Shown piece by piece: positions 1-64,000 of a stretch of DNA of 64,000 bases; positions within the stretch are counted from its first letter, which is position 1; every line of letters begins with the position of its first letter. The translations under genes and the position numbers were made by a program. This stretch comes from a virus (lineage: Duplodnaviria > Caudoviricetes), in the IMG/VR virus record IMGVR_UViG_3300037515_000879, positions 1 through 64,000 of that record; one strand, written 5' to 3'. The notes under the pieces were generated by a model. The model was not told the DNA's origin. It searched no databases and was given only the letters and a program-made list of their open reading frames with translations.

Positions 1-540
1 TTGGTCTATTTGTATTCCTATCTTTTGTACTCCTATATTTATAGTATTAGAAGCACCATCTATTTGAATAGGAGTTTTCCAACTACCTCCAACATTATTG
101 GTATAAAATAATGTTCTATAAGCAGTACCCATATTGGTTACATCATCAACATAAATAACGTGCCATTTACCTGCACTATCTACAGCTATATCATAATCAA
201 GAGAAGAAGGTAAAGAATTATAAGTTGCAACAGTTTCATTGGATGCAGAACCATTTTCTAGAATTTTATATAATTCAAGAGTGGTGGTCATACCACTTAC
301 AAATTCTATAAGAAACCCTATTTGAGTAGAAGATAAAGTGATTAAATTTGTAACATTTAAAGTTGTATATAAGTCAGAGAATGAGGTTGGGGAAATTCCA
401 TTGCCTACTAAAATTCTTCTAAAATGACCAATACTATCTCTCCAAGATGTAACCACAGGAATTCCTGTAGCAAATCTTAAAGGATTTTTAGCCACCCTTA
501 ATTCAGCTGCTGCTCCAAACGAAGAAACTAATACACTCAT
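1..540 (-). CDS. Partial ORF running off the left edge; beta-rich, possible beta-propeller tail-associated protein
   Basis: Not in the ORF track. ATG at 540 and 180 open codons to position 1 (MSVLVSSFGAAAELRVAKNP...DIAVDSAGKWHVIYVDD...YTNNVGGSWKTPIQID). The SW-containing segment resembles a BNR/Asp-box. Confidence 0.75.
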   Translation of the reverse strand, partial: MSVLVSSFGAAAELRVAKNPLRFATGIPVVTSWRDSIGHFRRILVGNGISPTSFSDLYTTLNVTNLITLSSTQIGFLIEFVSGMTTTLELYKILENGSASNETVATYNSLPSSLDYDIAVDSAGKWHVIYVDDVTNMGTAYRTLFYTNNVGGSWKTPIQIDGASNTINIGVQKIGIQIDQ

Positions 541-543
541 AGT

Positions 544-1125
544 TTATTTAATTATTACACTACTACCGTTTATTGTAGAAAATTCAGTATTTACATTCCA
601 ATTAAAACTATCAACCCACTTAATTAAGTCTTTACTATTATAGAAATTAGGATTCTCATTTTCATTAATAATATGAAATTGATTCATAGATATTCTATTT
701 AATTGAATAGTTAAGTCAGTTAGTTCTTTATCAGAAAAACAACACAACACATTCATAGAAACAACCAAGTCAAATTCTTTATCTTTATAATCTTGTAGTT
801 TATTTCTAACATCTGCTAATTCAAGATACGAACTAATATCAGGATTAGCTTTACTTAAAGCATAAGTGGAAACATCTACGCCAAAAGCTTTTACTCCCAA
901 AAACCTTAAATCTTCTACTAAAAACCCTTTAGCACATCCTATGTCCAACACTTTCTTTCCCTCTAAACTAAATCTACCAACCAAATCTTTAGCTATATCT
1001 AAAAAGTTATTAGATTCATTTCTATACCATCTTTCATAAGTATCATAACCAGCGTTATGTTTCATGCTTTGATATTTACCATCAAAGTATGAAGCGTTAT
1101 ACTCATTTGGTTTTAGTAATGGCAT
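544..1125 (-). CDS. Class I SAM-dependent methyltransferase
   Basis: Motif I VLDIGCAKGFL, GVDVS, and FDLVVSMNVL. Confidence 0.85.
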   Translation of the reverse strand: MPLLKPNEYNASYFDGKYQSMKHNAGYDTYERWYRNESNNFLDIAKDLVGRFSLEGKKVLDIGCAKGFLVEDLRFLGVKAFGVDVSTYALSKANPDISSYLELADVRNKLQDYKDKEFDLVVSMNVLCCFSDKELTDLTIQLNRISMNQFHIINENENPNFYNSKDLIKWVDSFNWNVNTEFSTINGSSVIIK

Positions 1126-1211
1126 AACTGTATTTTAAAATTATTAATTATCATAAGGTTTCCCATTAGGACGCAAATGTGTGTCTCTATATCTCTTTCT
1201 GCTTTGTTTTA

Positions 1212-1427
1212 TTATTCTATAATACCTAGATTATTCTTTATTTCGAATTGAAGCAATCTCACTTTTCTCTTTAGATTTTCACAAAGATCTTTCTTTTCTT
1301 GTACTTCTTTGCTAATCTCTAAAAATTCTTCACTAATATTAAAATCCAGTCTTTCTGGTAATTTAGGAGTTTTAGTGAACAGTAAAATCACTACCAATAA
1401 AATAATATAACTAATTAGAGTTTTCAT
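1212..1427 (-). CDS. Small membrane-anchored coiled-coil protein, possible lysis accessory
   Basis: N-terminal hydrophobic stretch LISYIILLVVILLF followed by a charged helix; overlaps the upstream ORF. Confidence 0.5.
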   Translation of the reverse strand: MKTLISYIILLVVILLFTKTPKLPERLDFNISEEFLEISKEVQEKKDLCENLKRKVRLLQFEIKNNLGIIE

Positions 1428-1737
1428 CCGTAATTGATTTTAATTTTTCTGTATCAAATAATAGACGTCTTATTTCTTTCTCATTTTCTTTAAGATAGTT
1501 AAAAAACATCGCATTACATTCATCCAGCCTTTTTTCATAAAAACTATTAACAATATTAAGTCTATTGTTATAGTCAGTATTAAGGTTATTAATTTCATTT
1601 TTGAGGTCTTTTTTTGTATTTTGATCTGCCATTATGATAACTACCAGAAAAACAATTACAAAACCCAAAAGAATGTTATACCGTGTTCTTAAATCGGATT
1701 TCGCCCAAGTTTGTATGTTATCAAAAATTCTACTCAA
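1411..1737 (-). CDS. Single-TM coiled-coil protein, possible holin/spanin-like lysis accessory
   Basis: One TM segment ILLGFVIVFLVVIIMA followed by a long heptad-like region. Confidence 0.5.
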   Translation of the reverse strand: MSRIFDNIQTWAKSDLRTRYNILLGFVIVFLVVIIMADQNTKKDLKNEINNLNTDYNNRLNIVNSFYEKRLDECNAMFFNYLKENEKEIRRLLFDTEKLKSITDENSN

Positions 1738-1798
1738 AATATTGATTAATATTATAATCCCTCTAATTTGCCACTATTGTCAGAGCGTGGCCTTCTTT

Positions 1799-2350
1799 TT
1801 AATCGGTCGTCATTATAACGCCTGCACTATTTTTAAAAAGTCCATAGACACCATTGGCTTTTGCATCTGCTTTCGTTTCAAATATTGGAAGCCCGTTGAG
1901 GTTTAACCAATTGTTGTTACCGATTATTTTTTTATAGCTTCCCTCATCAGATGCAATCTCAAAATTTGAACTGTTTGGGTTTGCGTCTAAAAACAATCTC
2001 GTACCACGCCCTGTATTGGCATTTGACACCGTTGCGAGCCAATCTCTATCACTTGTTTCTTCAAAAAATCTGTAATTTCCAATCTCCGATCTGTTGCTTT
2101 CGCGCCGCATGTAATAATAATTCGTAAAGTACATATAGGCATTGTTGTCAAATGTTACCTCTGCAAAGTTCTTGAACATCAATTTATTTCCTGCCCCATC
2201 TATGATTATATCAGCGGTTGCCGTTCCGCCGTTAAAGAAGTTTGATGGCTTGCCTTTAATATTTGCCGTTAAAAACGATGCGTTTGAATCCATTGTGTCA
2301 TTGGTGCATGACACTATTATAACCATTAATATTAAAATTGTTGTTTTCAT
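1799..2350 (-). CDS. Lipoprotein with a tail-fibre-like C-terminus
   Basis: Likely start MKTTILILMVIIVS-C (lipobox) at 2350. The C-terminal LPIFETKADAKANGVYGLFKNSAGVI resembles fibre-tip motifs. Confidence 0.6.
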   Translation of the reverse strand: MKTTILILMVIIVSCTNDTMDSNASFLTANIKGKPSNFFNGGTATADIIIDGAGNKLMFKNFAEVTFDNNAYMYFTNYYYMRRESNRSEIGNYRFFEETSDRDWLATVSNANTGRGTRLFLDANPNSSNFEIASDEGSYKKIIGNNNWLNLNGLPIFETKADAKANGVYGLFKNSAGVIMTTD

Positions 2351-2387
2351 CTTTATTGTTTTTAAGTTATTCATTTATTTGTTAATT

Positions 2388-3734
2388 TTATAAAGGTGTC
2401 ATAGTTTCCCTTTCATATCTGGTTAAATTTCCTGACATATTGTATAAATCGGCATCTACATAATTGAGGCTCATATCCACATAATAAGTCAAAGGCAATC
2501 TGTTTATTTTGTAAGCAAAATCAAATTCACTTCTTAATAGGGTCATTGGATAACCAGCCCAACCATTATTGAACAATAATTCAACTTCAAACGACGTTAA
2601 TTGCCTTGAAATTTTGTGAAGATTATCAAAATGACCGCTAAAATATTTAGTATCATTAATATCTTTCCCAATCAATAAATCTGTTGTGTTTATGGTTGTT
2701 CCTGTTAATGTGCCGACACTATTATCTATCATTGACACGCTCGACGAAAGTGTTTTTGAATCCTTGTCACCCAAATCAATTGTTACAACATTTGAACTTG
2801 TCTTGTTTACATTAAAAAATGTCCATTTGTTTAATGGAAGTTCTGTTACGGTGTTGTAATCAACACTATTTCCTGAATCATCAAAAATCTGAAATTGTAA
2901 AGTTGGCCCAGTTGTTCCAGATTTTAATTTAATGTACCAGCCCTGACTATCGACTGTTTCTATGGCCGCAATAAACACTTGTGTTGCATTTGCGGTTGGA
3001 TAAATCCAACCATGAACACTTTCATTATTCGACTTATCCATTGTTTGCGCTGAGTGAAATAGGGCTTGAGCATATTGGTCAGTGCCATTGTAGAGCTGTG
3101 TGCATTTTGGAATCCATCCAAAAACAGTTCTCTCAACATTCACAATAGTATTTTGAATCGAATTGGAGAACATCAGATTGGAAGGCAAATCCTTGACTGA
3201 TTTTATAATTGTCAACCTTACAAAATCACCAGTCGACAATGAAAAAGGTAAGGTTTCTGTGGCAAAACCACTTCCCGTATCAATGTCTAAAACATAACTT
3301 TCTACGTTATTATTTTCAGCAACTTTATTATAGTTTCCAGAGGCATTATCTTGGACTTCATAAAGATAGACTTCAGTATCATAATTTGTTGTTTTGTCAT
3401 CAAATGTAGCTCCATTGTAACTGAAGTTTATAGCCTTGTTCTTCAACCCTCTTTTACTATTGGAAAGTATTACCCTAGACTCCACCCATTGTGTGTCTCG
3501 TTCTATGTCTATCATGAAGGTGTCTCCTATTTTAAGGTTGAAAGGTAAAACTACTGGAAGGTCATTAATATAATATAGTATCTCCGAAGTGTTAATTTCA
3601 TCTACGGTATCATAATATCCTTCTGTTTTTTCGTTTACTGTTATATACTCCTCGTTTCCGTCTTGTGTCTGGATGACCAAATCAATGACGTTGACCGATT
3701 CTACATAAGGCCTGTGGTATCTTATTAAGCTCAT
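2388..3734 (-). CDS. Tail/receptor-binding protein with C-terminal LamG (ConA-like) domain
   Basis: SVHGWIYP...NKWTFF...LLIGK...FSGHFDNLHKISRQLT is the LamG pattern. The N-terminal half has a tandem duplication (LPFNLKIGD / LPFSLSTGD). Confidence 0.75.
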   Translation of the reverse strand: MSLIRYHRPYVESVNVIDLVIQTQDGNEEYITVNEKTEGYYDTVDEINTSEILYYINDLPVVLPFNLKIGDTFMIDIERDTQWVESRVILSNSKRGLKNKAINFSYNGATFDDKTTNYDTEVYLYEVQDNASGNYNKVAENNNVESYVLDIDTGSGFATETLPFSLSTGDFVRLTIIKSVKDLPSNLMFSNSIQNTIVNVERTVFGWIPKCTQLYNGTDQYAQALFHSAQTMDKSNNESVHGWIYPTANATQVFIAAIETVDSQGWYIKLKSGTTGPTLQFQIFDDSGNSVDYNTVTELPLNKWTFFNVNKTSSNVVTIDLGDKDSKTLSSSVSMIDNSVGTLTGTTINTTDLLIGKDINDTKYFSGHFDNLHKISRQLTSFEVELLFNNGWAGYPMTLLRSEFDFAYKINRLPLTYYVDMSLNYVDADLYNMSGNLTRYERETMTPL

Positions 3735-6700
3735 GGCAGTATTGAATTTCCATCGTTTTCAAATTCGTATATTTTCTCTATTTCTGAAATTGTAAAAAGC
3801 CTGTCTTTCCAAACATGAAACTCGTCAAAATCTCCATTAAATACTCCCGTCCCATCATGTCTCCTACCTATATAGATATCGGTTGCTTTGTTGGACATAC
3901 CAGTATATGTACCAGTCAAAGATTTTGTGTCCGATACATCTACTGCGTTTCTATAAATAAACAACCCATCCTTGTTGCCAGAGCCTGTGTATAGGAATGC
4001 AAAATGGTATGCAACCCCAGACGACAACCCTGATAGGCTTGTTGTTACCTGAATAAAATTACTAGGAGCGGTGTAAAGTATCATTTGTAAAGTATTACCG
4101 TTTCGATTGAATATATATTCGAAATTTGTTCCCGAATCCCGCTTTTCCATGAAATATACAAGTCCCGTGAAGCTATCAAATGTAATCCATGAAGTAACAA
4201 GAAAAGGAACGTCGCTCCCATCTGTAAAACTAAAATCATTGGAATCAGGCACAACTATACCTCCTGTTGCACCATTAAAAGAGGCTTGATTTCCTACTTT
4301 TCCTAATACAAATGTGATATCTGTGTCAACACCATCATTATTTCCAGTATAATCCGAAACGTCAGATTCAAAAGCGTAAGAGGCAACCAGATTAATTGTC
4401 AATATTTCCTCCATTACCCTATCTGTTATCATTATTGAAATGTCGCTGCCGTTATACATTATAGAAGCCAACCCGTCGCCTGTTCCGTTATAATCATTCA
4501 CATCGATTGAAACATCTTTTGTCTTACATAAAAATAATGGAATGTAACCATTAAAATAAGCTGTTAGAACAGTTCCCGCTACAGCACCAGCAGGGTCAAG
4601 AATGATATTGCCAGAAGTTAGAGGTGTAACTCTGTTGTAAAATGCATCTCCTGTAAAAACAAAAGTGGTTCCTGTTTTGTCTGTTGTTGATGACCCGCCG
4701 CTAGGTCTAGGCTCCCATGTATAATCTGCTTCCGTTCCTACGGTCGTGCCCAAATATTTGGCCCAAACTATTCCGCTTGTAATTCCCGTAAACCCTGAAC
4801 CGTCAGTTACCTCATAGACGTAATTTAGAATCTGTGAACCTTGACCTGCAATGAGAGCAGCTAAATCTGTGTAGGTTGTAGGTATTGGTGCTGTTCCACT
4901 TCCTGCCAAAGCCGTTCCATCAGCCCTTAAATAACCTGTACACCTAAAATCACCAGCAGCATATTCCAAAAATTCAGCTTCGTCCCCTGCCTGTGTAACA
5001 ATGTTTGCGCCTGTTGGCAAAATCAAATCTGTTGCGTGGTGTGTAAGTGTTAATACATCATCAAAACGCAGCTTAATGACCGTTCCAACTTTGCCAGTGG
5101 TGTTTATAGAGGTTATCGTTGTGGTCCCTGTAACGTTAAAAGAATTGCCATCTTGGAGTATGGGCAAAGCACCTGCACTTGCCACATCTGCTCCTTTTGA
5201 CAATTGGAGCATGAAACTATTGGTGTCGTAAACACCTCCTGATTGTGGTGTCAGGTCTTCTACAACGTTTTGAAGACCACTTCCATCAACTGTTGTACTT
5301 ATCAATCTCCATCTAGTTGTAACTCCATCATATCTCATGAATAATGATTCATCTGAAGCTAGTGTAACACCAAATTGGAATCTATTAGCTGCTGTTGAAG
5401 AAGCATTTTCTTCTGAAAATACTAAATTATTACTTCCAATATTATGAATAATCATACACCTTCCATCCGTTCCACCAGCTAATCCAGTAAGTGTTCTAGA
5501 AGCATCTGTGTCCAATCTTAATACAGCAGCATCAATTAATTCACTTGGATTATAATTGTTTTGATCTGCTGTTATTTGAGCAGGTGTGAGGTCATTTGTA
5601 TAAAAGAAAGCATCCCCCATCCAGCTTCCATCATTATCAATATTATTTCGTATTCTAAAAGCACCAGAAGAAGAACCTCTTAAAAAACCACCAGTAACAC
5701 CTGAAATATATAAATCATTATCTGCTATTAATGTATAGTCACTTGCACTTCCATAAACCTCTAGACCATAACTATGTCTATTAGCAGCAATTCCCCTTCT
5801 AACAGTATTATTTGTAATCTTTCCACCGTGTAGATTTAAAGCTAAAATACCTGAATAAGTGTTATCTAAGGATGTTCCACAGTCAGAAACATTATTTCCA
5901 TGTATGGAACACCCTCCACTATCTTCCAACCAAATACCTTCCTCACCACAATTTACAACAACATTATTTGCAATAGTAGTATGTTGTACAAAAGCTGAAA
6001 ATATACCATTTTGAAAAGAACCCTCAATATAATTGTTTATGATTACAAGGTCCGTACTTGATGCTTCACCATTCGCTGATATTCCATCTATTGTGTTTGT
6101 ATATCTACAATGATTTCCGTCAACAACAACCCTTCTAGGATAGTCAAATTGCATATGATATTCACTCTGTCCAGTAAATTGATTACCTATAATATGAATA
6201 TCTTGTGCATAAGATATAAATATAGCTGCTAAACTACCATGAAACTGGTTTCCTTTTATAAGGACATGTGAAGTTCTTAATTCTCCAGAAGTTCTTGTAA
6301 GGGTAATAGCATCTTGATTACAATTTAAAAACTCACATCCAGTAATTATACAGTTATGACAATCTATTAATTTTATAGATGTACTTTCAAAATCATTAAA
6401 ATAAACATTTTCAAATTTAATACCAGGCACTCCAGTTATCCAAGTGCCAGATCCAACATTTGTAAGATGAAACCCAAAAGCGGTTGTAGTACCTTGAATT
6501 TGTAAATCCTTTATTATTATATTACTACCACCTGAATTTAAAAACATGGTATTAGTAGTAATTTGAGCAGGCTCATAAGTACCTGTCATTGTAGTTGAGG
6601 TAACTATAGTTTGTTTACCAGATCCTTGTAAAGTTTTATTTGAAGGAATATCAATAGTTGTTGCTATATCAAAAGTACCTTCTGTCAATTGTACATTTCC

Positions 6701-6937
6701 TAAAGTAAGGGCCGCTTCTATTTCAACCTCGTCATTTGTTCCATCACAAATATAATCTGCTCTGTTCTTAATGGTAGTTGGAGCATCTGAAGCGGCAACA
6801 GTAAAAAATGCATTAGCAACAAGTCCGCCTTTAGAATAAAGTTCTGTAAAATTCTCATTAATAGCTTGTCCGCCCTGACGGAGCTTAGTTCCTGTTCCAT
6901 CATTAGGTGTCGTTCCTAAATCTAAAATTTGTTGCAT
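3731..6937 (-). CDS. Tail spike/fibre: T4 gp9/gp10-like N-terminus, parallel beta-helix (depolymerase-like), C-terminal LamG
   Basis: N-terminus LGTTPNDGTGTKLRQGGQAINENFTELY; ADYICDGTNDEVEIEAAL; repeated I.GN.F / I.NN.I beta-helix rungs; C-terminal FNGDFDEFHVWKDRLFTISEI. Confidence 0.85.
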   Translation of the reverse strand: MQQILDLGTTPNDGTGTKLRQGGQAINENFTELYSKGGLVANAFFTVAASDAPTTIKNRADYICDGTNDEVEIEAALTLGNVQLTEGTFDIATTIDIPSNKTLQGSGKQTIVTSTTMTGTYEPAQITTNTMFLNSGGSNIIIKDLQIQGTTTAFGFHLTNVGSGTWITGVPGIKFENVYFNDFESTSIKLIDCHNCIITGCEFLNCNQDAITLTRTSGELRTSHVLIKGNQFHGSLAAIFISYAQDIHIIGNQFTGQSEYHMQFDYPRRVVVDGNHCRYTNTIDGISANGEASSTDLVIINNYIEGSFQNGIFSAFVQHTTIANNVVVNCGEEGIWLEDSGGCSIHGNNVSDCGTSLDNTYSGILALNLHGGKITNNTVRRGIAANRHSYGLEVYGSASDYTLIADNDLYISGVTGGFLRGSSSGAFRIRNNIDNDGSWMGDAFFYTNDLTPAQITADQNNYNPSELIDAAVLRLDTDASRTLTGLAGGTDGRCMIIHNIGSNNLVFSEENASSTAANRFQFGVTLASDESLFMRYDGVTTRWRLISTTVDGSGLQNVVEDLTPQSGGVYDTNSFMLQLSKGADVASAGALPILQDGNSFNVTGTTTITSINTTGKVGTVIKLRFDDVLTLTHHATDLILPTGANIVTQAGDEAEFLEYAAGDFRCTGYLRADGTALAGSGTAPIPTTYTDLAALIAGQGSQILNYVYEVTDGSGFTGITSGIVWAKYLGTTVGTEADYTWEPRPSGGSSTTDKTGTTFVFTGDAFYNRVTPLTSGNIILDPAGAVAGTVLTAYFNGYIPLFLCKTKDVSIDVNDYNGTGDGLASIMYNGSDISIMITDRVMEEILTINLVASYAFESDVSDYTGNNDGVDTDITFVLGKVGNQASFNGATGGIVVPDSNDFSFTDGSDVPFLVTSWITFDSFTGLVYFMEKRDSGTNFEYIFNRNGNTLQMILYTAPSNFIQVTTSLSGLSSGVAYHFAFLYTGSGNKDGLFIYRNAVDVSDTKSLTGTYTGMSNKATDIYIGRRHDGTGVFNGDFDEFHVWKDRLFTISEIEKIYEFENDGNSILP

Positions 6938-6972
6938 ATTTTCATTTTTAATTTATTAATTAATCAAAACAC

Positions 6973-6997
6973 TAAAACCCCAACTTTCGTTGAGGTC
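6973..6997 (-). terminator. Intrinsic terminator
   Basis: Minus strand ACCUCAAC-GAAA-GUUGGGGU followed by UUUU. Confidence 0.65.
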
Positions 6998-7021
6998 AAT
7001 TTATTTTCGTTTTAAGCTGAA

Positions 7022-7474
7022 TTAGTCTTCGTTAACGTCTAATGCGCCTATTGCGAATTCTGGAGTGATACCGTTACTGACAGCTAAATCGGAAGTCAAT
7101 TGGCCCCAATATAACCTATGAGAGTCTGTGCCGGTTGAATTATCCTTCCAAATGGCAAAATAACGGAGATTTTCAGATCCAGCAGTACAAGCACCAAAAG
7201 TGATGGCGGCAGTATTGGATGCATTGTTTCCAGCAATGGTCCAACCACCAGCAGTTCTTGCCACAGCAACACCACCGGCAACATAACCGGTATAAGCGGC
7301 CTCTGTTCCGATTGTGGAATCATTGACAACAACAGCATCCGTATAGAGCCTGATATAAAAGTTTCCAGCAGAACCAGATCCTTGAATCCCTGTGGCATCA
7401 CCAATATTGGCAATATTGGAATTATTGAACAATAGTGTTAACAAGTCGGTTTCGAAAGCATTTCCTTTACTCAT
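7022..7474 (-). CDS. Conserved phage virion/tail-associated protein
   Basis: MSKGNAFETDLLTLLFN...TEAAYTGY...VAVARTAGGW...AITFGACT...GITPEF...LDVNED is a pattern recurrent in phage tail modules. Confidence 0.7.
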   Translation of the reverse strand: MSKGNAFETDLLTLLFNNSNIANIGDATGIQGSGSAGNFYIRLYTDAVVVNDSTIGTEAAYTGYVAGGVAVARTAGGWTIAGNNASNTAAITFGACTAGSENLRYFAIWKDNSTGTDSHRLYWGQLTSDLAVSNGITPEFAIGALDVNED

Positions 7475-7501
7475 GATAATAGATTTAGAGAGTTATATAC
7501 T

Positions 7502-7509
7502 CAAAGTTA
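7502..7509 (-). promoter_or_regulatory. Bacteroidota-type -7 promoter box
   Basis: TAACTTTG matches TAnnTTTG, about 28 nt before the ATG at 7474. Confidence 0.5.
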
Positions 7510-7512
7510 ATA

Positions 7513-7743
7513 TTAATTTTTTAAAACGATAATAATTTGAGGATTGCTTATTGGTGAGTCTGGGTTTACCATTAATGTGGCACCATATTTTTTTAATATG
7601 ATATCTATCTCTTGCTTGCATTTTCTTCTTGCAAGGTTTTCTGCCAACAATCTTTGTATAGCAAATTGATCCTCTTGTAGCAATTCGTTGTTTTCAACAG
7701 GAGCTACATTTTCTTTTTCTTCTACTGTTTTTTGTTTGTCCAT
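7513..7743 (-). CDS. Small hypothetical protein, possible fibre chaperone
   Basis: Fits tightly in the tail operon; helical and charged. Confidence 0.55.
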   Translation of the reverse strand: MDKQKTVEEKENVAPVENNELLQEDQFAIQRLLAENLARRKCKQEIDIILKKYGATLMVNPDSPISNPQIIIVLKN

Positions 7744-7773
7744 GTTTTTAAAATTTATATAAATATAATAAAA

Positions 7774-8091
7774 TTATACTGATACAAGGTCTCCTTGAAT
7801 TGTTGCCATACCATTGGACTCTCCAGATATTGGAGAGGTAATAACTCCTGAAAGCATTCCTAAAACTGTTGCTGTTCCATTGGCGCCATTTCCACCCCCA
7901 GTTCCAATTAACATATGTGTTGCCATTGTAACATTTGATATACCATTGGAAACCCCAAACATTGCGTTCATTGCAAATTGATATGTAAGTGTTCCCGATA
8001 CATTTCCAACTCCAGTAATGGAACTTCTTATCTTTGGAACAAACTGTTCTTCAGATACTATGGAATTAAGATTTTGGTTTAAAAAATACAT
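7774..8091 (-). CDS. Gly-rich tail-associated protein
   Basis: Repeated G..NG.[AS]T[VI].G.L units; a similar unit ends the upstream ORF. Confidence 0.6.
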   Translation of the reverse strand: MYFLNQNLNSIVSEEQFVPKIRSSITGVGNVSGTLTYQFAMNAMFGVSNGISNVTMATHMLIGTGGGNGANGTATVLGMLSGVITSPISGESNGMATIQGDLVSV

Positions 8092-8092
8092 A

Positions 8093-9190
8093 TTATGTGT
8101 TTACGGTCATTGATGATGTTCCATTTATTGTTCCTTGTAATAATCCAATAATATTTGTTGTAAATTGAATTTCGTTACTGAATTCAGAAAGATTATAATA
8201 ATAATCAAAAGTTTTCAATTTCACAATATAGGTGGTTCCTTGCTGAAGTCCTGTTATGATGTGTCCAGATCCCAAAGCTTCAGAATGTGGCATATATTTT
8301 TGCCAACGATCATAACCTGTGGTATTGATATCATGAATCCAAATTTCATATCCTTCTATTGAATTTACATTTACTGAAGGAATACTAAATACAAGTTCTG
8401 CCGTTGTGGTTCCCTGATTCACGGCCAAATCATTGACAGGATTTGGAACAAGCATATTTTCAACCCAACGGATTTCACATCCTCGATTTCTCCAATAGGT
8501 AACATGTTTGTTTTCATTTCCCTGATTGTAATAGCTCATTTCTTTTGAAAGATAAAATATACAAGCAGGATTTACATTTGTAAATATGTATGATTCATGA
8601 TTGGCATTTAATGTCTTTATACGTGGAAAAACAACCCTTCTAATTAAAGTTTGATTAACGAAATTCCTTCTTGCTTGGAGCTGTAATGTCAATCGTGTTA
8701 GTTTTGGAGCATAGAGAATATCAAGCTTATTTGTTACAGACGCTGAATTCCATATATAATTTTGATTATTTCCTTCTCCTGTCCAATAAGGTAAATAAAG
8801 ATAGCCTCTTGTCTGTACATTATTTAATGTAACATAGCCACTTGGTCCTTGCCAAAGTTTTGTTCTTGGAATCCAAAAACGATAAATTTTAGTATTTCTA
8901 AAAACACCTTGATTACTGTTTATTGAACATTTTTCTCCTTCATCATAGTAATAGGTTACTTCAGTTCCAGCAAAAGCATTGAGTGCTGCAATGCCATAGT
9001 CATGACGCTTATAAAATGAAACTTCATTATCTGGACCATCAGACCTATATCTTTTCAGTGAAATTGCGGTAACTCCCAATTGTCCAGTAATACCAGAGGT
9101 TGAGGTAGGATAATTTAACCCAAGTCCACCAATAAAAGTATTTGGTTTTGGAAACGCTTTTCGTTTCAATATTCGTCCTATTGCTCCCAT
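8093..9190 (-). CDS. Solenoid/LRR-like protein with C-terminal fibronectin type III domain
   Basis: FN3 pattern PNPVNDLAV...IEGYEIW...ITGLQQGTTYIVKLKTFD...SEFSNEIQFTT. N-terminus PNTFIGG. Confidence 0.65.
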   Translation of the reverse strand: MGAIGRILKRKAFPKPNTFIGGLGLNYPTSTSGITGQLGVTAISLKRYRSDGPDNEVSFYKRHDYGIAALNAFAGTEVTYYYDEGEKCSINSNQGVFRNTKIYRFWIPRTKLWQGPSGYVTLNNVQTRGYLYLPYWTGEGNNQNYIWNSASVTNKLDILYAPKLTRLTLQLQARRNFVNQTLIRRVVFPRIKTLNANHESYIFTNVNPACIFYLSKEMSYYNQGNENKHVTYWRNRGCEIRWVENMLVPNPVNDLAVNQGTTTAELVFSIPSVNVNSIEGYEIWIHDINTTGYDRWQKYMPHSEALGSGHIITGLQQGTTYIVKLKTFDYYYNLSEFSNEIQFTTNIIGLLQGTINGTSSMTVNT

Positions 9191-9191
9191 A

Positions 9192-9236
9192 TTATTTTAA
9201 TCCAGGTGGCTTTGGTTTAGTTTTTGATTCTTTCAT
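9192..9236 (-). CDS. Candidate 14-aa micro-ORF (MKESKTKPKPPGLK)
   Basis: Fills the 52-nt gap between the stop at 9243 and the ATG at 9190; A-rich context ataaattATG. Confidence 0.35.
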   Translation of the reverse strand: MKESKTKPKPPGLK

Positions 9237-9242
9237 AATTTA

Positions 9243-12200
9243 TTATTCAAGTTCTCCTTTTAACCAATATTCATTTGTGGTTCCTTTTTTTATAAGTGTA
9301 CAAGCAGATCCAGGTTTTAATATTGTTCCATCAGGAACATTTAAAACAGCATCTAAAAGAACACCTTTCATAAATGTAAAATTGAAACTGCCAACATTTA
9401 AAAATTCAACTTCTCCATTTTCCGGAAGTACATTGTCAACCAAACAGTTTCTTGCCGCTGTTGGAAGATTTATCATGATAAGATTTCCTTCATGTAATGA
9501 TGCCAATGTCAAATTTCCGTTTGTGGTATATTGGATTTGACGATTGACACTTTGAATCTGTTCTGCTGGAGTGAAAAAATATCTAATGATTGTTCCGTCT
9601 GGACTCCATACATTCAAATACATGTCTCTATTGGCAATAAATGGAAATCCCTGTTCCAGATTGCCACCACTTACTGTTGGTTGGCTTGGAGCATTTATTC
9701 TGCACATTGCTCGTCCACCGGCAATAGTACCGGGATTTATTGAATAGGACGTATAGTTCTTGGTATCTACAATTTGATGGTTATACAGTGTTCCGAGAAC
9801 ATTATTAAGATTTAAAACATTACCTGTTCCAATTCCTGTTGTATTGGTGATGAATTTTGACAAGGCCCATTCTGCCGTAATCGCAATTCGAGTGTCTATA
9901 GAACCATCTATTGCTGCAATTGTTGTATATGGAAAATTAAAAATACCATTACGTCTAAAAAGAGCGAGTGTCTTTTTTGTAAGAAGATTATACGGATATG
10001 CTAGGCCAGAGGTTCCACCACCAATAACAAACATCGGTTGATCCGCTTGATTGTTCGTATAACTTTGACCTATGTCTTCATTTGAATTTCCAATAAATAT
10101 TGTTCCAATAGTTCTTCTTTGATCACTATTGAGGTTTATACCAATATATCCACCATTAAATCCCCAACTATAATTTCGAAATCCTGAAAGGAGATTATAA
10201 CCATTATTGTCACCAATATCTGTTTGGAAAGCTCCAAATATTGCAGTGGCAAATCCACCGCCAACATTTATATATCCTATATTTATTGAATAGGAAGCAT
10301 CGCTTGTTATTTGATAACCACCAACAAGGGAACCATCGCCACTGTTTATTATTTCATCACCAAATCCAATGGAATAATCGCCCGAAACCCCATGTCCACC
10401 TGTTCCACCTTGGCTTAAATCAAAAGACCCAAGACCTATATTGGAATAGTTGGCACGATTTGAATTTTTTCTTACATAACCAATTCCACTGCCTTCATCA
10501 AGAGCTATAAAAGGAGAATTCACAATAACTTTTTTAGCTGCGGGATCAAAAGTAACACCTTCAAACAATATTCTGTCGGTCATTTTGAACTGTTCAACCT
10601 GACTTTCGTTTTGAACGGAAACACTTGTAATATTGATTGCTGTTGGTCCGCCACCACCATGTTGATAATACATATCATCCAATTGAAGAACGGGAGTATT
10701 ATCAACATAAAATCGAATTTCATTAAATGTCAATCCGTTAAAAGTAAAACCGGATATTGGAACATTACAAAGCTGCCAAACATTAGGGGTTTCTGAAGAA
10801 AATCCTATGCCCTGTGCAGATATTCTATTATAAAAAATGGTATTTGATACTGTTGCTCCATTTGCTATTTGTAAGCCAAACCTTATTTTGTTTATTGGCC
10901 ATGATGTTTGTGTCAATAACCAAAAATAAAGATTTCCACCACTTACAAAAGGAAGATTTTGAGTTGGAGAATACCAAATATAAGTTTGTAGAATACCAAC
11001 AGTATCTGGCATAAATACTGATTTTGTTCCGCTTTTTGGATTTGTCAGATAGTCATGGTTCGAACCTGCTGGTTGGGCAACATGATTAAATTCACTTGGA
11101 TCTCCTAAGTTTTCATCATAAATTTGAACCGTTGTAACCTCTGGAGGAGAAACTTCTCCTGAATTTGTAATTCTATTTGTAACCTCAACTTGGGTCAAGG
11201 GGTCTGGAATAGGTTTTACGTAGTTCAATTCAGCATATCCCGTCAATACACCTACAGAATGAACATTATCAATTCCTCCGGACATATCCGTTTTTGCCGT
11301 TGTAATATTTGTTGTTACAACGGTAACAACAAAGCCATTTGGAATAATTCCTTTTTCAACAGCTTCAATATAAATTGTTCCGTTTATTGCTCTTGCGTAA
11401 TAATTTGGAAGTGTTACTTGTGAATTGATAGCGTTTGCTGTTTCAATAGCCAAATCTGCAAGTGTTGTTGCATAAAGAACTGGTGCCGGCAACAGTTCAA
11501 CACCATTTACAGAAATGGAATCAATGGATCCTGATACACCACCGGTAAGTTGAACAGACCCAATAGCTTTTGTATCAGAATTAATTACAAATACATCATA
11601 TCTTGAATTTAGCAATGGCGCATCGGAAAGGGTTACTAGTCCTTCAACATAGTTTTGAAGACCCTCATATGGTACATTGTCAATTATAAAGGCCCTTCCC
11701 CAAATACGAAAATCAAAATTGATTATATGTTCTACACCGGCCCCATTTTGACCAATGATTGCGTTTCCTTGATAAACATCTTCCAATGTGGCAAGACGTT
11801 TTAAAATAAGCCCTGTTTCTGTTTCGTTGACAGTTGAAGACCATCCTGTTTTTCCCTGATAACTTATATCGTCAGTATCATCAAGACCCAACCATGTATT
11901 GCTAAATTCTTGATTGTCATTTTGACCATAAACAAGTCTTACATTATCAAGCCTGAACAATGACAATTCGGTATCTTCATAACTACTTATGGTAAACCTT
12001 ATTTCATTAAATGGAAGTTTTGGAGATCTTATAATTTGTCCATTTATAAATTCAAATCTGGTTTTGCTTATAAAACGCCTTCCATTGGCCACAACACTTT
12101 GATAGGCCGGATCTATTCCTATATAAGTAAATCGTCCTGGCCTAATTACAAGCTCTCTTGTTTGACGAACACCATCACTCCATAAACTAATTGTAATTTT

Positions 12201-13064
12201 TGCCGATTCTGTTGGAGTTTGTAAATCAAATGAAATTCCAGAAAAATTAAGGAATGGATGATAATTATCATCTATCATTGAAATGATTTTTCCATTTGGA
12301 ACATTAATACCTTCAATATGTGTAATATCTTTACTTGGAAGATTTGTTGAGTTTAAGGTTATGGTTCCGCCTCCATTATCACTAACAGTCCATTCGTTTG
12401 GTTCTCCAAGAAATTCATTATAAACCTGAATATCTGTTATTCCCAAAGGATCTGTTTGTCCATAAACCCAAGCAACAATTTGAAATAATTTTTGGGTGCC
12501 TTCATCAATATCTGGAGGAGTGGCCTGTATCCCTTCTTGACCAGTTATAAAACCAATGTTTCCATTGATATCGCCATATATAACATCAAATCTTATATAA
12601 TCCTGTGTTGTTGGCGGCCCATTTAATATAAGAACAATTGGACTTGCTAAATATGCTGCATTTGCAATAATATATGGATCTCCCCAGCATGACCAATCAT
12701 AACCCCCAATCCAAATAGCACCATAATCTTCGATTAATGGAAGAGCGGGTTCTGATTCGTTTTCAAGAGGAAAAAAATTAAATGTTTTTCCACTGTAATC
12801 TATACTATTGTTTATGGTGTTTGCTGGATATGTAAATCCTGGAACTAAAAGCCCGTTAGGTTCATTTATTGTAGCTTCTTCTCTCCAAACATAGGTAATA
12901 TCATTTTCAAGACATAAAGCTCTCATACGATCATAATAATAAAACGCTTTATGGTTTGAGGCCCCTAAATCTATAAGCTCTGCCAGTGTTATAAAATAAG
13001 TTTTGGCATCTACAGGTCTTTGGGTTGTGGGAAACACACCGGTAAGTAAGTTAATATCTACCAT
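9243..13064 (-). CDS. Large multidomain tail fibre
   Basis: 1273 aa with YadA-head-like short Gly-rich repeats (DYSIGFG, GSLVGG, SYSINIG), MFVIGGGTSG, and beta-sandwich-like segments. Confidence 0.75.
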   Translation of the reverse strand: MVDINLLTGVFPTTQRPVDAKTYFITLAELIDLGASNHKAFYYYDRMRALCLENDITYVWREEATINEPNGLLVPGFTYPANTINNSIDYSGKTFNFFPLENESEPALPLIEDYGAIWIGGYDWSCWGDPYIIANAAYLASPIVLILNGPPTTQDYIRFDVIYGDINGNIGFITGQEGIQATPPDIDEGTQKLFQIVAWVYGQTDPLGITDIQVYNEFLGEPNEWTVSDNGGGTITLNSTNLPSKDITHIEGINVPNGKIISMIDDNYHPFLNFSGISFDLQTPTESAKITISLWSDGVRQTRELVIRPGRFTYIGIDPAYQSVVANGRRFISKTRFEFINGQIIRSPKLPFNEIRFTISSYEDTELSLFRLDNVRLVYGQNDNQEFSNTWLGLDDTDDISYQGKTGWSSTVNETETGLILKRLATLEDVYQGNAIIGQNGAGVEHIINFDFRIWGRAFIIDNVPYEGLQNYVEGLVTLSDAPLLNSRYDVFVINSDTKAIGSVQLTGGVSGSIDSISVNGVELLPAPVLYATTLADLAIETANAINSQVTLPNYYARAINGTIYIEAVEKGIIPNGFVVTVVTTNITTAKTDMSGGIDNVHSVGVLTGYAELNYVKPIPDPLTQVEVTNRITNSGEVSPPEVTTVQIYDENLGDPSEFNHVAQPAGSNHDYLTNPKSGTKSVFMPDTVGILQTYIWYSPTQNLPFVSGGNLYFWLLTQTSWPINKIRFGLQIANGATVSNTIFYNRISAQGIGFSSETPNVWQLCNVPISGFTFNGLTFNEIRFYVDNTPVLQLDDMYYQHGGGGPTAINITSVSVQNESQVEQFKMTDRILFEGVTFDPAAKKVIVNSPFIALDEGSGIGYVRKNSNRANYSNIGLGSFDLSQGGTGGHGVSGDYSIGFGDEIINSGDGSLVGGYQITSDASYSINIGYINVGGGFATAIFGAFQTDIGDNNGYNLLSGFRNYSWGFNGGYIGINLNSDQRRTIGTIFIGNSNEDIGQSYTNNQADQPMFVIGGGTSGLAYPYNLLTKKTLALFRRNGIFNFPYTTIAAIDGSIDTRIAITAEWALSKFITNTTGIGTGNVLNLNNVLGTLYNHQIVDTKNYTSYSINPGTIAGGRAMCRINAPSQPTVSGGNLEQGFPFIANRDMYLNVWSPDGTIIRYFFTPAEQIQSVNRQIQYTTNGNLTLASLHEGNLIMINLPTAARNCLVDNVLPENGEVEFLNVGSFNFTFMKGVLLDAVLNVPDGTILKPGSACTLIKKGTTNEYWLKGELE

Positions 13065-13065
13065 T

Positions 13066-14088
13066 TTAGTTGAGTATTAATTTATAATAAATATTTCCAT
13101 GTGAATAAATTTCCTTGGAAATGTAGATTTGGATTCTATTTGCGGCATCATAATATTTGTCAAAAGCAACATCTGTGATATCGGTTTCAAAAACATCTAT
13201 GATTTGATAATAATCTTCATCAACATTTGTAATGGCAAAACCTATTCTTCCAATAAGTGAATAGGGAACGACAAAACCATTGATAAAAGACTCTACGTTT
13301 TCACTATTTTGAAGGTCTAAAAATGCTTGATCAATATTTGGAGCATCTAAAATATCTTTTGAAAGATCTGAATATTGCCAGTAATATACCATATCGTCTG
13401 AATTATCGGTTGATGGGTTTAAAATTTCTTTATTTTCTGATTCAGGAAAACAGCAATAACAATCTTCTTCTGAATTATATATAAGAATGTCTCTTTGGCT
13501 CATTCTCATTAAGCTTGCTATCTGTTCCCATTCTTTTTTTGTGGAAGGAAAAACATCATCACCAACAGCTTCTCCACAGGCATCATGATATTCTTGTTTT
13601 AACTGTCTATAAAAATTATGGTTTCCTTCATTGTTCCACATTTTTGGCTGATACATGAAATATTTTATTCCAGCAACAACGGCCTCAAAATGGTTTTCAG
13701 ATATTGCCGGATTGCCTTCTCCATCACAAATTAATGCATAATACATAAGATTGAAAGAATCTGCATATCTGCAAAGGAAAAGATAATTGCCTTGATATTT
13801 ATAATCTTTTGGACACCACCCCTCATAACACATTCCAACTGTTTCAAGAACCACAAGATCTTCAGGAAGTCTTATTTTCCCAAATCCATTTTCATCAATA
13901 AAAATAGTGCCTGTATCTAAAGAATATTGAACTCTTTTTAAAATCAATGTGCCGCCAAAACCAATGTCGCGTTCAACTCTATGGATATATCTACGCAATT
14001 TTGGATATTGGTTCCTTAAGTTTGTGATACCAATATCGTCCTTGACTATTTCAACAATATTTTGAAAAGGCACTAAATTTGAATACAT
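13066..14088 (-). CDS. crAss-like tail ring protein with an extra C-terminal domain
   Basis: RLPEDLV...YKYQGNYL...YYALICDGEGNPAISENHFEAV fits the crAss ring-protein pattern; position matches the conserved crAss capsid block. Confidence 0.65.
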   Translation of the reverse strand: MYSNLVPFQNIVEIVKDDIGITNLRNQYPKLRRYIHRVERDIGFGGTLILKRVQYSLDTGTIFIDENGFGKIRLPEDLVVLETVGMCYEGWCPKDYKYQGNYLFLCRYADSFNLMYYALICDGEGNPAISENHFEAVVAGIKYFMYQPKMWNNEGNHNFYRQLKQEYHDACGEAVGDDVFPSTKKEWEQIASLMRMSQRDILIYNSEEDCYCCFPESENKEILNPSTDNSDDMVYYWQYSDLSKDILDAPNIDQAFLDLQNSENVESFINGFVVPYSLIGRIGFAITNVDEDYYQIIDVFETDITDVAFDKYYDAANRIQIYISKEIYSHGNIYYKLILN

Positions 14089-14573
14089 CTGAACAATGTT
14101 TTATTGGTTATGCCCTTCTTCAGTTCCTGTATAAAGATAGGCAATAAATCTTTATCGTGATTTGTTTTAAACAGCCTTTGTATTTTTGGAATATAATTAT
14201 GTTTTCCAATCATTTTATTGAGCCTTACAAAAAAAAAGAATTTCGGTATTATTCTGTCATACCAAAAAAGCCCGAAAGATTTTTCTATATACATTTTGTT
14301 CTTTAAATGAAAACGTGGTGGATACGTAACAATTTTCATTTTTCCACCAAGAGGAAAATACATTGGAGATTTTGACATGAAAAGCTCATAAAAATATACT
14401 CTCAAATATGCACGAATTATTTTTTTGAATATTTTTAGAGGAACTGTCTTTTTTTTTGAAGGTGTTTTTTTAATAAAAAGATTATAGAAATAATCGATAT
14501 TTAAAACTTCCAGTTTAGAGTTCTTCCCTTGTGTGTTGTTCTGCAATGTTATGTCTAATATCTCCGGTTTCAT
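14073..14573 (-). CDS. IHF/HU-like protein of the crAss structural block
   Basis: Very basic; helix PLKIFKKIIRAYLRVY followed by FPLGGKMKIV; syntenic with crAss IHF-like genes. Confidence 0.5.
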   Translation of the reverse strand: MKPEILDITLQNNTQGKNSKLEVLNIDYFYNLFIKKTPSKKKTVPLKIFKKIIRAYLRVYFYELFMSKSPMYFPLGGKMKIVTYPPRFHLKNKMYIEKSFGLFWYDRIIPKFFFFVRLNKMIGKHNYIPKIQRLFKTNHDKDLLPIFIQELKKGITNKTLFRCIQI

Positions 14574-15231
14574 CAGATCTCATTCTTAAAAATAAATTAA
14601 ATTCTCTTGCGTTTACAGAATTGATCAAGCTTTCGATAAGTTCATCCGACAATGGATATGGAGACAAAGTAAAATCATAACCTGTTTCATTGTCAGGATT
14701 TACCAATACGGCATTTCCTGTAAGGGTAACTGAATTTTGTGTTTTTTCGGATTTTAATTTCCTTACCGTAATGTTCAACATAGAATTTGTGTGATTGTCA
14801 AGAAGTTGATTGCAATCTTGTTCCAAACCAATATTGAGAGTAAGTTTATTGTTGATGAACTTTACTCTTGGCTGAAATTTATTATATCTATCAAATTGAG
14901 CATTCGTATATTCTTCAGAATTAAAGACTGATATTACGAATCCATTTTTATCCAGCATTATACCATATCTTCCTTTTTCAAAACGTATGATTTTTGGAAG
15001 CGTATTACTGATTAAAACATCGCCAATAGAGGTGAATGATATTGTTCCTAGGCTTTGGAAACATTCGTCCGGAATTTGTTTTCCTTTTTTATAATATTGT
15101 TCCAAATGTTTACCCCTATGAATCTTTAAAAAGCTTCGCATCAAACGTTCATTTATAGGGTCATCAGAATTGATTTGTCCTGCCCTAACAATATCCCAAA
15201 TGGTATAAATCAATTCTAGTTCGGTTGTCAT
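14515..15231 (-). CDS. crAss-like ring/tail tubular protein
   Basis: Synteny downstream of MCP; size 238 aa; C-terminal DFTLSPYPLSDELIESLI. Confidence 0.6.
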   Translation of the reverse strand: MTTELELIYTIWDIVRAGQINSDDPINERLMRSFLKIHRGKHLEQYYKKGKQIPDECFQSLGTISFTSIGDVLISNTLPKIIRFEKGRYGIMLDKNGFVISVFNSEEYTNAQFDRYNKFQPRVKFINNKLTLNIGLEQDCNQLLDNHTNSMLNITVRKLKSEKTQNSVTLTGNAVLVNPDNETGYDFTLSPYPLSDELIESLINSVNAREFNLFLRMRSDETGDIRHNIAEQHTREEL

Positions 15232-15875
15232 TATTTAAAGACTTTTTGATATGTTTCCTGTAATTGATAACTTGACTGTGTTCTTTCATCAGCAGTCTTG
15301 TTAAATAAATTGGTAACAGTTATTTTTAATATTTTTTCTATTGAATCATCTGGTAAATTTACAATCCTTGTTCCTGGCTGGCCAGTGGTTGCAAACGTTG
15401 GTTTTTTACAATATGTCAATTTTAATTTTGTTGGAACCGTCGATCCGGAATCAATTTCAAAATAACCCTCATATTGTAATATTATTGGAAATTGTTTGTT
15501 TGGTGCCGTATTTGGATTTCTTTTGGTTGTGGCAAGTTCCGCATATCTTGTCAAATCTGAACGGATACATTTACTTCCATCGGCATATAAAATACTATGC
15601 GCCACCAACCGAAGGTAATCGGTCGGTATTGGCGCAATGTATTTTTGGGAATCCAATGGATCCTGGACAATCGAAATATCCTTTGGAACAATTAGACTTC
15701 TTATATCATCGGTAATCTCCTGTGTTTTTTCAATGATTTTGAGCTTTTCTCCAACATAGTCATAAGTGGCTGTCTCGAAAAAATTTAAAAATACAGGCAA
15801 AACAAAATAATCAGATCCCATTTTGTCTGATAGTTGTTTCAATTTTTCATGTACCTCTGATAAAGAATATTCCAT
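15231..15875 (-). CDS. crAss-like ring/tail tubular protein
   Basis: IPTDYLRLV...LTYCKKP...IVNLPDDSIEKILKITV is a gp11/ring-like pattern; synteny. Confidence 0.6.
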   Translation of the reverse strand: MEYSLSEVHEKLKQLSDKMGSDYFVLPVFLNFFETATYDYVGEKLKIIEKTQEITDDIRSLIVPKDISIVQDPLDSQKYIAPIPTDYLRLVAHSILYADGSKCIRSDLTRYAELATTKRNPNTAPNKQFPIILQYEGYFEIDSGSTVPTKLKLTYCKKPTFATTGQPGTRIVNLPDDSIEKILKITVTNLFNKTADERTQSSYQLQETYQKVFK

Positions 15876-15880
15876 TTGAT

Positions 15881-16723
15881 TTATTGTTCAGCTTCTTTTT
15901 TTATGGCAAGATAAAGTTGTTGTGATATCTGCGAATAAAAATCGGTATTGTTGTTGAAATAATTAATAACGGAATCAACATTCAATCCCAAAATTTCTCC
16001 TTCATACTTAAAGATTCCACCTTGGTTCAACAATATGTTTAAACGAATCATTTCCTTGATTTCGTATTCATATTGTGCTTCCTTAAGGTTATCAAGAACG
16101 GCATTCACAAGTTTTGCCTGTTCCATTCCGCGCCTCACAAAATCTTTTAGTCTTTTTCTTAGTTTTGGTTTTTCAACATCAATGTTCCTGACATATTTAT
16201 CATCGCGATATTGGAGATTGAGTTTCGCCAAAATAAATCTCAATTTTTCGATTCCTATAGCATGAACACCTGAATCGAGGACTATTTTTCCAACAAGTTT
16301 ATCGATATAATCTTCTTCATCAAGATTTACCACATCTTGATAATCCAAATTAACCAATGTGATTCTTGGGTTTGATTCTTTTGCGGCAACATATTTTGCA
16401 TCAAGATTTGCGTGTTTCTGTTCCACAAATACTTTTGGATGTCCAACAAGCCAGTCCAATATATTGGCATCTACTGGATTTTCATCGGGATGGAATAATG
16501 TGGTCTGTCTTTCGATAAAATAACCATTGGTCAATTGACCGTCCAAATTATAAAGTCCTCTTTCCCTTTTTGTAAGCGGATCGATATAATTGGTCAAATT
16601 TCTTCCACTAAACCCAGCAGGACCCATTCTATTGGTTAACTTATAAGTTAATCTCCATGTTCCTGAAAGATCTTTTCTGGATTTAACCGTTTTCTGTACT
16701 TTTTCAACTGTTTCTGTATTCAT
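15881..16723 (-). CDS. Conserved crAss-like protein downstream of MCP
   Basis: 280 aa, directly after the capsid gene as in crAss-like genomes. Confidence 0.6.
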   Translation of the reverse strand: MNTETVEKVQKTVKSRKDLSGTWRLTYKLTNRMGPAGFSGRNLTNYIDPLTKRERGLYNLDGQLTNGYFIERQTTLFHPDENPVDANILDWLVGHPKVFVEQKHANLDAKYVAAKESNPRITLVNLDYQDVVNLDEEDYIDKLVGKIVLDSGVHAIGIEKLRFILAKLNLQYRDDKYVRNIDVEKPKLRKRLKDFVRRGMEQAKLVNAVLDNLKEAQYEYEIKEMIRLNILLNQGGIFKYEGEILGLNVDSVINYFNNNTDFYSQISQQLYLAIKKEAEQ

Positions 16724-16742
16724 AATAAAATTATTAAAGATT

Positions 16743-16777
16743 AAAAAGCCCCCTCAATATGAGAGGGCTCATTTTTT
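16743..16777 (-). terminator. Intrinsic terminator after MCP
   Basis: AGCCCUCUC-AUAUU-GAGGGGGCU plus a U-run on the minus strand. Confidence 0.8.
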
Positions 16778-16781
16778 AATA

Positions 16782-18455
16782 TTACCAAGTAAAAACGTTG
16801 GCTTTTTCTCCTGCAATAGTAGTACCATTCAAGGCACCACCATTCCATACGGCTGTAGCTTGCAAAATACCACAAGAACGGGTATCATAAAGTACGGCCA
16901 TTAATTCTGATAACATATGCATCGCACATCCATCAAAACCACTTGCAGCAGTATTGGAAGCATCATTTTGAGGATCAAAAGAATGCATTCCATCAACCAT
17001 TTTTTTACGATAATCTCTGTCTGAACGTGCTAAAACTTCAAAGTTCGGAACACCATCAACAGAGGTTGTGTTCAAAATATAAATATTTCCAGAACCAACT
17101 AAACCACCATTTGTTTCATAGAGGCCCGGATGATTGAAAAGTTCATCTTCAATCAATACAAACCAATTGCCTAAATAATAATATTTGGTAACCTGAAAAC
17201 CTAAAGTAACATCTTGTCCGGTCGTTACATCCAAAACAATATTTGTTAAACCACCTGATCCAGATGCAACATCATATTGCATCAGTTTTTTCATACCGGC
17301 ATCAAAAGCAGTTCTTCCAATACGGTCTGTTACGGCAAGAAAAGTGTTTCCACTATTGCCTTCAGGAGACCGTGTTGCAAGAACATTTGTAATGGCTTCA
17401 ATCAAAGTATGAGCCAATCCATTATTTGGGTTGTAATCAAACGTGGCATTGTCTTCAATTTCAGGAATCCAACCATTTCCGGTAATAGGAGCTTCAATAC
17501 CTGATTCGGCAGAGAATCCATCAACAGTCAAGTTGTTGGTTCCATAATTTTCAAACCAAGCATGTGATGAAGGATCCATGGAAATCCTTGAATGTCTCAA
17601 TCCAAGTTCATTCATCATTCTGAATACGCGTTCTCCACGCAATACTTCAGCAAACTCCCACATTTGTTTTTGGTTGTTTTGATCGCCATTATAGATATAG
17701 GCAATTTTCTGTTTCTTTGCAGACCCAGTCATTGTCAAAGTATAACGGGTAATGAATGAATAATTGATTTTCCATTGGTTTTTATTGGTTCTTTGATAAC
17801 CTTTCAAAGACCCTTCTCCAAAAGCAGAACCGGCTTCTGTGAAGACCTTGCCGGCAGCAACATGAGTTGCATCATAAAGCGCGGCTGGACCAACCGTTTT
17901 TCCATCATATACATAATGGTCTCCAGTTGATGCCAATCTTCCTTTCTGGGTAAAAATGATTGTGATTCCCAAACCTGCGTTTAAGGTTATCCTATCATTT
18001 GGGTTGAATTTGTCTCCCCATATACCTGAAGATGGATCATGTTGAACTGAAATAGAACACAACGTGTTTGTTGCAACAGTTCCGGCAGTAACACCACCGG
18101 CATAGGTAACACCGTTTCCTGTCATGTCTGGACTTGGATTTGCAGCATCGAAAATAGTTCCGAAATTTGCGGCTCCAAAAGAATAGGCTGGTAAAATATC
18201 CATACCTTCATAAGATATACGATAAGCATTATCGTTAAGGTCATTGGTGGCTGGCTTCATTTTGCCTTTTTGAATACCTTGGTTTACACGTCCAGAATAA
18301 TACATAAAGGACTGAAATTTGTTATATTTCTTAAATAAATCAAAGGTTTTTCTTGCCACTCTAAAGTCTTTTTTCATCAACGTAGTCAATGAATTGGCTT
18401 CTGTGTGTATTTGAGGGTTGAATCTGTCTTGTGGCCCTCGAAGTAAAACTCCCAT
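16782..18455 (-). CDS. Major capsid protein (crAss-like HK97 fold)
   Basis: 557 aa, located after portal and scaffold-like genes and followed by a strong terminator; YTLTMTGSA and VDGMHSFDP segments. Confidence 0.85.
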   Translation of the reverse strand: MGVLLRGPQDRFNPQIHTEANSLTTLMKKDFRVARKTFDLFKKYNKFQSFMYYSGRVNQGIQKGKMKPATNDLNDNAYRISYEGMDILPAYSFGAANFGTIFDAANPSPDMTGNGVTYAGGVTAGTVATNTLCSISVQHDPSSGIWGDKFNPNDRITLNAGLGITIIFTQKGRLASTGDHYVYDGKTVGPAALYDATHVAAGKVFTEAGSAFGEGSLKGYQRTNKNQWKINYSFITRYTLTMTGSAKKQKIAYIYNGDQNNQKQMWEFAEVLRGERVFRMMNELGLRHSRISMDPSSHAWFENYGTNNLTVDGFSAESGIEAPITGNGWIPEIEDNATFDYNPNNGLAHTLIEAITNVLATRSPEGNSGNTFLAVTDRIGRTAFDAGMKKLMQYDVASGSGGLTNIVLDVTTGQDVTLGFQVTKYYYLGNWFVLIEDELFNHPGLYETNGGLVGSGNIYILNTTSVDGVPNFEVLARSDRDYRKKMVDGMHSFDPQNDASNTAASGFDGCAMHMLSELMAVLYDTRSCGILQATAVWNGGALNGTTIAGEKANVFTW

Positions 18456-18562
18456 AATTGTTAAAGTTTTTTAAATTAATAAATCATTTTTTTTGACTTT
18501 AACACTAATGGCCATTGGCTCGTGGTTAAAGGCAGATTTGAAGCATTTTTTAAGGCTTTGCC

Positions 18563-19663
18563 TTATTTATTTTCTTCTTTTGGTTTTTCATATAAAACAC
18601 TGTCAATAAGACCCATTTGAGATTTATCCTTGTTGCCCATGGTACCGCGTTTCTGCGCACCAGCGATAGGATTCTTTTTGTTACCTTTTTTGAATTCGTC
18701 GATAACAGCTTTCATTCCATCGTTATATGTTAATCCCGTGGACTTTTTAAAGATTTGCTCTTTAAACTCGTTCATAAGGGCTAATTCGGCAATCAATTTT
18801 CTATCGTTGCTTAAACTCTCAATGAATTTTCCAGAAGCTACTTTTTTGTAAGCTTCCATTATTTTTTCTTTTGTGGGTTGTACCCCATAAAAATTTTCGT
18901 TTGCATGTAATGCCAAAAATTCTTTTTGGACTTCATCCTTAAAGGATTTTATTTCAGCTTCCTTTCTTTGTTGTTGAACTGTTGAAATGGAAGTTTTCTT
19001 ATCCTTTGCTTTTTGAAGAACATCTGTAAGGGTTCTTCTCAAATCCCTGGCTTCATACTTCAAGATGTTATTGTCAATAAGCTCTTGAAGGTCATCTTCA
19101 ATTTTTTGCGCAACATCTGGATCGTTTAAATCTTTTCCTTCCTGTATTGCAATAGCATTGAATTGTTTTCTCATTAACGTTTCGTCATTGACAAGATATT
19201 TTCCTTCTGGGCTTATAGCTAGCAAAGGCTCTAAAAGATTAATGCTATTTTCAACAGTTTCAAGTTCAACCTGTTCTTCGGAAACCTCTTTTTCTTTTTC
19301 CTTTGATTTTATAAAATCCTTTAGCTCTTCTTCTTTTTTAAAGTCGGTGTTGAATTTTTTATTGAACTTTTCAAGATCGATATCATTTTCATCGGTTTCT
19401 TTTTCAGCTTCATCAAATTTTAGGGAACCATCATCATCTTTATTATCATCTTCGACTTCTTTTTTTTCAGCAACCTCTTCTTCTTTTTTTTCAATTTCTT
19501 CATCTTCAAAATTTTTTGAGACAACGCCGTCAAAATCCTTGATATCTTCAAGATCTTCTTCTTCTTGATTATTTATAAAAGCTTCGCTATTGAACATATT
19601 TTCTGGAGAAAACGATTCAATGCCTTTTATTTCTTCTTCTTTTTTTTCTACTGTTTCTGGCAT
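18563..19663 (-). CDS. Acidic scaffold-like protein
   Basis: Highly E/D/K-rich, between portal and MCP. Confidence 0.65.
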   Translation of the reverse strand: MPETVEKKEEEIKGIESFSPENMFNSEAFINNQEEEDLEDIKDFDGVVSKNFEDEEIEKKEEEVAEKKEVEDDNKDDDGSLKFDEAEKETDENDIDLEKFNKKFNTDFKKEEELKDFIKSKEKEKEVSEEQVELETVENSINLLEPLLAISPEGKYLVNDETLMRKQFNAIAIQEGKDLNDPDVAQKIEDDLQELIDNNILKYEARDLRRTLTDVLQKAKDKKTSISTVQQQRKEAEIKSFKDEVQKEFLALHANENFYGVQPTKEKIMEAYKKVASGKFIESLSNDRKLIAELALMNEFKEQIFKKSTGLTYNDGMKAVIDEFKKGNKKNPIAGAQKRGTMGNKDKSQMGLIDSVLYEKPKEENK

Positions 19664-19685
19664 GATATTTAATTTAGATGTTAAA

Positions 19686-19693
19686 CAAATTTA
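19686..19693 (-). promoter_or_regulatory. Bacteroidota-type -7 box upstream of scaffold/MCP
   Basis: TAAATTTG, about 23 nt before the ATG at 19663. Confidence 0.55.
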
Positions 19694-19705
19694 TAAAAAA
19701 AAATA

Positions 19706-21943
19706 TTATTCGGTTTTTTTGGCATTTTTATTGGAAATCTCTTGTTGTTTCACCGCAAGCTCTGCAGCTTTGATGCGTTCTGCCGAACTTGATTTTAGTG
19801 CATCGCCATAGCCTTTGCCCTTAACATAAATATTGGCAACATCAATTTCGGTTTCATTGCCCTCTCTCGATTTAAGAAGATCCAGTTCTTGTTTTTCGGC
19901 CTCTTGTTGCATTAACGCTTTTTGTTGTTCTTGCGCGGCTTTTATGGATTCTTGACGTATTTTTTCCATGGCATTAAGCATTTTTTGGAATACTTTTTTC
20001 TTTTCGGAAGCGGTTTCTTTGTCAAATATATCAATAAGACCCATAATCATTTCCGGAGTATTGGCATTTCCAAGAGCTAGTTCTGCAGCTCGGTCAATTC
20101 TATCTGAAGCTTCTTTATCTTTTTTGGCATCGGAAAGATACATTCCATAATCGGCCAAAAAAAAGTCGTCAAACAATTTAAGGAATTTTGTTTTCATTTC
20201 CCCAAATATGTAATGAATGACCTCTCCTTTTTCATAATCATGTTTTCCCTTTAAAAGAACTTTTTCCAAAAGAGATTGGACAAATTCATCAAAGGGAGTA
20301 AAGATAACTTCTGTTCTGGCAAAGCTTCCCCTTATTGCTTTATCTGTTCCAGTGGCAGTTTGATATTGATTGACATCACCTTGTCTTTCTGGAGATATAC
20401 CAACAAATTTATCTGCCAAATTTTCAATAATGGCAAGACCATTGAACAAATCTTGAACAACTCCATTTTGTGAAAGATCTAATGAAGTGAATTGGTTGAA
20501 TGATGAATTCATTCCTTTTTGTTTGGAATTGATAACTATCAATTTATCTTTTTTAATATGATGCATAACCCTATTCAACCCATTTTGAAATGATGACTTT
20601 GTAAATTGTTTTGGTGTTTGGGCTGCATCATATACAAGAACACGACTGTCTCCAGCAGATTTAAGGGCCAACCGAATTTCAAACAAAACTTCTGAAGCCA
20701 TAGATTGCAATTGATAAAGTTTTGCTGCAACAGATTTTATAAGCGATGTTCCAATGGTATTGTCGCGAACAATACTAACAACAGGAAGCATACAGGAAAA
20801 CTGATCATCAACAGAAGAATATCTAGGTTCCATCAATCCATAATCAAGGCAAATATCAGGACCAAGCATAACAACAAATCTTGGCATTTCGCCATCTATG
20901 TACTCAATGCTTTCTTTTTCTTTTTCTTCATAATCAGGATCTAGTTTTTTATAATGAGTGTTGTTGTATTTGTCTTCACTGATTTTTATTTTTATACGCT
21001 TTCTGGATTTCCACATGGCGTTGATAAGTCTTAATCTACCAACTTTATTACTGGTTTGAAACCATCCATTATATTTTTGGGAGAAATTGAGCTCTCCACT
21101 TTCATAAGTGGATGTATCAACAGACCAATTGGCAAAATTTTCAAAAAATTTCTTGACCTTTGCTTTATCTTCAGCTTTTAAATTTGGAAATATATTATAG
21201 ATTTCATTTTCTGTAAGATAATAGTTTTCGAAAAAATATTCATGGTCATCCTGAACAATTTTATACGGATCGATGTCATGGTCGCAATCCAATGGATGTA
21301 CTTTTCTTGATGTCGTAAAACCTTGTGATTTATCAAGAATGACATGTGCTCTGTCTGAAACACAATAATCGATAAACATTTGTTTCAGTTTTTGTTTTTC
21401 TTTTCTGACATCAAGGAAAATATTTATAAGACCATCGGCAACTTCTTCCGCTATGAGTTTAAAATCGTGCTCTTCAACATTTTCTGGAATTTGTAAATCT
21501 GGATTTTCGGTTTGTGGAGCAAAACCAATATTCGATTTGATTTCCTCAACCATTTCTCTAGCGAATTGTTCAGAAAGAACCTTTATTTTTTGATTGAATT
21601 TTTTATTTTTTGAATTTTTATCTATAACATATGCCTTTCTTTTCAATGGACGAGATATAAACTCTCCAACAATTTGTTCAATCTTTGTCTGGATAAGCGG
21701 ATAAACTATATATTCCTGACCCAAAGAAATACCATGAGGACATGTAATGGTTTTTGTAAGACCAAGTTCTTCTTCGGAAAGTTCTGCATTATAAGCCCTA
21801 TAAAGCTTCAATATTTCCTTTCTTTGGTCATTGTAACTTGATGTTATTGAAAATGTGGCATATTCAAGAGCGTGTGCAATGTGCCAATCTTTGTCTTTTT
21901 TGTTTTCAGGTATCGTTTGATCAGGTAGGGATAAGAGGCTCAT
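19706..21943 (-). CDS. Portal protein
   Basis: 745 aa after TerL; YPLIQTKIEQIVGEFISRP, GISPERQG, and a helical C-terminal crown. Confidence 0.88.
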   Translation of the reverse strand: MSLLSLPDQTIPENKKDKDWHIAHALEYATFSITSSYNDQRKEILKLYRAYNAELSEEELGLTKTITCPHGISLGQEYIVYPLIQTKIEQIVGEFISRPLKRKAYVIDKNSKNKKFNQKIKVLSEQFAREMVEEIKSNIGFAPQTENPDLQIPENVEEHDFKLIAEEVADGLINIFLDVRKEKQKLKQMFIDYCVSDRAHVILDKSQGFTTSRKVHPLDCDHDIDPYKIVQDDHEYFFENYYLTENEIYNIFPNLKAEDKAKVKKFFENFANWSVDTSTYESGELNFSQKYNGWFQTSNKVGRLRLINAMWKSRKRIKIKISEDKYNNTHYKKLDPDYEEKEKESIEYIDGEMPRFVVMLGPDICLDYGLMEPRYSSVDDQFSCMLPVVSIVRDNTIGTSLIKSVAAKLYQLQSMASEVLFEIRLALKSAGDSRVLVYDAAQTPKQFTKSSFQNGLNRVMHHIKKDKLIVINSKQKGMNSSFNQFTSLDLSQNGVVQDLFNGLAIIENLADKFVGISPERQGDVNQYQTATGTDKAIRGSFARTEVIFTPFDEFVQSLLEKVLLKGKHDYEKGEVIHYIFGEMKTKFLKLFDDFFLADYGMYLSDAKKDKEASDRIDRAAELALGNANTPEMIMGLIDIFDKETASEKKKVFQKMLNAMEKIRQESIKAAQEQQKALMQQEAEKQELDLLKSREGNETEIDVANIYVKGKGYGDALKSSSAERIKAAELAVKQQEISNKNAKKTE

Positions 21944-21967
21944 CTTATATATTTTTTATAAAAGTAA

Positions 21968-24151
21968 TTAATTTTCTTCTAATCTTCGCTTATGTTCTTC
22001 AATGGTAAATGCCATGATATCATTTGAATATCTTGAGAGAACTTCCTTTCTGCGTTCTTCAATGTTTTTTTTCTGCTGTATTTTAGCTTGTTGATATTCC
22101 TCTTTTTCATCACCAACCAAATCAAATTCTGGATCGAACGCTCTAATATTGTGAATACTGAAAGGATCTTTTTTTTCATCATTCAATTCTCCATAAGTTT
22201 TAAAAACAGCCTCTCCATTGACTATATCATAGAACCCCATTCCATCAATGATATCATTGTTTTCCGGATGGTCTTCGATTCCTTCAGACATTTCACTGAA
22301 CATATCCAATTTTGACACCATAACCATTCCAAGTGCAGAACCTAAATCTGAATTGGATTCTCCATAATCGATAAGATGTTCCAAAATTTCAGGAAACCAA
22401 TAATTTGCAAAATTAAGATTTACTTCTGATTTTAAAAGCCTTAATGTCAATTGCCACGCATGTTGATTTGACATTTTAAAACCATATAGATTTTTTGCTT
22501 TTGAATTGTAAAGAGTTCCATCAAGGTTTGGACGGGCTTTTAAATATTGATGGCCTCCAACATCCTTGAAATAATTGATAATGGCAATTTTGGTATATTC
22601 AACCAAAAGTTCAATATTGTAATATACTGATAATCTAAATGTTTGTGAATAAAAATCATCATCACTATCAGCAGTTCCCCTGTCTAGAATATATGCTATT
22701 GGTAAATCACAAGGCTTATTGATTCCATAGAAACAACGATAAATTATTGTGGCACCATTTGAGGACCCCTCCCCCGGATCATCTTCATCATAACTGTCAT
22801 TTCCACCAATATCCGGATGATAAGGATAATTTATGTTCTTTATTGGATCTAAAATTTTACGTATTGTTCCAAGTTCTTCATCATCAACCCAAACCAATTT
22901 TGATTCTCTTGCCAAATGTATTTTATCAATTTCCTTTAGATTTCTAGCAACGGCAACAAGTTGTTTTGTCTTTGGATCTTTTGTTGACCATTCCAATTTT
23001 CCAATTTTTCTTTGAAACGGACAATTTTCCTGATTATGAAGTTGTGCATTTAGTTTTTTACGATTAAGAAGTCCACCTTTATTTTTTATAAAAATATCAG
23101 ATTCTTTTAATGGATACTGTTGAATGTGTTTGACATAACCTTCAGTTCCGTCTTTTGTCTTTCTTTCTTCAAGAATATATTTAAGCGCGGCTTGTGAATC
23201 TGTTCTTCCTGTCCTAAAATCAAAAAACGAAACAACTTTTCCTGTTTTTTCATCTGGAATACCATCACCTGGATAATAATCGGTTGCAAGAACCAATATT
23301 TTTTTGAGATTATATACATTGCGTTTGGCCTGATACATGCTCATATAGCCCTTGGATCCTTTTTCGATATCACCTCCGGTACCATAGACAATGGGCGTTC
23401 CAAATTGATAAGACCCTTCTTTAAAACATGGTTCGGTGGATTTATATGCGGCAATAAGATCTTCAAAAAGACCGGCCTCCTCAAATATTGCAAGGCTTAA
23501 ACTTTTTCCTTCAAACCCCGTAGGCTTGGCAAACATCGTTTTGATGTACATTTGGGATTTAAGACCTTTAGGAACTTTTTGTTTGTTTACATAATCCCAA
23601 TAACCAAGCTGAAATCTATCATCGTTTTTAAATAAGATCCCGGATCTATATTCCGGTCGCATATGGTCAAACAAATCTTTTACTTTTTCATAAAAATCTG
23701 TCGCTTTTTCCTCAAGACCGGCAGCAATGCCAACTTCAGAATCCCTAAAGAACAAAAGTTCATATCCCATACATGTCGATCCAACATAGGAAAGTCCAAC
23801 ACGTCTTGGTTTTCCGACAATAAGTCCATAATAATTTTTCCTTGCATCTGTTATTTCATCATATAAACGACGATCAAGTTCTCTGTAAAATGGATATTCA
23901 AATGTTTTGTTGGTGGCACCTTTGCGAAGAAGTTTAATCTTGCACATATTGAGATAGAAATAGTGCCTACCGGATATTTTTGGCATAAAGGAATTTGGTT
24001 TGAAACCATTTAGGCATCTGTCGTCCTGTTTATCCCAATAATCATCATAGGATATTGTTCCGGGTTTAAAATCGGGAATTTCTTCAACAACTAACGGTCG
24101 ATAATATTCGCTGTTAAATTTGTTCCAGTCAATTGTTACTTTCATTGTCAA
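21968..24151 (-). CDS. terL: Terminase large subunit
   Basis: Walker A-like GKPRRVGLS, Walker B IFEEAG, GTGG coupling motif, RNase H-like GGNDSYD. Start is TTG at 24151 or ATG at 24145. Confidence 0.92.
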   Translation of the reverse strand: MTMKVTIDWNKFNSEYYRPLVVEEIPDFKPGTISYDDYWDKQDDRCLNGFKPNSFMPKISGRHYFYLNMCKIKLLRKGATNKTFEYPFYRELDRRLYDEITDARKNYYGLIVGKPRRVGLSYVGSTCMGYELLFFRDSEVGIAAGLEEKATDFYEKVKDLFDHMRPEYRSGILFKNDDRFQLGYWDYVNKQKVPKGLKSQMYIKTMFAKPTGFEGKSLSLAIFEEAGLFEDLIAAYKSTEPCFKEGSYQFGTPIVYGTGGDIEKGSKGYMSMYQAKRNVYNLKKILVLATDYYPGDGIPDEKTGKVVSFFDFRTGRTDSQAALKYILEERKTKDGTEGYVKHIQQYPLKESDIFIKNKGGLLNRKKLNAQLHNQENCPFQRKIGKLEWSTKDPKTKQLVAVARNLKEIDKIHLARESKLVWVDDEELGTIRKILDPIKNINYPYHPDIGGNDSYDEDDPGEGSSNGATIIYRCFYGINKPCDLPIAYILDRGTADSDDDFYSQTFRLSVYYNIELLVEYTKIAIINYFKDVGGHQYLKARPNLDGTLYNSKAKNLYGFKMSNQHAWQLTLRLLKSEVNLNFANYWFPEILEHLIDYGESNSDLGSALGMVMVSKLDMFSEMSEGIEDHPENNDIIDGMGFYDIVNGEAVFKTYGELNDEKKDPFSIHNIRAFDPEFDLVGDEKEEYQQAKIQQKKNIEERRKEVLSRYSNDIMAFTIEEHKRRLEEN

Positions 24152-24161
24152 TTGTTTAAAA

Positions 24162-24209
24162 GAAAGACATCGTTAGCATATAAATAATATATGGTTCACG
24201 ATGCCTTTC
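24162..24209 (-). promoter_or_regulatory. Long leader hairpin upstream of terL
   Basis: GAAAGGCAUCGU/ACGAUGUCUUUC (12 bp, one GU) plus an inner CAUAUA/UAUAUG stem, followed by UUUU. Confidence 0.55.
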
Positions 24210-24230
24210 AAGAAACAGAAGAAGTGCCTA

Positions 24231-24809
24231 TTATCTTATTTCGTGATAAAACGAACTCTTTTTCTCCAATTTCTGTTCTAACCTTGAAAGACTGTAACCG
24301 TTGACAACAGGGGATTCATGATAAATATCCTGGCCCTCAATTCGTTTTGTAAAAGCCTCAATGTCGTCATTGATGCTTCTCAAATCTTTTTTAAGCTGGG
24401 CCATTGTGATGTTTTTTCTTTTTTCATCATTGGAATCCAAGGTATCATACTCCTTTATTTGCTGGAGTTTTCTAACCTTTTGGTCATAGTAGATTCGTTT
24501 CTCTTCAAGAGTTGGATCATATTGTAGGGCATCATATTTTTTTAAGGCAGATTGAATCAATTCAGTGTTCCAATGCCATTTGTTTCTGTCTCCAATAACT
24601 TCTTCCTGTGCTTTTTTTGGACGGTCAATGTCATTGTAATATCGGATTGGAGATTGATAATCGGCAACAAGTGCAACGGCTGTCAAGCAATAGATTCCAT
24701 AATCTTCACTTTTCATAAGCTCTCTAAATTCCTTTATGGACAATATGCCATCATCCCCATCTTCAATGAGCAACAATCCTGTTTTTTTATCTATTCTGGT
24801 TAAATACAT
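24231..24809 (-). CDS. Conserved pre-terL protein, candidate small terminase
   Basis: Position immediately upstream of terL; FRELMK...ALVADYQSP...SALKKYDALQ resembles the crAss pre-TerL gene. Confidence 0.55.
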   Translation of the reverse strand: MYLTRIDKKTGLLLIEDGDDGILSIKEFRELMKSEDYGIYCLTAVALVADYQSPIRYYNDIDRPKKAQEEVIGDRNKWHWNTELIQSALKKYDALQYDPTLEEKRIYYDQKVRKLQQIKEYDTLDSNDEKRKNITMAQLKKDLRSINDDIEAFTKRIEGQDIYHESPVVNGYSLSRLEQKLEKKSSFYHEIR

Positions 24810-24823
24810 TGTGCTAATGTAAT

Positions 24824-24856
24824 AAAAAAAAGAGGAATTTAATTTTCCTCTTTTTT
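24824..24856 (-). terminator. Terminator-like hairpin
   Basis: AAAAAGAGGA/UCCUCUUUUU stem with a U-run. Confidence 0.55.
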
Positions 24857-25162
24857 GTTGGACATTTTATATTTTTTTGCCAGTCGTTCCATTTGTCTTT
24901 CGCTTTTAAAAACCTGCCATTCCTTATTTATTTTTTTATAAATATCGGAATAGGATAAATTGGGATCTAGAAGTTTGTAGAACTCCCTTAAAAAACCAAC
25001 TTTATAAATCAATTTTTCATGGTTGTTCTTTATATTGTTTGGAACATGGAATATCCAATGATCCGTATCAATATTCAGCATATTTTTTTTAATATGCTCT
25101 GGAACATTGATCACCGCTTCTGTTGTATCTATAATATAACCAGTAAATTTATTTACTATCAT
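24839..25162 (-). CDS. Hypothetical protein, possible C-terminal HTH
   Basis: In operon; basic C-terminus. Confidence 0.55.
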   Translation of the reverse strand: MIVNKFTGYIIDTTEAVINVPEHIKKNMLNIDTDHWIFHVPNNIKNNHEKLIYKVGFLREFYKLLDPNLSYSDIYKKINKEWQVFKSERQMERLAKKYKMSNKKEEN

Positions 25163-25550
25163 AACGTTTTTCGCTAGACGTTTTAAAACTCAAGACAGGT
25201 TTTTCCGTTTTTGAAAGACTCATTGTGGCATAGCGCTCAATTTCTTCTGTAAGGGATTTTCCTATTTTTTCAAGATCGTGAAATGAAACAAGCTGTGGAA
25301 TGGTTTTTTTTACACGGGCCTGAAGCTCTTTGTCAATCATCATTAATATTTCATTATTGTGATTGATGTGTTTCTTCATAAGATCCATGGTTTCCATATA
25401 ATATGTTGGCCCTATTTTTTTTTGATCCTTTGCTTTTTCAACATTTTCACAAAATTGTACCATTTCGGTACTTAGGTACTCGATGAACCTTTGGGTAAAT
25501 TCCAAAGTTGTTGTGGCATGATTTTTAAAATCAATCTTCAGCTTTTCCAA
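25149..25550 (-). CDS. Hypothetical helical protein
   Basis: Overlapping stop/start with its neighbours. Confidence 0.6.
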   Translation of the reverse strand: MEKLKIDFKNHATTTLEFTQRFIEYLSTEMVQFCENVEKAKDQKKIGPTYYMETMDLMKKHINHNNEILMMIDKELQARVKKTIPQLVSFHDLEKIGKSLTEEIERYATMSLSKTEKPVLSFKTSSEKRYDSK

Positions 25551-25773
25551 TTTTTAATGCTTTTTTCTTAGATTTAATCTCTTTATAAAAATAGCTTCCA
25601 TAACTTTCAGCCATCATAAAACTTTCCCATTCTCGTAATGAAAACGGCGTATATTGCCAAATATCATTGTTATTAAACTTAATAAACAAGGCTTCTTCTT
25701 TTGAAACAAAGGCCACTGCGCTTATTTGTGAGCTTTTTTTCTTAATCCAAGGAATATCATTGATATCTATCAT
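25531..25773 (-). CDS. KTSC domain protein
   Basis: SSQISAVAF...LFIKFNNNDIWQY...WESFMMAESYGSYFYKEIK is the KTSC signature. Confidence 0.85.
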   Translation of the reverse strand: MIDINDIPWIKKKSSQISAVAFVSKEEALFIKFNNNDIWQYTPFSLREWESFMMAESYGSYFYKEIKSKKKALKIGKAED

Positions 25774-25776
25774 ATT

Positions 25777-27468
25777 TTAATAGTTTTGATTATAGTTTGG
25801 TTTTTCATAAACCTCTTTGTCAACAATGACACAATCCGTAGTCAATAGCATTCCAGCTATTGATGCAGCATTTTCAAGAGCAACACGGGTTACTTTTACT
25901 GGATCTATAATTCCGGAAGAAATCATATTTTCACAAAAACTACCATATCTTGCATCAATACCACAATTTGGTGATAATTTTAATTTTTCAATAAGAGTGT
26001 TGGTTGTTTTGATTCCAACATTTTCCAATATCTGAACAAAAGGTGCTTTTATTGCTTCATAGATTACAGAAATACCAAGCTCAACAGAATGATTGTCAGA
26101 ATATTTATCGAATCTCGGCCTATTTTCTGAAATATGATAAAGAGCCGTCCCACCACCCGGAATTATTCCTTCTTCTGAAGCTGACTTTACGGCATAAAGA
26201 GCGTCCTGGATCCGATGTTGCTTTTCTATAAAATCAACATCTGTGGATGCGCCAATATTTATATATGCAAGCCCATCGGTCAATCTTGATATTCTGGTCT
26301 GTAAAATTGACTTTTCATATTGATTGATTTGGTCTGTGATTTTGCTTCTGATAAATTCAGCCCTATTCTGTTTTGCCTTTTCAATGGTCTGGTGTTCTTT
26401 CTCACTGATATCAATAGGCCCTTTTATGGAAAGATTGTTTCTTGTTACCATGACAGCTTCGCTTTTTGGAAAACAATTGAAAACTTCATCATAATCAACA
26501 GGCATTTCTTTTTCGTTCAAATTAAAAACAATATCATCAAAATCAATTCCTTCGTTTTCAAGAAAAGGTGTTTTTCCAAGCATTACGCCAAGATCCCTCA
26601 ATAAATTGTTTTGTTCTTCTCCAAATTCAGGTGCTTTACAAACACATACTTTAAGAACACCGTCAATTTTTGCCTGTACCAACGGACCAAGAACGGAATG
26701 ATCGATATCCTTACAGATAATTAAAATGGACTGTTGTTTTGCAGAGCATGATTTTAAAAGAATATTGAAATTATCCGATACTTCTGAAAGTTTGGTATTG
26801 GTAATATAAATAATCGGTTTGTCCAGTTCAACAATATCGTTTCCATTATCGGTTATAAAATGTATGCTATGATATCCCGTTGGAAGATTCATGCCATATA
26901 CTGTTGTGAGATAGGTTTCCTTTGTTTTTGAACGCTGAATGTTTACAGCACCTTGTTTTCCGGCAACCTTAAAGGCATCCAGTACAATACTTGAAATTTC
27001 AAAATCATTATTGGAAGATATCAATGCTACATTTAAAAGCTTTTCATCGGTATCACATGGAACTGAAATTTCCTTAAGCTTTTCGACAATAAGCTTTACC
27101 CCGGCATCTATTCCTCTTTTTAAACTTAAAAGATTAATATCCTCTATTGAGGAAATGGAACCAAGCTCAAGTATTTTTTCTGCCAATATAGTTGCTGTTG
27201 TGGTTCCATCACCAGCTTGATTGTCCGAATTGTTTGCCACTTCCTGAATAGATTCAATAGCCTGTTGCTCTATTGGATCAGCAGACCATACATGTGCAGC
27301 AACAGTAACTCCATCTTTTGTTGCAAAAGGAAACCGATCCCCCTTTTGCCTTATCAATACATTTTTACCGCTTGGACCCAATGTTACCCTAACAGCCTTG
27401 GCTACAATTTGTGCGCCCCTTATTAGCCGTTCACGGGCATTATGATCATATTCTATAATCTTTCCCAT
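25777..27468 (-). CDS. groEL: Group I chaperonin GroEL-like
   Basis: TLGPSGKNV, TKDGVTVA, GDGTTTATIL, DALYAVKSA, GIIPGGG, GIIDPVKVTRVALENAASIA; no GGM tail. Confidence 0.96.
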   Translation of the reverse strand: MGKIIEYDHNARERLIRGAQIVAKAVRVTLGPSGKNVLIRQKGDRFPFATKDGVTVAAHVWSADPIEQQAIESIQEVANNSDNQAGDGTTTATILAEKILELGSISSIEDINLLSLKRGIDAGVKLIVEKLKEISVPCDTDEKLLNVALISSNNDFEISSIVLDAFKVAGKQGAVNIQRSKTKETYLTTVYGMNLPTGYHSIHFITDNGNDIVELDKPIIYITNTKLSEVSDNFNILLKSCSAKQQSILIICKDIDHSVLGPLVQAKIDGVLKVCVCKAPEFGEEQNNLLRDLGVMLGKTPFLENEGIDFDDIVFNLNEKEMPVDYDEVFNCFPKSEAVMVTRNNLSIKGPIDISEKEHQTIEKAKQNRAEFIRSKITDQINQYEKSILQTRISRLTDGLAYINIGASTDVDFIEKQHRIQDALYAVKSASEEGIIPGGGTALYHISENRPRFDKYSDNHSVELGISVIYEAIKAPFVQILENVGIKTTNTLIEKLKLSPNCGIDARYGSFCENMISSGIIDPVKVTRVALENAASIAGMLLTTDCVIVDKEVYEKPNYNQNY

Positions 27469-28295
27469 TAATATCTATCTCTTAAAATTGCCAATTCATT
27501 CCCAAGCGCAAATCGGGCTTCACATGCATGTACATAAGATTGTGTCTTTGCTATAGATGCAAGTCTCATGTCAGAAACCAATGAATCATGTATCTTATGG
27601 CTTTCAATATCATTTATTGATTTCTGAACCAATTCCCTGATGAACACAATTTTTTCAACATCTGTTTTCAATCCAAAATCATAAAGCAACTTTTGAAGCC
27701 CTTCAGCAACATCTGCGGTTGGTGGAATCTGTCGTGCATTGGTAATCGGTTGTTTGGTCTTATATGGATTTTCGGTTCCATACTGTTCCAATAACTTACC
27801 AAGCCAGGCTTTTGCATTGAATAGAGAATTTCTGGTATTGCCTTTTGCTCCAACGGATACATCAACAAATTTAATGATGCCATCAAATTTTACCCGTAAT
27901 TCTTTTATAAAACTTACCGATTCATCCAAAAAATCAATTGTATTTATATTTTCTGATAAATCAATCCCTTTTAAAGCTTCTCCTTTGTCTTTAATGGGCT
28001 GATCATCTTGATCTCCTTCATTTGGAATCTTGGTGCTTTCCAACAAATCAACATCCTGTATTTTGTCTGAATCGTTTTTTTTCTTAACAATATCTTCAAT
28101 AGGCGTTCCTTTTGGAATGTCTTTTATATCAACGATATTGATTTTTTCAGCTTCTTTTAAATCATCCTCAACAGTAAAGGTATCCATGCTTTTTTCTGTT
28201 TCCAAAGTACCGGAATCAATCAACTGCTTGTTACCTGAATTGTCAATAATTTCCTTTTTTTGGCCTTCCGCTTGTTTCTTTTGTTTTTTTGTCAT
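27468..28295 (-). CDS. Hypothetical protein with acidic disordered N-terminus and AKAWLGK domain
   Basis: Translationally coupled to groEL; C-terminal LFNAKAWLGKLL...PY.....IPPTAD. Confidence 0.6.
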   Translation of the reverse strand: MTKKQKKQAEGQKKEIIDNSGNKQLIDSGTLETEKSMDTFTVEDDLKEAEKINIVDIKDIPKGTPIEDIVKKKNDSDKIQDVDLLESTKIPNEGDQDDQPIKDKGEALKGIDLSENINTIDFLDESVSFIKELRVKFDGIIKFVDVSVGAKGNTRNSLFNAKAWLGKLLEQYGTENPYKTKQPITNARQIPPTADVAEGLQKLLYDFGLKTDVEKIVFIRELVQKSINDIESHKIHDSLVSDMRLASIAKTQSYVHACEARFALGNELAILRDRY

Positions 28296-28312
28296 GATTA
28301 AAATATTTATAG

Positions 28313-28597
28313 TTAATAATTGTTTTTGTCTTGGTCAAAGCGTATCAATAGTTTCATGCTTTCTGAAACCAAATGATAGGTACCAATATTTTTAAGGTTG
28401 ATTTTTTCAGCCATATTGATGTGATAATAAATAACCTTTCCAAGTATTGAAGCATCAAGATCACAGCCTATATGCTCTATAACTCCAACTTCATAATTAA
28501 GATTTGATTGCGTTTTATAATCAATCTCTCCCTTTTTGTAGTAATTATTCAAGGGATATACCAACATATCCGTTGGATTTAAATGAATGCCATCCAT
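28313..28597 (-). CDS. groES: Co-chaperonin GroES-like (divergent)
   Basis: 94 aa; LNPTDMLVYP...KKGEIDY...VGVIEHIG...GKVIYY...TYHLVSESMKLL aligns by eye to the Cpn10 layout. Confidence 0.65.
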   Translation of the reverse strand: MDGIHLNPTDMLVYPLNNYYKKGEIDYKTQSNLNYEVGVIEHIGCDLDASILGKVIYYHINMAEKINLKNIGTYHLVSESMKLLIRFDQDKNNY

Positions 28598-28623
28598 ACT
28601 AATTCTGTTTCTTTTTTCAATAT

Positions 28624-28640
28624 TACGACATTATGACGTA
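28624..28640. promoter_or_regulatory. 17-bp palindromic operator, copy 1, overlapping a -7 box
   Basis: TACGACATTATGACGTA; minus-strand TAATATTG at 28618-28625 shares its terminal TA. Confidence 0.7.
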
Positions 28641-28721
28641 ATTACAAAATTATAATTTCGAGGACGTACATTTGTTCTCCTTTTTCCTTTCTCCCCACTT
28701 CTTACCGCCCACAGAAATTAT

Positions 28722-28763
28722 AAAGCAAAAGCCCCGTCGATTATGCACTTTGTATCGCGGGGC
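28722..28763 (-). terminator. GC-rich hairpin plus U-tract
   Basis: GCCCCG-CGAU...AUCGA-CGGGGC followed by UUUUGCUUU. Confidence 0.7.
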
Positions 28764-28825
28764 CTCATGGTTGAGTGAAATTAAAATTCAAAGAAAATAA
28801 GTTTTGTAAATATATAAAAAAATAA

Positions 28826-29092
28826 TCAATTTTTTTTGGCAGTCAATGAGCCCTTGGCATGTGATTTACCACTTATTGCGTTCATTGGTTTTGATCCAAC
28901 AAAGGATATTGGGGGAAGTCCACCTTTTCTAGCCCCACAATGACGACAGGCCATGACCTGATTTTCATTGCTCAATTTGAACATCATATATTCATGTAAT
29001 CCAGAATCGCACTTTAAAACACGATTATTTGTCAGCCTTGGATTTCTTTGTTGTGCTGACTTTTGCTGATTTTGATTGTTCTTGCTTGTCAT
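28826..29092 (-). CDS. Small basic Zn-finger-like protein (paralog 1)
   Basis: HEYMMFK...VMACRHCGAR. Confidence 0.55.
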   Translation of the reverse strand: MTSKNNQNQQKSAQQRNPRLTNNRVLKCDSGLHEYMMFKLSNENQVMACRHCGARKGGLPPISFVGSKPMNAISGKSHAKGSLTAKKN

Positions 29093-29246
29093 CTTGATTT
29101 GCTTTAACTGCGTTTTTTAAATCTATATATCCGACCACATTAGGTCTTTTTCCGCAAATGGAACAAGCCACTACGGATTGGGCTCCAGTCTTGAACAGAA
29201 CGAACACATGTTTGTGTTCAGATTCCTTTTTAGCTTTTTTTGCCAT
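29025..29246 (-). CDS. Small basic Zn-finger-like protein (paralog 2)
   Basis: HKHVFVLFK...VVACSICGKR. Confidence 0.55.
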   Translation of the reverse strand: MAKKAKKESEHKHVFVLFKTGAQSVVACSICGKRPNVVGYIDLKNAVKANQDDKQEQSKSAKVSTTKKSKADK

Positions 29247-29248
29247 GA

Positions 29249-29521
29249 TTACCAGTTGTTTTGTTTTTTAAGTTTCTTAAATATACTTATAATTCCTTGG
29301 GTTTGTTGGCCAAGCCAAAATATAAATACCCAAAAAGCTACCGTTCTCCAATTCCTTCCCTCAAAGATTATCCCAAGATAACTGAAAAAGAAAACACCAA
29401 GAACAATAATAGGAACAAGAACATTTGTAAACTTATGCTCTTCCTTTATTTCTACAATCCAAGCCTTTACAATAACAAAAATATTGATGATAAAAAGCCA
29501 AGAATCTCTAATTACATTCAT
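29249..29521 (-). CDS. Small multi-TM membrane protein, holin-like topology
   Basis: Three hydrophobic segments and a basic C-terminus. Confidence 0.5.
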   Translation of the reverse strand: MNVIRDSWLFIINIFVIVKAWIVEIKEEHKFTNVLVPIIVLGVFFFSYLGIIFEGRNWRTVAFWVFIFWLGQQTQGIISIFKKLKKQNNW

Positions 29522-29572
29522 AATATTTGGATTTAAAGTTTACCAAATATAACAAAACTATTTTGTTTATAA

Positions 29573-30454
29573 TTAAATGTCCAAATAAACAGGCGTTCCA
29601 TACTTCTTAAGATTTTCTTTCCTTTGATGGAAAACAGTATCTTCAATCGGATAATTAAACCATACGACTTCTTGAACCTCTTTTGTCCTTATTCCGTTTT
29701 TTTTTGATGGAAAACTTATCTTAGTCCAGTCAGAATATAATTCATTGTACAATTTGGAATCATAACCCGATATCATCACCTTTCCTTTTAGTTTATGGTT
29801 CAGTTCCGCTAATTTGATATGTTTGTTTTGTGGAAACTCATGTGTATAATTGTTCCTTGAATTCCTGACCGATTCAAGATACGGTGGATCCTCATAAAAG
29901 AAAATATCCTTGAAATCCAGTTTCTTTATAAAATCAAAAGCATCATAATTCGTAATCTGAATTTCTTTTCGCAGCAGCAACGCAACTTTGTGAAGTTTTG
30001 GTATAGCATTGTTCCATTTGCTTACAGAAGATCCTTTTTCGGCCAAACAGGTCTTGTGGCACATATCCCAGCCCTTGTTCTGCCTTGAAGAACCAAGGCC
30101 CATGAACGATTGTCTCAATCTTACATAGAAACGCCTGGCATTTTCAATTTTGTCATCGCTCTTTTCCCAGCACCTCTCATATTCTTCCCTACTGCATGGC
30201 GTAAATTCCAATAACCGGATCAGTTCCGGCTCATGATCCCTCAACACCTCAAAGAAATTGGTAATATCACAATTGATCTCATTGACGGTTTTAATAATCT
30301 TACCTTTATAATTCAGGGTAACAGCAAAACTTCCACCAAAGACATCAGCAAAATGTACAAAGTTTACCGGAAAATAATCATATAACTGATCCAGGTAAGT
30401 AATCTTTCCACCAAAATAATTGAACGCTATAAGTTTGCTCCTGTTTCCACTCAT
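29573..30454 (-). CDS. dam: DNA adenine N6-methyltransferase (D12/Dam class)
   Basis: YFGGK, DVFGGSFAV, NEIN, YEDPPY. Target sequence not inferable. Confidence 0.92.
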   Translation of the reverse strand: MSGNRSKLIAFNYFGGKITYLDQLYDYFPVNFVHFADVFGGSFAVTLNYKGKIIKTVNEINCDITNFFEVLRDHEPELIRLLEFTPCSREEYERCWEKSDDKIENARRFYVRLRQSFMGLGSSRQNKGWDMCHKTCLAEKGSSVSKWNNAIPKLHKVALLLRKEIQITNYDAFDFIKKLDFKDIFFYEDPPYLESVRNSRNNYTHEFPQNKHIKLAELNHKLKGKVMISGYDSKLYNELYSDWTKISFPSKKNGIRTKEVQEVVWFNYPIEDTVFHQRKENLKKYGTPVYLDI

Positions 30455-30492
30455 TGATCATTGTACTTTTAAAAACAATAGTTGTTCAAACA

Positions 30493-30509
30493 TACGACAT
30501 TATGACATA
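30493..30509. promoter_or_regulatory. 17-bp palindromic operator, copy 2
   Basis: TACGACATTATGACATA; minus-strand TATGTTTG at 30487-30494. Confidence 0.7.
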
Positions 30510-30510
30510 T

Positions 30511-30546
30511 AAAAAAAGTCTTGCAGATTTTTACCCACAAGACTTT
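30511..30546 (-). terminator. Intrinsic terminator
   Basis: AAAGUCUUG/CAAGACUUU stem plus a U-run. Confidence 0.7.
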
Positions 30547-30616
30547 GCCCCAAATCAAGAACTTTATCTCTAAAGTAATGACATTTCAAATATAATGATT
30601 TTTGACATATAAAGCC

Positions 30617-31081
30617 CTATCTGTCAGATTTTCTCCAATCACCAACAACAAATTTCCCATCACTGATATACCATCCTTCCCTTACGGTATCAATAGAAAC
30701 AATGTCAACAGGAGAAAGATTAAGGGCCAACTGGTTCGGGTTCGGATCGTGGACAACTTCCATCTTTTTGTTTATGACAACGGAATGCATAACACCTTCA
30801 AACGTCTGGCTCGGAACTGTAGCCTCAAAATAACCACCAATCCCACCATCATAATCCAACACTTCCAATGTCAGCGAAATATTGTCCTTGCGAACCATAT
30901 GTGGAGTTACATTCAAATAGCCCATCTTTTTGTAGAAATCCATAAGCATATGATACCACTTGCCTTCCCCACCCTTAAAATCAGGAACTTCGTCAATATC
31001 CATTTCAAACAACGAGGCCATTGTCGCCCGAAGACAATCCCCATTTTCACCGCACACCTGTTTTTGGAACACTTTTTTCAT
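30617..31081 (-). CDS. Papain-like (C39-type) fold protein
   Basis: NGDCLRATMASLF...VPDF...HSVV...VVHDPNP gives a Cys-His-Asp triad. Likely start is the ATG at 31081. Confidence 0.6.
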   Translation of the reverse strand: MKKVFQKQVCGENGDCLRATMASLFEMDIDEVPDFKGGEGKWYHMLMDFYKKMGYLNVTPHMVRKDNISLTLEVLDYDGGIGGYFEATVPSQTFEGVMHSVVINKKMEVVHDPNPNQLALNLSPVDIVSIDTVREGWYISDGKFVVGDWRKSDR

Positions 31082-31177
31082 AACAAAATATAACAAAAAG
31101 ACAGGAACGCTGTCCTGCCTTTTCTTCAACTAACCAATCACCAAGAATCAATACATTAATCCTTGTGATAAATATAT

Positions 31178-31255
31178 AAAAAAAATCCCGAACATTCACC
31201 ACCTACTAAAATGAATTCTGCCCGGGATTAATTATTAATAGCATTTAATCGAAGT
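31178..31255 (-). ncRNA. Candidate small RNA
   Basis: TATATTTG box at 31260-31267, then an 11-bp stem with two GU pairs plus a 6-bp inner stem and a long U-run; no ORF. Confidence 0.3.
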
Positions 31256-31283
31256 ACAACAAATATAATACTTTTTAGTAAAC

Positions 31284-31316
31284 AAAAAAATCCCACATCA
31301 TTCCTGACATGGGATT
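31284..31316 (-). terminator. Intrinsic terminator
   Basis: AAUCCCAU-GUCA-GGAA-UGAU-GUGGGAUU plus a U-run. Confidence 0.7.
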
Positions 31317-31388
31317 GCCCCGAAAGGAGCTGGCAATTAACTAAACTTAAAAATATGACCTCGTAAATATAACTGTTTTTTATAGATT

Positions 31389-31814
31389 TTACTTTTGTTC
31401 CAATAATAGATTTGTACCAAAAATATCCTCACTCAACGTATGACCGCTTTTTGTAATGGCATAAGGAAAAAATACCTCTGCCATTGAAACAATTTCAGAT
31501 TCTATTATCGCCATCTGCGCATCGGTCCAAACTTTTACAATACGCAAAGCTGTTCTAATAGCCTGTTCCTTTGTCTTGTATTTTTTTGGAACATCAGATT
31601 GTTTTTCAAGAACCTTGTACACATTTTCCCAATTGCAAGGCAAACTGTAGTAAATAGGCTTTCCTTTGTAAAAAATTTCAAACGTTAAAGAAATAGGAAG
31701 TCCATTTTCATAATCCACAATAATCTTGTTTGCTGAATGCTCCACCAAATTCTTGGTAATCTCACCAATGGTCTTTATCGGGTCAACAGTAGTAGTATAA
31801 TTCAATATAGGCAT
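31389..31814 (-). CDS. Conserved phage protein of unknown function
   Basis: MPILNYTT...EQAIRTALRIVKVWTDAQMAIIE...AEVFFPY is a widespread phage pattern. Confidence 0.75.
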   Translation of the reverse strand: MPILNYTTTVDPIKTIGEITKNLVEHSANKIIVDYENGLPISLTFEIFYKGKPIYYSLPCNWENVYKVLEKQSDVPKKYKTKEQAIRTALRIVKVWTDAQMAIIESEIVSMAEVFFPYAITKSGHTLSEDIFGTNLLLEQK

Positions 31815-31834
31815 TTCTTCTGTTTTTTAATTTG

Positions 31835-32068
31835 TTATTTCGGAACAGGTGGAACCGGAGAATATATACTGGACAACTCCTCAATACTGGAAACATTGCT
31901 CCTCTCCGATCCAAAACCCTGTTGATAAATAGTCCTAAAAATCCCACCACCACCCCGTAACAATGATATCGCCGTCTCATAGTCCATATCCTCAACAAAT
32001 ACCTTACCATCCTTCCTTGATACCAACGTAACCAATAAACTACCAGAATGCTCAACCTTTTTTGACAT
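31835..32068 (-). CDS. Hypothetical protein
   Basis: ATG start, fits between its neighbours. Confidence 0.5.
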   Translation of the reverse strand: MSKKVEHSGSLLVTLVSRKDGKVFVEDMDYETAISLLRGGGGIFRTIYQQGFGSERSNVSSIEELSSIYSPVPPVPK

Positions 32069-32104
32069 AGATCATATAAACATGTGAGGGTCTTCAAACA
32101 TGTC

Positions 32105-32161
32105 TTAATCCAAATCTTCAAACATGTTTTCATCATCATCAACCAATACTATCCCTTCCAT
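32105..32161 (-). CDS. Candidate 18-aa acidic peptide (MEGIVLVDDDENMFEDLD)
   Basis: First ATG after the operator-linked promoter, in aaaaattATG context. Confidence 0.4.
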   Translation of the reverse strand: MEGIVLVDDDENMFEDLD

Positions 32162-32193
32162 AATTTTTAATATATAAAACGTTTTTTCAAATA

Positions 32194-32210
32194 TACGTCA
32201 TAATGTCGTA
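32194..32210. promoter_or_regulatory. 17-bp palindromic operator, copy 3 (inverted)
   Basis: TACGTCATAATGTCGTA; minus-strand TATATTTG at 32188-32195. Confidence 0.7.
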
Positions 32211-32280
32211 TAAAAAAATTTTTATAAAAAAAATAAAAAATGTGAAAAATAGTGCCGACGGATGGTTACTACCAAAAATG

Positions 32281-32314
32281 CCCCCCCTACAATTTCATTT
32301 TCGGGGGGGTGGGG
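32281..32314. repeat. C7/G7 inverted repeat plus G4 run at the strand switch
   Basis: CCCCCCC-15 nt-GGGGGGG-T-GGGG in an AT-rich genome. Confidence 0.7.
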
Positions 32315-32382
32315 TAGTTTGATGAACATCAAAAAAGAGAGTCCTTTAGGGTAAAGGACCGTTAATCTAAAATCTATTTATT

Positions 32383-32655
32383 ATGAAAGATTTTAATTCC
32401 ATTCGTCAGTCTCTATTAAAAGAGGCTACTGAAAATCCAAAAGCATTTGCTACCGCAAGTGTTGTTGGTGTCGCTGGTTCTGCTGCATCCATTGCATATG
32501 CCACGACTTTAACCACAACGTCCATTGTCAATGGCGCTGTTATTACTGCCAAGGCATCTGTTGTTGCCAAGGCTGTTGTTGGTGTTGCATTGTTAGGTGC
32601 AACCATCTATGGTTCTTACAAGCTCTATGGCTATCTCAAACCTAAAATGAAATAG
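32383..32655 (+). CDS. Ala/Val/Gly-rich small membrane protein (YATTLT family)
   Basis: Long hydrophobic segments; IAYATTLT. Confidence 0.7.
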   Translation: MKDFNSIRQSLLKEATENPKAFATASVVGVAGSAASIAYATTLTTTSIVNGAVITAKASVVAKAVVGVALLGATIYGSYKLYGYLKPKMK

Positions 32656-32657
32656 CC

Positions 32658-32888
32658 ATGTGTGATTCCATTTCACGTGAGGAGTTCTACGAAGAAGAGA
32701 ACGACTTCACATCCGAGTTATTGGATTGGCTCGAGGAAGATATGTTCCAAGAGTCCAAGGAACAACAACTTATGGACGAACTCGCAATGAAATATTGCGG
32801 TTGTCCATTTGATATTATCGACGAGGTTGTCGATAAAGAGGTTGCCACGCATTATAAGCAACTTATAATCAATGAACTTAAATCATAA
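32658..32888 (+). CDS. Very acidic small early protein
   Basis: About 22 D/E versus 6 K/R in 76 aa (hand count). Confidence 0.7.
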   Translation: MCDSISREEFYEEENDFTSELLDWLEEDMFQESKEQQLMDELAMKYCGCPFDIIDEVVDKEVATHYKQLIINELKS

Positions 32889-32893
32889 ACATC

Positions 32894-33001
32894 ATGAAAG
32901 ACACGCCTATCACTCCATTTGATAAAGTCATTGCCATTATTGTGGCAATACTGGTCGTTTCTATGTTGATTGTCAACATTTATAGATTAATAACCCTTTA
33001 A
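32894..33001 (+). CDS. 35-aa single-TM protein
   Basis: MKDTPITPFDKVIAIIVAILVVSMLIVNIYRLITL; below the ORF-track cutoff. Confidence 0.6.
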   Translation: MKDTPITPFDKVIAIIVAILVVSMLIVNIYRLITL

Positions 33002-33011
33002 AACAATAGCC

Positions 33012-33164
33012 ATGATATCAACACGATTACTCCATGTTGTCATGAGAGTATATGAATGCTCTTGTGTAGAAGCCTATCAATTCTTGGTCAATGACCACAA
33101 CAAGGCTTTCTTGTTTTCAAGTGGCAAGGTTTATATACCTTACCCCTGGTCCAGAAAACAATAA
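33012..33164 (+). CDS. 50-aa hypothetical protein
   Basis: MISTRLLHVVMRVYECSCVEAYQFL...; same aatagccATG start context as the 32658 ORF. Confidence 0.5.
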   Translation: MISTRLLHVVMRVYECSCVEAYQFLVNDHNKAFLFSSGKVYIPYPWSRKQ

Positions 33165-33233
33165 AATAATCCATGCTTTTTGTAGGAAATTATACCTACT
33201 ATGTATAAGATAGTATATTGTTATCGGAGTATC

Positions 33234-33481
33234 TGAACGTACACTATCCGATAGTGTATGAACGTACACTATGTTTTCGACTTAAAAACATGATATACAG
33301 CAATATACAAAAAAATTTGTGCGCGTTATATATATATATAGCATTTGTGTGTACAATCACCAGTATATTATAGTATATTATAGTATCTATTAACATTCTA
33401 TAATATACTTGTTTTTTTTTTTTGCTGTTTAATAAAATGTAGCATACTATAGTATGCCATAACATCTATTAACATTCTATA
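33234..33481. repeat. Cluster of direct repeats and palindromes in an AT-rich non-coding region
   Basis: TGAACGTACACTAT x2 (33234, 33259); TACACTAT-ccg-ATAGTGTA; AGTATATTAT tandem; ATCTATTAACATTCTATA x2 (33385, 33464); perfect GCATACTATAGTATGC (33442-33457). Confidence 0.8.
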
Positions 33482-33772
33482 AATATACCACTGAACGCTT
33501 CCGTGTTTTTTTGGATGCTAACAATCTACGGCATAATTATTAACATACTATTGTTATAATACTATATATCGGGTGTTAAACTTAGACATTCAGGACATTT
33601 GATTTCATATATATATAACATTTTCCATTAATAGTAAATATTCTATATAATGATGAACATCAATAAAAAGTTTTAGTATTGTAAACGAATACTAAGGTAA
33701 TCTTAATATATCATGTTAAGGCAGATGCATGAAAAAAGAAGTGATGCCGTTAATTAAATCAATTTATAGTTT

Positions 33773-34102
33773 ATGAAAACTAGGATTAAGAAAGCCAAGG
33801 GCTTTATTGTAAATGCGCTAGTACAAGGTGTACAAAGTACATGTAGTGCAACACATCTTGGGTTGAGTTATTCAATCAAGGGTGTTGAGATTGTTGAATC
33901 CAAATTAGTACACAGGGTGTATGGTTTGGAAGAAGAAGAGGTCATTAAAGAGCGTAGGCTACATACTAATGTAACCATGCTCAATAATGCTAAGGCATAC
34001 AATGCCTTTAAGGAACGCGTTGTTGAACTTGCTAAGAGTAAGTTCGGTAGTCCTGAAGAGGTCATTGTAGAGACGATTGATCATGGTAACATGTTTGTAT
34101 AA
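33773..34102 (+). CDS. Hypothetical early protein
   Basis: Monocistronic, with its own leader and terminator. Confidence 0.7.
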   Translation: MKTRIKKAKGFIVNALVQGVQSTCSATHLGLSYSIKGVEIVESKLVHRVYGLEEEEVIKERRLHTNVTMLNNAKAYNAFKERVVELAKSKFGSPEEVIVETIDHGNMFV

Positions 34103-34112
34103 TCTATAATAT

Positions 34113-34156
34113 ACACCAACAAAAATCCACCTTTGAGGGGTGGATTTTTTGGTGTT
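34113..34156 (+). terminator. Bidirectional intrinsic terminator
   Basis: AAAAATCCACC/GGTGGATTTTT stem, extended by ACACCA/TGGTGT. Confidence 0.8.
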
Positions 34157-34176
34157 GATTAAAAACATTTGATAAT

Positions 34177-34521
34177 ATGAATGGTTCCTCAAAAGGAATG
34201 GTGATGTTTATCATTATTGTTATGATATCGTTTATGATAGGCAGTTATATACTTACTGCTACATTTTTCGGTATCATAACATTGGTAGGCCTTATAGTTC
34301 TTATAGAGAGCATAGGTCCTTTGAAATGGTTGTTAAGTCGTAGTTCAAGGATATTTGATTTAATACTCTTTGGCTTTACGATATTAGCGACAATGAGCTA
34401 TGGACTCAATATAGCAGCGTCATTGACTGTTGCCGGATTGGGTTATACTTTAGTGTATGCTCCGTATTTACGAGAGCAATTAATACTAAAGAGAAAGAAT
34501 AATAAATCATTTAAAAAATAA
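34177..34521 (+). CDS. Multi-TM membrane protein
   Basis: Three to four hydrophobic segments and a basic tail. Confidence 0.7.
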   Translation: MNGSSKGMVMFIIIVMISFMIGSYILTATFFGIITLVGLIVLIESIGPLKWLLSRSSRIFDLILFGFTILATMSYGLNIAASLTVAGLGYTLVYAPYLREQLILKRKNNKSFKK

Positions 34522-34527
34522 TTCATT

Positions 34528-34779
34528 ATGGATTCTAAACAAAAAAAGGCCATTAAAGTTGGCCAGGAAGTAATATCCAATACTATTGGCGTTGTAGCCG
34601 GTATTGGTGTTGCAGTTGTTGCAATAGGGTATGCAACTACCCTTACTGGAAAGATTATTGGTGGAGCGTTTGTTTATGCCTTTGTTGCCGGTGCGAGTTC
34701 TCGTGCCGTGGACTTGGTAACAGCTCCTATTGTTAAACATTTAAATAAAGAAGACGATGTTTCTAAAGAAGCTTTATGA
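34528..34779 (+). CDS. Gly/Ala/Val-rich small membrane protein (YATTLT family)
   Basis: AIGYATTLT; Gly-zipper-like. Confidence 0.7.
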   Translation: MDSKQKKAIKVGQEVISNTIGVVAGIGVAVVAIGYATTLTGKIIGGAFVYAFVAGASSRAVDLVTAPIVKHLNKEDDVSKEAL

Positions 34780-34934
34780 CAGAGTTTTAGGTGATAGTCA
34801 TACAGAGACTACCACTGAATACATTAAAGGCAGGAAAATAGTTACTGTCAAGACCTATAAGGGTTCTGTTTGCATTTTTAAAAATGTAACGACCTATTAT
34901 CCGGGGTTTAGTATTAATCTTTAATCTATAACTT

Positions 34935-35291
34935 ATGACCAGAATCAAACCTTGGGAAGCCAAGGCATTGAAAGGCAGAATGAGAAAGTTCAAATATTTT
35001 GTGGATAGTACTTCACATTATTCACATTTCAATACATTCGAGCCTATACTACAATACCAGCCTTCCGATAAGGAAGAGGACTTTAAAGTCCAAGTTGGTG
35101 TCAATGGAAAGTTGTGTATGACACGTGAGGAGTTCGATAAATATGGATCGTTGACTCCTACCGATTATAAGTTCATAAACTTGTACTTTCCTACGGAGAC
35201 TGTGTTTGAAAGAACGGAACGATTCCTTAAAAAACGAATGGAATCTTACCGACTGCGACACAAAGAATATCTAAAACAAAGGGCCTCATAA
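34935..35291 (+). CDS. Hypothetical protein
   Basis: Followed by a GGGCCTC/GAGGCCC hairpin at the stop (35281-35299). Confidence 0.65.
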   Translation: MTRIKPWEAKALKGRMRKFKYFVDSTSHYSHFNTFEPILQYQPSDKEEDFKVQVGVNGKLCMTREEFDKYGSLTPTDYKFINLYFPTETVFERTERFLKKRMESYRLRHKEYLKQRAS

Positions 35292-35397
35292 AGAGGCCCA
35301 ATTGTAAGCTTTGCATAATATCTGTTGCTGAACAACGGGTCAAATATATGAAATAATATTGAATGTTATCAAATAAGATTGATATATAGTATAAATA

Positions 35398-35808
35398 TCA
35401 TATAACTTTAATCAATCTTGGTTTGTTCATTTTGACCTTGATATTCTTTTTGAGCTTAAATAGGCCGAATAGAAATTCCTGTTGTCTTCTGGAGTAATAG
35501 TTGACATAAATGGGATTTATGTAATAGCAATTGCCCTGACAGAATATAAGCTCTCTATCAACGAGTTCTTTTCTGTATCTATGGAAATTACCAAAAGAGC
35601 TGAAGTTAAGTTCTTGATAGGTTTTTTGAATGATTACACTATCCAAAGACATTGTGTTTGAAGTGTAATTCAATAAATCTATGAACAGTTCTTGGGCTCT
35701 TGGTTTTACACTTGAAAACCGCAATAGACCCTCGTGGGTAATTTCATATTTTTTAACTCTATTTTGATTATATAGCTGGGAAATCTTAGCCTTGATGATG
35801 TCTTTCAT
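35398..35808 (-). CDS. RepL-like winged-helix DNA-binding protein
   Basis: FSSFGNFHRYRKELVDRELI...GNCYYINP; divergent TATATTTG box at 35829-35836. Confidence 0.55.
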   Translation of the reverse strand: MKDIIKAKISQLYNQNRVKKYEITHEGLLRFSSVKPRAQELFIDLLNYTSNTMSLDSVIIQKTYQELNFSSFGNFHRYRKELVDRELIFCQGNCYYINPIYVNYYSRRQQEFLFGLFKLKKNIKVKMNKPRLIKVI

Positions 35809-35882
35809 TATCGGGATATTATGCCCTACAAATATAATAATTTTGTTTAATTAAAAAAGTCCTGGAAACAGGCAAATTTAAA

Positions 35883-36344
35883 ATGAGTGCAATTTTCAAT
35901 ACGATGATAGTAACGCTTTGCGTACTTGAAATCAATGAGAAAAAGAACAGTGCAAAGGTTGAATATTCTTTGCGCGATGGACGTAAAATCATTGACAAGG
36001 ATATCCTTGAAGATGTATTTATTACTGGACTTGCAAAATATAGATTTGACAACAACGATAAGTTTGTTGTTGGGAAAACCTATAAGAGCGAAAACAACAG
36101 CAAGGACTATGAGGCGTGTCCAATTAAGTTAATCAGGACCGCTGATTCTAAAAACAAACCAATGTTTGTCCTTAAAGTTGTAAATCAAGGCAATGACTAT
36201 TTAAAAGAATTTGTTACTCCAAATGGTCATGTTGTAAAAAGTCGGTTTTTCACTACTATTCCAAATACTGAATGGTTGAGATATTCCGATTACTTTGATT
36301 ACGCTATTAAAAAGCGTGAAGAAATGAAAGCTGAAAACGTTTAA
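35883..36344 (+). CDS. Hypothetical protein
   Basis: TAATTTTG box at 35838-35845; terminator after the gene. Confidence 0.65.
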   Translation: MSAIFNTMIVTLCVLEINEKKNSAKVEYSLRDGRKIIDKDILEDVFITGLAKYRFDNNDKFVVGKTYKSENNSKDYEACPIKLIRTADSKNKPMFVLKVVNQGNDYLKEFVTPNGHVVKSRFFTTIPNTEWLRYSDYFDYAIKKREEMKAENV

Positions 36345-36356
36345 TTATGTTGATTT

Positions 36357-36389
36357 AATAAGCCCTTTCTTAATTGAAGGGGCTTATTT
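36357..36389 (+). terminator. Intrinsic terminator
   Basis: AATAAGCCCTTTC/GAAGGGGCTTATT. Confidence 0.75.
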
Positions 36390-36446
36390 AAAATAATTTG
36401 TATATTTGAGTTGTTATAACATATTAAACCTCAAAAACAAATTATC

Positions 36447-37142
36447 ATGAGCGCGACAAAAAGAAAAGACTACGTGGGAACCATCGGTGCATTAAAAATA
36501 TTGCTTACCGCAATAGTTGCTGGTGAAACCGTAACAATCAATGGCCTTGTATATACAGCCGTGAATGGAGCAAAAGCCAACAATACTGAATTCAGTGCAG
36601 ATACATCTGATACTGCTGCTGCAACAGACCTTGCGGATTCTATTAACAATGATGTTCGTTCTGGAACATATGAAGCAACCTTGGTTGCAACATCTAGTGG
36701 AACTCAAGTAACTGTAACGGCGACAAGCACCAATATCAATTTGCTTACTGCAGAAAGTAATGATCAAGCAATTATAACTGTTGCAGAGAGTTTCACATTG
36801 CTTTCATTGGCATCAAATTCCGGAAATAATAATCCTACATTGAAACAGGTGAATTTTATGAATACACCATTTTCTGTGCAGAGTTCCGGAGCCGATAAAG
36901 AAGTGTGGAAATCAACAACAGCAAGATTGCTTCAGATAGACACCGAGACCAAATTCAATGCACTTGCCGTAAGGGATAGAGTATTGAACGGAAGCCGTGA
37001 AGGATGGATATCAGCACACGTAGCTAGTACAAGCCTTGAATTTACTTATCTTGATATAACAAAAACTGAAATTTCAAAAACCTTGACAATGGCAGAAGTC
37101 TTTGCCAGTGGTGATTTGTTCTTTTTGAACGAGGATTTTTAA
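36447..37142 (+). CDS. Virion-structural-like protein in its own transcription unit
   Basis: GETVTINGLVYT...AAATDLADSIN...VATSSGTQVTVTA is a sheath/fibre insertion-type domain; TATATTTG box at 36401-36408. Confidence 0.6.
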   Translation: MSATKRKDYVGTIGALKILLTAIVAGETVTINGLVYTAVNGAKANNTEFSADTSDTAAATDLADSINNDVRSGTYEATLVATSSGTQVTVTATSTNINLLTAESNDQAIITVAESFTLLSLASNSGNNNPTLKQVNFMNTPFSVQSSGADKEVWKSTTARLLQIDTETKFNALAVRDRVLNGSREGWISAHVASTSLEFTYLDITKTEISKTLTMAEVFASGDLFFLNEDF

Positions 37143-37164
37143 GTTTAATTGTTTTAATTGATTT

Positions 37165-37192
37165 AAAGCCATGCAATTGCGTGGCTTTTTTT
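37165..37192 (+). terminator. Intrinsic terminator
   Basis: AAAGCCATGC-AATT-GCGTGGCTTT plus a T-run. Confidence 0.8.
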
Positions 37193-37203
37193 ATTATATT
37201 GTA

Positions 37204-37446
37204 ATGAAAGAAACAGATATTCGAAAAAAAACCAAGAAACAATATATTTTATCTTCTAAAGAAAAAAAAGACATTTATACAATGCTTTTTGGTCCTTATG
37301 AAGACGAATGGTATGATGAAAACGGTATTGTTGACAATACCGATGTAACAATAGCAAGAAGGCTTAATATATCAAGGGTATCTGTTGCTGCTTATACAAA
37401 CAGATTGTGTCATATGCATTTTAATAAAATCAATAGTAATGGATAA
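37204..37446 (+). CDS. Small HTH DNA-binding protein
   Basis: DVTIARRLNISRVSVAAY. The track ATG at 37171 lies inside the terminator, so 37204 is the likelier start. Confidence 0.6.
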   Translation: MKETDIRKKTKKQYILSSKEKKDIYTMLFGPYEDEWYDENGIVDNTDVTIARRLNISRVSVAAYTNRLCHMHFNKINSNG

Positions 37447-37642
37447 AAATAAAAATTTGAAAATATATTATACCTATGGCCATTATTTGGAATATGAGGA
37501 ATGGTCTGAAATGTTTGCAGATGAAATAGATATGGAGCTTATAAATATTGGAGCTAACAATGAATTGGATTTTAATCCAGAAAGGGAGTATGAAAAAAGA
37601 TACCAAATATATTTAGAGGTATATTATAATTCTCGTGTTTAA
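37439..37642 (+). CDS. Small acidic protein
   Basis: MDKNKNL...YEEWSEMFADEIDMEL...DFNPEREYE. Confidence 0.6.
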   Translation: MDKNKNLKIYYTYGHYLEYEEWSEMFADEIDMELINIGANNELDFNPEREYEKRYQIYLEVYYNSRV

Positions 37643-37652
37643 ATTAAAAATT

Positions 37653-38165
37653 ATGAAACAATTATTAGTTATCCCTCTAATGCTAATAGGATTATTGGGA
37701 ACATCACAAAATGGATTCCGTATTCCGGATGATGAACATGCCATCTTTAGTGTATATGCAGATTATGCTGACAGTAAAGTCAATGGATATGGCCCCAATA
37801 TAGGGGCTGAATTTGGTTATTCTGGATTTGTGGAAGCCAAGGTTGGATTTGAAACGTTTCCACAATTGTATGGTGGCTATATAGATGTACATGGTGCAAT
37901 AGGATTTAAAATGGTACACGGCCTTTGGGAACAATGGAATTATTATGCTGGTATTCGTGCCATAGTGGTATGGCGCGGTGGAGAAGGCGCGTGGAGAGCC
38001 CAGCCAGGCATTGAAGGACAAATAACGTATGACCTCAATGACTGGTTTGGGATTGGACTTCGTGGAACCTATGATAAACGCTATGATATGGAAATATTTG
38101 ATTGGCCTGTAAAAAATGTGGCCAGTGCATATTTGATAATAATATTTAAGCTTAAAAGACAATAA
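37653..38165 (+). CDS. Outer-membrane beta-barrel protein (about 8 strands)
   Basis: Signal peptide MKQLLVIPLMLIGLLG; alternating aromatic/Gly strands (GAEFGY, YYAGIR, IGLRGTY); C-terminal AYLIIIFKL. Confidence 0.75.
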   Translation: MKQLLVIPLMLIGLLGTSQNGFRIPDDEHAIFSVYADYADSKVNGYGPNIGAEFGYSGFVEAKVGFETFPQLYGGYIDVHGAIGFKMVHGLWEQWNYYAGIRAIVVWRGGEGAWRAQPGIEGQITYDLNDWFGIGLRGTYDKRYDMEIFDWPVKNVASAYLIIIFKLKRQ

Positions 38166-38167
38166 AG

Positions 38168-38443
38168 ATGGAAGAAGAATTTGAAATGCCTACACCCTGT
38201 CAAAAATGCGGTGAAATATTTGACCTGAATGATGGCACAGGTTCAGTTAAATGGTTTCCAAACACTGTAATTTGTCAAAAATGCGGTGATGAGGAAGAAA
38301 AAGAAATTGAACGAGATGAGGAAATTGAGGACTTAAAAAGCCAAATTGATGATGCAAATTACACCATCAAAGAAGCTCGTTCAAGATTAATGGAATTAGG
38401 CGTAGATGTTCCTTCTTTAAGAGTTCATACACCTGATTATTAA
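38168..38443 (+). CDS. CxxC-CxxC zinc-ribbon plus acidic coiled coil
   Basis: CQKCG...CQKCG. Confidence 0.7.
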   Translation: MEEEFEMPTPCQKCGEIFDLNDGTGSVKWFPNTVICQKCGDEEEKEIERDEEIEDLKSQIDDANYTIKEARSRLMELGVDVPSLRVHTPDY

Positions 38444-38471
38444 AGGTGCGGTGGCAGGGATAAATTATTTC

Positions 38472-38603
38472 TGCTAACGTTAAAATATATGATTAGTAGT
38501 CGTAAATAAGCGACTAAATATCGAATTAAAACTAAGTTATTAAACACTTAATAGCCTTTAAAATAAGCACGACACAGGCTATTAATTATATATAGTGTTG
38601 TGA
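38472..38603 (+). mobile_element. attC-like site A
   Basis: TGCTAAC-6 nt-15-bp arm (38485-38499) pairing with 38579-38593-3 nt-GTTGTGA. Confidence 0.7.
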
Positions 38604-38613
38604 AACGTTTTTT

Positions 38614-38901
38614 ATGAGAACTTACAAAAATGAATTAGAAGTAATTGCAAACGATTTACTTACTCAAAATGCAGAAGCAAAAGGTAATGAAAACAAGCCG
38701 AATTATACTAACAGAGAATTTATGAATGCTGTTATTATTTTCCAAACTGCATTAATGGATAAAATGTATGATAACCAAGACTATGACAAAATGGATGTTG
38801 AAAATCGTTTTAAAATGGCTGAGAGTTGCGGATTAGATTTACGCAAATTAATACACACTTACACAGGTTTAGATACTCATAAATTCGAGGACTTTCTGTA
38901 A
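38614..38901 (+). CDS. Cassette gene 1, hypothetical
   Basis: Sits between GTTGTG and CACAAC core sites. Confidence 0.8.
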   Translation: MRTYKNELEVIANDLLTQNAEAKGNENKPNYTNREFMNAVIIFQTALMDKMYDNQDYDKMDVENRFKMAESCGLDLRKLIHTYTGLDTHKFEDFL

Positions 38902-38906
38902 ATGTT

Positions 38907-38999
38907 GCACAACGTAAAGTATAAGGTGAGAAGCCACACCTGAAATTTGGCTATTAAACACAAACCTTAGATGGCTTTTCACTTTATACAGTGTTACCC
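38907..38999 (+). mobile_element. attC-like site B
   Basis: GCACAAC-5 nt-18-bp arm (38919-38936) pairing with 38972-38989-3 nt-GTTACCC. Confidence 0.75.
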
Positions 39000-39021
39000 A
39001 TCTTTTAAAAATGGCGGACAA

Positions 39022-39321
39022 ATGAAAGCTAAATATGAACAAATTGATGGAGTTGGTTATCTCACTTTTAAAGTAACCGAAGAAATGGGATTGATGAAAT
39101 TGCCTGTAATTACTAAAAGAATAAGGCAAGGAACAAATGCTTGGACTTGGAATGGTGATTTGGATAAGCCAACATTAAGACCAAGCGTAAGAACTGGTTA
39201 TTACAACGGCAAAGAAATGACGGAAATACATTATTGGCTTAATGACGGAATAGCTGATTGCTTGGGCGACTGCAAAGACGGAAATGCTGGTAAGAAACTA
39301 CCTTTATTAGAACTCGAATAG
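39022..39321 (+). CDS. Cassette gene 2, DUF6527-like
   Basis: WTWNGDLDKPTLRPSV...H....DG...CLGDC...AG; the in-frame ATG at 39022 follows site B. Confidence 0.7.
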   Translation: MKAKYEQIDGVGYLTFKVTEEMGLMKLPVITKRIRQGTNAWTWNGDLDKPTLRPSVRTGYYNGKEMTEIHYWLNDGIADCLGDCKDGNAGKKLPLLELE

Positions 39322-39338
39322 TAGCCATTTTTTATTGT

Positions 39339-39556
39339 GGGTAACGTTTACGGGTATGTTGTCGGTTTTTTACGGAATAAATAAAATATAATTATGAAAA
39401 CAACAAGTGAAGTATTTAAAGAAGTGCTGATAGAATTAGGTTTTGCAGGATATAAACCAAGCCAAATGACTAACAGCGATTATTGGTTATGCACTACAAC
39501 TGCTATGGAACGGTATGCTAAATTAGTAAAAAACTGCAATATACCCGATGTTAGCA
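39339..39556 (+). mobile_element. attC-like site C with a coding loop
   Basis: GGGTAAC-5 nt-CGGGTATGTTGT pairing with GCAATATACCCG-2 nt-GTTAGCA; the loop contains the ATG at 39394. Confidence 0.7.
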
Positions 39557-39708
39557 AATCGTTGCCGATTAAGAAATACGAAATTGATTTTGACGGCAAT
39601 GTATTGGCAGGGATAGAAATATCTGAAAACACACCGAAAGTATTTGGGGCAATGAATGGTTACGGCAATGGTATTAGTATCGAAAATATCAAAATTACCG
39701 AGAAGTAA
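39394..39708 (+). CDS. Chimeric cassette gene spanning site C
   Basis: Codon 53 (GTT, Val) is the site C core: ...KNCNIPD|VSKSLP... Confidence 0.75.
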   Translation: MKTTSEVFKEVLIELGFAGYKPSQMTNSDYWLCTTTAMERYAKLVKNCNIPDVSKSLPIKKYEIDFDGNVLAGIEISENTPKVFGAMNGYGNGISIENIKITEK

Positions 39709-39715
39709 GGCAATG

Positions 39716-39741
39716 TTTGGTAACAAGTGGATATATATACC
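39716..39741 (+). mobile_element. attC-like half site D (left arm only)
   Basis: TTTGGTAAC complements GTTAGCAAA of site C at 8/9, followed by 9 nt then TAT as in sites A and C; no right arm found. Confidence 0.5.
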
Positions 39742-39772
39742 ATTACACTATATTAACAAATAAATTGAAATT

Positions 39773-40201
39773 ATGATTTGGATATGTAAATGGTTCAAAA
39801 AAAGAACTAAAAAAAAAATTATGGTTGTTGAAACTAATATCGAGGAAATGACAATATCGGAGCTTGTTTTCTGTCTTGAAGTTAATTCATATAGAAGAAA
39901 GCTTGGTCTAAATGAGCTTGAGCTTAATGGACATTTATTGACTTTAGCCAAACATAGAATGGCTTATTGGACAACAAACGATATTAAAAAAAATTTGCAT
40001 TTTGAATTTTTTGGAGACAGAAAACCATATCTTGAAAACGGATTCAAATTGGTTTTGGAGCTTGCCAATTATGGCATTGTCAATGATTTTGAGTCTTTCA
40101 AAAAAAGCCCCGAACATAATGAAGGGATATTGATTAAAGAACTCAAATATATTGCAGTATCGATGAAAGGAAATTGGTGCTGTGTAATCCTTGGTTATTA
40201 A
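39773..40201 (+). CDS. CAP/SCP-domain protein
   Basis: VNSYRRKLGLNEL...L...AKH...H..F..R...SPEHNEGIL...IAV. Confidence 0.75.
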   Translation: MIWICKWFKKRTKKKIMVVETNIEEMTISELVFCLEVNSYRRKLGLNELELNGHLLTLAKHRMAYWTTNDIKKNLHFEFFGDRKPYLENGFKLVLELANYGIVNDFESFKKSPEHNEGILIKELKYIAVSMKGNWCCVILGY

Positions 40202-40339
40202 AAAAACTTATTTTAAGCCCTTTTAACGCGTTTTATTATTTTTAGATACTAGACCATCAAAATAAAGAGAAGTCTTTAAAACGCTATATATCTACAATAA
40301 GCCAGACCTGTTTTTGTATAATCCTAAAACAGATAAATT

Positions 40340-40459
40340 ATGGAATCAAAAATCGATTTAAAAAAAAGTATTGAAAATTATCATTCTGATAGTTTTTATT
40401 TGATAAGTCCGGATGGATTTTCAATAGCTCATGAAAAACAAAACAAAGAAAATACATAA
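40340..40459 (+). CDS. 39-aa hypothetical protein
   Basis: MESKIDLKKSIENYHSDSF...; below the track cutoff. Confidence 0.4.
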   Translation: MESKIDLKKSIENYHSDSFYLISPDGFSIAHEKQNKENT

Positions 40460-40461
40460 CC

Positions 40462-40578
40462 ATGAATCTTAATGTAATAATACCTGAAAAATGGAACCCT
40501 GAATGCAAAAAATCTTTTAATAAATGGATTAACAGGGTACATACCGAGGTTAAAAAAAAGAAAATTAAAAAATCATGA
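40462..40578 (+). CDS. 38-aa basic hypothetical protein
   Basis: MNLNVIIPEKWNPECKKSFNKWINRVH...; ATGA-coupled to radC. Confidence 0.45.
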   Translation: MNLNVIIPEKWNPECKKSFNKWINRVHTEVKKKKIKKS

Positions 40579-41039
40579 TTGAATATAAAACCGATTTACC
40601 ACAATTTCATTTGGTAAAAGAAAAATCTGATTTTAAACGTGTAAAAATAACATGTTCAAGAGATGCTGCAGAATATGCCCATAATTTTTACGGGTTTGAT
40701 ATAGAATTATTTGAAAGCTTTTTTATCATGCTTTTAAACAATTCAAACAATACCATTGGTTATGTAAAAATATCTCAAGGTGGTATTGTTGGAACTATCG
40801 TTGATGTTAGGATTGTTGCAAAATATGCTGTGGAATCTTTGTCAACTGGAATTATTTTGGTACACAATCATCCAAGTGGAAATTTAAAACCAAGCCAACC
40901 AGATATTGACCTTACCAAAAAAATAAAAGAAGGTTTAAAAATACTGGATGTAACTGTTTTGGATCATATAATAATAATTCCAATTGAAAAAAACGAAAAT
41001 ATAAAATATACCAGTCTTTGTGATGATGGATTAATGTAA
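40575..41039 (+). CDS. radC: RadC-like JAB domain protein
   Basis: ESFFIMLLNNSN, GGIVGTIVDVRIV, HNHPSGNLKPSQPD, VLDHII. Confidence 0.92.
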   Translation: MIEYKTDLPQFHLVKEKSDFKRVKITCSRDAAEYAHNFYGFDIELFESFFIMLLNNSNNTIGYVKISQGGIVGTIVDVRIVAKYAVESLSTGIILVHNHPSGNLKPSQPDIDLTKKIKEGLKILDVTVLDHIIIIPIEKNENIKYTSLCDDGLM

Positions 41040-41050
41040 AAATATTTGAT

Positions 41051-41308
41051 ATGATAACAAACGCTATTAATACAGTAATAAATTATAATTATTTCTGTAT
41101 GAATTACAGTCATAAATTTATTCACGAATGTTGGAAAGGGAATGATGTTCTCATACAACATCTTGAAATGAAATTCAATGATATTTATTTAAGAAGAGGA
41201 ACTGCAACAATGCCGTTCTTTTTTGTAGAATTGGACAGGGAAAATCAAAAAAAATTGACCAAGTGGATTAATGAAAATCATGTAGCATTTAAAGAACTTG
41301 AATTATGA
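41051..41308 (+). CDS. Hypothetical protein
   Basis: Operon fit. Confidence 0.65.
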   Translation: MITNAINTVINYNYFCMNYSHKFIHECWKGNDVLIQHLEMKFNDIYLRRGTATMPFFFVELDRENQKKLTKWINENHVAFKELEL

Positions 41309-41517
41309 AAAAAACATTTAATTATGTTGAAATAACCCTTGGTATCGTAGAGGCTGAAGATCTTGAAGATGCTATGGCTGTTGTTGAACATGGGTTTGGA
41401 CCCAATATTGGACACACTACATATGAAGTGTTTAATCCTGATGATGATCCAAAATTTTGGGGAAACCTAGAGATTGATACTGTAAAGGAACTTAAATCCA
41501 AAATCGAAAAATTATGA
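41305..41517 (+). CDS. Small protein, DpnD/PcfM-like motif
   Basis: IVEAEDLEDAMAVV. Confidence 0.45.
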   Translation: MKKTFNYVEITLGIVEAEDLEDAMAVVEHGFGPNIGHTTYEVFNPDDDPKFWGNLEIDTVKELKSKIEKL

Positions 41518-42398
41518 GTGTTTATGAAATAATAACTGACGAAATAATTAAAAGACTTGAATCTGGTGTTGTTCCTTGGCAAAAGCCTGTAAGAGGAATG
41601 ATATTGCCACCAATGAATTTCAAATCAAAAAAACGTTATCGTGGTGTCAATTGCCTTTTGTTGTCAAATAAAGAATCTATGAGCCCTTATTGGCTTACAT
41701 ATAACCAAGCCAAGGAACTTGATGGTGAAATTACAAAAGGAAGTAAGGGAACCCGTATAGTTTTTTCGAAATTGATTGAAAAAGAAAAAAATAATGAAAT
41801 TGTTAAGGTTCCGATATTTAGATATTCATACGTTTTTAATCTTAATCAAATTAAAAACATAGAATGTCCATATAAAAAAGAGTTGGACAGTTTTGGTGAT
41901 TTTGAATATATTGAAAATTGTCAAAATTTGTTATCAAGATTGGATGAAGAGAAAAAAATTCCTAAAATTGAGGAAGTTTATGACAAAAGAATTGCTTGTT
42001 ATAATGTCAGCAAGGATATTATTTTTACTATTCCTAAAAAACATTATGTTACTTCCGAAAAATATTATTCGGTAATGTTTCATGAGATTATTCATTCAAC
42101 AGGACATCTTTCAAGATTAAATAGAATAACCTTGACAGAAAATAAAGACGAAAATTATGCCAAAGAAGAATTGGTGGCAGAAATAGGCGCTTCTTTTTTG
42201 TGCGGTGTTACCGGTATTATAACTGATACTATTGAAAATAGTTCTGCATATATTGATAATTGGTTGAAAAGAATCAGGAATGATAAAACTTTAGTTATAA
42301 CAGCAGCCAGTAAAGCACAGGAAGCCGTTGATTGGCTTAATGTTTATGATGATTCTATTGATAGTGAAATATTAATACAAGGTGAAAGAAATGGATAA
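41514..42398 (+). CDS. ardC: ArdC-like ssDNA-binding/zincin anti-restriction protein
   Basis: LESGVVPWQKP, YRGVNCLLL, WLTYNQAKE, FHEIIHSTGH..RLNR, YAKEELVAEIGA. Confidence 0.92.
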   Translation: MSVYEIITDEIIKRLESGVVPWQKPVRGMILPPMNFKSKKRYRGVNCLLLSNKESMSPYWLTYNQAKELDGEITKGSKGTRIVFSKLIEKEKNNEIVKVPIFRYSYVFNLNQIKNIECPYKKELDSFGDFEYIENCQNLLSRLDEEKKIPKIEEVYDKRIACYNVSKDIIFTIPKKHYVTSEKYYSVMFHEIIHSTGHLSRLNRITLTENKDENYAKEELVAEIGASFLCGVTGIITDTIENSSAYIDNWLKRIRNDKTLVITAASKAQEAVDWLNVYDDSIDSEILIQGERNG

Positions 42399-42657
42399 AA
42401 GAGAGCTTAAATATATTGGAATTGACTTTTGGTCAAAACCGATGTTTAAGGACAATAAAGGATTTTATTTCTGTTGTCTTAACAAATTGTTCAAAGATGG
42501 AGCGTCTTTTGAAGAAGTTACAAAAACGGTTACTGAAAAAGACATTGTTTATCACGGAACGAATTATGATGATGACTCTATGGGCACTCCCCTTAAACCT
42601 GAAAGGATAAAATTTGTTAAGGATTTTACCGAAAACAACGGGTTTAATAAAGAATAA
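42382..42657 (+). CDS. Hypothetical protein
   Basis: GIDFWSKPMFKD motif; operon fit. Confidence 0.65.
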   Translation: MKEMDKRELKYIGIDFWSKPMFKDNKGFYFCCLNKLFKDGASFEEVTKTVTEKDIVYHGTNYDDDSMGTPLKPERIKFVKDFTENNGFNKE

Positions 42658-42671
42658 AGTGGATAGATTTT

Positions 42672-42938
42672 ATGGAATATGAAAAGATAATATTATTTGA
42701 ATTTGAATGTTCCTGTACAAACATTTCTAAAAAGAAATGGGATATGCTTATGTTTGATGCCAAAAAAGCAAATGGCCCAAAAATAAGGAAATTGATCAAA
42801 AAACATATCCCCGAACTTTATTATGACCTTGGATTGGAATTTTATAATCCTTATGAAGAACATTCAAAAAAGACAAAAACACATTTGATTTACCTTCATT
42901 CTGGTATAGAATATTTTTTTAGGTATCAAATGGGTTAA
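42672..42938 (+). CDS. Hypothetical protein
   Basis: Conserved-looking C-terminal HLIYLHSGIEYFF. Confidence 0.65.
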   Translation: MEYEKIILFEFECSCTNISKKKWDMLMFDAKKANGPKIRKLIKKHIPELYYDLGLEFYNPYEEHSKKTKTHLIYLHSGIEYFFRYQMG

Positions 42939-43210
42939 AATCCTAAATTAGTTCTTGCAAATGTTTTCCAAGTAGCTATGGTATATGCTGCATTAGTTCC
43001 ATCCACAACATTAGCACCAATCGGTTGTGATGGCCAATTTTGATGTACTTGTTCTTGTGGTGCAATGTTCACAATTTTGATTACACTATTTTTTTCGAGT
43101 TCTGAAACATCATAATAAACAAGTCTTTTTGGTGTTTCTGCAATTGTTTCAAGTGTAACAGTATCATGCATAACAAGTGCTTGGTTTATAAGTTCGATTT
43201 TAATGGCCAT
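42935..43210 (-). CDS. Small capsid-decoration/head-fibre-like protein, lone minus-strand gene
   Basis: Own TAAATTTG box at 43233-43240; C-terminal YTIATWKTFARTNLGF. Confidence 0.5.
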   Translation of the reverse strand: MAIKIELINQALVMHDTVTLETIAETPKRLVYYDVSELEKNSVIKIVNIAPQEQVHQNWPSQPIGANVVDGTNAAYTIATWKTFARTNLGF

Positions 43211-43259
43211 GATGTTAAAATTTTGATTTGAACAAATTTAATTAAAAATAATTAATTCA

Positions 43260-43421
43260 ATGAAAAAGACAATAAAAGTAATGGCATCTATAAAATATCT
43301 TAACGGTGGATGTCAAGTGCTTAATCTTAAATTTAAAGACGAAAAAGCCTATAATGATTGGTTTGACAAACATAATCGTGACCATCGTAACGGCAAAATA
43401 ATAGGCGTGATAAAAACTTGA
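43260..43421 (+). CDS. 53-aa hypothetical protein
   Basis: MKKTIKVMASIKYLNGG...; below the track cutoff. Confidence 0.5.
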   Translation: MKKTIKVMASIKYLNGGCQVLNLKFKDEKAYNDWFDKHNRDHRNGKIIGVIKT

Positions 43422-43425
43422 TATT

Positions 43426-43740
43426 ATGACAACACATATTCATTGGGAACAAGCAGTAACGCAGTTCAAACATCAAAAAGAAGAAGATTTGGTGGAAGCC
43501 AAACGTATCATTGAGGAAATAGAACGTTCAAATTTTGAGGTTCTGGACTCAAATGATGTACACTGGTATGCTTCAACATTGAACGAATTGGTTGAACGTG
43601 TAGATGAAAACGGAAAACCAAATCCTTATACAGCAAATGAAATCAGAAGAATAAATATGAAGGCCAAAGGCTTGAATTCTTTTGATTTTATGCATACTTT
43701 TATCGATGATGAAACAGATGATATTATCGATTTTTATTAA
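43426..43740 (+). CDS. Hypothetical protein
   Basis: Operon fit. Confidence 0.65.
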   Translation: MTTHIHWEQAVTQFKHQKEEDLVEAKRIIEEIERSNFEVLDSNDVHWYASTLNELVERVDENGKPNPYTANEIRRINMKAKGLNSFDFMHTFIDDETDDIIDFY

Positions 43741-43773
43741 CTTTTAATTTTTTATTAACTAAATTTTTTTATT

Positions 43774-45315
43774 ATGACAAAAGTAGATTATCTCGACATG
43801 AGGGGCTTTGACCCTGATGATTGGACAGTAATGAAAAAGGAAGAAGCTTCTTTCTTTCTCGACAAAAAAGGGGCAGTAAACATGATGTATGACATTAAAG
43901 AACGAAAAGCCATTGAGGTTTTTGGGGATAATGCATATATCGTGAATATCAAATGGACTGAAAAATATAAATCAGAAAGCCCAGGTGTTACTGAAAAACC
44001 TTTAACAGTTCCACCAGTACCTCAAGCACCATCCGTACAAACGGTTTCAAAGATTCCTGAAGTTCCAAAAGTTCCTGAAGTTCCTAAATCTGATCTTCCT
44101 AAAAAAAGCGGATTGCTTATTGCTAGAACATCTAAGCTTTTAAAAGAGGGATGGATTGATTCAGGTATTAGTATGGATCTTATTGGTGAATCCAATGAGG
44201 TATTAAAAACATTGTTTTATAAAGACATTGAAGATATGTCCAACGATCAATGGGATGAATATTTTATTGTTAAACAGGCTTCCGATGATCTGAACGTCAA
44301 CCTCGAAATGATTGATGAAGCTCAAATCAATCGTGAAGACAAAAGGGATTTGCCTTGGGAGAATTTCTTGTGTGATAAATATAATAACACAGGAGAGGCT
44401 TGTAATGAACAATGTGATTTTTGCAAAAATGCCGAAGCAAAATTTGCAGTTTCCTTGTGTTCATCAAGTGTTTCATTTTTTGCTAATGAAACACTTGATG
44501 AACACAAGGAAACTGCAAAACAGAAGATTGAAAAAATCGTTGAAGCTTCCGGTGTTCCTAAAGAGAATATCATTATTGCTTCTGTTCCAAAAACAGAAGC
44601 TTTTAAGCCACAAAATATAGATAGTGGCAAAATAAAGCTTCGTACTTCACTTTTGTTGGGTGCTGGAATGGAACTTTCTGACGACAACTCAAATGTTTGG
44701 TGTGGTGGTCTTAAGATTGATATCAAAGATTTGGGTGATTTGTCATTTGATGACTTTTCGAATGTTCTGGAGCATGCAAAAGACTTGGTTTTTAAAGCAA
44801 AACAAAGTGAGTCCAAACAAAAAAAGGAATCTTCTAATGTTCCACTTAATGATGATGGTTCGGTCAATACGTCCGAAATGGAAGAGGCCGATGCCAGAGA
44901 AGCTATTATTGAACATCAAAAAACAGTAAGTGGTCCGGACGGAAAAGGAAAAGCCGTTGGAACCCTGACTGCGAAAAAATCTGCTAATATTGAAGACAAG
45001 TCCAATGTTGAAACAATCGAAAAGGAAGAACCTATTAAGGAAGAAGTAGTGGAAGAAAATAAAACCTCTACTAAAACAAAAAAATTTAAAAAAGAAAAAA
45101 TAAAAGAGGTTTCAGGTTCTGCCAGTTTACCTATTGTAGTTGCTTCGGAAGAAATGACTGAACAATTGATTCTTGTTGATAACATAGTAAAAACGTGTGT
45201 TACATTTAAAAACACGGCTTTTGCAATTGTTTCAATAAAAGAAATATTGGAGCTTGATGATGTTCCAGAAAGCAAATTGGAAAAAATCAATCTTTTAATT
45301 CAAAACCTTAAATAA
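43774..45315 (+). CDS. Large acidic, partly disordered protein
   Basis: VPEVPK repeats; E/K-rich C-terminus; one C-x3-C-x2-C cluster. Confidence 0.7.
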   Translation: MTKVDYLDMRGFDPDDWTVMKKEEASFFLDKKGAVNMMYDIKERKAIEVFGDNAYIVNIKWTEKYKSESPGVTEKPLTVPPVPQAPSVQTVSKIPEVPKVPEVPKSDLPKKSGLLIARTSKLLKEGWIDSGISMDLIGESNEVLKTLFYKDIEDMSNDQWDEYFIVKQASDDLNVNLEMIDEAQINREDKRDLPWENFLCDKYNNTGEACNEQCDFCKNAEAKFAVSLCSSSVSFFANETLDEHKETAKQKIEKIVEASGVPKENIIIASVPKTEAFKPQNIDSGKIKLRTSLLLGAGMELSDDNSNVWCGGLKIDIKDLGDLSFDDFSNVLEHAKDLVFKAKQSESKQKKESSNVPLNDDGSVNTSEMEEADAREAIIEHQKTVSGPDGKGKAVGTLTAKKSANIEDKSNVETIEKEEPIKEEVVEENKTSTKTKKFKKEKIKEVSGSASLPIVVASEEMTEQLILVDNIVKTCVTFKNTAFAIVSIKEILELDDVPESKLEKINLLIQNLK

Positions 45316-45494
45316 TGGAAACAACAAGTAGATTTAAAAATGTCATTGAAACGCACCTAAAATTTAGGGCGTTTCAAGACCCTTTGTTTGCAAAATCCTT
45401 AAAAAAGGAAAATAAAAATATCGATGATTGTGTTAAATACATATTGAACACTGTCAAAAACAGTGGTGTAAATGGTTTCGATGATAATGATTAA
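45315..45494 (+). pseudogene. Truncated PcfK-like gene
   Basis: FKNVIETHL..RA..DPLFA....KENKNIDDCVKYILNTVKNSGVNGF, then a stop before the usual MAVHYYDE segment. Confidence 0.6.
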
Positions 45495-45526
45495 ACTTGA
45501 AAATCAATTTGATAAACTTTAAAATT

Positions 45527-45706
45527 ATGGCAAATAACAAGAAACAATATCGGGTTACTTGGATTATAGAACTCGATGCATATAATGAATTGGATGCCGC
45601 ACAACTGGCTCTTGAAATACAAAGAGATTCAGGAAGTGAAGCGTTAAATTTTGAGGTAACCGAACTTGGGGCTGGAAACCTTGTCCATGTTGATTTAAAT
45701 GGATGA
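45527..45706 (+). CDS. Small conserved phage protein
   Basis: YRVTWIIELDAYNELDAAQLALEIQRD. Confidence 0.6.
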   Translation: MANNKKQYRVTWIIELDAYNELDAAQLALEIQRDSGSEALNFEVTELGAGNLVHVDLNG

Positions 45707-47117
45707 TAAAAAGCCATTGATTCCACCAGTACCAAGAAGTCCTGTTCCAGGGCCACCCGAAACAACGGTGTTTAAAAGTTCTATTGTTAGTTTTGGCCCT
45801 GATAAGGCTGTGCCTCAAGCAACAGAACTGGAACAAGTAATTCTTGGTGCGCTGATGATTGATAGAAAAGCCATCGATGAAGTTGTCAACCTTTTAAAAC
45901 CCGAATATTTTTATTTGGATATTCATAAAACAATATTCGAAGCAATCCATTTGGTTTTTAATGACAATATAGGTGTTGATTTGTTGACCGTTTCTGAACG
46001 TCTGAAACGTATGAACAAATTGGCAACAATAGGTGGTGATTATTATCTTATATCATTGACGCAAAGAGTGTCCTCTTCGGCCCATATAGAATTTCATTCA
46101 AGGATTGTAATCCAAAAATATGTATTGAGGTTCTTAATCAAAATGTCTTATGATGTTGTTGATAAATCATATCATCATGATCCGGACATATTTGATTTAA
46201 TAGATGGTATTGAGAATGATTTGGCCAATCTTCAAAGCAATGTGATTCGTTCCGGTGGTTCTTCTTATAGTGATGCCAAAACAGAACTATATGAAAAAAC
46301 AAAAGCCGTGGAAGCTGGAGAGCCTCCGGGCATATTTACGGGATTGTGGGAATTTGATGATTGGTGTGGTGGTTTCCAAAAACGGGAACTTATTACTATT
46401 GCAGCAAGACCTGGAATGGGTAAAACTACAGCTATATTGTCAATATGCGCAAAGGCTTCTTTTGATAAAAATATCCCTGTTGCATTTTTCAGTCTTGAAA
46501 TGGCTGAAGCAGATTTAAAGGCTAGACTGGCCGCTCGCGGATTGCAAATAGACTATGAAAAAATAAGACAGGGAAAATTGGAAGCTTCAGATCTTCATAA
46601 AGTCATAGCTTATTATGATTTCATAGATAAAAGCAAGTTGACAATTGTTGATAGAATCAATAGACATCAGATTATTATCAAGAAAATACGTGATTTGGTA
46701 CAAAGGAACGGTGTCAAAATGGTTGTTATTGACTACGTTCAATTAATCAAATTGTCCGAGGTTGGTTCAGGTGATAGAACTGGTGAATTGAATGTGATTA
46801 CGAGAGATTTGAAGGCATTGGCAAACGAGCTTAACATTCCTATTATAATTGTGGCTCAATTAAGTAGGGGTGTTGATAACAGAAGTAGCAAAAGACCAAT
46901 ATTGTCAGATTTGAAACAATCAGGTTCAATTGAAGAGGATTCTGATACTGTAATCTTTTTGTTGAGAATGGCTTATTATGAACAAGAGTTGGGAAAATTG
47001 TTGCCGCCACATATTATTGGCAAAACAGAGTTTATAGTTGCAAAAGGCCGGCATATAGGTGTTAGAAATTTTTGGACATATTTAGACTTTAATAATTATG
47101 ATTTTCGAAGTGAATAA
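45699..47117 (+). CDS. dnaB: Replicative helicase DnaB
   Basis: EQVILGALM, AARPGMGKT, FSLEM, VIDYVQL, QLSR, DLKQSGSIEEDSD, AKGR. Confidence 0.97.
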   Translation: MDDKKPLIPPVPRSPVPGPPETTVFKSSIVSFGPDKAVPQATELEQVILGALMIDRKAIDEVVNLLKPEYFYLDIHKTIFEAIHLVFNDNIGVDLLTVSERLKRMNKLATIGGDYYLISLTQRVSSSAHIEFHSRIVIQKYVLRFLIKMSYDVVDKSYHHDPDIFDLIDGIENDLANLQSNVIRSGGSSYSDAKTELYEKTKAVEAGEPPGIFTGLWEFDDWCGGFQKRELITIAARPGMGKTTAILSICAKASFDKNIPVAFFSLEMAEADLKARLAARGLQIDYEKIRQGKLEASDLHKVIAYYDFIDKSKLTIVDRINRHQIIIKKIRDLVQRNGVKMVVIDYVQLIKLSEVGSGDRTGELNVITRDLKALANELNIPIIIVAQLSRGVDNRSSKRPILSDLKQSGSIEEDSDTVIFLLRMAYYEQELGKLLPPHIIGKTEFIVAKGRHIGVRNFWTYLDFNNYDFRSE

Positions 47118-47149
47118 TATATATTTGTTATATATATATAACATTTAAT

Positions 47150-47437
47150 ATGAACAAACAAGATTTAATTAAAAAAGTCTCCACGCTAACAGGTTATAGC
47201 GAGGAAATCGTTAAAAACATTATTAACGAAACTATTGATTCCATTAAGGATAACCTTTATTTTGGAATAGATGTTCACATTATGGGTTTCTTAAGCCTTG
47301 TTCTTGTAAAGAAAAAAGCTTCTATACTTAGAAATCCAAAAACGGGAGAAAAGGTCATGAAACCAAAACGATATGACGTTAAAATAACACTTTCCCGTAT
47401 TTTCAGAAAAAAAATTGAAAGCAAAACCGTTTATTGA
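47150..47437 (+). CDS. HU/IHF-family DNA-binding protein
   Basis: MNKQDLIKKVS...GFLSL...RNPKTGE; TATATTTG box at 47120-47127. Confidence 0.9.
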   Translation: MNKQDLIKKVSTLTGYSEEIVKNIINETIDSIKDNLYFGIDVHIMGFLSLVLVKKKASILRNPKTGEKVMKPKRYDVKITLSRIFRKKIESKTVY

Positions 47438-47724
47438 TGTTTAATCCCAGAAGTAATTTTAAACCGGTTCCAAAATATTACATAAAAAATATATTGGATG
47501 ATGAAATCTTTAATAGCGATGCTTTCAACAAACACGTAAAACAAGTTTCACTTAATATAAATATGGATGAAAAAACAGTAAAAAAAGTATTAGTAAGTTA
47601 TTTTATGAACATAGCGTTCGTACTTAACACCGTTAGAAAAATTAAAACAAAGATTAACGTACTTGGTTTCTTTTCCCTGATTGTTAGGGATGGATATCTT
47701 TACAAAAAAAAAATTAAATCATGA
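47434..47724 (+). CDS. Divergent HU/IHF-like protein
   Basis: VKQVSLNINMDEKTVKKVLVSYF...KINVLGFFSL. Confidence 0.55.
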   Translation: MMFNPRSNFKPVPKYYIKNILDDEIFNSDAFNKHVKQVSLNINMDEKTVKKVLVSYFMNIAFVLNTVRKIKTKINVLGFFSLIVRDGYLYKKKIKS

Positions 47725-48671
47725 GTAAGTTTACAGCCCCTGTGGGCGATTCAAAGAAAATTGAAAATGTGGAATTGATACCTAGGGGTTTTCAATTATG
47801 TACATTTTATGCACTTGTTGATATTGGAACTCAAAAGACAAATTTTGGTGATAAACACCAAGTTAAATTGTCATTTGAATTTCCACAACATTATCGTAAG
47901 TTTTACGAAGATAGGGATCCGCAACCAGCATCAATATTTTGTACGGAAACATTGAGCATGAACAAGGAAAGCAATTTGCGAAAGAAATATGTTCAGCCAA
48001 TGGCCGGAAAGGTGATGACAGATGAAGAAGCTGAAAATTTTGATATTTCCATATTGCTTGGAAAAAGCTATGTTGCCACGGTTTCACATTCTCCCGATGG
48101 TAAATGGGCAAACATAGATTCCATTGTTCCATTGGATTCAAATAACTGTAAAATGTTTGGTGTAAGTCCTCAAGGTGTACAATCAATAAATAGCATTGAA
48201 TTTTTTCATCTTTCTGAAGGATTTGATTCCATGGCGTTTGGACATTTAAACAATTATTTCAGAGATCTTGTCATTGGTTCAGAAGAAGGAAGAAAATATG
48301 CTGCTTCTGGTGGAAAATTCCATGATAAGATAGATTCTAGTGGACAGCAATCACAAACTTCTGTTGCTGGACCACCGAGTTCTTTAAAGGTTCAAATGAA
48401 TCCAGGATCAGCTCCTTATGAAGCAATGATTGCTGCTGGATGGATAGATAAACTTTTAGTGGAACATGGACACGCAAAATGGATTGAGGCTGTTGCGCCT
48501 CCAGTTGTTTCTCCGCCACCTTCAGTTCCATCAACTCCGACGGCTACTCCGCCACCTGTTGTTAAGAAACTTGTTTTTAAAGATCCAGGCGCCGCTCCTT
48601 TAGAGGATTGGATTAAAAATGGTTGGACTGAAGAAAAAATAGTTTCTGAAGGATATGCGACTTTTCAATAG
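47721..48671 (+). CDS. Phage SSB-like replication protein (resembles the NGO0469-type family)
   Basis: PRG...C..YALVDIGTQ...KVKLSFEF-type N-terminus, TLSMNKESNLRK, FDISILLGK; duplicated C-terminal ...AAGW/KNGW...HG/EG units. Confidence 0.65.
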   Translation: MSKFTAPVGDSKKIENVELIPRGFQLCTFYALVDIGTQKTNFGDKHQVKLSFEFPQHYRKFYEDRDPQPASIFCTETLSMNKESNLRKKYVQPMAGKVMTDEEAENFDISILLGKSYVATVSHSPDGKWANIDSIVPLDSNNCKMFGVSPQGVQSINSIEFFHLSEGFDSMAFGHLNNYFRDLVIGSEEGRKYAASGGKFHDKIDSSGQQSQTSVAGPPSSLKVQMNPGSAPYEAMIAAGWIDKLLVEHGHAKWIEAVAPPVVSPPPSVPSTPTATPPPVVKKLVFKDPGAAPLEDWIKNGWTEEKIVSEGYATFQ

Positions 48672-48802
48672 GAACCATTGTTGAGCAACGCAATGTGGTT
48701 CCAATTGTTCTCAAAATTCCTGTAAAGGAGAAAGAGGAAGAAGTTGTAACTATCTTTGATGGTGGTCCACATCTTGGTGATGAAGATGACTTGCCTTTTT
48801 AA
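48662..48802 (+). CDS. -1-frame extension of the SSB-like gene ending in DEDDLPF
   Basis: Open -1 frame without an ATG; T_TTT at 48662-48665 followed by a hairpin. Confidence 0.55.
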   Translation, partial: FSIGTIVEQRNVVPIVLKIPVKEKEEEVVTIFDGGPHLGDEDDLPF

Positions 48803-49182
48803 TGCATCAGTTTATTTGTATTGTTCAAGAGGGAAAAATAGTACCTCTTGAACATTCCAAAAAAAAGTTTTTCAATAAGCTTATCAATAGTTATTCAGAC
48901 TTAAATAAAAAGTTTAAGGTAACTATTGAAAATATTGAAAAAAATATTAATGAAAGTCAAATTTCTTTATACAGGGCTTTTATAATCAAATCATCGGAAC
49001 ATTTTGGGGTTTCATATAATGAAATGCAAAAAATGTTGATGGTTTATTGGCCTTTGGATTTGAGTTCGTCTGTTTTAGAGGTTAAATATAAAGATGTTGA
49101 TAAGTGGAGCAATGAGGATCTTGATTTATTTATAACAAAAGCCTCTTCGCATTTAGGCGAATATGGCTTTAAATTCGAATGA
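48802..49182 (+). CDS. NinB/Orf-like recombination mediator
   Basis: NESQISLYRAFI...HFG....MQKML...WSNEDLDLFITKA...G. Confidence 0.5.
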   Translation: MHQFICIVQEGKIVPLEHSKKKFFNKLINSYSDLNKKFKVTIENIEKNINESQISLYRAFIIKSSEHFGVSYNEMQKMLMVYWPLDLSSSVLEVKYKDVDKWSNEDLDLFITKASSHLGEYGFKFE

Positions 49183-49328
49183 TATGCTATACATAATAGT
49201 GGCACAAGCCGCGAGAATGGCCGTAATATGGACGGTGAACGCAACGACCAGAAAGGTCTTGAAAACAATAGCCATAGGGTCAATTACATTTTATCTTGTA
49301 AAAAGGTATAAATTTTTAAAACAGCGAG

Positions 49329-50696
49329 ATGAAAGAAGAAACCTTCACACTAACAAGTAGTCAAGAAGTTTTACGTGAAAAACTTAAAGCATTTTTAGAT
49401 AGTACTGAACGTATGTTTCTTTTGATTGGAAAGCCAGGTGTCGGAAAAACCACAATGACAAAAATTGTTCTTGAAAAACTTATAACACTTGATCGTGAAA
49501 ATAAGTTGACAGGAGTAAATGCGAATGTAGTTGGAATTGCTTTGGCACATCAGGCAAAAAATGTGCTTGGTGAACATATTCCCAATGTATATACTTTTGC
49601 AAGTGCTTATGGCATGAAAGAGACATTTCTGGAAAACGGTGCAAGAGTGTTTGAATATAATAAATATCAAAAGGATATTCCTATTGGAGAATGTTGTATT
49701 CCGGTATTTGTACATGATGAAGTTTCTCAATATACAGAAGAAATGTTGAAAATTGTCCTTGAAAAAACACCCATATTCAGTAAAATAATATTGATGGGCG
49801 ACAAAGGGCAGTTGCCACCAATAGATTTTCGAAATGAAAGAAATGACAATGATAGTCCTGTCTTTGATTTAGATCTTCCTGAAGAGTGTAAACATGAGCT
49901 AACAGAACGCGTCAGACAAAGTGAAGGAAATCCAATATTGGATCTTTCTGATATGATACGTGAAGAAATATTTGGAAATCAAAATATAAATAAGGTATTA
50001 AAAACAATATCAAGTCCAAGTCTAAATAATGGTCATGGGTTTGATTTTATTCCTTATTCCAAATTGAACGAACATATTGAAAAGAAAAATAAGTTGAACA
50101 CTAGGGTCATTGCCTTTAGAAAAAAGACGGTTGAATATTTCAATATTTCAATAAGGAATTTTGTTCTTGACAATCCAAAAGAAATGTTCATAAAAGGTGA
50201 TATTGTTTGTATGCTTGATAATTATTATCATATGGAAGCTGAAAACATAGTTACCTATATTTTGCACAATTCAGATATTTTCAGGCTTACAAAAGTCCAT
50301 AAAAGGTATCAGAAATTCAGCGATAATCACAAAATGCACAAAATAGAAGTTTATATTGGAAATATCGATAGTCAAAAAGACAAACAATTGATTGTTCCAA
50401 CAAAAGAGGGTCAAAAAGAGGTTGACAAAATATTGTTGGAGCTTGCTGCAAAATGTCGTGAGAAAAAAGCAAAATGGGTGGATTTTTGGGACTTTAAAAA
50501 ACACTTTTGTATTTGTACCTATGGATATGCTGTAACGGCCTACAAATCGCAGGGGAGTACTTATGACAGTGTTTATGTAGATATCAATGACATATTATTG
50601 ACATTACCGTTAACACCAAAAAGAAAGCTTCAAACGATTTATACTGCCATTACAAGAGCCAGGGAAAATGTTTATTTTCTAAAATCGAAAATATGA
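49329..50696 (+). CDS. SF1B helicase (Dda/RecD-like)
   Basis: GKPGVGKTT, DEVSQ, GDKGQLPP, LTERVRQ, YAVTAYKSQGSTY, YTAITRA. Confidence 0.92.
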   Translation: MKEETFTLTSSQEVLREKLKAFLDSTERMFLLIGKPGVGKTTMTKIVLEKLITLDRENKLTGVNANVVGIALAHQAKNVLGEHIPNVYTFASAYGMKETFLENGARVFEYNKYQKDIPIGECCIPVFVHDEVSQYTEEMLKIVLEKTPIFSKIILMGDKGQLPPIDFRNERNDNDSPVFDLDLPEECKHELTERVRQSEGNPILDLSDMIREEIFGNQNINKVLKTISSPSLNNGHGFDFIPYSKLNEHIEKKNKLNTRVIAFRKKTVEYFNISIRNFVLDNPKEMFIKGDIVCMLDNYYHMEAENIVTYILHNSDIFRLTKVHKRYQKFSDNHKMHKIEVYIGNIDSQKDKQLIVPTKEGQKEVDKILLELAAKCREKKAKWVDFWDFKKHFCICTYGYAVTAYKSQGSTYDSVYVDINDILLTLPLTPKRKLQTIYTAITRARENVYFLKSKI

Positions 50697-50831
50697 TGGG
50701 AGATTCATATTTGGAAAGCAAGAATAAAAGTATTGATTTTTCAAAAACAATGTACCATTTTACAATTATACTTTACACAAAAAAGTTTTACAGAAATAAA
50801 ATTAAAGAGTTTAAAAATAAATTAGAAAATC

Positions 50832-51725
50832 ATGGAAAGAGCGAAATTTACAGCTCCGGTCAATAATTATGAACAAGTCAATTTTTCCAAAAAGAAAATT
50901 GATAAGGTTGCCTTGATTGATGCCGATAGATATAAGCATCTTGTTACATATCGTATGTGGCAAAAGCTTATGGATGAAGGAGAGCCGCACACGACCTCAA
51001 TGTTAAATGAAATCATTGATAGATATTTATCAAATGACATATTTAGTTTATTTGAAGCTAAAGCCTACATATTTTGTTTTAGCGCACCATCTGGATTGGT
51101 TTTTAGAAATGCCATTGCACAAGCAAAAAAATATAAAGGTGGAAGAGCCAAGGACGATCCTTATTTCTATACCAATAAATATGAAGACATGGCTTATGTC
51201 TATGAGTATATAAATGAGAGATATCATACTTTGTTTTTTGAAGATCTTGAGGCTGATGATATTTTATCGATGCTTCAATGTGAAAATACTTTTATATTCT
51301 CACACGACAAAGACTTAAAACAGGTTCCGGGCTGGCATTGGGATATATTGAAATATGATCTTGTAATCATTTCCGAAGAAGAAGGATTTAAAAATCTTTT
51401 ATATCAGATATTACAGGGCGATAGCACAGATAATATTTCTGGCCTTCAGGGGTTTGGTGAAAAAGCCCTTGAAAAATTTAAGACTGATATAGATGGTCCT
51501 TCAATAAAGGCCGAGCATCTTGTTTACCATATCATGAAGCTTTATACTGATAGATATGGTATATTAAAAGGTTTTGATACATTTGTTGAAATGTGGAGTT
51601 TGGTTTCACTAAGACTTGATCGGGGAGCTTATAACCGGGATAAATATGCGACTGCATTTTATCTGATTGAAAAACTTTGTAAAGATGCAAATAACAGCGG
51701 AGATATCGATAGCACTAATGTTTAG
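50832..51725 (+). CDS. 5'-3' exonuclease/flap endonuclease (T5 D15/T7 gp6-like)
   Basis: ALIDAD, EADD, DKDLKQVPG, GDSTDNISGLQGFGEK. Confidence 0.92.
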   Translation: MERAKFTAPVNNYEQVNFSKKKIDKVALIDADRYKHLVTYRMWQKLMDEGEPHTTSMLNEIIDRYLSNDIFSLFEAKAYIFCFSAPSGLVFRNAIAQAKKYKGGRAKDDPYFYTNKYEDMAYVYEYINERYHTLFFEDLEADDILSMLQCENTFIFSHDKDLKQVPGWHWDILKYDLVIISEEEGFKNLLYQILQGDSTDNISGLQGFGEKALEKFKTDIDGPSIKAEHLVYHIMKLYTDRYGILKGFDTFVEMWSLVSLRLDRGAYNRDKYATAFYLIEKLCKDANNSGDIDSTNV

Positions 51726-51954
51726 GATTGCAGAGCTTTATCCTAAAAACATTATTTATATGCCTATTGAAGATAGACGTGAAAACGGTGATGTTTATTG
51801 GGATTGTGCTATTTGTGAATGGCACAATGATTTTGTTGGAGAAACCGTTTATGCCTTTGAAAAATATCTTCATCCTTCAAGAGAAACGGCTTTAAATGAA
51901 ATGGATGTCTTTGTTAAATATATTGTTGATACAGTAAAAATAATGTCAAATTAA
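51685..51954 (+). CDS. Hypothetical protein
   Basis: Operon fit; start uncertain. Confidence 0.55.
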   Translation: MQITAEISIALMFRIAELYPKNIIYMPIEDRRENGDVYWDCAICEWHNDFVGETVYAFEKYLHPSRETALNEMDVFVKYIVDTVKIMSN

Positions 51955-51958
51955 ATTT

Positions 51959-52111
51959 ATGAAATTAACCAAATATCATAAAGATGTTTTTTTTGCTAAA
52001 ATCTGTCCTTATTGTAAATCCAGTACAATTAATGTTCCTGAAAAATATATTTATGGAAAAACCTATAATAAAAAATTGATTAAATGTCTTATTATTAACT
52101 TTAATATTTAA
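51959..52111 (+). pseudogene. Truncated DUF3268-like zinc-finger gene
   Basis: ICPYCKS...YIYGKTY...IKC, then an abrupt AT-rich tail and stop. Confidence 0.5.
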
Positions 52112-52115
52112 AATC

Positions 52116-53186
52116 ATGAAAACAAAAACAGAAGAAGAAGTTCAAGAGGTTGTAATATTGACCGAAGAACAAATTGAATCGCTTCCAAAAGAAGTAAAGG
52201 AGAATGTTGTGTTTCTTACAGAAAAAGTAAATACTACAGATTTAGCTAAATTAAATCCAGTTGTTACTGAATTGATTGGCATTAGAGAGGATGGTGAAAA
52301 TTTAAAATTTATTCCTGCCGATAAAGATGGAAATTTTGATAAAGACAACATACAGTCTTTTGTTGATGTAAAAAAACGGGTAAGATCATTTAGGGCTCGT
52401 GTTAAAGATGTTGCCAAACAAATGAAGGAAGAACCGGCAAAAATAACCAAGGCTATTATTGCTATTGAAAAAACCTTCATTGACGAAGCTACTGTTGTTT
52501 ATGATAATGCTGAAAAGGAATTTGATGTATATATTAAGGCAGAGGACGAAAAAGCCAAAGCCAAACAGGAAGCTAAAAACAAAGCCTTGTTAGATGCTGT
52601 AGATGAAGCTTCAAAAGCCAAAGAAGAGGCGAATTTAAAACTTAAAGTTTCGGAAATATATAATAAAATCAAATATGATATTATTACAAAATCTATTGTT
52701 GAAAATGTAAGCGAAGCTCTTTTGAATGCCAATGAAGCTCGTTTAAAAGAACTCAATGAAGAAATCAATAAAACTTCTTATTCTTCAATTGTTGAGGATA
52801 TTGATATTTCTATATTGGCACAGGAAGTACGTGTTGAACTTCAGGAATTTTATTTAACAGCTAGAAGTAGGTCAATAAAATTGATAAATGAAAAATTGGC
52901 CGCAATTGCTATTGAAAAAAAGAATGTGCTTTTAGAAAATGAAAACGCTAAATTTGTTTCACATAGCTCGGCTGTTCCAAATTTACCTCCTGTTCAGGAA
53001 AAAGAGCCTTCCATGGTTGATCCATTGAATGATATTGATCAATGGCCCGACAATGTTTTTATTGATTATATTTTTAAAGAGGCAAATAAATTGTTATTTT
53101 TAACGAGTGATAGGATTCAGAAGAAACCTCATTCCAATCCAAAAATCTACGATTTACGAAACCTACTTTATAGATTTAAACAATAA
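52116..53186 (+). CDS. Long coiled-coil protein, DUF1351-like
   Basis: KKRVRSFRARVKDVAKQMKEEPAKITKAIIAIEK and an extended heptad region. Confidence 0.6.
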   Translation: MKTKTEEEVQEVVILTEEQIESLPKEVKENVVFLTEKVNTTDLAKLNPVVTELIGIREDGENLKFIPADKDGNFDKDNIQSFVDVKKRVRSFRARVKDVAKQMKEEPAKITKAIIAIEKTFIDEATVVYDNAEKEFDVYIKAEDEKAKAKQEAKNKALLDAVDEASKAKEEANLKLKVSEIYNKIKYDIITKSIVENVSEALLNANEARLKELNEEINKTSYSSIVEDIDISILAQEVRVELQEFYLTARSRSIKLINEKLAAIAIEKKNVLLENENAKFVSHSSAVPNLPPVQEKEPSMVDPLNDIDQWPDNVFIDYIFKEANKLLFLTSDRIQKKPHSNPKIYDLRNLLYRFKQ

Positions 53187-53189
53187 ACT

Positions 53190-53948
53190 ATGATAGCAAT
53201 TAAATTTCCAGCCTTACATAAGGCTCTTATGAAAAATGTAAAAGATTTGGACGAAGATGATCCTAGAAAAGGGATTATTGTTTTGAACGACAACGCCATT
53301 GTGTTTTCGGATCATTTTTGTCTTGTCTGTAATCTCTTCGATTTTTTTACCATTGAATCAGGAATTGAAGATGATAAAGAAATCGAAGAACTGAAGCGTA
53401 TTTTGTTCTTTATGGATGGCCAGATATTCAGTCAGGAATTTTGGACCGAAATAACTAAGTTTTCACATATGAAAATAGACAAGGGAAGTCTTTATATTGA
53501 AAACCCAAAATATTCAAAAGATTTGCATCAAAAAGAATTGGATGTTAATTTCATTGAACCATTAAGCAAACTAAATAATGTTTCCAATCAAGGGATAAAT
53601 AGTGTTGAGGCCATTGCTTTGCCATTTGGTGCCTTGAAATCCATTTATGATACTTTATCTTCAGAATTTAAAAATGATTTGATAGTTCTTGAATTTACAG
53701 GTCAGGATATGCCAGTAAAATTTACATTCAGAAAACGAAAACATTTTTATGGCTTTATAAGCCCACACTATGATTCTGCACAGGAAGGCTTCAAGTTTGA
53801 ACTGTTGGAAGAGTTGATTGTTTCCACGGAAAAAATGCTCAATGACCTTAAAGAAGAGGAAAAAAATAAAGTTATTCCACCACCTCCAGTTTTTGAAACT
53901 GTTGAAGTTGAAGAGAGCAACACAAATCAATTAAATATAATAGTTTGA
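53190..53948 (+). CDS. Possible sliding-clamp-like (beta-clamp fold) protein
   Basis: LHKA...DDPRKGI...AIVFSDHFCLV...IALPFGALKSI...IVLEFTGQDMPVKF...GFISP; weak. Confidence 0.4.
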   Translation: MIAIKFPALHKALMKNVKDLDEDDPRKGIIVLNDNAIVFSDHFCLVCNLFDFFTIESGIEDDKEIEELKRILFFMDGQIFSQEFWTEITKFSHMKIDKGSLYIENPKYSKDLHQKELDVNFIEPLSKLNNVSNQGINSVEAIALPFGALKSIYDTLSSEFKNDLIVLEFTGQDMPVKFTFRKRKHFYGFISPHYDSAQEGFKFELLEELIVSTEKMLNDLKEEEKNKVIPPPPVFETVEVEESNTNQLNIIV

Positions 53949-54652
53949 TGGCCTTTAAAGCACCTACCAATACCACCGAAAACCCTTATGAAATGTATTT
54001 CCGGTGGTATTGTGATGATTTGATAAAACATGGTTATTTGGAAAGTTTCGAGCGTGAAGCTGAAAAATTTAGAGTATTGCCAAAGGTGGATTATAAAAGG
54101 GAAAAACACCTTAAAACGAAGGAAAATGGTTTTGAAACAATAAGTCTTTTTCCTGAAACGAATTATACCTATGATTTTAGGTTGATATGGTCAGAAAAAG
54201 CTTTGTACATATTTACAGAGCCCATAGAGTTTGATGGTTTTTTTGTTTTTGGACATCCACCGTTTGTTTCCAATTGGATTGAAATCAATGGCGTTGTAAA
54301 AATGGTTTCATACATTGATGTGAAACCACATTATAAAGCCGTTGAGTTTGGTGGTGGAAAAATGAAATCCTATTATACTTTTCCATTTATTCAGAAGTAT
54401 TTATATATGACCAAGGGTCTATATATAAACAAAACAATTCCTATACATACGGGCAAACATGGTATTTCAACGTGTCTTTTTGCCTCAACTTTTACTCCTA
54501 CTAGATATGTATATACTGATAAATCTGGAGAAGAACGAAAAATTCCTTTTAGAAAAAAAGGTATTCTTGCTTATTGTGAGCAGAAATCAAAAATAGTTGA
54601 TGAATTGCTATTTATAAAAAAGAATAAATCAACACAAGTTACATTATTATAA
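53945..54652 (+). CDS. Putative PD-(D/E)xK nuclease
   Basis: YTYDFRLIW...SYIDVKP. Confidence 0.45.
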   Translation: MMAFKAPTNTTENPYEMYFRWYCDDLIKHGYLESFEREAEKFRVLPKVDYKREKHLKTKENGFETISLFPETNYTYDFRLIWSEKALYIFTEPIEFDGFFVFGHPPFVSNWIEINGVVKMVSYIDVKPHYKAVEFGGGKMKSYYTFPFIQKYLYMTKGLYINKTIPIHTGKHGISTCLFASTFTPTRYVYTDKSGEERKIPFRKKGILAYCEQKSKIVDELLFIKKNKSTQVTLL

Positions 54653-54658
54653 ATAATC

Positions 54659-54729
54659 AAAGAGCCAATCGAACGAGTCTAATAAGTTTAAAATTATAAC
54701 ATAAGATCTTATTAGGGTTGGCTCTTTTT
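54659..54729 (+). terminator. Long compound hairpin with T-run
   Basis: AAAGAGCCAATC/GGTTGGCTCTTT outer stem and CTAATAAG/CTTATTAG inner stem. Confidence 0.55.
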
Positions 54730-55047
54730 AATTTTAATGAAATATGGTTAAAATAAAATATTGTTGGACTTGGAGCTTGTCAGAATGTAAAAAACGTAAG
54801 GAAGAATTAAAATCCAAAAAACCTTATATTGGGTTTTGGAGTGATTTATATGATATAGAAGGGAACGAATATTTTTTAAAAAAAATATTCTTAAAACCTT
54901 TATGATATGATTAAAAAATGTAATAAGTGTGGATGTACCGAAAATAATTCGTGCATTCAAAAGGTATGAGTCTTTTCTCCAAGGATGCCCACTATTGGAG
55001 CCTTGTCAAGAATATTGGCTCCCAATTAATAGCAATCCTATTTAACG

Positions 55048-55076
55048 AAAAAGCCACTCTGATAAAAGTGGCTTTT
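55048..55076. terminator. Bidirectional terminator between convergent blocks
   Basis: AAAAGCCACT-CTGATAAA-AGTGGCTTTT. Confidence 0.8.
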
Positions 55077-55146
55077 AATTTAGATATCTTATAAAGCTAT
55101 AGAAAAAGGCTATATACCCGATCAATTCAATGATTGGGTTATGTAA

Positions 55147-58100
55147 TCAATAAAAACCATTGATAAGATTTTTTGTTGTTTGTAGTGCTGCAGGAACCAT
55201 TTTGCTTGTAAGTTTTGGGTAGTTCCAATAATAATTGGTATCCCAGAACAAATCATTGGCCGTATTGTTTTCCATCATTAAAGCAAGAATAGACGCCATT
55301 CCAACTCCTTTAAGTCCACTGTCAAGTCTTTGGCGCTGTTCTTCTGAAAGATTTTTTCTGTAATTGATAAAATCGTTTGGGTTGTTCATTACATAACGAA
55401 GCATTTTACCAACGGCAGTCAATGTTCCAATGGTTTCTTTGCCATAAATATTGACGTCTTCTTTAGCAAACCTGTCATGTACCATGGTTGGAATGAATCG
55501 ACTGAATTGTAACATTGCCGTTCCCCAGGAATATAGTTGAATAGCTCGTTGGTCTGTTGGTTGATATCCTCTACCATGGGATGATTTTACCCTATCTTCG
55601 AGTTCTACCAATTTTTCATTGGCAATTTGCATTTCTCCAGTTTTATAATTTCCATGATCATCAAATCTATCCAGTTCTTCTTCAGATAGTAGCCCTAACA
55701 TATGGACTCTTTGAATCCATTCTTCGGATTTTTTCATTGGCATTAAAGCCAAATCTGCAAATATGCTATCCAATCCATGTTTTTTTTCAATATTTACTTC
55801 ATCATAAACATTTATTTCCATAAAGTTTAAGTTGCGCAAAATTTTCTGCATGCGCTTATGTCTATCAATGACACCTTGAACCCCACCTTTAAATCCTTTA
55901 TCAAATCCCCAATACCTCAATTCTCCCTGGATCCATTTTTTCCCACCAAGATCTTTTACGTTATGATATTTGCCAGCAAGTATATTTCCAACGACATATA
56001 ATCCACCGGTTTTAACGTTGGCACTATATCCAAGAGCATAAAATAAATTCAGTCTTGTAAGTCCTAAAACGACCCTATCAGTGGTTTCTCCTAAAAACGA
56101 AGTCTGTCTTTTTCCTTTGCTGAAATAATCTTTCCAAACAGTTTTGATATGAATGTTCATTTGAGGAAGATTATTTTCTTCGTTCCATGCTAAAACTCCA
56201 TCAATATAGCCTTGTAGTTTTTGCATGCCTTGAAAATTTTTATTTCCATTGACAAAAAGACTGGAATGTATATAGTCTCCAAGAGCCTTGTTTAAATCCA
56301 TTGACGGCAGTTCTCTTGCTTTTATTGACCTATTGTTGGCAAATCTGTTGATTGCACCAAATCCCAACGCAGTTTCAACAAAAGGAGCGTCTAATAGGAT
56401 TTTACTTCCATCTTCATTTTTTCCTTCTTTTAAAAGCGTTTTGGCTTTGTTTCTATAATTTCTATATTCCTTTATTTTTTGAAGATCGTTTTTGAAACCT
56501 CTCGCAGATTGATATTTATAAAAATCCTCAATCTGTTTAAAGTTGACAAGCTCTCCATTGAATTTCATTTTTATGTCATATACTGCTTGGTCTGGATGTC
56601 TTGAGTTTACCATAAGTCCAAGAAGTCCACGATTTGAAAAAACTTCCAATTTTGTCATTGAGGTATGTGGAATATAATCTTTTTCCTCTTTTTTAATGTC
56701 ATCTGGTTTTAATTCTTCAGTTGTTTTTCTAAAGTAATCATAAAAATCTTTTTCGGCTTTTGATAAAAATCCGTTATTAAAAGCTTTTTCGATTTCATCT
56801 ATAGGACGTAATCTAAAATTTGTAATCAACCTACCTTGATCGTCCAGCCCTTCTTCTCTTATTACAAGATTTCCATATAATCTATCATAAATTTCCTGTC
56901 TGTTTGAAAATAGAGAATCTTTGATTCTTGATAATACATTTTTAAATGTTGTTGTTGCACCATAACCAAGTTTTTCTTTATAAAGGGCATCGGTTATTTT
57001 GTTCATGTCTTGAATATATTTTTTATTTTCATTGATAAATTTTTTGTATTCGATTTCCATCAATCTTGCCATGCCTTGACTTGCAGGATGATTTGACGGT
57101 ATCGTAGATCCAGACATCATATAGGCTTTTATTACATTAATATCTTCAACATTTTCTTTGGCAACAACTCCATTTTTTCTAAAAAGTTCTGATTGTCGAC
57201 TTGATAGATGTCTGACCAGTTGTTTGACAATAGGAGTAATAATTCCTGAATAAGCATAAACATCACGTTCTCCGAATGTTTTGTACATCTTAAGCAATTG
57301 TTCAGAGGTTTTGTTTTCAAGATTCTTTAAAACACCTTTATCTATTAGATTGTTTGCTTTTTGTTTTTCGGCAGTATATTGTTGGTACATATTCAGTCTT
57401 ATTGCCGGAGAAACGTATGGTTTGAATTCCATTGCCTTTTCATATTCAGATTGGTTCAATGGAATAATGCTTGTAAATTTATCAATATAAAAATCTTCTC
57501 TTGCATCAAGTCCTATTTCTTTTTCTTCGGCGTTTCTTCGAATTTTCGCCATGATTTCATCATAATTTATTGATGCTTCAACTAAATAATCTAAATATTC
57601 CTTATTTTTTCCTTCATCATAAACAGACCATGGTGTTCCAAGATTTTTATCCTGAATGGTTGAAAGATTGATATCCCCGTTTTCAATAAGATTATTTGGA
57701 ATTTCTTCAATCTTTGTTTTTGCTATCATAATGACACGTTCTTCTTTTTGTTTTAATGTTCGTTCAGAAGTAACTTGTGCTATTTCTTCAGGTGTAAAAT
57801 TTTTCATTTCATAAAGCCTTCGGTCTTTTCCTTTTATAACATTGATATAAACCGGTTGGCCTTTTGAGATTTTATCATATAGATTTTCATTTTTTAATAT
57901 TCTATCTATAACTCCTGATTTGTTGTTGAAATTAAGTTCTTTTTCAAGATATACTTTATGGAAAGGATTGTTTTGTTGCTTTGATGCTCTTAATGCAATA
58001 ATACGTTCAAGTTCATTTTCAACACTTGGAGAAAGGGCTGTATGTTTGTCCTGAACACTTACTGTTGAATAATGATTGATAAGCCAATTGGTTTCCTTTC

Positions 58101-61100
58101 CAAAAAAAGGAGCCAATGAAAACGGGCCTTTCCATCCATTTTTGATTAAATCATAAAGAATAAGGTCGTTCCTTAATTCTTCTGGAAGTTCCATAAATTC
58201 CTCTTGGGCTCGCTCCCTTTCAATTTCATTAAAACTGTCATTTACAAAAGAGGTGTTTGCTGATATGTATTTTTTTTGCTGTATAGGCCCATCAAGGTTG
58301 AGATCTAAAGCTTGTTGAAACAACACGCTATTGTTCAGCATTGTCCAATGTTGTTTTACGTCTTTTGAGTCTTCATTGATTTGGGTGCGCAGATAATCCA
58401 GATAAACATTCATTTTATTGAATATTGATTCTTTATTATTTGGATCTGTGCTCATTAAATTCTCAACATATTCAATAGGTTTATTGTTAAGGTTCAACAA
58501 TCTTGATGTTTTGAATTTTAAAATGTCTTTTGATATAGCTTCAATTTGAGTGGCTGACAAATCATTTCCTATTTTATCTGTTAATGATTTAAGAACTTTT
58601 TTGGTGGCATCAGTATAAACCGTATTAAGATCTATTTGCCCCTTTAATGTTTGTCTTGCCACGTAAATATAATGTTGCATATCTGGATTTGACCTGAATT
58701 CACTTGTTAATTCAAGTGTTTTATTTTCAGAATCATTTTTGATTACATTATCAAAATCATTGATTTGTTTTTCAAGAACCAATGGATTAACATGTATTTT
58801 GTTATGGCCGCCCATTATGGTTGATATTTTTTGGATTTCAGAATTCATGTCTGATAGGTAATCCAAAAGCTCTACAACAGATGATTGGTTTGGTCCAATA
58901 ATATGGATGTTTGATAATGAAATTTTTAAAGACTTAATTTTGTTTTCTTTTATTTTAAGCCTATTATAAATTTCTTCCTTAATTTTTGATTTTGTTTTGC
59001 TTTGATGATATAGACTACTATTGTTTCTATTGAGTTCGCTCCAAAGTTTTGCTGCTGGAGAATTTAATATCAATCCTACTTGTTCCAATGGTATTCCCAT
59101 GTTGATCATTAAAGCTGCTTGTGAAATGTTATATTCATTGAGCCCAAGATTATCGGCAAATAAATGTTTGGCATTATCAAGTATGATATTGGCTAGAATT
59201 GCAGATTGCATATTTCTACTTGCATTGCCTTTTTTATCATCATTGAACGTATCATAAACGACACCATCTATTTTAATTGGTTTTGTGATTTTAACATTGG
59301 TAGCGGCTAGAATATTTGCTATTTTATGGATATTAAAAACGGGACCTATACTTCTTTTTGAAACCATTGTATTATTATAGTCAATCATTCTTGCTTTTGG
59401 AGAAAATGGTATTGTATAATCTTTATTTGAAGGAAAAACTTTGTTTACATTTTCTATGATTTTTTCAGTTTCTTTTTCGAACAACATTTTGGTTGTAACT
59501 TGATCTGCCATTTCAGGAGAGAGCCAATAGTTTGCTATCAAATCAAAAGCTTGGTTCCATTTACCATAATCTTTATAGATTTTTATATTGGTGTTGGCCT
59601 TTGTTTGTATAAACAAAGCATCCCCATCATTGTCAGATCCTATGATTTCATTGAATTCTCCAGAAACCATTGTTTGGTTTCCTTGGCCTTGATCAAATCC
59701 TAAAACTTCAAACACTCCTGTTGAACTTGGTCCGTGTCCAGGAACGCGAGAAATTATAACACTATCGCCTTTGACATGATATCCAATATGGACATTGTTT
59801 TTGTCATATTCTTTTCCAATAAATTTTTCAGCATCTTTTCTATTGACATTATGGCGTTTTTGTGCAAGGTCTAAAGCTGCTTTTTTTAGATCAAGATGTA
59901 AATCCAAAATAAAATCTTCTCCTGATTTTGATTTTTGGCTTTTTGCCATACCAGCCTTTGCGTTTTTCATTGCAGCTTGTCCGGCCAAAGTGTTCATGGT
60001 CAACAATGTTCTGGCATTGGATTTATCTTCCATGTGTTTTGGAAGTATTATTTCTGCAGCAGTAAGGCTTCCATCACTGTTTTTTGTATAGCCCTTTAAC
60101 GCACTATTTCCTTTAGCTTGGGTTCTCCATCCCAAATCTGGTTTTTGGTGCGCATAAGTACCAGGGGTAACAAGTTTATTTCCGGCACGTCTTATGGTTT
60201 TGGCTAATTGATTTACGACGATTTCATTGATATATGGATGTGCTAAAGAACCATTGTCTTGAAGCATTATTCTTTGAGCTTGGTTCATGTCTTCATAATT
60301 CAGACCTTCCTTTATTATTTTTTCATAGTCTTCAATACTTCCTTCCTTGATTTGATCAAGTGTTTTTTGAAGATTGATTTTTTTCTGTTCGGCAATGAGG
60401 GATTGTATTTGATTGGCCAATTCAACCTTTCCATTTATTGAAGCGTTGACAATGACCGAATTAATCATTTGAACCGGTGTGTTTACGCGTTCATTTTTTT
60501 TGTCCATCAATTGTTGGGGACCGAAATTATAAGCATTAAGACCTAAAAAATTTCCTTTTTTATCATAATAAAGATTATCATAATAAGTCATTGCTTCGTC
60601 AATGTTTTCATTTAATGCTTCATGTGAAAAATTATGTTCATTGAATCCATCAGGTATTAAATTGGATTTATCGGATGATTGTGGAATAGCAATTGGAATA
60701 TGGTTAAATGTGCCATCTGTCAAATCTTCTGAAAGATTTGTTCCAAATTGATCTTGGTGCCATTTTTCATATTTTTCAGATCTTGCATTTAATATTTTAT
60801 AAAGAGGATGTGTTTTGCCAACTATTGTGGTATAGCCTTTTAAATAGGCTGTTTTACCTTTAAATTTAGGGTTGTCTTTTTCAACACTTGCATTTAAAAA
60901 CTTAAATCCACCGTTCATATCAAACAATCCCATTCCAAGACGTTGAAACATTTTAGCGTGTTTTTCCAAAATAAACATTCCAGAATCTGTTCCGGCTTTG
61001 CTTCCATTGATTATTTCGTCTTGAAAAAATATGGGCTCGATTTTAAGATTTGGATTTTTGACTGACATTACAGGAGAGGAATTCATTTTAAAACGTTTTG

Positions 61101-64000
61101 CAATATTTTTTCCTTCAATGCCAGGTGCAAACGTATCTATGATATTATATCCATTTACAATATTGTTTATGGTGTATTCCGCAATGGTTTCAACTCCTTC
61201 TTTTGTAAGTTTTCCTTTATTATCAAAAAGTGTTTTTGTCAATTCAATTTGCATCAATTCTTTTGCATTTTGTCTAACAAATAGTATTTGATTGTTCATG
61301 GCATCCCTGAAAGCATCCCTGAATTTTCTTTTGTTATTGGATGTTTCGTCAGCAAAGCTGTTATTATGGATATTGAATATACTATTGATGACCTCTCCAT
61401 TTGGATTGAATTGTATGTTTCCATTTTTATAAACAAAGACATCATTGAAATCAATGCGTTTCATGTTCATAAAGAATTTTCTTGGAGAATCAGCAAAGGT
61501 TCCAATATTGCCTAAATAACTATTAAGTTTGTTTCCTTTTGCACCTTTTGACGTTTGTAAAAATGTCAACATATCCTCAATGTTCTGTTCAAGTGCAGTA
61601 CTGTTTTTATAAAGGCTTCCTTTTTGATTGTCAATATCTTCCAATCCATGATATTGTGATATCGTTGGTAGTATTCCGTCTTGGAACTGTTCATAAATAT
61701 TTACAAGGAATTGATTTGGAACAAAAGATTTTCCAAGTTCTTTTTTGTTTGGATATGATATATGTGAAAATCTGTCCAAAAATTGTTCAAGTGTTGGTTT
61801 ACCATTTTCATTACCATGTAAAAACGATATGATATTATCGATTTCCTGTGTAAGATGATTGTTGGTAATTCTTACCGGTTCCATGTTCTGTTCTGCGTTT
61901 TTAACTGAACTGAAAGGAGAATATTTTCTATTTGTGTTTACTAATGCCTCTATAAGTGGTCTAGCGTTTGCATAAAACACCTGTATTGAGTTTTTATCCA
62001 AACTTCCGTCTTCATTTCTATTAAAGGCGATATCCCCTTTTTTGGTTTTATTGAACAATAACTGTTTGTTGATAAATCCTTTTATTAAGGTTTCGATTGG
62101 GATATTGATGCCTTTATAAGTAATATAACCATCTTGCTGAAGTTTATGCAATTTCAAATTTCTTGGGGCCAACATTTGCACGACACGCATGATGTCTTTT
62201 GATTCTGGTGCTGTGGAATTATAGATTCTGTTTACGGCGGCTTCAAAATTTTTCCATTCAGTTCCAGCATTTCTGTTAGTAAAGGCATATTTCATTCTGG
62301 AAAGAACGTTTTCAACAAGAGTTCTATCTTTATTTGAAAGTGAATTTACAAATTCATGCTTTCCATTATTGTTAATGGTATTTCTAAACCCAACAATGTG
62401 TTTGGCGTTTGAAAGTACATAGTGCATAGATCCCAATAATTGATATTTGTTGTTTGGAAACATTTTGTCCAAATATCTATTGAAAGCCTGTATTTCTTCA
62501 TAAGCAGAATTTTCTATTTGGAATATAAATTCATCTGGAGTATTGTTTTCTTTTGCCAAACCATAAATTTCGGATTCAAACAATTCTCTGTCAAATAATT
62601 TGAATTTGGCTCTATTGGTTACACTGTCCTTGGTTTCTATAAGATTTTTGGTACGCAATGTTTTATTGTAAACAATACCAAATCGTCTCAAAACTCTTGA
62701 TGTCGTTTTGACTTTACTGTCAAAATCTTTATCAAAAAACATTTGTCCGTCATTTTCAAGAGCATCATCAACAGCATCAAGTCTATCAATTTCCTCGATT
62801 TCTGAATTGAAGGATTCAGGAACAGGATTGTCTATTTGTTGAAGTCTTTTGATATGGATTTTTTCAACTTCCTGACGATATTGGTCATCAAGTTCTTCTG
62901 TTCTGGCATCCATTCCAAATCCCGACATATTTACATTTTTGGTTGCTTTTTTGAATTGATCGAGAACAAAGCTTCTTAAATCTCCTTGAGGTACGTTTTC
63001 TTCACCGTGCAATTGTTTGAGTATTTTTTCAGAACCATTGCCTTCTTCAATTATAGCTCCTTTTTGGCGCAATAATCCCCACCATTTTTTTACTTCTTTT
63101 TGTCTGATGATTTCTTTTCTGGCATTGAAAAGAGAATCTGTCGTTGACGTTAAAGGCTTTTCGAGATATTCGACGAAAATTTCTTCCAAGATGTATTTCT
63201 GTTGTGCAAATGGCATTTTTTTGACATCACCTTCAGATATCATTTTTTCCAAAAATCCTTCAAGTTGATTTAGGTCAGCGCCTTCTTGTGCAAAATAATT
63301 TAGTAATTGTGATTTCGTAACAGGAATTGAACCATTCGGAACCTTTAATTCATATAACGTATAATCATCATATAATTTTGATATTTTATCAACAAGCTCT
63401 TTATTTTTTAAAGCTTCGTTTAAAGCGTTTTGTGTGCCTGGTTCATTTTGGGTCAATTGATAAAAAACATGAGACATTTCATGCATAAATATATTTTCCT
63501 GTTCCCAAGCTTTTTCATCAATATATATTGTTCCCAAAAGCGTATGCCCAAGACCTTGTGATCCCATTGCTTCATATAGATTTTTTACAATAATAACTTG
63601 TATTGGATCGTTCATATTGGGAAACATTCTTTTCAATTGGTGGTTTATTACCGCCATTTTATGAATGTTGTTTGGACCATATATGTTTTGAAGTGATGAT
63701 GAATTTAAATAATTGTCAAGTTCATTTGGAGATATTGTTTCTCTATCTTTAATGGTTTTGCTTTTATTGAGCTTTTTGATAAAGTCTTGAGCTTTTTTAT
63801 AGGATAGGATATTTATTTTTGAAATATTTATTCCTTTTTGTCTTTTATCAAAACCGGCCTTTTTTTCGGTATCTTCAAAGTGTTCAGGTTTTGCATTGAA
63901 TTTTTTGGCAGCCTCTTCATTTTTTTCTTTTTCGCCCTCTTCAATGGTTTTTCCTTTTTTTGTTTTGGTTGCTTCTTCTTTAATAAATTCAGATTCTTCC
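55147..64000 (-). CDS. Virion-packaged single-chain DdRP (crAss-like RNAP) polyprotein, 5'-partial
   Basis: SRVPGHG and GSDNDGDALF (two-barrel DxDGD) motifs; N-terminal HEMSH zincin motif. The frame stays open for 114 codons upstream of the ATG at 63657, to the window edge. Confidence 0.88.
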   Translation of the reverse strand, partial: EESEFIKEEATKTKKGKTIEEGEKEKNEEAAKKFNAKPEHFEDTEKKAGFDKRQKGINISKINILSYKKAQDFIKKLNKSKTIKDRETISPNELDNYLNSSSLQNIYGPNNIHKMAVINHQLKRMFPNMNDPIQVIIVKNLYEAMGSQGLGHTLLGTIYIDEKAWEQENIFMHEMSHVFYQLTQNEPGTQNALNEALKNKELVDKISKLYDDYTLYELKVPNGSIPVTKSQLLNYFAQEGADLNQLEGFLEKMISEGDVKKMPFAQQKYILEEIFVEYLEKPLTSTTDSLFNARKEIIRQKEVKKWWGLLRQKGAIIEEGNGSEKILKQLHGEENVPQGDLRSFVLDQFKKATKNVNMSGFGMDARTEELDDQYRQEVEKIHIKRLQQIDNPVPESFNSEIEEIDRLDAVDDALENDGQMFFDKDFDSKVKTTSRVLRRFGIVYNKTLRTKNLIETKDSVTNRAKFKLFDRELFESEIYGLAKENNTPDEFIFQIENSAYEEIQAFNRYLDKMFPNNKYQLLGSMHYVLSNAKHIVGFRNTINNNGKHEFVNSLSNKDRTLVENVLSRMKYAFTNRNAGTEWKNFEAAVNRIYNSTAPESKDIMRVVQMLAPRNLKLHKLQQDGYITYKGINIPIETLIKGFINKQLLFNKTKKGDIAFNRNEDGSLDKNSIQVFYANARPLIEALVNTNRKYSPFSSVKNAEQNMEPVRITNNHLTQEIDNIISFLHGNENGKPTLEQFLDRFSHISYPNKKELGKSFVPNQFLVNIYEQFQDGILPTISQYHGLEDIDNQKGSLYKNSTALEQNIEDMLTFLQTSKGAKGNKLNSYLGNIGTFADSPRKFFMNMKRIDFNDVFVYKNGNIQFNPNGEVINSIFNIHNNSFADETSNNKRKFRDAFRDAMNNQILFVRQNAKELMQIELTKTLFDNKGKLTKEGVETIAEYTINNIVNGYNIIDTFAPGIEGKNIAKRFKMNSSPVMSVKNPNLKIEPIFFQDEIINGSKAGTDSGMFILEKHAKMFQRLGMGLFDMNGGFKFLNASVEKDNPKFKGKTAYLKGYTTIVGKTHPLYKILNARSEKYEKWHQDQFGTNLSEDLTDGTFNHIPIAIPQSSDKSNLIPDGFNEHNFSHEALNENIDEAMTYYDNLYYDKKGNFLGLNAYNFGPQQLMDKKNERVNTPVQMINSVIVNASINGKVELANQIQSLIAEQKKINLQKTLDQIKEGSIEDYEKIIKEGLNYEDMNQAQRIMLQDNGSLAHPYINEIVVNQLAKTIRRAGNKLVTPGTYAHQKPDLGWRTQAKGNSALKGYTKNSDGSLTAAEIILPKHMEDKSNARTLLTMNTLAGQAAMKNAKAGMAKSQKSKSGEDFILDLHLDLKKAALDLAQKRHNVNRKDAEKFIGKEYDKNNVHIGYHVKGDSVIISRVPGHGPSSTGVFEVLGFDQGQGNQTMVSGEFNEIIGSDNDGDALFIQTKANTNIKIYKDYGKWNQAFDLIANYWLSPEMADQVTTKMLFEKETEKIIENVNKVFPSNKDYTIPFSPKARMIDYNNTMVSKRSIGPVFNIHKIANILAATNVKITKPIKIDGVVYDTFNDDKKGNASRNMQSAILANIILDNAKHLFADNLGLNEYNISQAALMINMGIPLEQVGLILNSPAAKLWSELNRNNSSLYHQSKTKSKIKEEIYNRLKIKENKIKSLKISLSNIHIIGPNQSSVVELLDYLSDMNSEIQKISTIMGGHNKIHVNPLVLEKQINDFDNVIKNDSENKTLELTSEFRSNPDMQHYIYVARQTLKGQIDLNTVYTDATKKVLKSLTDKIGNDLSATQIEAISKDILKFKTSRLLNLNNKPIEYVENLMSTDPNNKESIFNKMNVYLDYLRTQINEDSKDVKQHWTMLNNSVLFQQALDLNLDGPIQQKKYISANTSFVNDSFNEIERERAQEEFMELPEELRNDLILYDLIKNGWKGPFSLAPFFGKETNWLINHYSTVSVQDKHTALSPSVENELERIIALRASKQQNNPFHKVYLEKELNFNNKSGVIDRILKNENLYDKISKGQPVYINVIKGKDRRLYEMKNFTPEEIAQVTSERTLKQKEERVIMIAKTKIEEIPNNLIENGDINLSTIQDKNLGTPWSVYDEGKNKEYLDYLVEASINYDEIMAKIRRNAEEKEIGLDAREDFYIDKFTSIIPLNQSEYEKAMEFKPYVSPAIRLNMYQQYTAEKQKANNLIDKGVLKNLENKTSEQLLKMYKTFGERDVYAYSGIITPIVKQLVRHLSSRQSELFRKNGVVAKENVEDINVIKAYMMSGSTIPSNHPASQGMARLMEIEYKKFINENKKYIQDMNKITDALYKEKLGYGATTTFKNVLSRIKDSLFSNRQEIYDRLYGNLVIREEGLDDQGRLITNFRLRPIDEIEKAFNNGFLSKAEKDFYDYFRKTTEELKPDDIKKEEKDYIPHTSMTKLEVFSNRGLLGLMVNSRHPDQAVYDIKMKFNGELVNFKQIEDFYKYQSARGFKNDLQKIKEYRNYRNKAKTLLKEGKNEDGSKILLDAPFVETALGFGAINRFANNRSIKARELPSMDLNKALGDYIHSSLFVNGNKNFQGMQKLQGYIDGVLAWNEENNLPQMNIHIKTVWKDYFSKGKRQTSFLGETTDRVVLGLTRLNLFYALGYSANVKTGGLYVVGNILAGKYHNVKDLGGKKWIQGELRYWGFDKGFKGGVQGVIDRHKRMQKILRNLNFMEINVYDEVNIEKKHGLDSIFADLALMPMKKSEEWIQRVHMLGLLSEEELDRFDDHGNYKTGEMQIANEKLVELEDRVKSSHGRGYQPTDQRAIQLYSWGTAMLQFSRFIPTMVHDRFAKEDVNIYGKETIGTLTAVGKMLRYVMNNPNDFINYRKNLSEEQRQRLDSGLKGVGMASILALMMENNTANDLFWDTNYYWNYPKLTSKMVPAALQTTKNLINGFY

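Follow-up and report, generated by a model that had tools for sequence, protein, structure and literature searches.

A probable integron-type cassette array without an integrase in a Crassvirales-like phage, and its site family in Bacteroidota

Integrons are the standard example of a system with which bacteria store and exchange individual genes. The locus described here raises the question of whether a phage can carry such exchangeable genes in the same form, and if so, what enzyme would move them. An earlier note had read a short stretch of phage DNA as an integron-like cassette array inside a lytic crAss-like phage, with the recombinase acting in trans as part of a distinct Bacteroidota-type system. 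The DNA analysed, hereafter "the window", is a stretch of 64,000 nucleotides (positions 1 to 64,000 of IMG/VR record IMGVR_UViG_3300037515_000879). Bacteroidota have been listed both as having integrons (PMC8618304) and as lacking them (bioRxiv 2024.07.02.601686). Clusters of attC sites without an integrase (CALINs) have been reported from virulent phages by Qi et al. 2023 (PMC9892861), and that part of the picture is already known. As far as could be found, the site family in Bacteroidota, its recombinase and the inverted gene polarity in phages are new. On sequence comparison we consider it probable that the array is integron-like and served in trans by an enzyme of the host; no recombination was observed.

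The array lies in a + strand operon of a phage genome of 82,257 bp. Portal and TerL have PHROG matches, which meets the test for a Crassvirales-like phage, and a giant ORF of more than 2836 aa at 55147-64000 answers to another membership feature, the giant virion RNA polymerase gene. The best TerL matches are uncultured crAss-like phages at ~25% identity, so that the crAss-like setting stands as a relationship inferred from these matches, though a distant one. Of two flanking proteins used to look for close relatives, a 142-aa protein had no homologs and a 91-aa protein had distant homologs only, none of them in cassettes; a DNA search of the phage collection with positions 36000-42000 matched only the cassette-1 gene and a JAB gene. 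Because no close phage relative was found, gain or loss at the 38.4-39.8 kb locus itself is not shown.

A purpose-written finder was used to score the layout AAC-spacer-arm-loop-arm-spacer-GTT across all 82,257 bp. The three top-scoring sites genome-wide are A (14), B (16) and C (13), with a runner-up at 12. They stand head to tail within 1.1 kb, and the three full sites plus a closing core fit within 1.25 kb. The elements are as follows.

38464..38478, + strand: left core before site A, ATTATTTCTGCTAAC; phage backbone or relic; the array starts after AAC 38476-38478
38476..38611, + strand: site A; AAC 38476-38478, gttaaa spacer, arms of 15-17 nt, 75-nt loop, agt spacer, GTT 38597-38599; right core GTTGTGAAACGTTTT
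38911..39007, + strand: site B; AAC 38911-38913, gtaaa spacer, 18-bp arms, 35-nt loop, agt spacer, GTT 38993-38995; right core GTTACCCATC
39343..39566, + strand: site C; AAC 39343-39345, gttta spacer, 20-nt arms, 157-nt loop, at spacer, GTT 39550-39552; right core GTTAGCAAATCGTTGCC
39351-39370 and 39528-39547, + strand: arms of site C, inverted repeat I5, 80% complementary over 20 nt
39708..39724, + strand: element D, terminal left core of cassette 3; the array ends at AAC 39722-39724

These positions agree with the earlier note for all four elements, as do the unpaired spacers of A-C (5-6 nt on the left, 2-3 nt on the right); two of its descriptions had to be changed. D had been called a half site. 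It is instead the terminal left core of cassette 3 and not a decayed site: the backbone resumes at 39725 with no hairpin there, and other arrays likewise end in AAC| followed by a start other than G, without a hairpin. C had been placed within a gene; in fact C is the cassette's own site, and its loop contains the start of the cassette 3 ORF, which continues across the right arm and the right core. A reading of C and of several lillamy sites as half sites was abandoned, their right arms having been found inside annotated or apparent ORFs. At the other end of the array, the left core at 38464..38478 carries family features (T at -11, TAAC), and the whole genome upstream of it has no GTT core to which it is complementary. 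Within the phage genome, the motif AACGT(T)AAA...AGTGTT is present at A and B only.

Folding of A and B as single-stranded DNA on both strands, a check proposed at the outset, gave a divided answer. The stem of B forms on the + strand only, because of its G·T pairs, but the energies of A and B were no better than those of shuffles (z -1.3 and -1.5, not significant). Folding energy is therefore not used as evidence, and the support set out below is comparative, not thermodynamic.

Within the genome, such support comes from complementarity between neighbouring sites. Cross-site pairing was ranked against all 1454 AAC positions on the + strand, and the next-site partner of the right core ranked 1 for C to D, 5 for B to C and 10 for A to B; D is the best genome-wide partner of the site C right core. 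Pairing of a right core with the left core of its own site scored below next-site pairing for A, B and C alike. In related loci, 23 of 47 distinct cassettes had at least 8 of 11 matches at the variable positions 5-15, a level reached by 0.7% of random core pairs, whereas complementarity within the same site was that of random pairs (3.55 vs 3.52). Position 11 of the outer stem was G·T in 23 of 24. In a chromosomal array the two ends of a cassette follow the same rule (7.5 matches vs 3.7), and homologous cassettes bear different yet co-varying cores. The proposal that each right core pairs with the next left core and not with its own is thus borne out, and a complementarity no better than controls, which would have refuted it, was not what we found.

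A chance pattern in AT-rich intergenic DNA would fit the unremarkable folding energies and the fact that the partners for A to B and B to C are in the top 1% without being unique. It leaves unexplained why the top three sites of 82 kb lie head to tail within 1.1 kb, why C to D ranks first of 1454, why B is recovered by a model trained on other genomes, and why cassettes 1 and 2 recur elsewhere with identical ends. The comparative data already refute this explanation, and we attach next to no weight to it.

Reading from one junction to the next, the locus resolves into three cassettes.

38479..38913 (435 bp), + strand: cassette 1; hairpin A, right core, gene, left core ...TGCACAAC
38614..38901, + strand: cassette 1 gene; 95 aa, no known family
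38914..39345 (432 bp), + strand: cassette 2; hairpin B, gene, left core ...TTGTGGGTAAC
39022..39321, + strand: cassette 2 gene; 99 aa, DUF6527 / phrog_3362
39346..39724 (379 bp), + strand: cassette 3; hairpin C (start codon in loop), gene, left core GGCAATGTTTGGTAAC
39394..39708, + strand: cassette 3 gene; 104 aa, no known family

The test for a CALIN, at least two attC-type sites within a few kb and no integrase, is met, provided that the sites count as attC-type. We think it likely that positions 38479-39724 are a three-cassette integron-type array without an integrase, a CALIN, with the caution that neither excision nor integration has been observed.

Cassette 1 has complementary ends: GTTGTGAAACGTTTT compares with GTTGTGCAACATTTA, the reverse complement of the other end, and position 11 is a G·T. 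Its gene has no Pfam or PHROG matches; relatives of it are found in 70 IMG/VR loci. It is 78% identical at the DNA level to gp015 of unrelated Flavobacterium siphophages, and this homology is limited to 38608-38902, ending at the cores. Cassettes that contain this gene and have co-varying ends are also found in IMG/VR contigs, in lillamy-type phages (of which there are isolates, with the host LMO9) and in Algoriphagus, where cassette 1 is present in a chromosomal array. Apart from the cassette-1 gene, no protein is common to the window phage and lillamy9-1, and they share no enzyme. Cassette 2, whose gene matches Pfam PF20137 (E 5e-8) and phrog_3362 (E 2e-11), recurs with hairpin B and both ends in two loci (L105 and L106) that have unrelated flanks, with boundaries ..GGTAAC|GGCAAAGTATAAGG.. 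and ..TGGGTAAC|ACAGTTG. For cassette 3 the evidence is of parts: residues 1-~50 and 54-102 of its protein have separate homologs in other viral contigs, and one locus (L117) keeps its last 18 codons and left core, followed by another hairpin site.

The same behaviour is seen beyond the window. Homologous cassettes share the upstream hairpin from |GTATCGGTGC, and DNA outside AAC| on both sides is unrelated. The sibling phages sniff9-1 and lillamy9-1 differ by a 1165-bp insertion that has AAC|GT at both boundaries; comparison of related phages, which had been suggested as a check, thus placed the ends of an indel exactly at cores. Recurrence with identical ends, co-varying ends and this core-bounded indel are the observations that support the integron-like reading.

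To define the site family, 42 sites were aligned (alignment A3), of which site A is the first row and 41 come from other loci. AACG and TGTT are invariant in 42 of 42 sites, and 17 of 23 pairs show compensatory changes. In the fold, TAACG/TGTTA together with x'/x makes up the outer stem; the inner stem has 18-20 bp, and spacers of ~5 nt and 1-3 nt separate the two. The aligned inner stems are free of bulges, a 1-nt bulge being found in some outer stems only, and the loops fall into two length classes with conserved sequence. The sites had been described as unrelated in primary sequence; this does not hold, as arms and loops show family-wide conservation. Covariance modelling, another of the proposed checks, recovered B, which scores 41.8 bits (E 5e-7) with model R1 although it was left out of the training set. 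Site A scores 88.9 bits, but A is a training row, and only the left part of site C is seen, weakly (17.5 bits, E 0.1).

The family keeps a G·T wobble at three places: the junction, outer-stem position 11 and the inner stem; as G·U, the pair is kept at the junction in 42 of 42 rows and in the inner stem in 41 of 42. Under neutral scoring the sense strand has 119 G·T pairs vs 28 A·C, and among sites of the family 77 scoring at least 13 lie on the gene strand vs 5 on the opposite strand. The implication of the conserved wobbles is that the gene-sense strand is the folding strand, and hence that the hairpin travels with the downstream gene. As placed by comparison, the cassette junction is the left AAC|G on the gene-sense strand, and not the right G|TT at which the earlier note had put the crossover; the hairpin belongs to the gene that follows it. 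The invariance of AACG means that AA|C, AAC|G and AACG| cannot be told apart as the exact junction.

A role in RNA would likewise be compatible with G·U pairs on the sense strand and with sites that share the orientation of the genes. One could suppose that this role is the main one, that the x/x' stem loops out the coding region, that the conserved G·U pairs mark where an RNase or some other protein cuts or binds, and that modularity of the DNA is a by-product. Pairs kept invariably as G·U, and not as G-C or A-U, are characteristic of functional RNA helices, and the stem of B forms on the sense strand only. However, the unit boundaries in the DNA coincide with the stem junction to the base, and the cassette genes of bacterial arrays are antisense to the folding strand, which would leave the fold outside their mRNA. 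Nor is any Rfam family matched, even at permissive thresholds: the window gave no match at gathering thresholds and two chance-level matches at E up to 5, and the lillamy and sniff loci gave none. Identity with Flavo-1, which had been offered as an example of what such a search might find, is rejected on the same grounds. We regard a mainly RNA-based function as quite improbable, and note that an RNA role could coexist with the integron-like reading in phages.

A second alternative has a precedent in virulent phages. In T4-like phages, small non-essential genes are flanked by stem-loop motifs (PeSL; Arbiol et al. 2010, PMC2839356) and shuffled between them, with circular intermediates proposed; PeSL combine early promoters of the sigma-70 type with terminators, and sequence homology is the basis of their recombination (PMC2839356). 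The window resembles this system in that small genes of a virulent phage are flanked by stem-loops. Its stem-loops might then be terminators, processing sites or mRNA stabilisers of an operon, shuffled by homologous recombination with no dedicated recombinase. In phages the sites are indeed all co-oriented with genes and the sense-strand wobbles are G·U; their left parts share 15-20 nt, a possible seed for homologous recombination; the loci L001 and L002 have a 16-nt overlap where sniff and lillamy diverge at the junction; and PeSL mini-circles are the precedent in virulent phages (PMC2839356). In contrast to PeSL, the sites of the window lack a promoter/terminator signature, their arms differ from site to site and the junctions are base-precise, so that the PeSL test is not met. 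Promoter-like matches were not above shuffles, the stems have no T-tract, and no + strand terminator was found at A-C; the terminator-only reading was rejected because this simple scan gave no signal at the sites, and the hairpins cannot be dismissed as RNA terminators alone, an outcome that would have refuted the cassette interpretation. Homologous recombination also fails to explain co-varying ends complementary over 10-15 nt, or a cassette (locus L005) whose left neighbour lacks the conserved TAAC (..TTTATC|GTATCGG). Finally, chromosomal sites lie antisense to genes, in arrays adjoining a dedicated recombinase, which PeSL do not have. Shuffling of operon stem-loops by homology is an improbable account of the data.

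Sites of the family are widespread. Unrelated siphophages of Flavobacterium and Polaribacter have them on the flanks of early genes, and 105 of the 121 Flavobacterium genomes sampled contain them. Chromosomes of Flavobacterium and Algoriphagus have them in long one-directional arrays of up to 36 cassettes, 0.35-1.9 kb each, that adjoin a tyrosine recombinase. It appears that phage and host draw swappable genes from a common pool. The polarity of the genes differs between the two settings: in chromosomes they are antisense to the folding strand, the classical integron arrangement, and in phages they are in sense. Phage arrays thus hold gene-inverted cassettes, read by the phage operon.

No tyrosine recombinase (PF00589) is encoded anywhere in the 82-kb phage genome, which extends to the whole genome what had been remarked for the window. 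Four other site-bearing phage records were inspected, and one only has a tyrosine recombinase, ~50 kb from the cassette gene. The chromosomes differ in this respect. In genome G095 and in Algoriphagus the array-adjacent enzymes (PF13495 plus PF00589) are 43% identical to each other, and five further genomes have one close homolog each, 0.7-12 kb from arrays, so that an Xer/IntI-type tyrosine recombinase accompanies the arrays in 7 of 7 chromosomes examined. One such array-adjacent enzyme is a protein of 347 aa at L103:6426-7469. The ORFs that follow the recombinase (347 aa in G095, 331 aa in Algoriphagus) were considered as a conserved partner and rejected; they are not homologous and belong to no Pfam family. 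The best NCBIfam match of the recombinase is the integron integrase model TIGR02249, at 202 bits, below the cut-off of 265. Where VchIntIA has 66 residues it has 23, and the IntI-specific insertion, thought essential for integron function, is missing. Judged from its sequence, the enzyme is closest to integron integrases and resembles XerA/XerC-like recombinases. The test for a complete integron, an adjacent IntI-clade integrase with the specific insertion, is not met. With no insertion and a score below cut-off, activity on the hairpins is inferred from adjacency alone. Subject to that inference, the absence of a recombinase in the phage and its presence beside chromosomal arrays bear out both the enzyme acting in trans and the distinct Bacteroidota-type system.

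The recombinase also bears on a further alternative, in which an HUH/Y1 enzyme like those of IS200/IS605 or REP-RAYT elements would cut beside the hairpin, move the cassettes in single-stranded form and insert them 3' of TAAC. IS608 and REP/RAYT elements are strand-specific, insert 3' of a fixed tetranucleotide and have a conserved G·T mismatch in the stem, and by analogy the sites recall them in all three respects. But in 7 of 7 chromosomes the arrays lie beside a Xer/IntI tyrosine recombinase and not an HUH enzyme (Y1 transposases were not searched for), and each unit has one hairpin, not two subterminal ones. We consider this route very unlikely.

Several features place the system close to integrons. 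Sites A, B and C meet the test for AAC...GTT inverse cores at the ends of an imperfect inverted repeat, and the tests for a two-stem hairpin that has an unpaired central spacer and folds on one strand, and for cassettes whose two ends are complementary so that the circle rebuilds the full site, are met as well. As in attC, the junction lies within AAC on the folding strand. Like chromosomal integrons, the family forms long one-directional arrays beside a tyrosine recombinase whose best family match is the integron integrase model. There are also differences. The recombinase, without the IntI-specific insertion, is XerA/XerC-like. The sites lack the conserved extrahelical bases that in the L box of attC set the choice of strand, and have the three invariant G·T wobbles instead; the spacer is asymmetric (4-5 nt against 1-2) and the loops are conserved in sequence, unlike those of classical attC. 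Complementarity of the ends extends over ~15 bp, compared with 7 in integrons, and phage genes are in sense with the folding strand, with the hairpin 5' of its gene, unlike integron genes. The housekeeping XerCD recombinase integrates the whole phage CTX-phi, as folded single-stranded DNA, at dif. By analogy the substrate of a Xer-like tyrosine recombinase would here be a hairpin resembling a core site that has two arms and an unpaired centre, with the difference that the enzyme is a separate, array-linked paralogue and the substrates are many small cassettes.

The published sites bear on this comparison. When Qi et al. 2023 (PMC9892861) tested 6 attC sites of virulent phages, IntI1 recombined 5 of them, and the one it failed to recombine was P12002L_attC1 (PMC9892861). 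Of the published sites this is the one most like the family, and its layout matches that of the window sites. P12002L, a Polaribacter (Flavobacteriaceae) phage, was described as having two sites, divergent in direction (Qi et al. 2023, PMC9892861), whereas our finder gives at least 8 co-oriented sites; HattCI did call one P12002L site of the family layout. That study includes no Crassvirales-like phage, no chromosomal Bacteroidota arrays and no recombinase, and does not treat the side of the junction, the wobble pairs or cassette sharing between phage families.

We propose the following mechanism for the integron-like reading. Each cassette has the layout |G-spacer-arm-loop-arm-spacer-T-GTTA-x ... 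gene ... x'-TAAC|. On circularisation x' and x would pair as an outer stem of ~15 bp, which, joined to the inner stem across the asymmetric unpaired spacer, would give a two-stem, attC-like hairpin on the gene-sense strand. During infection a recombinase encoded beside a host array may bind this folded strand when it is single-stranded, for instance in replication. It would cleave within AAC and exchange strands, as integron integrases do on attC bottom strands. Cassettes would be excised as circles and inserted at other sites, and genes may in this way be moved between phages and host arrays. In its full form the proposal is that Bacteroidota own an integron-like lineage (a Xer-like enzyme without the IntI insertion, G·T-marked attC-type sites, 15-bp end pairing, and large chromosomal arrays that standard finders largely miss), and that virulent phages of several unrelated families, one of them crAss-like, draw on and feed this pool with gene-inverted cassettes, the host recombinase catalysing exchange during infection. 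The case for this full form we hold to be evenly balanced.

Three tiny phage genes thus lead to a site family found in most sampled Flavobacterium genomes, and to arrays of dozens of cassettes beside a candidate recombinase that lacks a supposedly essential domain. With the covariance model of the sites, cassette genes of Bacteroidota and of their phages can readily be collected. Should the recombinase prove active, recombination at hairpin sites would have a broader enzymology than is now described, and the mosaic early regions of several families of aquatic Bacteroidota phages would gain a concrete mechanism. Obligately lytic phages and their hosts would then trade cassettes directly, which would matter for the spread of anti-defence and defence genes.

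A purpose-written finder for the layout AAC, 3-7 nt spacer, arm, loop, complementary arm, 0-4 nt spacer, GTT returned three sites, A, B and C, as its top three matches in the whole 82,257-bp phage genome; the next match scored 12. A fourth element, D, closes the array.

38476-38599, site A, finder score 14
38911-38995, site B, finder score 16
39343-39552, site C, finder score 13
39722-39724, AAC end of element D, a left core only

The sequence at 38472-39745 is laid out as the earlier note described it. That note had also proposed that each right core, which starts with GTT, pairs with the left core of the next site and not with its own. When each right core was compared with the 17 nt preceding every + strand AAC triplet (n = 1454), the proposal was borne out: the partner of A at B ranked tenth, that of B at C fifth and that of C at D first, and for every right core the own left core was the poorer match. 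Folding energies of A and B were not significant, and taken alone the window makes only a moderately convincing case.

Across 0.5 Mb of related loci, the finder identified 77 sites scoring at least 13 on the gene strand versus 5 on the opposite strand. The right core matches the next left core at 8 or more of the 11 variable positions (5-15) in 23 of 47 distinct consecutive site pairs, a level reached by only 0.7% of random core pairs; same-site complementarity in this 47-pair test was no better than random. In an alignment of 42 long-loop sites, whose first row is window A, AACG and TGTT are invariant, compensatory changes occur in 17 of 23 pairs, and a G·T wobble is found at the junction in all 42 rows and in the inner stem in 41. 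The covariance model built from these sites, R1, recovers B at an E value of 5e-7 though B was absent from its training; C is weakly modelled. At outer stem position 11, 23 of 24 cassettes have G·T. Under neutral scoring the sense strand carries 119 G·T pairs versus 28 A·C, from which we infer that the folding strand in these phage loci is the gene-sense strand.

The cassette 1 gene, which lies between A and B at 38614-38901, has 78% DNA identity to gp015 of Lillamyvirus, a genus of Flavobacterium siphophages. The DNA homology ends at 38608 and 38902, and the window phage has no other protein in common with these siphophages. In lillamy9-1, gp015 is flanked by an A/B-type layout whose upstream right core, GTTATAACTC, matches the reverse complement of the downstream left core exactly. 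The entire leftward early region of lillamy9-1 has the cassette build, with 9-14 nt of flank complementarity at 9 of 22 genes (cross-pair control, 6.8 ± 1.5). Homologs of the cassette 1 gene occur in 70 IMG/VR contigs, many of which carry the complementary-end signature with cores that differ but co-vary (GTTAGCGGC.. with ..GCCGCTAAC, GTTAGGGTGC.. with ..GCACCCTAAC, GTTAGTGGC.. with ..GCCACTAAC). Several small annotated lillamy9-1 ORFs overlap site arms or cores, including those listed here, and some may not be genes.

L003 (lillamy9-1) record 5986-6114, gp016, spans the left core and hairpin that follow gp017
L003 record 7615-7716, gp022, includes a right arm
L003 record 4578-4817, gp012, starts within a site loop

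The window phage itself has a TerL about 25% identical to Crassvirales and is crAss-like only distantly; no close relatives of it were found. Just 3' of the array lies a JAB/RadC-like gene (40575-41039) with 66% DNA identity to a Tenacibaculum phage Gundel_1 gene, a further case of a gene common to Flavobacteriaceae phages; no hairpin site was seen beside it.

The complementarity signature alone fits a left or a right crossover equally. The earlier note favored a right-side crossover at G|TT and suggested looking for indels exactly there in related phages. An indel bounded by cores does exist, a three-gene, 1165-bp insertion distinguishing sniff9-1 from lillamy9-1, but each end coincides with the AAC|GT of a left core rather than with G|TT, and the hairpin preceding gp017 remains with gp017. 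Cassette-1 family copies in six loci (L004, L010, L019, L040, L083, L085) share an upstream hairpin from |GTATCGGTGCTATACG. To the left of AAC| their sequences are unrelated, and beyond ..GCCGCTAAC| each has a different downstream hairpin; the copy in L005 has TTTATC| on the left instead of AAC|. L105 and L106 contain further copies of cassette 2, in which hairpin B and the two ends are preserved. On these observations the unit is |G..hairpin..GTTAx-gene-x'TAAC|, where x and x' are the complementary ends. Because the hairpin travels with the unit, the junction is assigned to the left AAC|G and not to a right-side crossover. Since AACG is invariant, the cut can be placed no closer than AA|C to AACG|, a range that takes in the AA|C at which integron sites are cut on their folding strand. 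With the unit defined as hairpin plus downstream gene, the claim that site C lies within a gene no longer stands: C is the site of cassette 3 itself, and its loop, 157 nt long, holds the start of the cassette 3 ORF. Lillamy gp012 begins in the same manner.

A cassette 2 homolog in L104 (1354-1500, compared with window 38911-39021) retains the gene and left core (..TTGTGGGTAAC), but its hairpin is different and its right core (GTTAGAAAC) does not match, so an exchange 5' of the gene need not follow the AAC|G unit. Separate homologs on other viral contigs correspond to each half of the cassette 3 protein (39394-39708), residues 1-~50 in L113 and L114 and residues 54-102 in L115 and L116. The break between the halves falls where C has its right arm and right core (about 39528-39566). 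Such chimeras could conceivably arise from rare recombination of the opposite strand on the GTT side. Cassette recombination is itself an inference, as nothing here shows an event, and an RNA role for the phage hairpins is not excluded and may accompany a role in recombination.

No tyrosine recombinase was found in the window phage, in agreement with the earlier note, which had also suggested scanning Bacteroidota hosts with a covariance model. R1 matched 105 of 121 sampled Flavobacterium genomes, and Algoriphagus confluentis. Sites are numerous in most Flavobacterium genomes of 2-4 Mb; 8 of the 16 site-free genomes rank with the largest in the sample (5.3-5.9 Mb; G007, G014, G018, G021, G087, G089, G091, G096), which may reflect a clade or lifestyle difference. 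The Flavobacterium chromosome G095 (C1:196000-255999, L101-L103) carries 36 sites in about 42 kb, all on one strand, with the intervening ORFs all on the opposite strand. Cassette-end complementarity averages 7.5/11 versus 3.7 for same-site pairs, several cassettes are duplicated within the array, the same core pair being present at two or more positions, and the contents include DUF6794, alpha/beta hydrolases, a baeRF family 3 protein and a GTPase. At the distal end of this array are two copies of an IS91-type element (L101:3972-5614 and L101:10-1652; Y2_Tnp and Zn_Tnp_IS91, 371 aa, preceded by a 182-aa ORF). The promoter-proximal end carries a 347-aa protein with Phage_int_SAM_4 and Phage_integrase domains.

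L103:6426-7469, - strand, Xer/IntI-like recombinase gene at one end of the G095 array

A 43%-identical protein occupies the equivalent position beside a four-site array in Algoriphagus, and five further genomes have a single close homolog 0.7-12 kb from sites. The best curated family is the integron integrase model TIGR02249 (202 bits, under the cut-off of 265), and the best solved relative is a XerA-like recombinase. Alignment to the integron integrase VchIntIA (2a3v) falls in two pieces, and a stretch of 66 residues in the integron enzyme is represented by 23, so the IntI-specific insertion is missing, which fits inner stems without extrahelical bases. The putative link between recombinase and sites rests on adjacency in seven genomes; no recombination has been shown.

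Qi et al. (2023, PMC9892861) described attC clusters in phages, 17 in all, with the virulent Polaribacter P12002L, Pseudoalteromonas PH101 and Tetrasphaera TJE1 among the carriers; IntI1 recombined five of six tested sites, the failure being P12002L_attC1. That site and the PH101 sites share the layout of the window sites. Two attC sites were published for P12002L, and our finder detects at least 8 co-oriented family sites among its early genes (L089, record 31121-40948, - strand). One P12002L right core, GTTACCCATCTGTAT (record about 38036), is almost equal to that of window B. The nearest phage analogue of the window cassettes, PeSL elements, differ in being promoter-terminator motifs exchanged by homology (PMC2839356). 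We found no description of the Flavobacterium arrays, their recombinase, the wobble pairs, the junction side or a crAss-like carrier, but our coverage of the literature is incomplete and novelty is unproven.

Genes in the chromosomal arrays are antisense to the folding strand, and these arrays resemble classical integrons, in which attC lies 3' of its own gene. The orientation is the opposite in the phages and for a cassette-1 homolog within the Algoriphagus array: there the folding strand is the sense strand of the gene. The phage arrays are thus composed of gene-inverted cassettes, which the phage operon can read.
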